This document shows positions 1 through 46,259 of a stretch of 46,259 nt of DNA, in pieces. Both the position numbers and the translations under genes were made by a program. The stretch's first letter is position 1. Each line of letters starts with the position of its first letter. The DNA is taken from the NCBI GenBank assembly GCA_027055805.1, contig JALUMR010000022.1:1-46259 (forward strand), read 5' to 3'. Source of the stretch: Campylobacteraceae bacterium. Its GTDB lineage: Bacteria; Campylobacterota; Campylobacteria; Campylobacterales; Sulfurovaceae. The notes beneath the pieces are model-generated. The model was not told the origin of the DNA. It saw only the letters and a list, made by a program, of their open reading frames with translations, and searched no databases.

Positions 1-504
1 CGTGTTGAGGGTTTGGCTTTTATGCCAGGGATTGGGTTTACCATCGCAGCCATGGCGTTAATGGGGCAAGGTTTAGGAGCTAAAAAGCCTGAACAGTCAC
101 GTGAAGATGTTATGCTGGTCATGAAGTACGCCATAGGGCTTATGTTTTTTCTTTCATTCTTTATGATATTTACTCCTGAGTTTATAGTTCAGTTTTTTAC
201 TACTGATGCTCAAACCATAAAAGAGGCATCTCTATATTTAAAAATAGTAGGTTTATCTCAAATACCACTGGCTATTAGTTTTGTTCTTGCAGGGGCATTG
301 CGTGGGGCAGGTGACAGTAAACGAACTTTGAAAATTAGTTTAACCTCTTTATGGTTGGTACGGATTATTCCTGCTTTTGTATTGACCTGGTATTTTGAAG
401 ATATTATTTGGGTCTATATCGCAATGATTTCAGATACTTTTGTAAAAGCTTTTTTTATGTGGAGAGCATTTAACAAAGGTGAGTGGAAAAGAATAAAAGT
501 TTGA
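1..504 (+). CDS. MATE family efflux transporter, C-terminal part (5'-truncated by window edge)
   Basis: Frame is open from base 1 (RVEGLAFMPG...). Hydrophobic protein with MATE motifs GQGLGAK and GALRGAGD. Confidence 0.85.
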   Translation, partial: RVEGLAFMPGIGFTIAAMALMGQGLGAKKPEQSREDVMLVMKYAIGLMFFLSFFMIFTPEFIVQFFTTDAQTIKEASLYLKIVGLSQIPLAISFVLAGALRGAGDSKRTLKISLTSLWLVRIIPAFVLTWYFEDIIWVYIAMISDTFVKAFFMWRAFNKGEWKRIKV

Positions 505-591
505 TTTATGTTATAAAATAAGAGGGTGATTATTGTTTATAACTTTATTTTAGATATTATAATAATAGTTTAATTTAATGTTAATAGGAGA

Positions 592-858
592 GTGAATATG
601 CCTGAAGATAAAAAGAGTTTAATTATTAAAGCTGTATTGGAAACAATGGATAATATAAAGTACGAAGATAGAGAGATTTTAAGTGCCAGATTAAAAGGTG
701 CTATTAAATCTTTAAATAAAATCAATAGTAACAGTATGGTTAATTCGCTATTAGCAAACTTTAGGAGTCAAATAGCTGCTGTGCCTAAAGATGAATTTGA
801 TTTTGCATTAAATTTCAATAAAGATTTAATATACGCCTCTTTAGCCATTAAAAGTTAG
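592..858 (+). CDS. Small hypothetical protein (88 aa)
   Basis: AGGAGA RBS before GTG. The 3' end overlaps the convergent kinase gene by 18 bp. No recognisable motif. Confidence 0.55.
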   Translation: MNMPEDKKSLIIKAVLETMDNIKYEDREILSARLKGAIKSLNKINSNSMVNSLLANFRSQIAAVPKDEFDFALNFNKDLIYASLAIKS

Positions 859-1983
859 TCTAAACGTACTACCTTTTTTCAGTTCTGATTGAAGCTCTAT
901 TTTAATATTATTGTTACGACAGATACCCATGACGATGTCTAATCCAATACCAAAACCACCAGCTTCTTGTTTTTGAAGACGTTTATATCGTTTAAAAATC
1001 TTTTTTTGGTCTTTTTTAGCAATCCCCATACCTTCATCTTGAATGGTGAAAATATTAGAGTTGAGTGATACTTTTATGCTTTTGTCTCGGTATGAATATT
1101 TTATGGCATTGGTTATGAGATTGTTAATAAGTTTTTTTATACTGTTTTTATCCATATTTACTGTATGTTTATGAAGTGTTGCTTCTATAATAATATTTTT
1201 ACTTCCAGCAATCTCTTTGAAATAGTCTACTGACTCTTGAATAAGTTCTGCTAAGTCAAACTCCTCTTTATTTTCAATATCAAGGTCATGAAAAGCCAGA
1301 TAGGAGATAGAGTTGTATATTTCTGAAATCATTTTAGAACTCATAAGCATATGTTCCACTACTTCTGGGTCATAGGTTTTTTTTAGGTAGTTTGCAGACA
1401 TCATCAGTGCCGTAACAGGAGTGTTCAGTTCATGTGCTGAATCTTTTACAAAACGGTTAAGTATGGAAAAATTCTCTTTTACAGGTTTGAGTAGGAGTCT
1501 ACTTAATAAATAACCAATTAAAGCAACAAATATAGAGGCGATAAATAGCATGGTCCATATGAGTGACTCTAGTTCTAGCATCTTTCCTGAAACTTTAGAA
1601 TCTTCAATGACTACATATTTAATATTATCTGTTGGTTTAATAAATGAACTTACAAAAAAAGCAGAAGATTTTTGCGTATAATTGGTCTGGTCAAAGTCTA
1701 TCTCCTTTGTTGTTAAGTTAGAAACGATGGCTTTAAAGTTTTTATCATAAAGTCCAATTCTAAGACGTTCTATATCATCAAAAAGAGAGTTAATCTCTTT
1801 GTGCTTAAGAATATCCATCTTAATCTGCATCGCCATATTTTCCATACTCACACCACAATATCGGTCAATGGTGGCCAATTTCTCTTTATAATAGAGAAAA
1901 CCAATAGTACCTAGCATTAAAATAGATGAACTTACATAGATGAGTAAAAAACCAATTAAGGCTCTGCGTTCATTATGATACAA
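841..1983 (-). CDS. Sensor histidine kinase (2 TM, HisKA, HATPase)
   Basis: H-box AHELNTP, N-box NLITNAIKY, G-boxes DEGMGI and GFGIGL. Confidence 0.93.
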   Translation of the reverse strand: MYHNERRALIGFLLIYVSSSILMLGTIGFLYYKEKLATIDRYCGVSMENMAMQIKMDILKHKEINSLFDDIERLRIGLYDKNFKAIVSNLTTKEIDFDQTNYTQKSSAFFVSSFIKPTDNIKYVVIEDSKVSGKMLELESLIWTMLFIASIFVALIGYLLSRLLLKPVKENFSILNRFVKDSAHELNTPVTALMMSANYLKKTYDPEVVEHMLMSSKMISEIYNSISYLAFHDLDIENKEEFDLAELIQESVDYFKEIAGSKNIIIEATLHKHTVNMDKNSIKKLINNLITNAIKYSYRDKSIKVSLNSNIFTIQDEGMGIAKKDQKKIFKRYKRLQKQEAGGFGIGLDIVMGICRNNNIKIELQSELKKGSTFRLTFNG

Positions 1984-2629
1984 GACGGTACCCCATGCCT
2001 CTTATGGTTTCAATGGTTGTTTTACCAATTAATGCACGTAAATTTCTTATGTAGACACGTAAAGTAGCATCACTTGGCATATTGTCAAATGACCATAGAT
2101 TTTGTGTAAGCTCCTCTTTTGAGACAGTTCTATTGCGATTGATAGCAAGATAGTTTAGAAATTCGCTCTCTTTTTTTGCAATTGAAAATGTCTCTCCATT
2201 TTTAGTGATTTTATGGTTTAGAGCATCAAAAAAAGTATCTTTTGCAATCTGTATGGCTTGATTTTGTTCGATGTTAAAAGTACGAGAGATATTGACAATA
2301 CGCATGTCAAGTTCATCCAGTTCAAAGGGTTTTTTAATGTAGTCATTACAACCATTTGTAAAGGCTGTTTTTAGATGAATGGTGTCTTGATAAGCTGTTA
2401 TCATAATAATAGGCGTAGTGTTATTATAGGAACGTAACTCTTTAATAAGCTCAAGTCCTGAAATACCAGGAACATTAGAGTCTAAAATAAGTAAATCAAA
2501 TTTTTTATTTTCTATGGTTTCTAAAGCTGAATTCCCATCATAAACAGCAGTGACTGTATGGTTTTGGATTAAGTGCTTTGTTAATATTTTTGAGAGTAGT
2601 GGGTCATCTTCGAGTAATAAAATATTCAT
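1973..2629 (-). CDS. OmpR-family response regulator
   Basis: Receiver motifs LLEDD, LILD and KPF; winged-helix end LRVYIRNLR...IRGMGY. Confidence 0.94.
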   Translation of the reverse strand: MNILLLEDDPLLSKILTKHLIQNHTVTAVYDGNSALETIENKKFDLLILDSNVPGISGLELIKELRSYNNTTPIIMITAYQDTIHLKTAFTNGCNDYIKKPFELDELDMRIVNISRTFNIEQNQAIQIAKDTFFDALNHKITKNGETFSIAKKESEFLNYLAINRNRTVSKEELTQNLWSFDNMPSDATLRVYIRNLRALIGKTTIETIRGMGYRLVS

Positions 2630-2662
2630 ACGTACTCTCTCTTTTCTTAAATTTCAAATTTC

Positions 2663-2697
2663 ATTATATAAAAATTATGTTTAGATGTTGTGTAGAT
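2663..2697 (-). promoter_or_regulatory. Promoter of the TCS operon: -10 TATAAT plus an 11-bp-period direct repeat (putative autoregulatory OmpR-type box)
   Basis: Minus strand reads ATCTACACA-ac-ATCTAAACA-N9-TATAAT. The geometry matches the boxes at 41901-41935 and 44582-44616. Confidence 0.55.
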
Positions 2698-2922
2698 AAA
2701 TTATTTTTTATAGTTTAGAATAATAATATTTATTTGTTTTAGAATAGTTTATTCATAACTACTGTAACACTTAGTTACAAAGCTTTTTTATCCTTTTAAG
2801 ACACGATGATTACACAATTGGTTTAATGAATTTTTGGTACTATAAATGTACTATTCTTCCGTATGCCTCACAATTGGTGTGATATGGTAATATAGAATAA
2901 CATCTTTTACAAAGGAGTTCTA

Positions 2923-3312
2923 ATGACTCATGTGATTAATAATCACCCTTATTTAGGTATTTTTTTCTTATTCATCGTGACAGTTGTTGCTTTTAATGCA
3001 ACCCTTATAGCTGCACGGTTTGTAAGTAGAAAAATGGCAAAACTTGACACAGAGAAGTTAAAGTTAACCATCTATGAGTGTGGACCAGAGGTTACAAAGC
3101 AACCCAATACAATTTCGACGCAATTTTATTTAATAGCTCTTTTATTTATTCTTTTTGATGTAGAGATTATCTTTATGTTTCCTTGGGCAATTGACTTTAA
3201 ACTACTTGGTTGGTTTGGATTTGCAGAGATGGTTCTGTTTATCGTACTTTTAACAATCGGATTTATATATGCATGGAAAAAAGGAGCACTTGAATGGCAC
3301 AGCATCAAGTAA
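2923..3312 (+). CDS. nuoA: NADH-quinone oxidoreductase subunit A
   Basis: YECG and FILFDVE motifs, WKKGALEW end, AAGGAG RBS. Confidence 0.96.
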
Positions 3313-3812
3313 ATTATGCCTCAACAGGAGGCTTACCTGTAGCACTAACTACAGTAGATCATTTAGTAAACTGGGGACGAAGTAACTCACTTTGGCCTTT
3401 AACCTACGGACTCGCATGTTGTGCGATTGAGATGATGGCATCTGGTGCATCACGTTATGACTTTGATAGAATGGGAACCATTTTTAGAGCCTCTCCACGT
3501 CAGTCAGATGTGATGATACTCGCAGGAACACTCTCTAAAAAACACTCAGAGTTTGCTAGAAGACTCTACGACCAGATGACAGAACCTAAGTGGGTTATCT
3601 CTATGGGATCATGTGCGAATACGGGTGGTATGTTTAATACATACGCAACCGTGCAAGGTGTAGACAGAATTATTCCTGTAGATATCTACCTTCCTGGTTG
3701 TGCACCTCGTCCTGAGACACTTCAGTATGCATTGATGATGCTTCAGAAAAAAATCAGAAGAGAGTCTGCCAACATGAAGAATAACAAAAAACAAGATTTG
3801 AGGTTAATATAA
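3294..3812 (+). CDS. nuoB: NADH-quinone oxidoreductase subunit B
   Basis: [15 protein letters not shown] and PGCAPRPE. Confidence 0.97.
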
Positions 3813-3813
3813 T

Positions 3814-4608
3814 ATGAGAAAATATACCCCCAAAGACAATGTGCAAGGTAAAGCGTACTACACTGACCGTTTTCATGTTGTGCCATCGGTACCAACATTT
3901 GATGTAGCAACTGATGAAGTGTTTGCAAAGCAGTTAGCTACATTGGAAGCTAAGGTAACGATTAAGTCAGCAAAAATCATGTTGGGTCAGATGATTGTTG
4001 AGATTAATCATGAAGATAACTTCAAAGCCATAGAGACACTTAAAAGCGAATGTGACTATGCCATTCTTTCGGAAATGTCAGCTGTTGATTATTTGGCAAA
4101 AGATGGAAATTTTGAAGTTTTTTATCAGTTACACAATTTAAAAGATGTTAAAAGAATGCGTTTAGTAATGAGAATAGAGCAAGGACTTGCAGTAGAATCT
4201 GTAGTTCCTCTTTATAAGTCTGCAAACTTTGCAGAGCGTGAGATGTTTGATATGTTTGGTATTGTTTCAAACAACCATCCATTTATGAAAAGAATTCTTA
4301 TGCCTGATGACTGGGAAGGGAATCCTCTTCTTAAAACCTATCCATTACATGGTGATGAGTTTGCTTCATGGTATGAAGTAGATAAGATTTTTGGAAAAGA
4401 TGCACGTGAGGCAATTGGACCAGAGATTAGAGACCAAGCACAGATTGATAGATATGATACAAAACGTTTCTCAAGAGTTGGATATGAAGTACCATTTGGA
4501 GCTGATATATCTGAAGGTGAGACAGAGACTCCTATTGAGTACTCTAAAACCTTCCTTGTTGATTACCAAAAAGCAGATGGTTCTAAACCAGCTGAACATA
4601 GAAAGTAG
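3814..4608 (+). CDS. nuoC: NADH-quinone oxidoreductase subunit C
   Basis: [10 protein letters not shown] and [15 protein letters not shown]. Confidence 0.95.
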
Positions 4609-4619
4609 AGGGAGAAAAT

Positions 4620-5849
4620 ATGCAACAACCAAATAAACTATCCCCATTTTTTGAAAACCTCAATTTTGAGCGTGATGACAATACCATGGTTATTAACTTT
4701 GGTCCACAGCACCCCTCGGCTCACGGTCAGTTAAGACTTGTGTTAGAGCTAGACGGTGAGCAAGTTGTTAAAGCGTATCCAGATATTGGTTACCTTCACC
4801 GTGGTATTGAAAAAATGGCTGAGAACATGACTTACAATGAGTTTTTACCAACAACAGACAGACTTGACTATATTGCGTCTACCTCTAACAACTACGCTTA
4901 TGCTTTAGCTGTTGAAAAACTTCTTGGTATTGAAGCACCTAGACGAGCTCAAGTTATTAGAACCATGCTTTTAGAGCTTAACCGAATTATCTCTCACCTC
5001 TTTTTTGTGGCAACACATGCACTAGATGTTGGGGCAATGTCCGTTTTCCTTTATGCTTTCCGTGAACGTGAATTTGCTATGGACTTAATGGAAGATTACT
5101 GTGGTGCAAGATTGACACACTCATCTGTTAGAATTGGTGGTGTTCCATTAGATATTCCATCTGATTGGATGGTTAACATGAGAAAGTTCTGTGACACTGT
5201 TGATTATGAGTTGGAACATACTTATAATGCACTTTTACAAGAGAACAGAATCTGGAAAATGCGTCTTGAAGATGTAGGTGTATTGACTCCTGAAGATGCT
5301 ATGTCTTGGGGTTGTTCAGGTCCTATGCTTAGAGGTTCTGGTATCGCTTACGATATTAGAAAAGAGGAGCCATATGAGCTTTATTCTGAGTTAGATTTTG
5401 ACATTCCAGTAGCAGAGACCAATGACTCTTATGGTCGTTATAGACTCTATATGGCAGAGATGAAACAGTCTACTCGAATGATTAGACAGTTGATTGGAAT
5501 GTATGATGAAACAGAACCACAGTTAATGGCACATGCACCACAGTACATTTCTGCTCCTAAAGAGGAGATAATGACACAAAACTATGCATTGATGCAACAC
5601 TTTGTGCTTGTGACCCAAGGGATGAGACCACCAAAAGGTGAAGTTTATGTTCCAACAGAGTCTCCAAAAGGTGAGCTTGGATTCTACATTAAGTCAGAAG
5701 GTGAGCCGTATGCTTACAGACTTAAATGTAGAGCTCCATCGTTCTTCCATACAGGTTTACTACAAGAGATTTTAGTCGGTACTTACATAGCAGATGTTGT
5801 TACAATTATTGGTTCTACCAATATTGTATTCGGTGAAGTTGATAGATAG
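4620..5849 (+). CDS. nuoD: NADH-quinone oxidoreductase subunit D
   Basis: [26 protein letters not shown] and FGEVDR end. Confidence 0.97.
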
Positions 5850-5864
5850 GAATAGGAGAAAAAT

Positions 5865-6560
5865 ATGCAAAGATATGACTTAAGACATTTACATGATGAC
5901 TTCTATGACAGAATGGGTGAACTACTGGTTGGTGGGCTCAAAGTTAACGAAGTAGGAATTTTTCTTTTTGAAGTTGGAGATTACTCTTCTATTCAAAAAT
6001 CGGCTGATTTTATTAAAGAGAGTGGTCATGAACTTATGAACTCTGTTAAGTTCAATGAAGTAGATTGGACAATCGTAGTTAAGAAGCTTGATGAAAAAAC
6101 CATTGCTGATAAAAAAGAGGCTGCTGCTAAAGCTGCTGCTCTTGCAGAAGAGAAGCGAATAGAAGCAGAAAAGATAGCTGCCGAAAAAGCAGAGGCTAAA
6201 GCCAAAGCAGATGCAGAAAAAGCTAAAGCAGAAGCCGAAAAAGCTGCTGCCGAAGCGAAAGCTAAAGAGGAAGCCGAAAAAGCTGCTGCCGAAGCGAAAG
6301 CTAAAGAGGAAGCCGAAAAAGCTGCTGCCGAAGCGAAAGCTAAAGAGGAAGCCGAAAAAGCTGCTGCCGAAGCGAAAGCTAAAGAGGAAGCTGAAAAAGC
6401 TGCTGCTGAAGCGAAAGCTAAAGAAGAACCAGTAAAAAAAGAACAAGCTAAAAAAGCTCCTGCAAAGAAAGCTCCAGTTAAAAAAGCTCCAACTAAGAAA
6501 GCACCTGCCAAAAAGGCACCTGCTAAAAAATCTACAGCTAGTAAGCCAAAGGCTAAATAA
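5865..6560 (+). CDS. Campylobacterota-type small NuoE-like subunit (Cj1575c-like) with a long Ala/Glu/Lys repeat and KKAPA tail
   Basis: The N-terminal ~75 aa (MQRYDLRHL...FLFEVGD...NSVKFNEVDWTIV) resemble the epsilon NuoE replacement, and the gene follows nuoD. No Cys for a 2Fe-2S cluster. Confidence 0.82.
   Translation: MQRYDLRHLHDDFYDRMGELLVGGLKVNEVGIFLFEVGDYSSIQKSADFIKESGHELMNSVKFNEVDWTIVVKKLDEKTIADKKEAAAKAAALAEEKRIEAEKIAAEKAEAKAKADAEKAKAEAEKAAAEAKAKEEAEKAAAEAKAKEEAEKAAAEAKAKEEAEKAAAEAKAKEEAEKAAAEAKAKEEPVKKEQAKKAPAKKAPVKKAPTKKAPAKKAPAKKSTASKPKAK
6231..6425 (+). repeat. 39-bp tandem repeat x5 encoding (EAEKAAAEAKAKE)5
   Basis: Unit gaagccgaaaaagctgctgccgaagcgaaagctaaagag; four identical copies and a fifth with 3 synonymous changes. 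Confidence 0.95.
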
Positions 6561-8569
6561 TGGCAAAGCTACTGTTCTCTACTTGGAGGGATGAGTTTAT
6601 CGACAACCGTGGTAAGCCATCTGAGGAGTGGGGTGAGTCTGGGTTCAAACTTCCTGAAACTTATCATGGAGAGAGAGAATCAAAAGCATTTATTGGTTGG
6701 GATGGTGTTGCCATTTTCGACGAAGATATAGATGCTGTAGTTCTAGCAACTCAATATGCTGCTCAGTACCAAGAGTACTCTGAAGCCTGTGGTCGTTGTG
6801 CTCCTGGTCGTTGGGGAGGAAGAATTCTTTACGACTTACTTGACAAAATAGCACGAGGTGAAGGCTCACATGATGATGTGGCTCACCTAAAAGAGATTTC
6901 ACAAACGATGATGGTAACATCTAAGTGTGAGATTGGGCGTACAGTTCCTAAACCTATTTTAGATTTAATGGAACATTATAAAGAGCAGTTTGATACCTGT
7001 ATTGATGCACAAATTAAGTCTATACATTATGCTGGTGATATTTCATATATTGCTAAAGTAACCGCACCATGTACTGATATGTGTCCTGCTCATGTTGACA
7101 TTCCTGCCTATATTGAGGGTGTAAGAGATATGGTCTTTACCGATTCTCTTGCCGCAACACGTCAAACCATGCCATTGGCACATACGTGTGGGCGTGTTTG
7201 TCCTCACCCTTGTGAAGATGCTTGTAGACGTATGAACCTTGATGAGCCTATCTCTATTATGGAGCTTAAGCGTTTAGGTGCTGACTATGAGACTGACCAT
7301 GAGATACCTTGGTTACACCCTGTTGAGCCAAAACCTTTACGTAACGATGGTAAAAAAGTAGCCATTATTGGAGCTGGTCCTGCTGGTCTTACGGCTGCAT
7401 ACTACTTGGCTTTAGAGGGAATTGCTTGTCATATTTTTGAAGAGTTACCTGTTAATGGTGGTGAAGTTGCTGTGGGTGTTCCAGAGTACCGAATGCCTGT
7501 TGATAAGTACAACAAAGATATAGATTTGGTTCTTGAAATGGAAGCTGTCTCTATTACTAATAATTGTCGTGTTGATGCAGAGAAACTCAAAGAGATTCAT
7601 GAAGAGTATGATGCAACGCTTCTTGGTTTTGGGGCAAGACTTTCTAAAAAAGTTCGTGCAACCAATGAGAATCCAGATATGCATGGTTACTGGGGTGCGA
7701 TAGAGATGCTTGACAAGGTTAACTTGTGGCATAAATATGGTATTGGTTCTCCTGCTTCAAACGAACTTGAAGGTAAAACAGTAGTTTGTGTTGGTGGTGG
7801 ATTTACTTCAATGGATGTTGTTCGTTGTTCTATTCGTGAGGGTGCTAAAAAAGTCATTATGCTTTACCGTCGTGATGAGAAGACCATTATAAGAAACACC
7901 ACTTATGAAGAGTATCATGAAGCTGTTGAAGAGGGTGTTGAGTTTATTTTTCATTCATCTATTGAAGAGATTTATGATGATGGAGAGAAACTTACCAAAC
8001 TAAAAGTTAACAAGTTTGATTTAGTTCCTGACCCTAATGGTGGACGTGCTAAATTGGTTAAGCAAGAAGATGGTGATTTCGATATTGAGATTGACTATTT
8101 GATTCCTGCTGTTTCTCAGTCTCTTGATTTACAGATTCTACCTGATGAGTGGAATATTGAGATGACATCTTGGAACTCTATTTTGACCAATGGTAAAGAT
8201 TATATGACCTCAAAAGAGGGACTTTTTGCTGCTGGTGATTGTGAGTACGGACCAATGACCATTGTTAATGCTGTTGGACAAGCACGTCGTGCAGCGTCGG
8301 TTATTAGTCGTTATATCTACTCTGGTGAACGTACACTACTTGATGATGAAATTATGGAAGACCACCTATCAAGACTTAGAGTGTACGATAAGAAAGAGAA
8401 AGTTACTGGTTGGATGCCTGGAATACCTAGAGTTGAGAGTGAAAAACTGGGTGTTGACGAGCGTAAGACCAATAACAAAGAGGTGAATCTTGGGTTTACT
8501 GGTGAAGAGGCGATATCTGAGGCAGAGCGTTGTATGCGATGTTACTACATATCGATGGTGGCTGTATGA
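6560..8569 (+). CDS. FAD/Fe-S NAD(P)H oxidoreductase (GltD/SfrB-like) with an N-terminal NuoF-type 4Fe-4S domain, in the nuoF position
   Basis: CGRCAPG...KCEIG, CPAHVDIP, CGRVCPHPCE..CRR, GAGPAG (FAD), GGGFTSMD plus YRR (NADPH-type site), FAAGD, EAERCMRC. Confidence 0.88.
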   Translation: MAKLLFSTWRDEFIDNRGKPSEEWGESGFKLPETYHGERESKAFIGWDGVAIFDEDIDAVVLATQYAAQYQEYSEACGRCAPGRWGGRILYDLLDKIARGEGSHDDVAHLKEISQTMMVTSKCEIGRTVPKPILDLMEHYKEQFDTCIDAQIKSIHYAGDISYIAKVTAPCTDMCPAHVDIPAYIEGVRDMVFTDSLAATRQTMPLAHTCGRVCPHPCEDACRRMNLDEPISIMELKRLGADYETDHEIPWLHPVEPKPLRNDGKKVAIIGAGPAGLTAAYYLALEGIACHIFEELPVNGGEVAVGVPEYRMPVDKYNKDIDLVLEMEAVSITNNCRVDAEKLKEIHEEYDATLLGFGARLSKKVRATNENPDMHGYWGAIEMLDKVNLWHKYGIGSPASNELEGKTVVCVGGGFTSMDVVRCSIREGAKKVIMLYRRDEKTIIRNTTYEEYHEAVEEGVEFIFHSSIEEIYDDGEKLTKLKVNKFDLVPDPNGGRAKLVKQEDGDFDIEIDYLIPAVSQSLDLQILPDEWNIEMTSWNSILTNGKDYMTSKEGLFAAGDCEYGPMTIVNAVGQARRAASVISRYIYSGERTLLDDEIMEDHLSRLRVYDKKEKVTGWMPGIPRVESEKLGVDERKTNNKEVNLGFTGEEAISEAERCMRCYYISMVAV

Positions 8570-10824
8570 TGAGTACTATTAGAAATGTAGAGCCAAAAGC
8601 CATAAACCTTACGATAGATGGAAAAGCTTGTTCAGCTGTTTTTGGACAAACTATTCTTGAAATCGCTAGAGAGAATGACATTTACATTCCGACCATGTGT
8701 TACCTTACTAAAACATTGCCTATTGCATCATGTCGTATGTGTGTGGTAGACGTTGAAGGTGTGGATGGTCTGATTTTATCATGCCAAGAGAAAGCAACCG
8801 ATGGTGCTGTGATAAATACTCAAAATGATGAACTTTATAAAGAGCGTCAAAACATTATGAAACTCTATAACGTAAACCACCCTTTAGAGTGTGGTGTATG
8901 TGATAAGAGTGGTGAGTGTGATTTACAGAACAAAACCATGGAGTTTGGTGTAAGTGGACAAAACTTTACAACCAAAGAACCTGCTCGACCTGTACAAAAC
9001 TGGGGTGTTGTCTCTTATGACCCTGCCTTATGTATTATGTGTGAAAAGTGTGTCCGTGTCTCAACAGAAATTACAGGTGATGAAGCACTAAAAGTTAAAT
9101 TTGGTGGGTACTCTTCTACGATTATAAATGTAAAAGAGGATGCCAACTATAAAACTTTAGGTGAAGCAGCAGCTGTTTGTCCTGTGGGAGCTTTGGTTGA
9201 TACAAGCTTTAAGTACACAGCAAATGCTTGGGAGTTGACACAGATTCCATCTTCTTGTCCACACTGTGGAGCAGGTCATGATGTAAATTATGAAGTACGG
9301 CATGGAAAAGTTTACCGTGTGACGAATCAAGCAGAATTTTCTACAATGTGTTCGGCTTCTCGTTATGGATTTGATTTTGACAATAAAAATGTTAAAAAAG
9401 ATGTTTCTTCATTTAATAGTGCTATAGAAGCATTTGAAAATGCTAGAACTATTCTTTTCTCAAATGAGACTTCAAATGAAGAGGCACTTATTTTCCAAAA
9501 GTTAAAAAAGGAGAGAGGTTATAAACTTATCTCTTCTGAGGCGAGAGCTTACCAAAAATTCATGAATGCCTATGGTAGTGTGACTGGAAAATTGTTAGCC
9601 AATGGAACATTAGATAAACTGACAAAGTCAAGAGCTGTCATTGTTATGGGAACACGCATTAATGATGATGCTCCTATTGTAAAATACCATCTTAATATGG
9701 CAAGTAAGTGGCAAAGAGCAAGAGTTGTTTACATGCACCCCATAGCTGATGATGAGATATCAAATATAGTGACTCAATTCATTAAGTATGAAGCTGGTTC
9801 AGAAGAGGGTGTGGCTGCACTTTTAGCAGATACACTGCTAAAAGATACTGATTTACCTGAGGCTATTCGCGCTGTTTTAAATGACTTAGACATAGGTAAC
9901 TTATCGGCTGAATCAAACGTTGGTGAAGAGGAGCTTGAAACTTTAAGAAAATCACTGCTTAAAAAAGTGGGTTACTCTTTGGTTGTTGGGTCTGACTTAT
10001 ATGCTCATCCAAGAGCTCAAAACATAGCCAAACTCTTAGCATTGCTTGAAAAGTATGCAGGGTTCAATGTAATTTGCATTCCTCCAGCTGGAAACGCGAT
10101 GGGTATTTCACTTATTTGTGAGCTTGATGATGAAGCAGAAGGTTCAACTGTTGGTTACAACGTTAAAGGTGATTTCACTCTTTCTGCCTTAGGTGATGGT
10201 GACTTAGATATGCCAGCCCTTAATCAGCAAGAGGGAACATTAACAGCATTGACTAAACGTGTGGTTCCTATGAATGTGGTCTTAGAGTATGGAGGCTATG
10301 TTCTAAATGATATTGCTAACGCTTTAGGCTTAAGTGCTGAATATACTATTGAGTATACGAAAGAGCTTCCAAGTAAAAAAGGATTTGAAGCAGTAGAGTT
10401 TGACTCTTTACCAGACTATTTTGATGCTGTAGGAGCAGAACATAGAGGATACCTTTTAAATGAGGTTGAAGTAGCTGTAGATGAAACGTTAGAAGAACCA
10501 GTAGAGATGGATGGATATGATGGAACCGTTGTTTATAACTGTAACCCACAGGAACATTTTTCTGCATTTACTGCAAAATCTAAAAATTTAGAGCAAAATG
10601 CTTACCTAAGAGGTTCGCAACAATTTGCAACAGCTGCAAAACTAGCAGATGGTGATAAGATAAGTTACATTATTGATGGTGTTAAATTTGAAAGAGTGTT
10701 TAAGATTGATACATCTCTAAAAGGTACCATTGCCCTTAACCCAACGTTTGATATGGGATTAAGTTCGGCTTTGATATCCTCTTATAGATTTAATCAAGTA
10801 GAGATTGAAAAGGTAGGAAGCTAA
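8566..10824 (+). CDS. nuoG: NuoG-like Fe-S subunit, paralog 1
   Basis: PTMC...CRMC...C (2Fe-2S), HPLECGVCDKSGEC and CIMCEKC...CP. Start moved to the ATG overlapping the upstream TGA (ATGA at 8566). Confidence 0.85.
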   Translation: MMSTIRNVEPKAINLTIDGKACSAVFGQTILEIARENDIYIPTMCYLTKTLPIASCRMCVVDVEGVDGLILSCQEKATDGAVINTQNDELYKERQNIMKLYNVNHPLECGVCDKSGECDLQNKTMEFGVSGQNFTTKEPARPVQNWGVVSYDPALCIMCEKCVRVSTEITGDEALKVKFGGYSSTIINVKEDANYKTLGEAAAVCPVGALVDTSFKYTANAWELTQIPSSCPHCGAGHDVNYEVRHGKVYRVTNQAEFSTMCSASRYGFDFDNKNVKKDVSSFNSAIEAFENARTILFSNETSNEEALIFQKLKKERGYKLISSEARAYQKFMNAYGSVTGKLLANGTLDKLTKSRAVIVMGTRINDDAPIVKYHLNMASKWQRARVVYMHPIADDEISNIVTQFIKYEAGSEEGVAALLADTLLKDTDLPEAIRAVLNDLDIGNLSAESNVGEEELETLRKSLLKKVGYSLVVGSDLYAHPRAQNIAKLLALLEKYAGFNVICIPPAGNAMGISLICELDDEAEGSTVGYNVKGDFTLSALGDGDLDMPALNQQEGTLTALTKRVVPMNVVLEYGGYVLNDIANALGLSAEYTIEYTKELPSKKGFEAVEFDSLPDYFDAVGAEHRGYLLNEVEVAVDETLEEPVEMDGYDGTVVYNCNPQEHFSAFTAKSKNLEQNAYLRGSQQFATAAKLADGDKISYIIDGVKFERVFKIDTSLKGTIALNPTFDMGLSSALISSYRFNQVEIEKVGS

Positions 10825-10825
10825 T

Positions 10826-13156
10826 ATGAGTGAAGTACAAACAGTAGAAAATATGGTAAGTATTACTATTGATGGTGTCGATTATAAGGCAAAAGAGGGT
10901 GAATACATCCTTAATGCTGCTCGTGCCAACGATATATTTATTCCTGCTATCTGTTACTTAACAAGATGTTCACCGACATTGGCATGTCGTTTATGTCTTG
11001 TTGAAGCAGATGGGAAGCAGGTTTATTCTTGTAATGCAAAAGTAAAAGAGGGCATGGAGATTACGGTTAGTACACCAGACATTCTAGCAGAGCGACGAGC
11101 GATGATGGAAGTTTATGATGTTAACCATCCACTACAGTGTGGTGTTTGTGATCAAAGTGGAGAGTGTGAGTTACAAAACTACACATTAGAATTGGGTGTA
11201 GATTCACAATCATATACCATTCAAGATACAAAAAGAGAAGCGACCAATTGGTCTTCTGTTCTTCATTACGATCCAGGTCTATGTATCGTTTGTGAGCGTT
11301 GTACAACGGTCTGTAAAGATATGATTGGTGATGCTGCAATTAAAACAACCAAGCGTGGTGGTGAAGCACTTGATAAAGCATGGAAAGATGAGATGCCTAA
11401 AGATGCATACGCTATGTGGAACAAGTTACAAAAGTCTGTGATTGCACCAAGTAATGGTACAGAGCATACAAACTGTTCTGATTGTGGTGAGTGTGTGGCA
11501 GTTTGTCCTGTTGGAGCCTTGGTATCAAGAGACTTTGTCTATACATCAAATGCTTGGGATTTGAAGAAGATTCCTGCAACATGTGCTCACTGTAGCTCAG
11601 GTTGTCAGATTTACTATGAGACCAAACCAGCATCTATAGAAGACAGAACAGAAAAAATCTTCCGTGTAACCAATGAGTGGAACTATGTCTCTCTTTGTGG
11701 AGCAGGGCGATTTGGTTATGACTTTGAAAACAGAACAGCAACCAAAGATGCTACAACATTTGCAGCAGCTGTTAAAGCGTTTAAAAAAGCAAAAGTAATT
11801 AACTTTAACTCTGTAATTACGAATGAAGAGGCACTTATGCTTCAAACATTAAAAGAGAAATTGGGTGTGAAGCTTATTAACAGAGAAGCAAGAGCATTTC
11901 AACGTTTCTTAGGTTTCTATAGCGAAGCTTCTGGTCAATCACTCTACTCTTTAGATTTCAAAGAGGTTATGGCAACTGATTTTGTAATGTCTGTAGGTTC
12001 AAGCCTTAGAAATGACAACCCAAATGCACGTTATGCCTTTAACAATGTTCAAAAACTAAATAAAGGTGCAGGTTTATACTTCCACCCAGTTGGAGATACC
12101 TTGGTTCCTACTTTTGGTAAAAATATTGAGATGTTTGCTCATAAAGTGGGACATGAAGAGGCTGCATTACTTTTCATTATTAAACTCTTTGCAGACCAAG
12201 ATAAGCTTCCATCTTCTGTTAAAGAGCAACTAGACAGTGACTTTGTAGAACTTTTAGGTGGAGACACAGCGAAGTTTGAAAAAAGTTTTGAGAAGATGAT
12301 GAAGAAAAAAGAGTCTTTCTCATTAATGGTTGGTGAAGATTTATACTTCCATGAAAAAGCTGAAAACTTAGCGAAACTTATAGCTGTTCTTGAAGCATCA
12401 TCAGAGGTTAAAGTAGCCATGATTCCACCAAAAACCAACTCATTGGGTGTGGCACTTATTTGTGACCTTGATGATGAAGCTGAAGGTTACACCATAGGTT
12501 ATAACGAATCTGGTGACTTTAAACTCTCTGCTCTTGGAGATGGCGATTTAGATATGCCTGCAATGAACCAACAAGAGGGTACATTGACCAACATGCATAA
12601 ACGAGTAACTCCTACCAATGCAGCACTTGAATATAACGGTTATGTGTTAAATGATATTGTAAGAGAAGTAGCATCAGCTCCAAAAGAGACCATTATGTGG
12701 ACAGAGCATCTTCCAGTTTCTAAAGGATTCAAAGCTGTTGAGTTTGATTCTCTTCCAAATCACTATACAAATGATGGTGTAGAGCATAGAGGTTATCTGC
12801 TTGAGTCTACATCAGTAGAAGTTGAAGAGATTTCAGTTGATAAGTTTGATGATTCAAATGCATTAGAGGGTGAGATTGCTTATAGATGTAATCCTCAAAG
12901 ACAGTTTAATGATTTCTCTGACAAAGCACACCAAATTTTTGAAGGGTTTGGACTTTATACAAGTCCTGCAAAAGCTGAAGCACTTAGTTCTAAAGTTGAA
13001 GTAGAGTTTGCCAATGGAAAACTTACTTTAGATGTCATCGTTGATGAGAGAATGGAAGGTGACATTGTTGCCATTCCCGATTTTAAATCTGCTGAAAATA
13101 TCTATGAACTCTTTGCTGGGTCAAGATATCAAACAGTAACAATTAAGGAGGTATAA
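10826..13156 (+). CDS. nuoG: NADH-quinone oxidoreductase subunit G, paralog 2
   Basis: PAIC...CRLC...C, HPLQCGVCDQSGEC, CIVCERCTTVC, CSDCGECVAVCP and CAHCSSGC...C. Confidence 0.92.
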   Translation: MSEVQTVENMVSITIDGVDYKAKEGEYILNAARANDIFIPAICYLTRCSPTLACRLCLVEADGKQVYSCNAKVKEGMEITVSTPDILAERRAMMEVYDVNHPLQCGVCDQSGECELQNYTLELGVDSQSYTIQDTKREATNWSSVLHYDPGLCIVCERCTTVCKDMIGDAAIKTTKRGGEALDKAWKDEMPKDAYAMWNKLQKSVIAPSNGTEHTNCSDCGECVAVCPVGALVSRDFVYTSNAWDLKKIPATCAHCSSGCQIYYETKPASIEDRTEKIFRVTNEWNYVSLCGAGRFGYDFENRTATKDATTFAAAVKAFKKAKVINFNSVITNEEALMLQTLKEKLGVKLINREARAFQRFLGFYSEASGQSLYSLDFKEVMATDFVMSVGSSLRNDNPNARYAFNNVQKLNKGAGLYFHPVGDTLVPTFGKNIEMFAHKVGHEEAALLFIIKLFADQDKLPSSVKEQLDSDFVELLGGDTAKFEKSFEKMMKKKESFSLMVGEDLYFHEKAENLAKLIAVLEASSEVKVAMIPPKTNSLGVALICDLDDEAEGYTIGYNESGDFKLSALGDGDLDMPAMNQQEGTLTNMHKRVTPTNAALEYNGYVLNDIVREVASAPKETIMWTEHLPVSKGFKAVEFDSLPNHYTNDGVEHRGYLLESTSVEVEEISVDKFDDSNALEGEIAYRCNPQRQFNDFSDKAHQIFEGFGLYTSPAKAEALSSKVEVEFANGKLTLDVIVDERMEGDIVAIPDFKSAENIYELFAGSRYQTVTIKEV

Positions 13157-13158
13157 AT

Positions 13159-14172
13159 ATGGACGCAACACATTTACCCGAAGTAACTGCTGCAGGGGTT
13201 ATCATCAAAGCTGTTTTGATTTTAGCCGTTATCGCAGCAATTGCTGGATTTGGTACGTATATTGAGCGTAAGATACTTGCATTTATGCAAAGAAGGTATG
13301 GACCACAGCATGTTGGTCCTTATGGACTGTTACAGTTAGTAGCTGATGGTATTAAACTTTTTACAAAAGAGGATATTATTCCTCAACATGCCAATAAAAT
13401 TATATTTGCTGTTGCTCCTGTAATTACAGCTGCCACAGCATTTATAGCTTTAGCAGCAGTACCTGTTTTTCCTGATTTTACCATTCCATTTATAGATGTT
13501 TACGTACCTTCAATTGCCTCTGATATTAATATTGGTATCTTGTTTGTTCTTGGTATGATGGCAGCTGGTCTTTATGGTCCACTTTTAGCTGGTATGGCTC
13601 AAGCAAACAAATGGGGAATCATCGGTTCGGCAAGAACTGCTATTCAGTTTTTATCATACGAAGTTGTAACAGGGCTTTCTATATTGGCTCCTATTATGAT
13701 GGTTGGTTCTTTATCTTTTGTTGATTTTAATGATTATCAAGCAGATGGTACTTGGTTGGTTGTTTATCAACCAGTTGCATTTATACTCTTCTTAATCGCT
13801 GGATTTGCAGAGACCAACAGAACACCATTTGACCTTTTGGAGCATGAAGCAGAGATTATCTCTGGTTATGTAACGGAGTACTCTGGTATGAGATGGGGAC
13901 TCTTCTTTATCGGTGAGTATGCGAACATGATTACCATTGGTGTTATTGCATCGGTTGTATTCTTGGGTGGATACAATGATTTCTGGATATTCCCAGGTTG
14001 GTTGATGATTATTGGAAAAATTGCTTTTTCATTCTTCTTCATGTTATGGGTAAGAGCAGCTTGGCCTCATGTAAGACCAGATCAGTTAATGTGGCTTTGT
14101 TGGAAAGTCTTAATGCCATTGGCTGTTGTAAACGTAGTTATCACAGGTATTGTGATAATGTTAGTTCAATAA
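13159..14172 (+). CDS. nuoH: NADH-quinone oxidoreductase subunit H
   Basis: ERKILAFMQRR.GP, DGIKLFTKE and AETNRTPFDL. Confidence 0.97.
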   Translation: MDATHLPEVTAAGVIIKAVLILAVIAAIAGFGTYIERKILAFMQRRYGPQHVGPYGLLQLVADGIKLFTKEDIIPQHANKIIFAVAPVITAATAFIALAAVPVFPDFTIPFIDVYVPSIASDINIGILFVLGMMAAGLYGPLLAGMAQANKWGIIGSARTAIQFLSYEVVTGLSILAPIMMVGSLSFVDFNDYQADGTWLVVYQPVAFILFLIAGFAETNRTPFDLLEHEAEIISGYVTEYSGMRWGLFFIGEYANMITIGVIASVVFLGGYNDFWIFPGWLMIIGKIAFSFFFMLWVRAAWPHVRPDQLMWLCWKVLMPLAVVNVVITGIVIMLVQ

Positions 14173-14181
14173 GGAGTAAAT

Positions 14182-14805
14182 ATGAGTTTAGAACAATTTA
14201 AAAACAGAAATGTTGGAACACAAAATTACAAGACTTTAGACTTAGACCATACTCCTGTAACAGGAATGGGACAGTTTAAACAAGTGGTTTCGAGAACCTT
14301 TAAGCCAGAGCTATTTGTAGGGCTTTGGGTAACATTTAGAGAGATGATAAATGCACTCTTTAGAGGGAAAATGCATACCACTCAATATCCATTTGAAAAG
14401 TTGCCTATATCTCCACGATACAGAGCCATTCATGATATGTTGAGACTGTTAGAGTCTGGACATTACCGATGTATTGGTTGTGGTCTTTGTGAGAAGATTT
14501 GTATCTCTAACTGTATCACTATGGATACCCAGTATGATGAAAATCAGCGTAAAGAGGTTTCGGAATATACCATTAACTTTGGTCGATGTATCTTCTGTGG
14601 TTACTGTGCTGAAGTGTGTCCTGAGTTGGCAATTGTCCATGGACCTCGTTATGAGACAGCTTCAGAGCAGAGAGCATCATTCTCACTCTTTGAAGACATG
14701 TTGACACCAATTGACCAGTTGAATCTTCAACAAGAGTATCAAGGGTTTGGTGCGATTAGTCCAAATGCTGATGAGAACATTAAAAAAACGCCACTGGCGT
14801 ACTAA
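14182..14805 (+). CDS. nuoI: NADH-quinone oxidoreductase subunit I
   Basis: CIGCGLCEKIC and CIFCGYCAEVCP. Confidence 0.96.
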   Translation: MSLEQFKNRNVGTQNYKTLDLDHTPVTGMGQFKQVVSRTFKPELFVGLWVTFREMINALFRGKMHTTQYPFEKLPISPRYRAIHDMLRLLESGHYRCIGCGLCEKICISNCITMDTQYDENQRKEVSEYTINFGRCIFCGYCAEVCPELAIVHGPRYETASEQRASFSLFEDMLTPIDQLNLQQEYQGFGAISPNADENIKKTPLAY

Positions 14806-14817
14806 AAGGAGAAGAAA

Positions 14818-15402
14818 ATGTATGAATTTGTAGCCTTTTACATCTTTGCGATTGCAACAACAATTTTGTTCTTGATAACCGTAATGAGTAAAAACGTACT
14901 GTACTCCATGACATCTCTTGCAGCTGGAATGGTTTTAATTTCAGGACTCTTCTTCCTTTTGGGAGCAGATTTCTTAGGTGTTGTTCAACTGATTGTTTAT
15001 GTGGGTGCTGTTATGGCACTGTATTCATTTGCGATGATGTTTTTTGATGCAACAAAAGATGTTAAAGAGAAGCATGGAAACTCAACTTTAGTATTCTTAC
15101 TAGGTGGGTTAATGGCACTTGTGTTTGTGGTTATGTTCTCAGCACCTATTATAGGTGAGAATATTCAAGCACTCTATCCTGTTGGATTGGCTGAAAATTT
15201 AGGTGTGAGTGGAAATGCACAAGATGTTGGACTTGTACTCTTTACTAAATATTTGGTTCCTTTTGAAGTGGCAGCACTTATGTTACTTGTAGCAATGATT
15301 GCAGGTATTATTTTGGCTGGTAAGAAAATGGATTACTCTTTAACCGAGTGTGAAGCATCAGATGAAGAGCTTCAAAAAGAGATTAAGAAAGAGGAGGCGT
15401 AA
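14818..15402 (+). CDS. nuoJ: NADH-quinone oxidoreductase subunit J
   Basis: QLIVYVGAVM and YLVPFE; operon order. Confidence 0.95.
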   Translation: MYEFVAFYIFAIATTILFLITVMSKNVLYSMTSLAAGMVLISGLFFLLGADFLGVVQLIVYVGAVMALYSFAMMFFDATKDVKEKHGNSTLVFLLGGLMALVFVVMFSAPIIGENIQALYPVGLAENLGVSGNAQDVGLVLFTKYLVPFEVAALMLLVAMIAGIILAGKKMDYSLTECEASDEELQKEIKKEEA

Positions 15403-15404
15403 CA

Positions 15405-15710
15405 ATGGAGATAGGTATTAGTCATTATCTTATACTATCAGGTATTTTGTTTAGTATCGGATTTGTAGGAGTACTAAGAAGAAAAAATCTTTTGATGCTC
15501 TTCTTCGCTACGGAAATTATGTTGAATGCAGTAAACATTGCATTTGCATCTATTGGTAACTATTATGGTGATTTATCAGGTCAAATGTTTGCCTTTTTCA
15601 TCATCGCTGTTGCAGCATCAGAAGTTGCTGTTGGTTTGGGACTTTTAATTATACTTTATAAAAAGTATGGTTCATTAGACCTTGATGTTATTTCAACAAT
15701 GAAAGGATAG
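15405..15710 (+). CDS. nuoK: NADH-quinone oxidoreductase subunit K
   Basis: EIMLNAVN and AASEVAVGL. Confidence 0.96.
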   Translation: MEIGISHYLILSGILFSIGFVGVLRRKNLLMLFFATEIMLNAVNIAFASIGNYYGDLSGQMFAFFIIAVAASEVAVGLGLLIILYKKYGSLDLDVISTMKG

Positions 15711-15715
15711 GAAGA

Positions 15716-17626
15716 ATGGAAAATTTAGTATACATAGCACTCTTTGCTCCTTTTGTTGGATCACTGTTTGCTGGACTCTTTTTTGCAAGAAGTCCCAAGA
15801 CACATTTGGTAGGAGTTGTCAACTCGAGCCTTATTGGGATTGCATTTATTGCTGCGGTGACACTAGCACTACATGTTGCAGAGCATGGGGCTGTTCATGT
15901 AACAATGATGAGTTGGATATCTGCTGGTGATTTAAGTATCCCTTTTGGTTTCTTAGTCGATGAAGTATCTGTTACTATGATGCTTGTTGTTACTTTGGTC
16001 TCTACCATTGTACACATCTACTCTACTGGGTATATGAACCATGATAAAGCGTATAATCGTTTCTTTGCTTACCTTTCAGCATTTGTTTTTTCTATGATGA
16101 TTTTGGTCATGAGTGACAACTTTGCAGGATTGTTTATTGGTTGGGAAGGGGTTGGTGTCTGTTCTTGGTTACTAATTGGCTTTTGGTACCATAAAGAAGA
16201 TAAAACTTTTGAAGAGAACCCATCAATCTCACCATCTTGGGCAGCAAACGAAGCATTTATTATGAACCGTGTAGCTGACCTTGGTATGTTGGTTGGTATC
16301 TTCCTTATCTACTGGAATGTTGGTTCACTTCAATATGATGTAGTCTTTAATGCACTTCCTCATTTGGCTGATGGATTGTTGGTCTCAATTGCAATTGCAC
16401 TCTTTATTGGTGCAATGGGTAAATCGGCTCAGTTCCCATTACATACATGGTTAACCGATGCAATGGAAGGTCCTACACCTGTTTCTGCACTAATTCACGC
16501 AGCGACTATGGTAACAGCAGGGGTATTTTTAGTTATTCGTGCGAACCCTCTCTACTCTTTAGAGGCAGTACATGGTGTTTCAATGTTTATTGCTTCTCTT
16601 GGTGCATTTGTAGCGTTCTATGCAGCGTCAATGGCATTGAGTGCGAGAGACATTAAACGTATTGTTGCTCTTTCAACCCTCTCACAGTTAGGGTACATGT
16701 TTGCAGCTGCTGGTCTTGGTGCGTATTGGATTGCTCTTTTCCACCTTGCAGCTCATGCATTCTTTAAAGCACTTCTCTTCTTGGGTGCAGGTAACGTTAT
16801 GCACGCGATGGATGATGAACTTGACATCTTTAAGATGGGTGGAATGAAAAAAGTGATGATGGGTTCTTATGTTTACATGGGAATTGCTTCATTTGCTCTA
16901 GCAGGTCTTCCAATTATGGCAGGTTTCTACTCAAAAGATGCCATTATCGAAACAGCATTTAATGATGGCTCATTTATTATTTGGGCTATTTTGGTTATTA
17001 CAGCAGGTATGACAGCATTCTATAGCTTTAGACAAGTATTCTTTACCTTCCATGGTGAAGAGCGTTACAAAGCCTTAGGTTTTCATCCACATGATATGTA
17101 CAAATATGTATTGGTAGCAATGGCACCATTGGCTATCTTGGCTATTTCATTTGGTTGGTTTATGGATAACTTCCATGAGTTTATTACTAAAAACTTACCT
17201 GACTATGAGATGAGTCATGAGACTCACCATTTAGCTCCATACCTTGGAGGATTGGTTATTGTTTTGGCATTGACTGGAATCTTTATTGCTTGGAAAAAAT
17301 ATGCTGGAAAAGGTGCTAATGCTTGGAAAAGAGATGAAGAGTTTGAGCAATCATTTATCTATAAATTGGTAGCAAACCAATATTATGTTCCAAGATTTTA
17401 TGATGAGTTCATCGTTCAACCTTATACAATGGCATCGAAAAAATTCTGGGAGATAGATAAAGCAGTAGTTGATGGCTTTGTTGACCTTATTGGAAAAATG
17501 TCTTATAAGTCAGGAGATGTTTCTAGAGGTATGCAGACAGGTAGTCTTTCAGCGTACTTAAATTGGATGGGTGTGGGTGCATTGTTATTAATAGTTGCTG
17601 CAGCCATTACTGCATTGATAGGTTAA
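15716..17626 (+). CDS. nuoL: NADH-quinone oxidoreductase subunit L
   Basis: GKSAQFPLHTWL.DAMEGPTPVSALIHAATMV and HAFFKALLFL. Confidence 0.97.
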   Translation: MENLVYIALFAPFVGSLFAGLFFARSPKTHLVGVVNSSLIGIAFIAAVTLALHVAEHGAVHVTMMSWISAGDLSIPFGFLVDEVSVTMMLVVTLVSTIVHIYSTGYMNHDKAYNRFFAYLSAFVFSMMILVMSDNFAGLFIGWEGVGVCSWLLIGFWYHKEDKTFEENPSISPSWAANEAFIMNRVADLGMLVGIFLIYWNVGSLQYDVVFNALPHLADGLLVSIAIALFIGAMGKSAQFPLHTWLTDAMEGPTPVSALIHAATMVTAGVFLVIRANPLYSLEAVHGVSMFIASLGAFVAFYAASMALSARDIKRIVALSTLSQLGYMFAAAGLGAYWIALFHLAAHAFFKALLFLGAGNVMHAMDDELDIFKMGGMKKVMMGSYVYMGIASFALAGLPIMAGFYSKDAIIETAFNDGSFIIWAILVITAGMTAFYSFRQVFFTFHGEERYKALGFHPHDMYKYVLVAMAPLAILAISFGWFMDNFHEFITKNLPDYEMSHETHHLAPYLGGLVIVLALTGIFIAWKKYAGKGANAWKRDEEFEQSFIYKLVANQYYVPRFYDEFIVQPYTMASKKFWEIDKAVVDGFVDLIGKMSYKSGDVSRGMQTGSLSAYLNWMGVGALLLIVAAAITALIG

Positions 17627-17635
17627 GGAGAAGAT

Positions 17636-19159
17636 ATGGATTATATATTAAGTATATTAATATTTTTCCCTGCAATAGCAGGGATATTAGGGTTTGTTGT
17701 TGATAAAGGCTCTGCGAAAGCATATGGAGTTTCTGTAGCAGCCATTGAGTTACTATTGGCACTTGGATTGTGGGCATCGTTTGATACTACTAACCCAGGA
17801 ATGCAATTTACTGAGTTCTCTCCGATTATTTCACAATTTGGGATTTCGTATAATGTAGGGGTTGATGGTATTTCATTGTTTATTGTAATCATGGCAGCAT
17901 TAATTACTCTTTTAGGAATTATCTTACTTCGTGATGACACTAAGAATATGAAGAACATGATTGTTTCTCTTCTTTTTTTAGAGATGACAATGGTAGGGGT
18001 TTTCCTTTCACTAGATGCAATTATCTTTTACATGTTCTGGGAGCTTTCATTGGTTCCAATGCTTTATATTATTGGAGCATGGGGTGGACCAGATAGAGTC
18101 TACGCAGCTGTTAAGTTTTTCCTCTATACTTTTGCTGGTTCATTGATAATGTTGGTTGGTCTTTTAGCTATGGCATACCTATTCCATTTAGAGTCAGGTA
18201 TTTGGTCATTTAACTTATTAGATTGGTATACATTAAAACTTACAACCAATCAGCAGTTCTGGTTATTCTTGGCATTCTTCTCTGGTTTTGCTATTAAAGT
18301 TCCAATGTTCCCATTCCATACATGGTTACCATGGGCTCACGGACAAGCACCAACCATTGGTTCTGTTATTCTTGCAGCCGTACTTCTTAAAATGGGTACC
18401 TATGGATTTGTTAGATTTTCACTACCGATTTTACCAGATGCGTCAGTAACATTTACACCATTTATTATGGCATTATCGCTTATAATGGTTATTTATACAG
18501 CGATGGTGGCATTTGCACAAAAAGATATGAAACAAGTTATTGCATACTCATCGGTTTCACACATGGGTATTATTATGATTGGTGTGTTTGCTATGAACGC
18601 AGAAGGTCTTGGTGGTTCTATCTTCTTAATGTTGTCACACGGAATTGTCTCAGGGGCGTTGTTTATGCTCGTAGGTGTTATCTATGAGAGAACAGGTACA
18701 AAAATTATGGATGAGTTTGGTGGATTGGCTGCTGTTATGCCAGTTTACGCAACGGTATTTGGTGTAATGCTTATGGCATCAGTAGGTTTACCACTAACTA
18801 TTGGTTTTGTTGGAGAGTTCTTGGTTCTTTTAGGATTCTATAAAGTATCTGCTATTGGTACAATTTTAGCTGGTACAACCATTATTATTGGTTCAGTATA
18901 TATGTTGGCACTGTTTAAAAAATCATTTTTTGGACCCGTTAGACATGAGAAAAATCTTGGTCTAAAAGATTTAGATAGAAGAGAACTTACAGCACTATTG
19001 CCACTGGTTGCTATTGTTGTATGGTTGGGTGTCTATCCTAAACCTATTTTAGAACCAATTGATAACTCTGTTAAGGCGTTACTGGTTCAAATGGAAAATC
19101 ACGCACAATTAGAGTCTACTAAAGAAGCTATCATCGTGAGTAAAAAGGAGGTAAAATAA
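17636..19159 (+). CDS. nuoM: NADH-quinone oxidoreductase subunit M
   Basis: [22 protein letters not shown] and [10 protein letters not shown]. Confidence 0.97.
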
Positions 19160-20670
19160 TGTTTATAGATCCTAAAAACATTACTATGGATGTCTTAAAT
19201 CTTGCTACCCTTATGCCAATGCTTATTGCTATTGGTGGTGGTTTGGTTATTTTGACTATTGATTTGATAAAAGAGAACATTCATAAATCTCTTTATGTTA
19301 TGTTAACAATTCTTATTTTGTTTGTAGATTTAGGGGCTACATTGGGGCTAAACTTTGGACCCAATGAAAAAGGTTTCTTTGATGTTATGTTGATTGATGG
19401 TCTTGCCATCTTATCACAAGTGCTTATTTTGGTAGCATCTGTGCTATTTATTCCTCTAGCATTGACATCAAAAAGGTTTCATGAATATTCATACCCTGAA
19501 TTTTTTGCACTTTTCTTGTTTATGATTGCAGGATTCCAATTTATGGTAAGCTCAGATAACTTGATTCTTATCTTTATTGGTCTTGAAACTGCTTCATTGT
19601 CACTCTATACTTTGATTGCAATGCACAACAGACACAACTCATTTGAGGCAGCTGTTAAGTACTTTACCATGGGTGCATTGGCTGCAGGTTTCTTTACTAT
19701 GGGTTCAGCAGTTCTTTATGGTATCTCTGGAAGTTTAGAGTTGTATCAAATTGCACCTGCTATTCAGAGTAGAATGGGTGAACCAGGTATGATGATGTTT
19801 TTACTTGGTGGTGCAGGGTTACTTTTAACTGCATTTGCATTTAAACTCTCTTTGTTCCCTTTCCATACATGGGCTCCAGATGTATATGAAGGTGCATCAG
19901 CTCCATTGGCTGGTTATATGTCAGTTGTTCCAAAAATTGCAGCATTTGTTGTCTCTATGAGAATTTTTGAGATGTTTATTGACCTTCAAATTGAGTGGGT
20001 TCAAACCATGATTATTATCTTGTCTGTTCTTACCATGACATTGGCAAACCTCATGGCACTGGTTCAAGAAGATGTTAAACGTATGTTAGCATACTCTTCT
20101 ATCTCTCATGCTGGTTTTGTCATGGTAGCGATTGCTCTTGCAACAGAGAAAGCAAATATAGGTATATTCTTATACTACGGACTCTTTATGTTTACAAACC
20201 TTGGTGCATTTGCAATGTTATGGGTAAGTCGTCATAAACATAGAGTTCACCATGCACGATATGACCACCCTTACGAGAAGTTCTCAGGTATGGTAAAAAT
20301 CATGCCAATGGGTGCTATAGTTATGGGTCTGTTCATGTTGTCTTTGGCTGGTGTTCCTCCATTTTCAGTATTTTGGGGTAAAGTTTACCTAATGTCTGCG
20401 ACGATTGATGCAGGGTATACATGGTTAGCGATTATTATGGGTCTTAACTCTGCTATTGCAGCGTATTACTACTTGAAACTTGTTGTTTATATGTTCTTAA
20501 AAGAGCCAACAGAACAGGTAACAAAAGAGACTACGTACTACAACGTTTCTAAACCTCTTTTGACCATTCTTGGTTTGGCTGTATTTGTAACTGTAGGTTC
20601 AATCTTCTATGTTGACCCACTTATAGAATACATTACAGAGATGATAAGAGCTACAAACTTCGGTATATAG
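19159..20670 (+). CDS. nuoN: NADH-quinone oxidoreductase subunit N
   Basis: [20 protein letters not shown] and [13 protein letters not shown]. Confidence 0.97.
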
Positions 20671-20690
20671 TTTTTATATCTATTTTTCTC

Positions 20691-20827
20691 GTTCCCAAGC
20701 TCCAGAGATTGTGAAAGAACTAGGAGAGGGGACTTTAGTCCCGTAAAAAATCCTTATTCCATAGGATTCGTGGACTAAAGTCCACGCCCCTAAGGAAGTT
20801 CTTTTGCAGTCTCTTCAGCTTGGGAAC
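20691..20827. mobile_element. Nested repeat copy 1: 111-bp MITE-like element (20704-20814) inside a short REP-like palindrome
   Basis: Inner TIRs AGAGATTGTGAAAGAAC / GTTCTTTTGCAGTCTCT with two internal GGACTTTAGTCC-type hairpins. Outer arms GTTCCCAAGCT / AGCTTGGGAAC. A second copy lies at 34622-34758. Confidence 0.85.
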
Positions 20828-20904
20828 ATCTATTAGACTTTTACGCTTTAATAACTTCTTTCTTAAATCCTATATCGCTATAATTCTTCTAAAAAAGATA
20901 ACCA

Positions 20905-21753
20905 ATGAACTTAAAATCCGACTGTCTATCCTGCCTACTAAACCAATCACTTCGCGTAGCTAAAAATCTAAATCTTGATGAAATCACTTCTAAAAAAATG
21001 ATGCAAGTAGCTTCAGCTTCTATTGCCAATTATGAAGAAGTGTCTCCACCTGTTGCTGCTGCTGATTTATACCCAAAACTGGCTTCTTTTACAGATAGTG
21101 ATGATGTCTATAAAGCACTTAAAGAGCTTTCTACACAAGAGGCGAGTAAGTTACTCCCTAGTATAAAAAAGCAGGTTAAAAGCACTTCTGATGCCATTAA
21201 AGCTGCTGTAGCTGGAAATGTTATAGATTTTGCCACTCCTAATCACTTTGACTTAGAAATAGAGTTTGAAAAAGTATTTAAGAGAGATTTTGCCATAGAT
21301 AATGAAACTCGATTTTTAGAACGTCTAAAAGATGCCAAAACTTTTATGATAGTAGGTGACAATGTCGGTGAGCATGTTTTTGATAAGTTACTTTTAGAGC
21401 AGATAGCCAAAGAGTATCCAAAACTAAAACTCTACTACGCTGTAAGAGGAAGACCCATTATTAACGATGTAACTCTTTTAGAAGCAAAAGAGATACATAT
21501 GGAAGAGGTAGCAACAGTGGTAGACTCAGGAGTAGATACTCCAGGTTTAGCTTATACACATGCTAGTAATGAATTTATGAACCTATACAACAGTATGGAC
21601 TTAATTATCGCTAAAGGTATGGGAAATTATGAGTGCCTAGAAGATGTAAAAGACAAGAGACTTTTTCATCTCTTTAAAGTCAAGTGTGATGTCGTAGCAG
21701 CTGATGTCAAAGCAGAATTAGGAGCTTTGATTTTTATCAATAATAGAATATAA
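20905..21753 (+). CDS. DUF89/ARMT1-like damage-control phosphatase
   Basis: N-terminal CxxC, AGNVID, DNVGE, PIINDVT and KGMGNYE. Confidence 0.9.
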   Translation: MNLKSDCLSCLLNQSLRVAKNLNLDEITSKKMMQVASASIANYEEVSPPVAAADLYPKLASFTDSDDVYKALKELSTQEASKLLPSIKKQVKSTSDAIKAAVAGNVIDFATPNHFDLEIEFEKVFKRDFAIDNETRFLERLKDAKTFMIVGDNVGEHVFDKLLLEQIAKEYPKLKLYYAVRGRPIINDVTLLEAKEIHMEEVATVVDSGVDTPGLAYTHASNEFMNLYNSMDLIIAKGMGNYECLEDVKDKRLFHLFKVKCDVVAADVKAELGALIFINNRI

Positions 21754-22260
21754 CCATCAGCTTAAAATATCACTACTAAAGCCTAATTAAGCTAAATTTT
21801 ATTGAATAGTATATAAATTACCTTATAAATAAAATTACTAAATTAGGTATTAATATCTCTATACATTTAATTTTAAAATCTTTCTTCTTTCCCCTTTTAA
21901 TAGATATAGTATTCTATAAAATTTATATTAACTAATTATATACACTTTAAATAAACACTATAGAGCCCGTTAAATATAGCTTTTGACTCTTTTGTCTAGT
22001 GAATTTATATTGAACTTTTCACTACTGTAATTATAAATAAGTTTTGTTTATCTCTTTTTATTACTTTTAATTTTATTTGATTTTATGATATATAAATAGG
22101 TAAAGTTAGGAGAATTATATGAAATAAGACAATTTTAAACCTTATTTACTCAAATAAAATAGTAATTTTAAATTTTAATGTTTTTTTTTAAAGTTTAAAC
22201 CTTATTTAAATAAAAATAAAATAAACTAGAATAATATTTCAAAATATTAAAAGGATAAAA

Positions 22261-24420
22261 ATGAAAACAGATGTGTTCACAAGGTTAAAACAGCTTATGT
22301 TTTTTATGTTTCTACTCTTTGCTAGTATGACAAAAGCAAGTGCAGTAGATACTATAAACTCAATCAATGGTCCAACTTCCATTACAAGAGGTAAAAGTAT
22401 TACAGTAAATATCGACTATGAGACAGGAGATAAAGATTTATTATTTGTGTTACAAGAAGGACAGTATCCATGGAGAATCTATCATACAGTAAGAAAACAT
22501 AGTAATGAAGATGGAAGACAAATTGAATTTACTGTACCTGATGCTATTCCAGCCAATATACCTTTGATGTACCAAGCCATCTTAACTAAAAAAGGAAAAT
22601 CTTGGAATGATAGAGTAAGTGTAAAATATCAAGAAGGTATGGTATTAAATACTGCTAAAGTAGAAAACTCTACAAAAAATGAACAGGCTACTTTAGATAA
22701 AAGTAAATGGTCATATTTTGGTAATACTTATGGAAAGCAAAGTCGTACCTATAATGGAAATCTTTTTATCTATTCAACACCTAAAGATATAGGCTCAGGA
22801 ATCTATCAAAAGATATCAACAGAAATAGGAAGAGAGTATGAAGTCACTGCCATACTGATAGGTTCAGACACCAATAGAAAAGAACAATTTAATGGAGAAT
22901 CATATTTAACTATAAGTAGTGCATTTCCAACACAAGGTAAAAATTCTGTATTTGAAGAATCAGAACATGTTACGGGAGCTATAGAAACTAAAGTTAGTTT
23001 TAGATTTACAGCTATATCTAGCAAAACTTATTTAGCACTTAGAAGTGATAGATCTTGGCACTATGCAAGTGCAAGAGCCATATCTGTAAAAGTAGTAGGT
23101 AATGACTCAATAGAAGATACGACCAAGCCAGTTATTACGCTTAATGGTGATACTAGTATTACATTATATCAAAATGAAACATATGTAGAACTAGGTGCAA
23201 CAGCCAATGATAATGTAGATGGAGACATTACAGCAAATATAGAAATTGGATCTAATGTAGATACCTCAACAGTTGGAACATATAAAGTAAAATATAATGT
23301 TTCTGATACAGATGATAATGAAGCAGTTGAAGTTATAAGAACCGTGCGAGTAGTAGCTAAATCAGAACATTATAAACCTTTAAGAGTAGTTAATTTAACA
23401 GATACATTTGTAATAAATCAAAATAATCAGATAATAGAAAATATACATTTTATATGTAATAACACAAATTTTGAAGCACTTAAGATTTCTGCATATAATA
23501 CATTAGTAAAAGGTAATTTATTTGAAAATTGTGCAACAGGTATTAATTTATCTGACGCATTCAATACTCATATTATGGGTAATCGATTTAAGCATGTAGG
23601 TAGTGGTATTGTTGCAACAGGTATGGAAGAGAACTCAGTTATAACATATAATGAATTTATAAATATGGGTGAAATTAACTGTGATGTAGCTACAGGTGGG
23701 GGGAATTGTAATATATATGGTCCTAGAGAATTAAGTAAAAATAATATTTTTTCACATAATCTTGTAGATAATCGAGGATTTAATGCTCGATATATGGAGG
23801 ACTATATAGGAATATTTAGTGGTAGTGCAGATATTAAACAAAATATAAAAGTTGAAGACAATACATTGATAGGAAGTTTAGTTTCTAGTAGCTCTGGTGC
23901 GTGTATTATTGGTGATGGAGAAGGCTCAGGGTATGAAATTAGAAGAAATAAATGCTACAATGTATCTGGGTATGGTATAGGAATAGCAAGTAATAAGGAT
24001 GCGAGGATAGAAGATAACTTAGTTTATATGGATAAGGAACATGTGGAACATATAACGAAATTTAATTCTAATATAAAAAGTGATGGTTCTTATACTTTTG
24101 GTGCAACAAGATATCATGGTTCTTGTGCTAAAAATATAACACTTAGAAACAATAAAAGTTACAGCTATATACAGTCTGACTATGGAAATCTTAATTATGG
24201 ATGGCAATGCTTAACTAATGAAGGTGGCAACTTTATTGCTGACAATAAAAATATCTCTAAGAATGGAGATGGAGATATAGTTTTTTCTATAAACGGAAAC
24301 TATAAAAATAATATTGTACTTCAGGGAAATACATTTTATAGATATGACCCTTATTGGAAAATTCCAAGCAACTTATTTGATGGTTTAGATAGTAACTATT
24401 TTAGTGGAAATACACATTAA
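22261..24420 (+). CDS. Secreted multidomain protein: signal peptide, beta-sandwich/CBM-like domains, DUF5011-like Ig domain, right-handed beta-helix
   Basis: Signal peptide ending ASA. DTTKPVITLNG...ELGATA.DNVDGDIT Ig motif. Asn/Ile-rich PbH1-like repeats (VKGNLF, IMGNRF, VEDNTL, IRRNKC, IEDNLV). Confidence 0.8.
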   Translation: MKTDVFTRLKQLMFFMFLLFASMTKASAVDTINSINGPTSITRGKSITVNIDYETGDKDLLFVLQEGQYPWRIYHTVRKHSNEDGRQIEFTVPDAIPANIPLMYQAILTKKGKSWNDRVSVKYQEGMVLNTAKVENSTKNEQATLDKSKWSYFGNTYGKQSRTYNGNLFIYSTPKDIGSGIYQKISTEIGREYEVTAILIGSDTNRKEQFNGESYLTISSAFPTQGKNSVFEESEHVTGAIETKVSFRFTAISSKTYLALRSDRSWHYASARAISVKVVGNDSIEDTTKPVITLNGDTSITLYQNETYVELGATANDNVDGDITANIEIGSNVDTSTVGTYKVKYNVSDTDDNEAVEVIRTVRVVAKSEHYKPLRVVNLTDTFVINQNNQIIENIHFICNNTNFEALKISAYNTLVKGNLFENCATGINLSDAFNTHIMGNRFKHVGSGIVATGMEENSVITYNEFINMGEINCDVATGGGNCNIYGPRELSKNNIFSHNLVDNRGFNARYMEDYIGIFSGSADIKQNIKVEDNTLIGSLVSSSSGACIIGDGEGSGYEIRRNKCYNVSGYGIGIASNKDARIEDNLVYMDKEHVEHITKFNSNIKSDGSYTFGATRYHGSCAKNITLRNNKSYSYIQSDYGNLNYGWQCLTNEGGNFIADNKNISKNGDGDIVFSINGNYKNNIVLQGNTFYRYDPYWKIPSNLFDGLDSNYFSGNTH

Positions 24421-24441
24421 GATATATTTATTGAGGTTAGC

Positions 24442-24620
24442 TTAGAATATATCTTTCCTTAACAATAAATCACTCAACTCCTCCAACGGCAAAGCAGTTT
24501 TTTCTTTAAACTGTGATGCATTAAAGGTTCTTTGCCTTTTTGCGAGTTGGGCTGTGTGGGTGACTATTTTTTTTTCATTTCTATTTTACTTTAGTACCCA
24601 TCTATGTAAGATAAAACCTC
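24442..24620 (-). pseudogene. miaA: Degenerate second copy of the miaA 3' end
   Basis: Matches about 27166-27333 (e.g. ttaaaggttctttgcctttttgcgagttgggctgtgtgggtgactattt is identical). Encodes ...[41 protein letters not shown]; has a 1-bp deletion and an internal stop. Confidence 0.9.
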
Positions 24621-24780
24621 TAATATATTTAGGATTGATTCTAAAGTAAATGTGAAGTATGGATATGGTTCTTATGTCGATTCAAACAGTTTTTCTAACT
24701 GGGAAAATCATGGCTACGATGAAGACTCTACTGTCATTAAAGATAGTATAAAATCAGTAGTACTTATAAATCTATCTCTA
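24621..24780 (+). pseudogene. Fragment of a paralog of the C-terminal region of the 25055-27154 beta-helix protein
   Basis: NIFRIDSKVNVK...NWENHGYDEDSTVIKDSIKSVVLINLSL aligns with NIIRINSGTDVK...QWNTYGYDEGSTIIKDSTKPVVLINPSL. Confidence 0.8.
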
Positions 24781-24825
24781 CTTATAGGATTTTATTTAAC
24801 AAATATGAAATTATACTTTAAAATA

Positions 24826-24964
24826 TTGGCATCCTATCCTTCATGACTAGCTAAAAGTAGTTGACACTTTAGGGGCAGTCGCTGTTATCTATTTCATGGA
24901 CTGAAGTCCATGCTCCTAAAACACTCAATATGCAAAAGTGTAAACTACCTCTGAAGGATGCCAA
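24826..24964. mobile_element. Second type of nested MITE/REP-like element
   Basis: Outer arms TTGGCATCCT(ATCCT)TCA / TGAAGGATGCCAA. Inner TIRs GTAGTTGACACTTT (24857-24870) / AAAGTGTAAACTAC (24935-24948). Internal hairpin CATGGACTGAAGTCCATG. Confidence 0.65.
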
Positions 24965-25054
24965 AATATTAATATGTATGTTATAGTATTAAACTTTATT
25001 TCAACAAAAATGAAATAAACTAAAATAATATTTAAAAATAAAAGGGGATAAAAA

Positions 25055-27154
25055 GTGAAAAATTTTTACTTTGTTATATTTATTGTATTTATGTTTTCTG
25101 GATGTGGAAATAATGCAGATAATGAAATTACTAAAACCGATGATACATTAAGAGTAATTAATATAGAAGGTTCTGACAAAAAGTATAGCCAACTTCAAGA
25201 TGCAGTAAATGCTACAAAAGAGGGAGATACTATTGTTTTAGGTAATGGTTTATATAAAGCAGATGTTACAGTAAATACAAATAACTTAACAATAAAAGCT
25301 GCAACAGATGCAAAAAATGTTGTACTAAGTGGTGATAAACCTGTAGTAAATTGGAAATATGATAGTAGTAAAGAGCTTTATTATGCTCCATCTCCCTGTA
25401 GTCCATTAAATTATAATGATATACATGATATACCTTATGTCAATGATAAGGGAAAAAAAGATGTACATCCTGCTAAAAGAATGAGTGGTGTAGATGCTCT
25501 ATTTATAAAGGGAGAAGAGAAGAGAGCTTCGAGATATCCTAATAGTGGATATTTAACAGTTAAAGAGTCACCATCAAAATCAAAATTTTCATTAAGAAAC
25601 TTTAATATGACCAATGAGGATATGAAAGACTCTGTAGCACATATACGTATGAGCCAGTGGAGACTTGCATCTCGACGTGTAAAAAGTTATGCATATGGTT
25701 ATATTAATCTTGAATCAGAAGCTATTTCTGATGAAAACACTATTTCTCCTCAATATAAAGTCTTTTTCACGCAAGTTGTAAGTGCGATTGATTCGAATGA
25801 AGAGTGGGCATGGAATGCCAATAAAATTTATATGAAGTCAGATGCAGAGCCTCAAGGTGTAAGCGTTGCTTGTAGTGAATATGGAATTCATCTTGGTATA
25901 AAAGTAAAGAAAGTTACGATTGATGGGTTAAATATTACTAAAATTAGAGGAAATGGTATCGATAAAGTAGATGATACTCGAACAGGTGTAAATGATGATT
26001 TAATTATAAAAAATAATATTATCTCTTATGTGTCTGGATGGGGTATAAAAGTGAGAGATTTTTATAAAAGATATGAACGTCTTCCAGCAGATACGACTAT
26101 ACAAGGTAATGAGATACATCATGCTAGAACAGGTGGAATGCGTATATTTGCAGACAATACACTGGTAGATAGTAATTACGTACATGATATAGGGGCATCT
26201 AAACTTGATGATGATGTATTATCATTTGGAGATAATTTCATGTTATCAGGTATTTTTATAGCAAATAGTTCAGGAGCAAAGGTTTTTAATAATAGAGTTA
26301 ATAATACAGGTTACAATGGAATATCTTTATCAAATTTTTGGCATGGCTGGATGTCTAATGGTGGTAGAATTGTAGAGAATAACTATGTCTCTAATGCAGT
26401 ATTGGCATTAAATGATGGTGCAGGGATTTATACTAAGACAGAAAAAACGCATGATAAAGAAAGAGGTGTAGACCCAGAAAGAGATATCATCCGTAATAAT
26501 ATTATAAAAAACTCCACTGGTTCATTTGTTGCTACGAAGACTGATTATCCTGAAGGTGAAGGGATATATTTAGATAATCTATCTTCCTATACTGATGTTA
26601 TAGGTAATACAGTAATTAATGCTACTAAAAGTCTCTATTTACATCAAAATTTTGAAATAAATATAAATAATAATACATTTATCTCTCCAAATACTGTAAG
26701 TATATTAATTGGTTATGCAGAAGATGATACTCAAGATAGTGAAAATATATTTATAAAAAATAATAAAATATTTTCGTCAGATAAGTTAACTTATAAAATT
26801 ATATTTAATTCAGGTCAAAAATATTTGACAGATTCAGACTTTAATATTATACGAATAAATAGTGGTACGGATGTAAAAATTAGACGTGGAGATGGACTAC
26901 TCCCTAATGTAAGCTTAAATCAATGGAATACTTATGGATACGATGAAGGCTCTACTATTATTAAAGATAGTACAAAACCAGTAGTGCTTATAAATCCATC
27001 TTTAAATAATTATGTATTTAATAATTTAGAAGGGTGTAGGAAGTTTAATAACACCTCTTTAGATGGAGCATCGAGTACTCTATTACCTTATCATTCATTA
27101 GTACTGTTTGGATGTAATAATTATCCTGCAGGAATATATAACAAAACAAAGTAG
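25055..27154 (+). CDS. Lipoprotein with a right-handed parallel beta-helix (pectin-lyase fold, possible glycan-active enzyme)
   Basis: GTG start and lipobox FSG-C. LQDAVNA...GDTIVL..G.Y cap, SRYPNSGY, LNDGAGIY, GIYLDN.S and many IxxNxI repeats. Confidence 0.82.
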   Translation: MKNFYFVIFIVFMFSGCGNNADNEITKTDDTLRVINIEGSDKKYSQLQDAVNATKEGDTIVLGNGLYKADVTVNTNNLTIKAATDAKNVVLSGDKPVVNWKYDSSKELYYAPSPCSPLNYNDIHDIPYVNDKGKKDVHPAKRMSGVDALFIKGEEKRASRYPNSGYLTVKESPSKSKFSLRNFNMTNEDMKDSVAHIRMSQWRLASRRVKSYAYGYINLESEAISDENTISPQYKVFFTQVVSAIDSNEEWAWNANKIYMKSDAEPQGVSVACSEYGIHLGIKVKKVTIDGLNITKIRGNGIDKVDDTRTGVNDDLIIKNNIISYVSGWGIKVRDFYKRYERLPADTTIQGNEIHHARTGGMRIFADNTLVDSNYVHDIGASKLDDDVLSFGDNFMLSGIFIANSSGAKVFNNRVNNTGYNGISLSNFWHGWMSNGGRIVENNYVSNAVLALNDGAGIYTKTEKTHDKERGVDPERDIIRNNIIKNSTGSFVATKTDYPEGEGIYLDNLSSYTDVIGNTVINATKSLYLHQNFEININNNTFISPNTVSILIGYAEDDTQDSENIFIKNNKIFSSDKLTYKIIFNSGQKYLTDSDFNIIRINSGTDVKIRRGDGLLPNVSLNQWNTYGYDEGSTIIKDSTKPVVLINPSLNNYVFNNLEGCRKFNNTSLDGASSTLLPYHSLVLFGCNNYPAGIYNKTK

Positions 27155-27165
27155 GAATAGTTAAC

Positions 27166-28062
27166 TTATTTTAGTAACAAGTCACTCAACTCCTCCAAAG
27201 GCAAAGCAGTTTTTTCTTTAAACTGCGATGTATTAAAGGTTCTTTGCCTTTTTGCGAGTTGGGCTGTGTGGGTGACTATTTTCTCTTTCATTTCTCTTTT
27301 TGTATGCTTACCATCTAGGTAAGATAGAACCTCTTTTATACCTATAGCTTTCATACAGTTTGGAGTACGTGTATAGTTTTTTTCTAGGTAAAATACTTCA
27401 TCTATAAGTCCAGACTTTATCATTTTTAGTGTTCTTGTGTTGATACGTTTTCTAAGAATTTCACGTTCTACGGTTATTTCATAAATAGGTAAAGGTTTCG
27501 TAATAGATGGTTTTGGAGGATGTGCCTCAAAATATTCACTCGGAGTCATGCCTGTTTGAAAGTATAAATTTAACATCTTTTCTATTCTGTAACGGTCATT
27601 TGTCTCTATGGACTTTAAGTACTTGCTGTCTATATCAGATAAAAACTTATGTGCAGTAGTTAAATCTTTCAGTAACTCATTACTCTTATCTTTTGCCTCT
27701 TTAGATATTTTTGGGAGTTCACTAATGCCATTAATAAGTGCGTTAAGATAAAAGCTTGTACCACCTACTATAATGAGATTTTTTTCATCTTTTACAGCTT
27801 GTTCTTTAGCTTGTTTGTAGAGTGTAATGAATGTTGTAACATCAAATGGTTCGTTTGGAAAAATAACATCTATTCCAAAATGTTGTATATTTTGTCGCTC
27901 TTCTACAGTAGGTTTAGCAGAAGCGATGTTTATCTCTTTATAAATGGCCAAAGAGTCTAAAGAGAGGATATAAGCGTTGTTTTTTTTTGCCAAATCAATA
28001 GACAAAGCAGTTTTTCCAGAGGCAGTAGAACCGATAATTGCAAGTTGTTTAAATGTATTCAT
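27166..28062 (-). CDS. miaA: tRNA dimethylallyltransferase
   Basis: GSTASGKT, DSLAIY, VGGTSFY, AIGIKE and LAKRQRTF. Confidence 0.96.
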   Translation of the reverse strand: MNTFKQLAIIGSTASGKTALSIDLAKKNNAYILSLDSLAIYKEINIASAKPTVEERQNIQHFGIDVIFPNEPFDVTTFITLYKQAKEQAVKDEKNLIIVGGTSFYLNALINGISELPKISKEAKDKSNELLKDLTTAHKFLSDIDSKYLKSIETNDRYRIEKMLNLYFQTGMTPSEYFEAHPPKPSITKPLPIYEITVEREILRKRINTRTLKMIKSGLIDEVFYLEKNYTRTPNCMKAIGIKEVLSYLDGKHTKREMKEKIVTHTAQLAKRQRTFNTSQFKEKTALPLEELSDLLLK

Positions 28063-28126
28063 AACCCAAATTATAGTTAAATAATCTAAAATAGGATAGA
28101 ATTACGTTTTATATTTAGGAGCAAAA

Positions 28127-28678
28127 ATGTTATTTGATAAAGACAACCGTTTTAACCTTGCCAATTTAATTACATTTGGTAATATCGCAGCAGGATTAAT
28201 TGCCATACACTTTATAGTTCATGGAGATTTTTTTACAGCTATTATTTTAGCATGGATTGCAGGTGCGTTAGATATTGCCGATGGAAAAGTGGCACGTAAA
28301 TATAAACTCTCTACAGAGTTTGGAATACAAGTTGACTCATATGCAGACTTTATCTCATTTGTAGTTATGCCATCATTTTTGCTCTACTATGCTATAACAG
28401 CAGATGCTTCAGGGCTGACACAACTTATTTTAGGTTTGGTATTTATTGCTTATATCGTTGCAGGGCTTAGACGATTGATTGAGTTTAATATGAAGTCAGA
28501 AGAGGGTGTGGTGACTAAGTTTTTTGAGGGTGTTCCTACTCCTTTAGGTGCTATTTTACAATGGGTTCTTTACCTTTTATTCTCTTATGGGGTTATTACC
28601 AATGCTTATGTTATTGGTCTGTTTGTAGTAGCGATTGCTTGGGCATTAAACTCTAAAATAAAAATTCCTCATCCATAA
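28127..28678 (+). CDS. CDP-alcohol phosphatidyltransferase (PssA-like)
   Basis: Signature DIADGKVARK...FG.Q.DS.AD. Confidence 0.88.
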   Translation: MLFDKDNRFNLANLITFGNIAAGLIAIHFIVHGDFFTAIILAWIAGALDIADGKVARKYKLSTEFGIQVDSYADFISFVVMPSFLLYYAITADASGLTQLILGLVFIAYIVAGLRRLIEFNMKSEEGVVTKFFEGVPTPLGAILQWVLYLLFSYGVITNAYVIGLFVVAIAWALNSKIKIPHP

Positions 28679-28680
28679 TT

Positions 28681-29553
28681 ATGTTAAAAAACTTTATAAC
28701 AAAACTTTCCCATCTTTCTGAAATGGTAATGTTAAAGCACTCTATTTTCTCTTTACCTTTTATATTTATAGCTATGTTAGTAGCATCTAAACTAGAGTTT
28801 GGTACGGGTTGGTTTGGTTGGAAACTTCTTTTTTTAGGAGTTTTAGCAGCAGTAACTGCTAGAAACTTTGCAATGGGTGTAAACCGATATCTTGACCGTG
28901 ATATAGATGTACTAAACCCTAGAACAAAAAATAGACCCTCTGTCGATGGACGTGTCTCAAATACAACAATGATGGTTTTTATAGTAGTTAATGCTTTAGC
29001 TTTTATTTTGGTAGCGTATTTTATTAATAAAATGGCACTGATACTTTCAGTTCCTATTTTAATGATTTTGGGAGCCTATACCCTTTTTAAACGCTTTTCA
29101 TCTTTGGCTCATATTATTTTAGGTCTCTCTTTGGGTTTGGCTCCCATAGCTGGAGTGGTGGCTGTAACAGGAGAGATAAGCACTTGGTCACTCTTTTTAG
29201 CAGGGGGAGTTGTTTTTTGGGTAGCAGGGTTTGACCTTTTGTATTCGTTACAAGATATAGAGTTTGACAAAGCCAATAACTTACACTCTATCCCCTCACA
29301 ATTTGGTGCAGAAAACACCATGCATATAGCAAAAGTGTTTCATCTTATGACCATTGTGTTATGGGTACTCTTTATAAGTAGTGCAGGGTTAGGGTTATTT
29401 GCTATGGTAGCAGTTGTTTTAAGTGCCATTATGCTAACCTATGAGCATTATTTGGTGAACAAAGACTTTACCAAAATAGACAAAGCATTTTTTACAGTCA
29501 ATGGATATTTGGGAATTATGTTTTTAATATTAATTATTATGGAGGTACTATAG
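28681..29553 (+). CDS. mqnP: UbiA-family prenyltransferase of the futalosine menaquinone pathway
   Basis: NRYLDRDID..NPRT..RP, YTLFKRF and DLLYSLQDIEFD; near miaA as in Campylobacter. Confidence 0.88.
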   Translation: MLKNFITKLSHLSEMVMLKHSIFSLPFIFIAMLVASKLEFGTGWFGWKLLFLGVLAAVTARNFAMGVNRYLDRDIDVLNPRTKNRPSVDGRVSNTTMMVFIVVNALAFILVAYFINKMALILSVPILMILGAYTLFKRFSSLAHIILGLSLGLAPIAGVVAVTGEISTWSLFLAGGVVFWVAGFDLLYSLQDIEFDKANNLHSIPSQFGAENTMHIAKVFHLMTIVLWVLFISSAGLGLFAMVAVVLSAIMLTYEHYLVNKDFTKIDKAFFTVNGYLGIMFLILIIMEVL

Positions 29554-29889
29554 ATGGAAGCAGAGCAGTTACAGTTTATTTTTTCACTTTTTTCATTTGT
29601 GAGCGTTATTGGAATTTTATTTTATCTTATTTTAACAAAAGCAAAATCGGATGAGCAGACAGAGTCTGTAGAGATTTTAGAACAAAAAGTGACATCACTT
29701 CATGACTATGTTTATGAGCTGGAAGAGCGTAGTAAAATAGAAAAAACACCTGAGCAACATGAGTTAAAACAGAAAATTATTGAGATGTTTGAAGATGGAA
29801 AAGATTTGATGGTGATAGAAAATGCCTTAGACGTTCCTCGTGCTAAAATAGAGATGATTTTAAAATTTCATAAATTACAGACAAAATAA
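29554..29889 (+). CDS. Hypothetical membrane-anchored protein with a coiled coil and C-terminal HTH-like segment
   Basis: One N-terminal TM; starts immediately after the mqnP stop. Confidence 0.75.
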   Translation: MEAEQLQFIFSLFSFVSVIGILFYLILTKAKSDEQTESVEILEQKVTSLHDYVYELEERSKIEKTPEQHELKQKIIEMFEDGKDLMVIENALDVPRAKIEMILKFHKLQTK

Positions 29890-29900
29890 CAAAAAATCTA

Positions 29901-29937
29901 TAAATCTGTTGATAAACTCTTGTAATCAACAGATTTA
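29901..29937 (+). terminator. Inverted repeat, probable terminator
   Basis: Perfect 13-bp arms TAAATCTGTTGAT / ATCAACAGATTTA directly after the operon. Confidence 0.6.
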
Positions 29938-29939
29938 TT

Positions 29940-29948
29940 TGCTATAAT
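29940..29948 (+). promoter_or_regulatory. Extended -10 promoter of the tRNA
   Basis: TGCTATAAT 20 bp upstream of the tRNA. Confidence 0.65.
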
Positions 29949-29968
29949 TTCGACCTCTTAACATATAT

Positions 29969-30045
29969 GCGTTCATAGCTCAGCTGGATAGAGCATCGGT
30001 TTGCGGTACCGAAGGTCTCAGGTTCGAATCCTGATGGACGTACCA
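29969..30045 (+). tRNA. tRNA-Arg (anticodon GCG)
   Basis: Acceptor stem GCGTTCA/TGGACGT, D arm GCTC...GAGC, anticodon arm TCGGT-TTGCGGT-ACCGA, T loop GTTCGAATC, encoded CCA. Confidence 0.97.
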
Positions 30046-30070
30046 CATATAATTATAAGAAAAGCATTTT

Positions 30071-31234
30071 TTAATCTTCTAATTTCTTTCCGAAAATTAA
30101 TACTGCAAAGAATCTACTTCCCCATACTCCGAACATAACCATCCATACAGTTAATGTTATATCAAAAAAGACAAGGAAGTCCCATGAGTTTGCAATGGAT
30201 AAAGAGGTTAGGATTCTCATCACTACAACTACTTGTGTCCAGTAAAACAGAATGGTTGTTAATCTATCTGCTCTCATCATGTTTCCAGAGTGACCAAGGG
30301 TTACTCTAGTTCCAAAACCGATAAGCATGGTAAAGAAAAATCCTAGTGCTAAAACATGTATGTCTAGTGATAAAAAGTTTGTACCATGCATAAGTGAAAG
30401 AAGGTTTGTTATACTTGCTAGTGCAAATGCTACAGGTATCCAATAGAGGGCAATAAGTAAAATCCATACTAAGGGGTTAGGGTTAGGGAGAGGTAGCTTC
30501 CATTGCCATAACTCTTTTCCTATCAAATAGGCTAAAAGTATATCTGCTAAAAATGATGAACTGGGTTGAATGGTTTCTAAAATAACATGTAAAACAATAA
30601 GACCAATGATGACTTTAAAACGTTCTTTATTTTTTATAATAGTTGTATGTGAAAAAAATGGAACCATACGTTGTGCAACTGCAAAGATAACAATAAATAA
30701 GTAGAGGTAAATAGCAAGTTGTATAGCGAACTGATAGAGAGATGGTAACCATATAGCTAAGATAAATAAGAGATGAGAAAATAGACCAAATACCATACCT
30801 ATTAATATCCACTCTTGGTCTTCCTTATTTTCATGTACCGAACTTTTGTAGATATCAAGTAAAATTCTAATAGAGAGTAAATGTCCTAAAAACATTAGAA
30901 TCATACCTATCACAAGTAGTGAAGTTGAGAAAAATATACCAACTTGGTAAAGAATAGAAGCTGTAAGGAACATCCAAAATATGGTCATGTATTTTTGTTG
31001 AGCTATTATTTCTGTCCCTGAAAACCTTGGAAACGTAGTAAATAAAAATGCTAAAAATGCAGGGGTAAAAAGCATATAGATAAGAGAATAAGCATGATAA
31101 GCAGTAGCTGAAACCTGACTAGGTAAAAATCCTTTTAAGAGTAGCATGAAAATAAACATAGAGATAATAGCATTAACAAAAGCTAAAACGAAAAAAGGTT
31201 GATGAGGTTGAGAAAAGAAATAGTGCTTATTCAT
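30071..31234 (-). CDS. nnrS: NnrS family membrane protein
   Basis: PHQPFF, FLFTTFPRF, RMVPFF and RVTLGHSG; many TM segments. Confidence 0.88.
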   Translation of the reverse strand: MNKHYFFSQPHQPFFVLAFVNAIISMFIFMLLLKGFLPSQVSATAYHAYSLIYMLFTPAFLAFLFTTFPRFSGTEIIAQQKYMTIFWMFLTASILYQVGIFFSTSLLVIGMILMFLGHLLSIRILLDIYKSSVHENKEDQEWILIGMVFGLFSHLLFILAIWLPSLYQFAIQLAIYLYLFIVIFAVAQRMVPFFSHTTIIKNKERFKVIIGLIVLHVILETIQPSSSFLADILLAYLIGKELWQWKLPLPNPNPLVWILLIALYWIPVAFALASITNLLSLMHGTNFLSLDIHVLALGFFFTMLIGFGTRVTLGHSGNMMRADRLTTILFYWTQVVVVMRILTSLSIANSWDFLVFFDITLTVWMVMFGVWGSRFFAVLIFGKKLED

Positions 31235-31313
31235 AGTGTTCCTTAATTGTACTTATAGTCCATAAGCATAGCTTAAAATGACTAAAATTAAGGAATAGAG
31301 TATGAAAAATTAT

Positions 31314-32231
31314 TTAAAATTGTTCTTCTAAAAATGGAATTATCTGTTTTTTACGACTCATTACCTTTGGAAGCCAAATTTGCTTGTTCTCTAAAGTAAT
31401 ATTAAAAGCATTTTCTATTTTACTATTGTCATCAGAAAGTACTAGTAGCTGAGAACCTTCTTTCATAATATCAGTTAAGAGTAAAAGTACAGTATGTCTT
31501 GACTCTTCTGCTTTTAGTTCAGCCATTGCTTCAAAAAGTTCCTCTTTCATGTTGTCAAATACAGATAAGTCAACTACTTCAAGTTGTCCTACACCTATTT
31601 TATTTCCATTCATGTTAAAGTCTTTGAAGTCTCTTAGCACTAAGGCTCTTTTAGTGTCACTGAGTACATCTGATTTTACTATAAACATCTCCATACCAAG
31701 AGCTTTGTAGTCTTCTATTCCAGCTATTTGGGCTAACGCTTTACAGGCTTTTGTATCTTCTTTGGTACAAGTTGGTGATTTGAAAATAACAGTGTCACTT
31801 AAAATGGCACACATCATCATCCCTGCTAACTCTTTTGGAATCTCTATATTATAATAATCAAACATCTGTTTAACGATGGTGTTAGAACAACCAACTGGTC
31901 GTACCCACATCTCTAATGGTGCATTTGTTTTTAGGTCACCCAGTTTATGGTGGTCTACGATACCTAAAATGGTTGCATCGCTAATGTCTTTTGGACTTTG
32001 AGAACTCTCCATAAAGTCGATGAGGTAAACATTTTCACCTGCATAGTTTGTTTTAAGCATAGGTTGTTCAAATCCAAAACGTTTTAAGATGAAAGTTGTT
32101 TCTGCACTTATCTCACCTTGACGAGAAGGAACGGTATCTTCTCCTAGTTTGTTTTTAAGGTATGAAAGTGAAATAGCTCCAACAATTGAGTCAGAGTCAG
32201 GAGTGGTATGTCCAAATATATAAGTTGACAT
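31314..32231 (-). CDS. ppaC: Manganese-dependent inorganic pyrophosphatase (family II)
   Basis: GHTTPDSDS, VDHH, ILSDT and SRKKQ. Confidence 0.96.
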   Translation of the reverse strand: MSTYIFGHTTPDSDSIVGAISLSYLKNKLGEDTVPSRQGEISAETTFILKRFGFEQPMLKTNYAGENVYLIDFMESSQSPKDISDATILGIVDHHKLGDLKTNAPLEMWVRPVGCSNTIVKQMFDYYNIEIPKELAGMMMCAILSDTVIFKSPTCTKEDTKACKALAQIAGIEDYKALGMEMFIVKSDVLSDTKRALVLRDFKDFNMNGNKIGVGQLEVVDLSVFDNMKEELFEAMAELKAEESRHTVLLLLTDIMKEGSQLLVLSDDNSKIENAFNITLENKQIWLPKVMSRKKQIIPFLEEQF

Positions 32232-32484
32232 TTTAAAGCCTTTAGTGGAATTTTTTTGGCATTATATCCAGCCCTAACTTTTCAATAACTTTTAAATTAT
32301 TTGATAACTACACAATATAAAAACTTTAAATTTAACAACTATTGTGTTTTAAAGTTTAAAGTAATTACTATTAATATATTTTTTTAATGTCAAATTAATA
32401 ATAAAACCCGTTTAACCTTATTTAAACTCGAATTATACTAAAATAATTCAACAAAATATAATTTAATAAAAGTTTGGAGTGAAA

Positions 32485-33678
32485 ATGAAAATATTATTGA
32501 TAAATAATAATCCAGTAGTATCAAGATTAACAGCCTTAAGTGCAAGAAAAGAAGATATAGAAATAGATGAAGTTCAAGAAGTTACAGAGTTGACATCTTA
32601 CAATTATGATATTGTATTTGTTGATGTAGACTCATGGAATGAAGATGTAAAAAGTACGATATTTTCACATATAACTACACAAAAAAGAGTTCTTTTCTAT
32701 GCTCAAGATGATAATGAAGATTTAGATTTATTCGATAAAGGCATACTCAAACCATTTTTACCTTCAGAAGTTTCTGCAGTTATTAGAAGTGTCGAAGAGA
32801 GTAATACTTTAGATGATATTAGCAATGAGATGGAAGAAGAGAAGGGTATAGATTTGGTTGAAGATGTAAAAAAAGATGCTACGGCAACACTTGCATCAGA
32901 GTCTATAAATCTTGAATCAGCAGAAGTTAAAACTGATTTAATGGATGAATTAGCGAAGATTGATGAAAAAAAAGTTGAAGAGCCTTTATTAAGCAGTGCT
33001 GAGTTTGAAGATGATTTATTTAAAGAAACCTCTAAAGAATTAAATATTAATGTTAGTGATTTTGCTTCAAAAAGTGATGGAGAAGAGTTGTTTGACCTTG
33101 ATTTAAATGATGACAAAATTTCATTAGATGATGAACTTTTTAATGTAGAAGAAAAAACAACTGAAAAAGTGTTAGAAGATGAATTATTAGAGTTTGACCT
33201 TGATAATGAAAAAGAGATTAAGTTAGATAGTGAAAATCTTTTTGAAGCTAAAGAAGAAGAGTTTGAAGCTAAAGAAGAAGAACTTCTTGCAGAGTTAAAA
33301 GCTGTTGCTCCAGAGTCTAAACCAGAAATTGAAACAAAAGTTTTAGATGCTGAAGAGATAGGGACTATTAAAAATATTCTTGAAGATGACACCAATGATG
33401 TAATGGAGTTAGAAGATTTAGTTGCTCCAAGTATGGCAGCAGCAGGTATTTCAGCTATGGCACTCTCTTCTGATAAACTGGTTGCTTCTGATGAAGTTGT
33501 TGAAGAAGAGAGTATAGACAAAAAGAAGAAGAGTAAAAAAGAGAAAAAAATAGTGGCTGAAGAGACAGAGTCATCAGATAACTTAGTAGATACTCTTTCT
33601 AATTTAAAAGTTGAAAGTCTTAAAGAACTTCTTGCTGGTGCAACAGTAACTATTAATATTCAGTTTCCAAAAGCTTAA
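32485..33678 (+). CDS. Highly acidic protein (Cj1178c-like) with a pseudo-receiver N-terminus
   Basis: MKILLINNNPVVSRL...LKPFLP followed by an Asp/Glu-rich body; upstream of gmk as in Campylobacter. ATG at 32485 chosen for GGAG spacing. Confidence 0.8.
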   Translation: MKILLINNNPVVSRLTALSARKEDIEIDEVQEVTELTSYNYDIVFVDVDSWNEDVKSTIFSHITTQKRVLFYAQDDNEDLDLFDKGILKPFLPSEVSAVIRSVEESNTLDDISNEMEEEKGIDLVEDVKKDATATLASESINLESAEVKTDLMDELAKIDEKKVEEPLLSSAEFEDDLFKETSKELNINVSDFASKSDGEELFDLDLNDDKISLDDELFNVEEKTTEKVLEDELLEFDLDNEKEIKLDSENLFEAKEEEFEAKEEELLAELKAVAPESKPEIETKVLDAEEIGTIKNILEDDTNDVMELEDLVAPSMAAAGISAMALSSDKLVASDEVVEEESIDKKKKSKKEKKIVAEETESSDNLVDTLSNLKVESLKELLAGATVTINIQFPKA

Positions 33679-33685
33679 TATTAAA

Positions 33686-34294
33686 ATGCAAGGAGCCATT
33701 TTAGTCCTTTCTGGTCCCTCTGGGGCTGGGAAGAGTACCATTATCAATCATGCTAGTCCCCATATAGGTGAATATTATTTTTCTATCTCGACGACAACAC
33801 GTCAGCCTAGAGAGAGTGAGAAGCATGGTGTTGATTATTATTTTGTAACTCATGAAGAGTTTGAAGAGGGCATTAAAGCAGGTGACTTTTTAGAGTATGC
33901 TACCGTTCATGGAAACTACTATGGAACCTCTTTAAAGCCTGTGAATGAGGCTCTTGCTCAAGGAAAACTAGTCATTTTTGACATTGATGTTCAAGGTCAT
34001 CGTTTGGTTCGTGCTAAAATGGGTGACTATGTTACTTCTGCTTTTATCACTCCTCCTACATTAAAAGAGTTAGAAAAACGACTCTATGCTCGTGCTACTG
34101 ATGATACCTCTATTATAGAACGTCGAGTCGAAAATGCAAAAGAAGAAATTAATGCTATTGGTGAATTTGATTTTGTTATTATAAACGATGTTATTGAAGA
34201 GGCATCATCACAATTTACAACCATTGCTAATGCTGCTAGATTGAAACAAAATAGTGAAGAATTAGAAAAAATGGTACTTCATTGGAAAAATTAA
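33686..34294 (+). CDS. gmk: Guanylate kinase
   Basis: GPSGAGKS, STTTRQPR, GNYYGT and DIDVQG. Confidence 0.96.
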   Translation: MQGAILVLSGPSGAGKSTIINHASPHIGEYYFSISTTTRQPRESEKHGVDYYFVTHEEFEEGIKAGDFLEYATVHGNYYGTSLKPVNEALAQGKLVIFDIDVQGHRLVRAKMGDYVTSAFITPPTLKELEKRLYARATDDTSIIERRVENAKEEINAIGEFDFVIINDVIEEASSQFTTIANAARLKQNSEELEKMVLHWKN

Positions 34295-34363
34295 CCTAAA
34301 TTGTGTATAATCTTTTATCAAATCTCTATATAATAAGAGATATTACATAACAGAAGGAAACAC

Positions 34364-34612
34364 ATGGGAATGCCAAGTATGCCAGAGTTACTAGTTATCT
34401 TAGCGATAGTAGTACTACTTTTTGGAGCAAAAAAAATACCAGACCTCGCAAAAGGTGTAGGTAAAGGGATTAAAGACTTTAAGAAAGCTGTTAAAGATGA
34501 TGAGACAGTTGCAGATGCAAAAGAGAGCGTCAAAGAGATTAAAGACGAAGTTAAAGAGACTATTGTTGAAGCTAAAGAAGCAACAACAACTACGACAACT
34601 CCAAAAGCATAG
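34364..34612 (+). CDS. tatA: Twin-arginine translocase subunit TatA
   Basis: [24 protein letters not shown]. Confidence 0.95.
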
Positions 34613-34621
34613 CTTTTACTA

Positions 34622-34758
34622 GTTCTAAAGCTTCAGAGACTGCGAAAGAACTTCCTTAGGGGAGTGGACTTTAGTCCAAGAATCCCATGGAATAAGGATT
34701 TTTTACGGGACTAAAGTCCCTTCTCCTGGTTCTTTCGCAATCTCTTCAGCTTTGGAAC
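34622..34758. mobile_element. Nested repeat copy 2: 111-bp MITE-like element (34635-34745), inverted relative to copy 1, inside the same type of REP-like palindrome
   Basis: The inner part is the reverse complement of 20704-20814 with 7 mismatches by manual alignment. Outer arms GTTCTAAAGCT / AGCTTTGGAAC. Confidence 0.85.
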
Positions 34759-34777
34759 ACATATCTACGGAACACAT

Positions 34778-36478
34778 ATGAAAATCAAATCACAACTTAG
34801 TAACATTATAAGCGATGCATTAAAAAGTGCCAATATAAAAGCAGATGATGTTGTAATATCAGACGCAACAAAGCCAGAGTTTGGTGACTACCAGTTTAAT
34901 GGTGTGATGAAACTGGCAAAAATTTTAAAACAAAATCCAAGACAAATAGCTACCAACCTTGTAGAGCATATAGATACTACAGGTATGATTGCTAAAGTTG
35001 AAGTGGCAGGTCCTGGGTTTATAAATATTTGGTTAAACAATGAATGGCTTGGAAAAGAAGTAACAGCTATCTTAACTGATGATAGAGTTGGTGTAGGCTA
35101 TGTTCAAAAACCTAAAAAAGTAGTAGTAGACTACTCTGGTCCAAACATGGCAAAGCAGATGCATGTTGGTCATTTGCGTTCAACCATTATTGGTGATACC
35201 TTAGCAACGCTTTTAGAGTTTTTGGGTGATGATGTTATTCGTCAAAATCATATTGGTGACTGGGGTACACAGTTTGGTATGCTTATCGCTTACCTAGAAG
35301 AGCAGGGTGCTGATGGTGCTACTACCGAATTGAAAGACTTAGAACAGTTTTATAAAGATGCAAAAGTACGTTTTGATGAGAGTCCAGAGTTTGCAGACAA
35401 AGCACGTGAGTATGTGGTCAAGATACAAAGTGGAGATGAACACTGTTTAACCTTATGGCAAAGTTTTATTGATGCTTCTTTAGGTCACTGTGAAGAGGTT
35501 TATGATAAATTGGGCGTAAATTTAACGCGTGATGATGTTAGAGCAGAGAGCTTTTATAACCCAAAATTAGCAGAGGTTATTAAAACATTAAAAGAGATAA
35601 ACCTCTCAACGGTTTCGGATGGTGCAGAGTGTGTCTTCCTTGATGGTTCAGAGGTTCCTGTTATTGTCCAAAAGGGTGATGGTGGATACCTCTATGCCAC
35701 AACAGACTTAGCAGCGTTAGAGTACAGAGCCAAAGAGCTAAAGGCAGACCGTATCTGTTATGTGGTTGATGCTCGTCAAGGACAACACTTTAAACAGGTG
35801 TTTACCATTGCTAAACAAGCAGGAATGGTAGGAGAGAATGTTGCCCTAGAACACATAGGTTTTGGAACCATGATGGACAAAGGTGGAAAGCCATTTAAAA
35901 CTAGAGATGGTGGAGTGATTAAGCTTATAGATTTACTTGATGAAGCTGTAGTTAAAGCAAAAGAGTCCATAAAAGAGCGTGATGCACACTCAGAAGATGA
36001 GTTAGAAAATATTGCAACAGTTGTTGGAATAGGTGCGGTTAAGTATGCTGACTTAAGTATTAGCCGTGAATCAAACTATATCTTCTCTTGGGATAAAATG
36101 TTGAGTTTTGAGGGAAATACTTCTCTGTATATGCAGTATGCTTATGCAAGAATCCAATCTATTTTACGTAAATATGATGGTGAGATTGAGGGTGACATTA
36201 TAATAGGTGATGAGACAGAACATCGTTTGGCACATTTACTCTTAAAATTTGAAGATACACTAAGTAAAGCAGCAACTGATGCAACACCTCATACCATTAC
36301 CTCTTATCTTTACGATGTGGTAACTCAGTTTATGAAGTTCTATGAGTTAAACCCTATTTTAAAGGGTGGTATAGATGAAGAGGTTAAAGTTAGTCGATTA
36401 CAGTTGGCAAAATTAACGGGTGCTGTTATTAACAAAGGTCTTGATATTTTAGGTATAAAAGTAGTAGATAAGATATAA
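34778..36478 (+). CDS. argS: Arginine--tRNA ligase
   Basis: FGDYQ, GPGFIN, PNMAKQMHVGHLRS, GDWGTQFG, YATTDLA and YMQYAYARI. Confidence 0.97.
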   Translation: MKIKSQLSNIISDALKSANIKADDVVISDATKPEFGDYQFNGVMKLAKILKQNPRQIATNLVEHIDTTGMIAKVEVAGPGFINIWLNNEWLGKEVTAILTDDRVGVGYVQKPKKVVVDYSGPNMAKQMHVGHLRSTIIGDTLATLLEFLGDDVIRQNHIGDWGTQFGMLIAYLEEQGADGATTELKDLEQFYKDAKVRFDESPEFADKAREYVVKIQSGDEHCLTLWQSFIDASLGHCEEVYDKLGVNLTRDDVRAESFYNPKLAEVIKTLKEINLSTVSDGAECVFLDGSEVPVIVQKGDGGYLYATTDLAALEYRAKELKADRICYVVDARQGQHFKQVFTIAKQAGMVGENVALEHIGFGTMMDKGGKPFKTRDGGVIKLIDLLDEAVVKAKESIKERDAHSEDELENIATVVGIGAVKYADLSISRESNYIFSWDKMLSFEGNTSLYMQYAYARIQSILRKYDGEIEGDIIIGDETEHRLAHLLLKFEDTLSKAATDATPHTITSYLYDVVTQFMKFYELNPILKGGIDEEVKVSRLQLAKLTGAVINKGLDILGIKVVDKI

Positions 36479-36481
36479 ATC

Positions 36482-37318
36482 TTATCCTTTTAGTTGCTCT
36501 AGTCTATCAATTCTTTGCTCAGTACTTGGATGAGTACTAAAGAGTTGTTTCATAGAGAAATCTTTCCCTGTAAAGGGATTGATAATAAACATATGAGCTG
36601 TCTGTGGCTCTGCTTCTGGCATTACCATACCTCTTGCATAGTAGTCAAGTTTTTGTAAAGCACTCTGTAACCATTCTGGATGTCCTGTTATCCGTGCAGC
36701 ACCTTCATCTGCCATAAACTCACGGTTTCTACTCACAGTCATCTGAATAATGGTTGCAGCCATTGGCATAATGAACATTAATGCCATCATTACAATGGGG
36801 TTTGGTCTCTCATCATCACTGCTACCACCAAAAAACATTCCAAAGTTTGCCAACATAGCAATGGCTCCTGAAATGGTTGCTGTAATGGTTCCTACAAGCA
36901 TATCATAATGTTTAATATGGCTCAACTCATGAGCAATGACAGCTTCAACCTCATCTTCTGTTAAAAGTTCTAATAGTCCTTCTGTCACAGCCACTACAGC
37001 GTGTTCATAGTCACGCCCTGTCGCAAAAGCATTGGGTACTTGGTCAGGAATAATGTAGAGCTGAGGCATTGGAAGTCTCGCTTTTTGGGTTAATTTGTCC
37101 ATAATCGCATAGAGACCCTCTGCTGAATCTCTATCTACAGGAATGGCATTATAGTGTTTTAAGACCTGCTCATGACTGTAAAAATAGGCATAAAAGTTCA
37201 TACCCATTGCAGCTATAAATGCAACTATCATTCCTGTTTGACCAGCAATTAACCCACCAAACCAAATAAAAAGGAGGGTCAATCCTGTCATAAGTACATA
37301 CGTTTTAAATTGTTCCAT
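36482..37318 (-). CDS. htpX: Membrane zinc metalloprotease HtpX
   Basis: [22 protein letters not shown] and FSTHP...RI. Confidence 0.95.
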
Positions 37319-37346
37319 TGATTATCTCCTTTTTAATGGTTTTATT

Positions 37347-37856
37347 TTACTTCTTTTTCGGTATTGTAATGGTTAATACCCCATTTGTATATTCACTTTT
37401 ATACTTTACAGCATCTGCATCTTTAGGTAGTGTCATACCTCGTTGAACCATACCAACATGTCGCTCTTGGTGTATGATTTTATCACCCTCTTTTTGCTCT
37501 TTTTTAGTCTCACTCTTAGCTTGGACACTTAGGTAGTTATCTTTAACATCTATCTTGATGCTCTTCTCATCCATTCCTGCTAAATCCATTTTTAGCTCAT
37601 AGTTGTCGCCTTTGTCTACCAAATCGGTATCGGGCTTAAAAGAGAACCCTTTAGAAAAGTTTGGCTCAATTGCTACACCTTTGAAGGCATTGTTACTAAA
37701 CTCTGCAAAAGCTCGGTTCATCTCCTCTTGCATCTTTTGAAAATGTTGAAACATTGGGTCATTGGCAAAAGGATTTTTAGTTATGTTTGTATCTGCTTGT
37801 ATCGCTACCATTGATAGGGTAGCTAAAAGTAAGGTTTTTAACAATCTGTTTTTCAT
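37347..37856 (-). CDS. Hsp20/alpha-crystallin protein with a predicted signal peptide
   Basis: DLAGM, ER..G...R...LP and NGVLTITIPK; N-terminus MKNRLLKTLLLATLSMVAIQA. Confidence 0.88.
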   Translation of the reverse strand: MKNRLLKTLLLATLSMVAIQADTNITKNPFANDPMFQHFQKMQEEMNRAFAEFSNNAFKGVAIEPNFSKGFSFKPDTDLVDKGDNYELKMDLAGMDEKSIKIDVKDNYLSVQAKSETKKEQKEGDKIIHQERHVGMVQRGMTLPKDADAVKYKSEYTNGVLTITIPKKK

Positions 37857-37869
37857 CTTTATATGCTCC

Positions 37870-38310
37870 TTATTTAATCGAAATATTACGTGCTTTTCTA
37901 GCCTCTTCTTTCTCTAGTGAAATATAGAGTCTTCCATCTTCATAATTGGCTGAAATTTTCTCTCTGTCCACATCTTTTGGTAAGACAAAACTTCGAGAGA
38001 TAAGTCCATAGCTACTTTCACAAAGATAGTAGTCATCTTCTTTCACTTCCTCTTTTGTTCTGCGTACTGCATTAACAGTCAGATAGTCATCTTCTATTTT
38101 TAACTCTATCTCATCTTTATTGACCCCTGGTAAATCAATCTCAATGTCATAAGTATCTGTGCTATGTTTTGCAAAGTTTGCCAAAGGAAGATGTCTTGCT
38201 ACATTACCTAAGGCTTCTTTAGTAACCTCTAAGCCCTTTTCAACTTTCTCTTCAACAGCATTGACCAACTCTTTTCCATTTTCAATAATTTTATCTTTTG
38301 TTACACTCAT
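37870..38310 (-). CDS. Hsp20/alpha-crystallin protein
   Basis: DLPGV, YGLISRSFVLP and DGRLYI. Start moved to the ATG 6 nt after GGAG. Confidence 0.9.
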   Translation of the reverse strand: MSVTKDKIIENGKELVNAVEEKVEKGLEVTKEALGNVARHLPLANFAKHSTDTYDIEIDLPGVNKDEIELKIEDDYLTVNAVRRTKEEVKEDDYYLCESSYGLISRSFVLPKDVDREKISANYEDGRLYISLEKEEARKARNISIK

Positions 38311-38323
38311 CATTGACTCCTTA

Positions 38324-38761
38324 TTACTTAATCTCAATTTTTTTGCTTGAAGTATCTATTTTTAGTTTTGGAATGGAAATTTCTAAAATTCCATTAATAA
38401 ACTCAGCTTCGATATTTGAAGTGTCTACTCTCTCTGGAAGTGTAAAACTTCTTGAAAAGAGACCATAACGACTCTCTACCTTATGGTAGTCTTCATCTTT
38501 TACCTCTTCTCTCACATTTCTTTCCCCTGAAATGGTCAAGATATTTCCATCGACCTTAATGTCAACATTCTCTTTTTTAACACCAGGAAGCTCAACTTCA
38601 ATATGGTAATTCTCTTCTGTTTCACGGGTATTTACCTTTGGACGAAAATCAACTACTTCTTGTTCTGACGCTGCTTGTTCACCAATGGTGTTTATAATTG
38701 TATTTACAAGGTCAAAACTCTTTCTAATATCATTAAATGGTGTGTATTGTTTTACTATCAT
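38324..38761 (-). CDS. Hsp20/alpha-crystallin protein
   Basis: ELPGV, ESRYGLFSRSFTLP, NGILEISIPK and a C-terminal IEI motif. Confidence 0.93.
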   Translation of the reverse strand: MIVKQYTPFNDIRKSFDLVNTIINTIGEQAASEQEVVDFRPKVNTRETEENYHIEVELPGVKKENVDIKVDGNILTISGERNVREEVKDEDYHKVESRYGLFSRSFTLPERVDTSNIEAEFINGILEISIPKLKIDTSSKKIEIK

Positions 38762-38841
38762 GTTTTAATCCTTCTTGTTGTTTGTTATATTTGTTAGCAC
38801 TATGAGCTAAACATGAGAGAATTATAATATAAGGGAAGAGG

Positions 38842-38867
38842 AAAAAAATGCCACTTTAGTAGCATTT
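38842..38867 (-). terminator. Hairpin plus U-tract after the Crp/Fnr gene; also resembles a 22-bp Crp-type site
   Basis: Minus strand AAATGCTAC-TAAA-GTGGCATTT-TTTT with a G.U-compatible mismatch. Confidence 0.55.
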
Positions 38868-38875
38868 GCAGTTTT

Positions 38876-39553
38876 TTAATTAAGAAGCAGTTGTTCCGTA
38901 TTTTCAAGTAGCTTTTTGACATCTTTTACATAGATGTTTTTACGCTGGTTTTCAATCACATTTTCAGCCTCTAACTCTTTTAAGTGTCGCTCGACCACAT
39001 TACGAACCGTTCCTAGAAGTTTGGCTATTTCTGTTTTTGAGAGGTTTTGAAGCAGTTGATAGTAGTGTGCATCATTAGGGTTGATGTTTTGAAGTAACAA
39101 CTTGGAGAGACGCTCAGAGGTAGAATGGAGAGACAAATCAGAAGCCAACTCTTCTGCATGACGCATTTGAGAGGCAATGTAAGGGAAAAAGTGCTGATTA
39201 AACTTTTCATTGGTTTTTAGCCATTCACGCACTTTGGCAATGGGTAGTTCTAATACCTCTGAATTTTCTAAAACTTCATAAAGAACATCATGGGCTTTTC
39301 CATCAAGCAAGATGAGCGTATCAAACATGTCCCCAGCACGATAGATAAAAAGTGTCTGTTCTTTAGCATTTTCAAAATTTATTTGAAAACTTTTAATTTT
39401 TCCCTTTAGTACTATGTAGAAATATTTTGAAAGCTCTCCATTTAGAAAAGGGGTCTCTTTCTTCTTAAAAGAGACTATTTTACCATATTGTAAAAACTGC
39501 TCTTCAAAACTTTGCTCTAAATCTTTAAAAATTTCTATTCCATAGTGTTGCAT
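38876..39553 (-). CDS. Crp/Fnr family transcriptional regulator
   Basis: cNMP-binding-like barrel (FYIVLKGKIK, GDMF) and HTH LSKTEIAKLLGTVRNVVERHL. No Cys, so not an Fe-S FNR. Start moved to MQHY. Confidence 0.9.
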   Translation of the reverse strand: MQHYGIEIFKDLEQSFEEQFLQYGKIVSFKKKETPFLNGELSKYFYIVLKGKIKSFQINFENAKEQTLFIYRAGDMFDTLILLDGKAHDVLYEVLENSEVLELPIAKVREWLKTNEKFNQHFFPYIASQMRHAEELASDLSLHSTSERLSKLLLQNINPNDAHYYQLLQNLSKTEIAKLLGTVRNVVERHLKELEAENVIENQRKNIYVKDVKKLLENTEQLLLN

Positions 39554-39644
39554 TTTATCTCTTTTGTTCTTAAATTTGTATATTATATCCATTTAAAACT
39601 ATTTAAGTCGTAAATTATATAGACTACTTAATCCAATAAAACCT

Positions 39645-40661
39645 CTACTGTATAAATTCCATTTTTCTTTTTAAAACAAACCGACACCCACCCTCATAAG
39701 AATCATCTAAAAACAATTCATAACCGTTGTTTTCAGCCAAATTACGAGCAATGGAAAGCCCCAAACCAAAACCAGACTTCTCTCGGTTACGACTCTCATC
39801 TAAAGCAACAAAAGGTTCAAAAATACGCTCTCTATCTTTTTTTACTATGCCTATGCCTGTATCTTGTACACTAATAGAGTTTTTATCTGCTATTAGAGTA
39901 ATTGTTCCATTGTTAGTGAATTTAGTTGCATTATGTAAAAGGTTTACCAAAATCTTTTTAAGTGCCATACGATTAAACTCTATCTGTAAAGTATCAGAGA
40001 TAAGACACTTTAACTTCACAGGGTTTTCAACGCGAATCAAAGGACAAACATCAGCATGTATAAACGCTTTTAATAAAAATGTCTCTTTGGCTTCTACCAG
40101 CTCGTGAGACTCAATATATCCAATAACATCGGATGAGAGTTCATTGATGTAGGCTGTCTCTTTTTTTAATATACCAATGGCTCTTGGCATATCTTCTTCA
40201 CCTACCATGTTGTCTTCAAACTCTTCAAGATAACCATCAATAATGGTCAAGGGTGTTTTAATGTCATGAGAGAGTGAAAGTATGAGATTGTTCAGATTTT
40301 TATTTCTATTTTTTAACTCCAAAATCGAGTGTTCTAAACGCGTAGAGAGTTGCTTGATAGATGTATGGATATGGTTAATATCGACTATTTTGTCCGTATA
40401 ATTCTCTTCTAAAAAACGATTTTCACTAATGGCATCTAAACACTGATTAATCGCCTCAAACTTCTTAGAAAAGTAGTTCCCCATAAAGTAACTAAACAGT
40501 CCAATAAGGGGTAAGGTCACTAAAATAGTTAACCCTATCTCTGAGAGCATGGTCATACCAATAGGCACATCTATGATAAGGTAGGTCATAATGGCTGTAA
40601 ACAGGGCAATCAAAAACCCAGCCAAACCATACATAAATATCAAAAAGTTTTTAATCTTCAT
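39645..40661 (-). CDS. Sensor histidine kinase with a very short periplasmic loop (intramembrane-sensing type)
   Basis: SHDIKTPL, NLLHNATKF, DTGIGI and GFGLGL; two closely spaced TMs. Start moved to MKIK, overlapping the regulator stop. Confidence 0.92.
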   Translation of the reverse strand: MKIKNFLIFMYGLAGFLIALFTAIMTYLIIDVPIGMTMLSEIGLTILVTLPLIGLFSYFMGNYFSKKFEAINQCLDAISENRFLEENYTDKIVDINHIHTSIKQLSTRLEHSILELKNRNKNLNNLILSLSHDIKTPLTIIDGYLEEFEDNMVGEEDMPRAIGILKKETAYINELSSDVIGYIESHELVEAKETFLLKAFIHADVCPLIRVENPVKLKCLISDTLQIEFNRMALKKILVNLLHNATKFTNNGTITLIADKNSISVQDTGIGIVKKDRERIFEPFVALDESRNREKSGFGLGLSIARNLAENNGYELFLDDSYEGGCRFVLKRKMEFIQ

Positions 40662-41334
40662 AAAGTGTATACCCCACATTTCTTACCGTTTTAATTATCT
40701 CTTCATCACTATAAAGAGCAATTTTTTTACGCAGTTGATAGATATGTGTACCTATCCCTTTTTTATCTATGTTTCCAATGTTATTATTGTACAATATCTG
40801 CGACAATTCCTCTTTAGAAAAGACCTTTTTAGGGGTCGAGTAAAGTGTCTCTAAAATAGTATATTCACTAACGGTTAAAGTTAAAGGGTGATTTTGAACA
40901 TAAAAACGTTTTAACGCTTCATGATGCTCTAACATGGCAAAAGTAACATCTTCTACTTGCGTTAACTCAGAGCGTCTTTTTAGTAAAGAGCTTATCTTTA
41001 AAGCCACCATCTTAGGAGAAAAAGGTTTAGCTATGTAATCATCAGCCCCAAGAGCGTAAGCTTTCTCTTTTTTCTCGTCAATATCCAATGCAGAGACAAT
41101 AATAATGAGTGAATCTTTATGCCGTTTACGTACCTCATCACAAAGGGTTAAGCCATCAACTGAGGGCAACATAATGTCCAAAGAGAGTAAATCAAAGCGT
41201 TCATTTTGAATCAATTTTAATGCTTCATCTCCATTGTACGCCACACTTACATCGTAAATGTTAGCATCTAAACGATTTTGTATAAGCTTGACAATCTCCG
41301 GTTCATCTTCGACGATTAGTATTTTGTATTTCAT
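40651..41334 (-). CDS. OmpR-family response regulator
   Basis: VEDE, LDIMLP..DG, GADDYIAKPF and IKTVRNVGY. Confidence 0.94.
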   Translation of the reverse strand: MKYKILIVEDEPEIVKLIQNRLDANIYDVSVAYNGDEALKLIQNERFDLLSLDIMLPSVDGLTLCDEVRKRHKDSLIIIVSALDIDEKKEKAYALGADDYIAKPFSPKMVALKISSLLKRRSELTQVEDVTFAMLEHHEALKRFYVQNHPLTLTVSEYTILETLYSTPKKVFSKEELSQILYNNNIGNIDKKGIGTHIYQLRKKIALYSDEEIIKTVRNVGYTLYED

Positions 41335-41871
41335 CTATTCAAAAGTGTTTTGTAATTTGGTAAACAAAAAGTCATTCTCTTTTGCCACAGAGTGACAAGC
41401 AATACAACCTTTAGTTCCTTTACTCCAAGCTTCAAACTTACCATCTTTTTTAATAAACCTAGCATAACCCCAATTGTCTCCATTGGCATCAAAGTTCTTT
41501 GAATCTTTCACCATATACTCCACTCTCTGAATTTTATCTGCTTCTAAAGCCTTAGGGAAAAGTCCCATCTTCTTAACCGACCAACCAATCTTAACGATTT
41601 TAGACTCCTTAGGCATCACCTTTAGTTTATCTTTTAAAGCATTATACCCAATAGGATTGGCTAAAATATATCGCAATTCATTTTTGTCAGTTCTAAAATG
41701 AGTTGCAACTATTTTATAGTCTTGGTAGCCCTCTATCATCTCAAAAGTTAAGTTGTTGTCAGGCATTTTTAGCATTGGTAACTTTGTGTTGTGGGTTAGG
41801 TAAATGTTACTTGCGTAAGCTACTCCAACGATGAGGGTGGATAGTAGTGTGATTTTTGTTAGATTTTTCAT
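41335..41871 (-). CDS. Periplasmic cytochrome P460/c'-beta family protein
   Basis: Signal peptide; ELRYILAN, KIVK, VEYMVKDS..F, NWGYARF and C-terminal CIACH...DFLF. Confidence 0.82.
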   Translation of the reverse strand: MKNLTKITLLSTLIVGVAYASNIYLTHNTKLPMLKMPDNNLTFEMIEGYQDYKIVATHFRTDKNELRYILANPIGYNALKDKLKVMPKESKIVKIGWSVKKMGLFPKALEADKIQRVEYMVKDSKNFDANGDNWGYARFIKKDGKFEAWSKGTKGCIACHSVAKENDFLFTKLQNTFE

Positions 41872-41900
41872 GGGTTACTCCGTTTAATTTTAATAAGTAG

Positions 41901-41935
41901 AGTATATAAGAACTATATCAAGATAGTATCAAGAT
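41901..41935 (-). promoter_or_regulatory. Promoter with a tandem direct-repeat box upstream of the P460-RR-HK operon
   Basis: Minus strand ATCTTGATA-ct-ATCTTGATA-N9-TATACT. Confidence 0.7.
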
Positions 41936-41972
41936 GATGTAAAAATTAGAATAAATATAAAGTGATTTTACT

Positions 41973-41998
41973 TGTGACGAAGCTTTATCCTCGCCACA
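41973..41998. repeat. Degenerate REP-like hairpin
   Basis: TGTGACGAAG-CTTTAT-CCTCGCCACA; imperfect arms around a TTTA loop like the MITE-internal hairpins. Confidence 0.35.
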
Positions 41999-42046
41999 TT
42001 TAGGGGATGGAATAATTTTATAGTTATTATTTTAGTTCTTAACAAA

Positions 42047-42697
42047 CTAATCTTTAATACAACGAACAGAACGACCATTACCTGTATCGGAACTTATACT
42101 CTCTGATAAGATACTTGTCTCGCTACTTGGATAAACTAGTTTTCCATTGGTAAAAGTAGGATAATTGTTTACAACGTTTCTTCTAAATGCTTTTGCATCA
42201 TTACCTAAAAATACTGGAGTAGAAGACCATAGAGTCAAATCTCTTTTTTCTCCAGATATTACATTTGGAAGTTTTGCCTTTCTTTCACCAGCAAATGGTA
42301 ATTTTAGAAAATTATTAGCTATTTCGTTATTCGATAAGGTATTCAATCTTTCATCTTCAATTTCTGAAATTGTTGGTACTCTATAACTTACAGGACACAC
42401 AAAATCTCCAGAAGTGCTTTCCCAACGAGAACGCATTGTTCCAACTGTTTTAGCATTTGTCCAGTCATCATTAGAGAAGTAACTACCATCTTCGGGGTCA
42501 TCTTTCATGAATTTGTCAGATTTTTCAAGTAAATCAATTGTTCCATCTACTGCTTGACTAGTTCGTAATTGATGTCCATCAGAACCTCTTCCCCACTGAT
42601 AATAATCCCCAAAACAAGCTTTATCAGTTGTGCTTTCACAAACTTTTTTTGCACCTATGTTTCTATCTAGCCAAATTCTACTTGTAACAAGATTGCA
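42047..42697 (-). pseudogene. 5'-truncated fragment of a FISUMP (Fib_succ_major)-like surface protein domain
   Basis: The frame stays open 63 codons upstream of the listed ATG (IWLDRNIGA...CFGDYYQWGRGSDGH) up to a TGA at 42698-42700, with no plausible start. Downstream motifs CPVSYRVPT..E, LKLPFAGER, WSST and SVRCIKD. Confidence 0.72.
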
Positions 42698-42725
42698 TCA
42701 AGAAAGAACATAAAATAATATCTAT

Positions 42726-43478
42726 TCAAAACTTTCGGTTAATATTAAACCCAAAATGCATATCATTATTATCTGTACCAAGAGCCATGGTTCTAGCATC
42801 CATGTTACTAGAGTTAGTAGCTAATACCTCAAAATGGTGTCCATAAGTTTGAAACTTCACACCAAAAGCATAGGCATCATTTTTACCTGAAACACCTTCA
42901 ATTTTATCAACTTGTGGATAATACTCAGCCAACAATGAAACCTGTTCAGTAAAAGTTAAAAATGACATAAAGTTATTAACATTTAAGTCAGCACCAAAAC
43001 CAAAAATTTGATGTTCATAAAAACCATCATACCCCATATTGGCAGTAAAGTTTAAATGGTTAAAATAGTTAGGTGTTTGCAATGAACCATTGAGCATATA
43101 ACTTTTTTGAGTATCTTCAAAATTTGCATTATTTATTCTAAAGCCATTAACACGTACTCCTGCTTTTATCCAATCAAAATCATGGGCATACTCAACTCCT
43201 ATACCATAAGCATTTTCGGCTCGGGTATGGTCAACACCAACCAAAAGGTTGTCAGATACGGCATACTTAAGAGCCAAATACATATTGCCACCATCATCCA
43301 TACCAAAAAACTTTTCAGCATCATCTATCTCACCGTAAAAACGGTGACGAATATTGAAGGAGCCTTCATTTTTCTTCAAAACATTTGGTGTATCTAAGCT
43401 CAACTGTCCTGCTTCAAATGCCATAAGAGATTGACTCATTAAAAGTATAGAGCCTATTGTAATAATTTTTTTCATCAT
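42726..43478 (-). CDS. Outer-membrane beta-barrel (DUF5777-like)
   Basis: Signal peptide; IRHRFYG, FFGMDDG, TYGHHFE...TNS and C-terminal FGFNINRKF. Confidence 0.78.
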   Translation of the reverse strand: MMKKIITIGSILLMSQSLMAFEAGQLSLDTPNVLKKNEGSFNIRHRFYGEIDDAEKFFGMDDGGNMYLALKYAVSDNLLVGVDHTRAENAYGIGVEYAHDFDWIKAGVRVNGFRINNANFEDTQKSYMLNGSLQTPNYFNHLNFTANMGYDGFYEHQIFGFGADLNVNNFMSFLTFTEQVSLLAEYYPQVDKIEGVSGKNDAYAFGVKFQTYGHHFEVLATNSSNMDARTMALGTDNNDMHFGFNINRKF

Positions 43479-43481
43479 AAC

Positions 43482-44549
43482 CTACTTTTTCAATGTTGCT
43501 ACAAAAGCACTAAGGTTAATAATTGCTTCGTCAGAGAGTCCACTAGCCACAGAAACCATTGCTGAATTTCGGTTGTTGGGGTTGCCATTATCTCGCATAT
43601 CTTTTAACTTTTTTGTAATAAGTTCAGCGTCTCCATACCTTGCAATAATATTGTCAACACCTAAAGGTTTAGTTTGTCCATCAGCACCATGACAACTAGA
43701 ACATTTAGCAGGATTTGTAAAAATAACTTTTCCTTTTTCTACAGCTTCAGCAGTATAAGGAGAAGCTACTACCGTAGATGTTTTTTGTGCTGAAATTTCA
43801 ACCACATGCCAAACACCTTTTACCCAATCACCTTTTGTCACACCCGATTTTTTAGCATCTGGAGTAAAATAATAAAGAGGTTTTCCTTTATACGCTGTCT
43901 GTTTTAAAACGCCTGTTTTGGACTTATTCGCATCACGAGAAATAGTTGTAAAATCAGATGTTTTTAAAGTAGTGGGAACACTCTGAACATTTGAATTATA
44001 ATAGATAGGCCAAGTCTCTTCACAAGCTCCATAACAATTACTTACTCCTTCTGTATCTTTATCAAAGGTATACAAAGTTCTTCCATCTTTATCGGTTAAG
44101 TATGTTTGAGTCATTGTCTCTGCTGAATATTCAGTTTGTGAATCATTGGAACTTTTAGGAGCATAGAGTAAATGCCAAACATTTTTAATATTATCACCGT
44201 TTACATTACCTATTGCATTATCATTTACAAAGTAATAAAGAGGATGTTTCCTATATGCCAAATGGTCTGTACCATCAAGGACTTTTATATCTTCACTCGT
44301 GGTGTTAGCACCTACAAAAAGTGGCCATATTTTTTGACACTCAGCATCGCAATTACTTTGGTTTAAAGTATCTTTATCAAAGGTATAGAGACTCATACCA
44401 TCTGTATCGGTTAAAAAGTTTACAGTTCTGTTTAGTGATTTTAAACGGTTGTTATCATTATTTGAATCTTTTGATGAATAGGTATCACCACAGCCTATAA
44501 GTGTTAAAGTTACTAAAGATAGCAATCCTGTTTTGGTTAAAGTTGTCAT
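43482..44549 (-). CDS. Lipoprotein with duplicated COG4315/Lipoprotein_15 repeats fused to a C-terminal cytochrome c domain
   Basis: Lipobox LIG-C; two copies of LTD.DG..LYTFDKD...SNC...C...WP...PLYYF..D...GD....VWH; CSSCH with a distal Met candidate (SAM). Confidence 0.85.
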   Translation of the reverse strand: MTTLTKTGLLSLVTLTLIGCGDTYSSKDSNNDNNRLKSLNRTVNFLTDTDGMSLYTFDKDTLNQSNCDAECQKIWPLFVGANTTSEDIKVLDGTDHLAYRKHPLYYFVNDNAIGNVNGDNIKNVWHLLYAPKSSNDSQTEYSAETMTQTYLTDKDGRTLYTFDKDTEGVSNCYGACEETWPIYYNSNVQSVPTTLKTSDFTTISRDANKSKTGVLKQTAYKGKPLYYFTPDAKKSGVTKGDWVKGVWHVVEISAQKTSTVVASPYTAEAVEKGKVIFTNPAKCSSCHGADGQTKPLGVDNIIARYGDAELITKKLKDMRDNGNPNNRNSAMVSVASGLSDEAIINLSAFVATLKK

Positions 44550-44581
44550 ATGGACTCCATTTATAATTTATTTGTAACTGA

Positions 44582-44616
44582 AGTATATGAAGAGTTTATC
44601 AAGATTGTGTGAAGAT
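44582..44616 (-). promoter_or_regulatory. Promoter with the same direct-repeat box upstream of the lipoprotein-barrel operon
   Basis: Minus strand ATCTTCACA-ca-ATCTTGATA-N9-TATACT. Confidence 0.7.
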
Positions 44617-44662
44617 TATTTATACCATTATTTAATTTTCTTCTATTACATCTCTTCTAAAT

Positions 44663-45589
44663 TTAGTGAAAATCCAATAACCCCTTTAGTTTCTTCTCTA
44701 AACTTTTTTTAACCAACTTCTTCAAAGGGCGAGGGTACATTACACGAATTTTGGGTAACCACTTAATTACCAACTCCTCTAGCTCTTTTAGGTTGGATAC
44801 TTTGTACTGTACCTCTATGTCTCCATTGTCAAAATGGGCCACGACCTCTTGGCTGGGTAGATACTTTTTCAAGATAAAATAATGGCGAATAGAACTGTCA
44901 ACACGTAGACGAACGGTAGTTTCGTCTCTGCCAAAAACAGCCCAAGGTGTTTGAATACGTTTTATAAAATCTACTATGTCTTTATGTACAAAAAAAGTTT
45001 TTTTAGTAGCTATAACTTCGTCAACTAAGGAGATACGTAAAAATTCAAAATTAGATTTACTAACATTTTTACCTACGATGTAGAAGTTCTCGTTAAGAAA
45101 AAGTATTTTGTAGGGGTGAAAGTTTCGCTTCCCCACAAAGCGTTCTGTTCTATAGACTATCTTCACCTCTTTATTAAATTTAATAGCATGTTCAAGCTGT
45201 TTAATGACTTCTCTATTTTTCATGTTCTCAAAGGGGCGTGATTTAAAGTCATAAACGGACATAGATTTTTTAATGAGTGCTTGAGTTTTATCTGAAATAA
45301 CCGACTCTTTAGAAGTAATACCAAAGATATTGACGATGTTTGCCAAAGTCATCAAATCAGTAGCAGAAAGCACCTCTTCAAGAAGTACCTTTTTATAAGC
45401 TTGATAACACTCACCCTCTTTAGACATAAAATCTCCAAAAAGTTCACGTATCAGCTCAAAATCACGCCGAATGGTTCGGTCACTTACCTCATATATTTGA
45501 GAGAGTTGCGTAACACAGAGCTTTTTACCTTCGTTGAGGTGTTTTAAAATTTCTATGGTTCGGTATAGGCTTGATTTTTGGCTCATCAT
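44663..45589 (-). CDS. HTH-WYL(-WCX) transcriptional regulator
   Basis: N-terminal HTH YEVSDRTIRRD; WYL core FHPYKILF...FYIVG...FLRISLV; C-terminal WLPKIRVMYP. The start may be the second ATG (45586). Confidence 0.9.
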   Translation of the reverse strand: MMSQKSSLYRTIEILKHLNEGKKLCVTQLSQIYEVSDRTIRRDFELIRELFGDFMSKEGECYQAYKKVLLEEVLSATDLMTLANIVNIFGITSKESVISDKTQALIKKSMSVYDFKSRPFENMKNREVIKQLEHAIKFNKEVKIVYRTERFVGKRNFHPYKILFLNENFYIVGKNVSKSNFEFLRISLVDEVIATKKTFFVHKDIVDFIKRIQTPWAVFGRDETTVRLRVDSSIRHYFILKKYLPSQEVVAHFDNGDIEVQYKVSNLKELEELVIKWLPKIRVMYPRPLKKLVKKSLEKKLKGLLDFH

Positions 45590-45596
45590 TAACTCC

Positions 45597-45624
45597 TTTT
45601 GGACAGTGTACGTCCAAAATTATA
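45597..45624 (-). promoter_or_regulatory. Inverted-repeat operator between the -10 and RBS of the WYL gene
   Basis: TTTTGGAC-N7-GTCCAAAA (45597-45619) abutting the minus-strand TATAAT (45619-45624). Confidence 0.65.
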
Positions 45625-45685
45625 TCGTTTTAAACCCTACTATTTCCCTTTAGCATGTTTACATGTTTTTTTCACTTAGATTCAC

Positions 45686-46018
45686 CTAAAAATTAAAATC
45701 ACTTTTACTTAAATCACGTTTTGAAATAGTATAGCCTTGCATCACTTCATAAACTAAAACATCAGCTTCAATATTTGCTACTGATAATATATGAAGGATT
45801 TTGTCTAAACGTTCAGTAGAGTCTAGTAAAATGGAGACATTGATTTTTGTTATAAAGTCAACAGTATATTGTGCTCCACGATATCCCTCTTTATGTATAT
45901 GTCCTTCACCATACTCTTTAACCTCAAATGTAGAAATTTTCTTAATGCCAATTTCTCTCAATACCTCTTTAACTTCGTCGATTTTATGTTCAAATATTAA
46001 TAGTTCCAGCTTAATCAT
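45686..46018 (-). CDS. Divergent P-II (GlnB/GlnK-like) protein
   Basis: KIDEVKEVL.EIGI and T-loop YRGAQY.VDF..K retained; B-loop and C-loop motifs absent. Confidence 0.8.
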   Translation of the reverse strand: MIKLELLIFEHKIDEVKEVLREIGIKKISTFEVKEYGEGHIHKEGYRGAQYTVDFITKINVSILLDSTERLDKILHILSVANIEADVLVYEVMQGYTISKRDLSKSDFNF

Positions 46019-46177
46019 ATGATTTTCTTTTTGTTAATTTTTTATTTTCAATTATAGCAACAATTAACTTTTAATTTAATCGTTATAATATTTCTATACT
46101 TTTCACTCAATAAAACAAAAAGTTTAAAAAAGAAGCAAGAAATAAGTATAATATCTTTAATTCAAAGGAGATTTAAC

Positions 46178-46259
46178 ATGAAACTTTTAATCCTACTAGG
46201 ACTTTTTTTAGTCCCTATGTTTGCTCAAACAAATATTTGGAAAGGGTATATCGGAAAAA
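46178..46259 (+). CDS. Start of a secreted protein (truncated by window edge)
   Basis: TATAAT and AAGGAG upstream; MKLLILLGLFLVPMFA-QTNIWKGYIG looks like a signal peptide. Confidence 0.65.
   Translation, partial: MKLLILLGLFLVPMFAQTNIWKGYIGK

What the first reader, a model, noticed from the sequence alone, without database searches (positions are those of the whole stretch)
39645..44616. Candidate undescribed envelope redox module: heme-c lipoprotein + outer-membrane barrel + cytochrome P460 + TCS under one promoter box
Seen: two co-oriented units (lipoprotein-barrel; P460-regulator-kinase) carry the same promoter architecture, an ATCTTGATA-type direct repeat with 11-bp period exactly 9 bp upstream of TATACT. 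Established: OmpR-family regulators bind about 11-bp-period direct repeats and often autoregulate, and porin-cytochrome pairs can move electrons or solutes across outer membranes. Inference: this kinase, which has almost no periplasmic domain, controls a small regulon linking a surface or periplasmic cytochrome, a barrel and a P460-type enzyme, for example for hydroxylamine/NO handling or electron transfer. I know of no characterised system with this composition.
Basis: partly seen in the sequence, partly recalled or inferred. Interest (0 to 1): 0.75.

Follow-up and report, generated by a model that had tools for sequence, protein, structure and literature searches.

The report
Sensor-controlled periplasmic cytochrome P460 operon
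Vent sulfur bacteria carry a conserved gene set (a cytochrome P460 enzyme, a heme lipoprotein, a small outer-membrane pore and a two-component sensor) behind one shared DNA repeat; it is likely a self-regulated unit that detoxifies a reactive small molecule, predicted to be hydroxylamine but possibly sulfite.

Summary
Both promoters carry an 11-bp-period repeat 9 bp before TATACT. The pattern occurs 2 times in the 1.8-Mb genome against 0.026 expected. A matrix from 29 promoters of other genomes ranks the two sites first and second. The order lipoprotein-barrel-P460-regulator-kinase recurs in 10 other Campylobacterota loci, 9 of them with one box before the lipoprotein and none before P460. The core is box-P460-regulator-kinase (P460 upstream of the regulator in 35 of 40 loci). 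P460 genes in 8 of 8 genomes without the regulator have no box. The P460 is of the Methylococcus type and keeps the cross-link Lys, capping Arg and distal carboxylate positions. The barrel is predicted 12-stranded, so an electron conduit is unlikely. Best reading: an autoregulated periplasmic detoxification regulon in which P460 oxidises hydroxylamine and the lipoprotein heme takes the electrons; the substrate and the electron path are inferred. A serious rival is sulfite: elsewhere the same box precedes a SorA-like enzyme and a PEB3-like protein, echoing the Sinorhizobium RpoE1/RpoE4 regulon. No description was found in 9 literature searches. Binding, expression and activity are untested.

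The parts
44582..44616 (-). Promoter box 1: ATCTTCACA-CA-ATCTTGATA, then 9 nt, then the -10 element TATACT; 67 nt from box start to the lipoprotein ATG
   Evidence: (best site in the genome, 50.4 bits)
43482..44549 (-). Lipoprotein (lipobox Cys20) with four Lipoprotein_15 repeats, two invariant CxxxC pairs (C67/C71, C172/C176) and a C-terminal class I cytochrome c (C283, C286, H287, M331)
   Evidence: these residues invariant in 51 of 51 aligned sequences
42726..43478 (-). DUF5777 outer-membrane beta-barrel, predicted 12 strands with a conserved N-terminal segment and a C-terminal Phe
   Evidence: (pLDDT 89.9)
42047..42688 (-). FISUMP-domain surface-protein gene lacking its 5' part; not in the module of other genomes
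   Evidence: (528 more bases at 42681-42688 in contigs of 2 other runs)
41973..41998 (-). 10-bp hairpin between the FISUMP gene and box 2; possible terminator (inferred; no classical T-run)
   Evidence: region z = -2.45; not listed
41901..41935 (-). Promoter box 2: ATCTTGATA-CT-ATCTTGATA, then 9 nt, then TATACT
   Evidence: (second-best site, 37.1 bits)
41335..41871 (-). Cytochrome P460 of the Methylococcus capsulatus type: K94 (= cross-link K78), R67 (= capping R50), R60 (= R43), E118 (= D102), C156/C159/H160
   Evidence: 6HIU, E 1.6e-17; invariant in 35 of 35
40651..41334 (-). OmpR/PhoB-family response regulator; its ATG follows the P460 stop codon directly
39645..40661 (-). Histidine kinase with an N-terminal hydrophobic hairpin, a short [P/H]IGxxM loop and no periplasmic sensor domain
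   Evidence: loop Met in 28 of 28 short orthologues

Best explanation
This is a conserved Campylobacterota gene module whose promoters carry one direct-repeat box, and it likely works as a self-regulated periplasmic detoxification unit: the kinase would sense a reactive small molecule, the regulator would bind the box, and the induced cytochrome P460 is predicted to oxidise hydroxylamine to N2O/NO. SHOWN: the gene set and order; the box with a fixed 9-bp spacing to the -10 element; conservation across genera; box present with the regulator and absent without it; retention of the three residues that define active P460s. INFERRED, regulation: the phosphorylated regulator binds the two half-sites and activates its own operon; the kinase senses at membrane level without a required partner. 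INFERRED, chemistry: the lipoprotein's His/Met heme c accepts electrons from P460 and possibly from its own CxxxC pairs; the barrel is a solute channel paired with that cytochrome. I put about 0.85 on the regulon and about 0.5 on hydroxylamine or a related reactive nitrogen species given the regulon.
For: Box: 2 genome-wide hits against 0.026 expected. A matrix trained on 29 promoters of other genomes ranks the two sites first and second of all positions in the genome (50.4 and 37.1; next 17.3). The -10 hexamer was not part of the search seed yet lies exactly 9 nt downstream in 29 of 29. P460 promoters in 8 of 8 genomes with no regulator orthologue score 7.0 or less; a genome with the regulator elsewhere scores 17.3. 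Synteny: five-gene order in 10 other loci; P460 upstream of the regulator in 35 of 40 loci with upstream sequence, and in 15 of 16 metagenome loci found with the regulator as query. Enzyme: best solved relative is M. capsulatus P460; cross-link Lys, capping Arg and distal carboxylate are kept in 35 of 35, the three features tied to hydroxylamine oxidation in PMC11928373 Table 2. A methanotroph cytL deletion is ammonium-sensitive and makes less N2O (10.1101/2025.01.28.635327, passages). Barrel-cytochrome pairing: a barrel lies in 11 of 12 loci with an intact Lipoprotein_15-cytochrome fusion and uncut downstream sequence, and in 0 of 6 with a heme-less Lipoprotein_15. All 3 Bacteroidota DUF5777 loci viewed have a cytochrome c-like lipoprotein and YceI just upstream.
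Against: No enzymatic hydroxylamine source was found: the HAO family (PF13447) is missing from 35 of 38 genomes searched, this one included (75% complete). The norCB promoter of this genome is not among the 5 sites above 8 bits. The distal residue is Glu where M. capsulatus has Asp, and carboxylate position is finely tuned in these enzymes. The kinase-regulator pair also exists without an adjacent P460 in 5 of 40 loci, and G040 (99% complete) has no P460 at all, so its signal need not be the P460 substrate. Other box-led or coupled genes point elsewhere: a SorA-like enzyme, a PEB3-like protein, MsrAB, an FAD monooxygenase. Many loci are related, and about a third were found with P460 as the query, so the counts are not independent.
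Confidence: 0.45

Rival explanations
1. It is a sulfite (sulfur-oxyanion) stress regulon, a two-component counterpart of the ECF26 RpoE1/RpoE4 system of Sinorhizobium meliloti. The kinase would respond to sulfite from sulfur oxidation, the Lipoprotein_15 cysteine pairs and P460 would intercept or oxidise it, and heme c would drain the electrons.
For: The S. meliloti regulon comprises a 'lipoprotein 15' protein, a Paa/PEB3-like binding protein and the sulfite dehydrogenase SorT (PMC3511301, passages). Under the present box, G040 has Lipoprotein_15 + SorA-like enzyme + cytochrome c (30.7 bits) facing the orthologous regulator-kinase. G245 has Lipoprotein_15 (29.3) and, elsewhere, a PEB3/AcfC homologue (32.9; E 4e-64 to PEB3). 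L192 has a PEB3-like gene directly before a broken regulator and the kinase. Of 9 P460 loci without an adjacent sensor, 3 follow a TDT transporter (2 also YeiH, 1 with a divergent YeiE-like LysR), 1 ends a sox cluster and 1 faces sorAB. YeiE/YeiH confer sulfite resistance in Salmonella (10.1101/2025.07.27.662810, abstract). The TDT-linked P460s group with sensor-linked ones in a quick tree. M. capsulatus P460 binds sulfate at Arg43 in one crystal form (PMC12352625, passage); that Arg is invariant here. This genome has soxC.
Against: 16 of 17 SorA-type loci in the 38 genomes searched have no box, including ordinary sorAB in genomes that carry the sensor. A PEB3 homologue was found in only 1 of 38 genomes. 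0 of 65 Lipoprotein_15 loci outside Campylobacterota have SorA in the stretch held, up to 8 kb each side. 0 of 21 proteobacterial P460 loci showed the sulfur genes tested. Sulfur genes are common in these hosts and no background rate was measured. The P460 review never mentions sulfur.
Confidence: 0.28
2. It is a general periplasmic oxidant or reactive-chlorine response. The invariant Met of the kinase loop would be oxidised (as in HprRS, recalled), and the targets would repair or quench oxidative damage.
For: The Met three residues after [P/H]IG is present in 28 of 28 short kinases. In two genomes of one genus the kinase gene overlaps or abuts a co-oriented secreted MsrAB gene, followed by thioredoxin. 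One Bacteroidota DUF5777 operon includes a truncated globin.
Against: MsrAB coupling is seen in 2 related loci of 41. One clade replaced the whole Met-bearing input by a Cache-like domain yet kept the box and targets, which suggests a ligand rather than Met oxidation. P460 is not a known peroxide scavenger (recalled).
Confidence: 0.14
3. Barrel and heme lipoprotein form a porin-cytochrome conduit for extracellular electron transfer.
For: The barrel tracks the cytochrome domain across loci and phyla. A weaker box (17.3 bits, normal distance to the ATG) precedes a 9-heme lipoprotein with an MtrC/MtrF-like domain match in this genome.
Against: The model has 12 strands. Best structural matches are small channels and secretion barrels (BrkA Z 16.8, FapF 16.2, KdgM 16.1, COG4313 15.5). 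The partner has one heme. Known conduits use wider barrels (MtrB, Cyc2; recalled).
Confidence: 0.05

Closest known systems
Cytochrome P460 (CytL) of Methylococcus capsulatus Bath, PDB 6HIU; CytL of Methylotuvimicrobium buryatense
   Same: Best solved relative (E 1.6e-17). CxxCH, cross-link Lys, Arg43, capping Arg50 and a distal carboxylate are all kept.
   Different: Glu instead of Asp102. The host is a sulfur-oxidising Campylobacterales with no HAO-family gene found. The gene sits in an operon with its own sensor pair and, optionally, a candidate electron acceptor; the review read has no hit for 'operon', 'gene cluster', 'redox partner' or 'Campylobacter'.
ECF26 RpoE1/RpoE4 sulfite regulon of Sinorhizobium meliloti (SMc01418, SMc02156, sorT)
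   Same: Small autoregulated regulon with a Lipoprotein_15 gene as first gene; PEB3-like and Sor-like genes appear under the present box in single genomes.
   Different: The regulator here is an OmpR-type pair, not an ECF sigma/anti-sigma. The constant target is P460. The lipoprotein is fused to cytochrome c. Ordinary sorAB genes have no box.
OmpR/PhoB-family direct-repeat regulons (PhoBR pho box, CreBC cre-tag; recalled) and SulRS of Sulfurimonas hydrogeniphila
   Same: REC + winged-helix regulator, two half-sites about one helical turn apart in place of a -35 element, regulator gene inside the controlled unit (SulRS passages).
   Different: No named NCBIfam regulator or kinase model among the best 25 shown reaches its cut-off. 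The SulR consensus (TTTAYATTTAKKAGWTACAMTTA) and its sox linkage differ.
Intramembrane-sensing histidine kinases (BceS/LiaS-like; class definition recalled)
   Same: Under 400 aa, two predicted membrane helices joined by a short loop, no periplasmic domain.
   Different: No ABC transporter or LiaF-type partner is encoded nearby. Neither P460 nor Lipoprotein_15 is always present. One clade swapped in a Cache-like domain plus HAMP.
Bacteroidota cytochrome c lipoprotein - YceI - DUF5777 operons (uncharacterised)
   Same: DUF5777 follows a cytochrome c-like lipoprotein in 3 of 3 loci viewed; in Chondrinema a six-repeat Lipoprotein_15 gene leads the set.
   Different: They include YceI, and no P460 or sensor pair is annotated in the stretches viewed; repeats and cytochrome are separate genes.

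Membership tests
Cytochrome P460 | PF16694 fold with C-terminal CxxCH | tested here: met
   Pfam E 6.9e-27; C156/C159/H160 invariant in 35 of 35
Cytochrome P460 | Lys at the heme cross-link position (absent in cytochromes c'-beta) | tested here: met
   K94 aligns with K78 of 6HIU (numbering confirmed by Table 2); invariant in 35 of 35
Cytochrome P460 | Distal capping residue | tested here: met
   R67 = Arg50
Cytochrome P460 | Correctly placed distal carboxylate | tested here: inconclusive
   E118 aligns with Asp102; Asp/Glu exchanges can abolish activity
Cytochrome P460 | Formed cross-link, ~460-nm ferrous band, NH2OH oxidation | not testable with these tools
   needs purified holo-protein
OmpR/PhoB-family regulon | REC + Trans_reg_C regulator with adjacent HisKA/HATPase kinase | tested here: met
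OmpR/PhoB-family regulon | Conserved direct repeat at fixed distance from -10, tied to presence of the regulator | tested here: met
OmpR/PhoB-family regulon | Regulator binds the repeat and activates transcription | not testable with these tools
   EMSA, footprint or reporter needed
Intramembrane-sensing histidine kinase | Under 400 aa with two membrane helices and a very short outer loop (criterion recalled) | tested here: met
   338 aa; continuous N-terminal hydrophobic stretch broken by a short DVPIG loop; topology inferred from hydropathy
Porin-cytochrome electron conduit (MtrAB, Cyc2) | Wide barrel able to hold a heme domain (strand numbers recalled) | tested here: not met
   12 strands predicted, pLDDT 89.9; best matches are small channels
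Porin-cytochrome electron conduit (MtrAB, Cyc2) | Multiheme partner, or heme domain fused to the barrel | tested here: not met
   one CxxCH in the lipoprotein, none in the barrel
ECF26 sulfite regulon (RpoE1/RpoE4) | ECF sigma / anti-sigma pair | tested here: not met
   regulator is a two-component pair
ECF26 sulfite regulon (RpoE1/RpoE4) | Lipoprotein_15 gene leading the autoregulated unit | tested here: met
ECF26 sulfite regulon (RpoE1/RpoE4) | Sulfite dehydrogenase under the same control | tested here: inconclusive
   box before 1 of 17 SorA-type loci; this 75%-complete genome shows soxC only
ECF26 sulfite regulon (RpoE1/RpoE4) | Induction by sulfite | not testable with these tools
   no RNA holder listed
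SulRS (Sulfurimonas) | SulR consensus and adjacency to soxABXYZ | tested here: not met
   different consensus; no sox gene flanks the sensor loci annotated
DUF5777 beta-barrel | PF19089 match and barrel fold | tested here: met
   E 3.2e-24

The most novel reading that the evidence does not exclude
The pair is a sulfite-sensing two-component system that replaced the ECF26 sigma factor, and this P460 clade is a periplasmic sulfite-handling heme enzyme rather than a hydroxylamine oxidase. The Lipoprotein_15 CxxxC pairs are redox centres wired to a tethered heme c, and DUF5777 is the entry pore. That would give a new chemistry to the P460 family and a function to two domains of unknown function at once.
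Probability: 0.2. Interest if true: 0.85.

Novelty: new variant of a known kind. Interest (0 to 1): 0.62.

Why it matters
What cytochrome P460 does in bacteria that oxidise neither ammonia nor methane is open, and no dedicated regulator or electron acceptor for a P460 turned up in the papers read. This module supplies a candidate regulator, an exact operator sequence and a candidate redox partner, so one reporter fusion can show which stress calls for P460. If the signal is hydroxylamine, vent and sediment Campylobacterota would have an inducible N2O-forming route that is not usually counted. If it is sulfite, P460 chemistry extends into the sulfur cycle. Either result gives a first functional handle on PF03640 and DUF5777.

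Tried and rejected
Chance or a plain -35 element: rejected; spacing is 9 nt, not 16-18, and the site tracks the regulator. P460 or Lipoprotein_15 as an obligatory co-sensor of the kinase: not supported; G040 has the pair but no P460, and PF03640 was not found in 5 of 5 genomes with the P460-sensor core (which had no positive control; one search agrees for G022). Barrel-lipoprotein complex prediction: no answer, score 0.00 in two runs; not used as evidence either way. Fold search of the lipoprotein model: only the cytochrome domain matched (best Z 12.8); the repeat region was barely tested and was not folded alone. PDB search with a Cache-like kinase domain: 1 irrelevant hit at E 0.46, so no ligand clue. 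Copper pore idea (His/Met-rich barrel; PcoB at Z 11.1): weak; in 136 distant homologues only H45 (97%) and H214 (100%) stay conserved and most Met do not. A large trans-regulon: not seen; in 10 genomes the best pattern matches were mostly the module promoter, with a few extra sites, some beside other two-component systems or copper genes that may belong to paralogues. DUF5777 in Pseudomonadota: 0 of 301 over the cut-off. Expression: no RNA holder listed. ESM Atlas look-ups returned nothing usable. Earlier scan notes: nothing on this module, one unrelated parallel. Literature: 9 searches; none of the papers listed describes this module, and 'DUF5777', 'PF19089' and 'COG4315' had 0 occurrences in the 13 papers listed. 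The library lacks most subscription papers, and no supplements were read. The P460 tree is the quick version; the careful search did not finish.

Full report
1. Setting. The window is contig C22 of G000 (1.8 Mb, 75% complete, 34% G+C). Its relatives are Campylobacterota: named records with the module are Sulfurimonas, Sulfurovum and Sulfurospirillum MAGs. The runs that hold most of the stretch are hydrothermal-vent metagenomes. The genome has soxC and norCB-like genes (read from the sequence).

2. The genes are as described, all on the minus strand: a lipoprotein with four Lipoprotein_15 repeats and a class I cytochrome c, a DUF5777 barrel, cytochrome P460, an OmpR-type regulator and a histidine kinase. 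Between barrel and P460 lies an extra gene remnant. Its longer homologues are FISUMP-domain surface proteins, and near-identical contigs in 2 of 4 runs laid carry 528 more bases at its 5' end, so it is truncated only in this strain.

3. The box is real. ATCTTGATA-N9-TATACT occurs twice in the genome, at 44605 and 41924, against 0.026 expected. I collected the first-gene promoters of 29 loci from other genomes, leaving out G000 and three congeners. The seed covered only the 20-bp repeat and was drawn by eye, so that part is partly circular. The -10 hexamer (TAnnnT) was not in the seed and follows after exactly 9 nt in 29 of 29. The consensus is ATCTTCATACAATCTTGATA-N9-TATACT. Scanned over the whole own genome, the matrix gives 50.4 and 37.1 bits for the two window sites and 17.3 for the next best.

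4. The box tracks the regulator. Held-out promoters in genomes with the regulator score 29 to 50 (G022, G436, G437, G121, G245). Ten genomes whose P460 has no adjacent sensor were searched for the regulator: 9 have none at E 1e-30 and G212 has one elsewhere. The P460 promoters of 8 of those 9 were scored (G139 was not) and reach at most 7.0; that of G212 reaches 17.3. Of 41 loci with the regulator orthologue, 30 show a box above 15 bits, 9 lack the promoter region at a contig end, and 2 (L057, L269) have sequence but no box (most of the 30 were training sites).

5. Synteny. The order lipoprotein-barrel-P460-regulator-kinase recurs without an intervening gene in 10 loci: L047, L066-L072, L187 and L190 (L071 has a frameshifted barrel and a cut kinase; the L072 kinase lies beyond the contig end). 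Nine have one box before the lipoprotein and none before P460; L047 has a second box before P460, as the window does. P460 lies upstream of the regulator in 35 of 40 loci with upstream sequence. For loci found with the regulator as query, the figures are 15 of 16 in metagenomes and 2 of 5 in genomes. The module is patchy: this P460 is in 22 of 401 genomes drawn from the order and 4 of 40 in the genus; the regulator is in 5 of 401 from the class (a lower bound because only 7 candidates per genome were scored). Two congeners at 94% DNA identity have box-P460-regulator-kinase at the same site with no lipoprotein or barrel. In G022 the single promoter matches box 1 upstream and the P460 leader downstream, as a deletion between the two boxes would leave it (direction inferred). 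Decayed copies of lipoprotein, barrel or P460 occur in G121, G252 and G270.

6. P460. The best solved relative is M. capsulatus P460 (6HIU, E 1.6e-17), well ahead of cytochrome c'-beta and the Nitrosomonas enzymes. Counting along that alignment, K94, R67, R60 and E118 correspond to Lys78, Arg50, Arg43 and Asp102; all are invariant in 35 of 35 aligned Campylobacterota sequences. The review PMC11928373 (abstract, first parts of sections 4 and 6) names the cross-link Lys, distal carboxylate and capping residue as the determinants of hydroxylamine oxidation and warns that Asp/Glu exchanges can abolish it. A methanotroph cytL mutant is ammonium-sensitive and makes less N2O (bioRxiv 2025.01.28.635327, passages).

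7. Lipoprotein and barrel. The fusion is a family: 205 protein clusters at E 1e-10, most of the 120 listed carrying both domains. Lipobox Cys, two CxxxC pairs, CxxCH and the putative axial Met331 are invariant in 51 of 51. The model is confident (pLDDT 87) and the cytochrome domain resembles c553/c554. The barrel model has 12 strands (pLDDT 89.9) and resembles BrkA, FapF, KdgM and COG4313 barrels. By strand alternation its lumen is polar with mixed charge (7 basic, 8 acidic, inferred). The barrel accompanies the heme-bearing fusion (11 of 12 loci) and never the heme-less repeat protein (0 of 6). In 3 of 3 Bacteroidota plasmid loci a cytochrome c-like lipoprotein and YceI precede DUF5777, once with a six-repeat Lipoprotein_15 gene as well. 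This cassette therefore has its own history and was combined with the P460-sensor core.

8. Kinase. The N-terminal hairpin and its [P/H]IGxxM loop are conserved in 28 of 28 short orthologues. In one well-supported regulator clade (100/99; L067, L069-L072) the four kinases that could be read have a large periplasmic domain (dCache_1 match below cut-off in one) plus HAMP, with the same box and targets. Neither P460 nor Lipoprotein_15 is always present, so a required co-sensor is not supported.

9. Which signal? Hydroxylamine rests on the enzyme. Against it, HAO-family genes are missing in 35 of 38 genomes searched and the nor promoter has no box. Sulfite rests on context. The box leads Lipoprotein_15-SorA-like-cytochrome in G040 and a PEB3/AcfC homologue in G245, the same three gene classes as the sulfite-induced RpoE1/RpoE4 regulon (PMC3511301, passages; PMC6527743, passages, reports SMc01418 as constitutively high). 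Five of 9 sensor-less P460 loci adjoin TDT/YeiH, sox or sorAB genes. Against sulfite: 16 of 17 SorA-type loci lack the box, PEB3 occurs in 1 of 38 genomes, and no such link appears outside Campylobacterota (0 of 65 and 0 of 21 loci). An oxidant reading rests on the invariant Met and on MsrAB coupling in 2 related loci.

10. Comparison and novelty. Every part belongs to a known family, and the regulatory logic is that of OmpR/PhoB regulons. The pair is not SulRS (PMC12936845, passages). No named NCBIfam model shown reaches its cut-off. Nine literature searches listed no description of this combination, its box, or a function for DUF5777; Lipoprotein_15 appears as a repeat family without known structure (PMC8078820, one passage). 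Subscription papers and supplements were not seen. Verdict: a real, conserved and apparently undescribed regulon, a new variant of a known kind; the regulon is well supported, the signal and chemistry are inferred.

Noticed in passing
G000:C169:2563-4373 (L271): Third-best box in the genome (17.3 bits, 66 nt to the ATG) precedes a 581-aa, 9-heme lipoprotein with an MtrC/MtrF-like domain match. A similar multiheme lipoprotein in G270 has box-like sites beside another two-component pair, so a paralogous regulator may own it.
   Followed up: partly
window 841-2697 (-): A second OmpR-type regulator-kinase pair has a weak similar repeat (12.5 bits) at the same distance from its ATG, possibly its own autoregulatory box.
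   Followed up: no
window 44663-46018; L259 8957-13847: WYL regulator and a divergent P-II-like gene flank the module. In congener G022 the region also holds an SPFH gene, an RtcB homologue and an RF-1-domain (PrfH-like) gene; the window lacks the SPFH gene at that site.
   Followed up: partly
window 37347-39592 (-): Crp/Fnr-family regulator followed by three tandem Hsp20 genes and an HtpX-like protease gene (last label read from the sequence) directly downstream of the kinase; conserved in the two congeners.
   Followed up: no
L067, L069, L070, L071 kinases: Sensor-domain swap: a short intramembrane input replaced by a ~270-aa periplasmic Cache-like domain plus HAMP with the same catalytic core, box and targets.
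   Followed up: partly
L081, L083, L085 (Alteromonadales-type records): Parallel architecture with different parts: multi-repeat Lipoprotein_15 (up to 10 repeats), two heme proteins, an ECF sigma / RskA anti-sigma pair and a barrel, in two cases divergent from an OmpR pair.
   Followed up: partly
L071 6460-7660: A second strong box (43 bits) precedes an FAD-dependent monooxygenase upstream of the module.
   Followed up: partly
L369, L370, L371, L377, L351: Proteobacterial P460 genes of this type repeatedly follow an alpha/beta-hydrolase gene.
   Followed up: no
window 22261-27154 (+): Two large secreted-looking proteins (719 and 699 aa) with repetitive, beta-helix-like sequence (read from the sequence, not scanned).
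   Followed up: no
window 5865-6560 (+): A gene in the NADH dehydrogenase cluster carries a long tandem EKAAAEAKAKEEA-type repeat.
   Followed up: no
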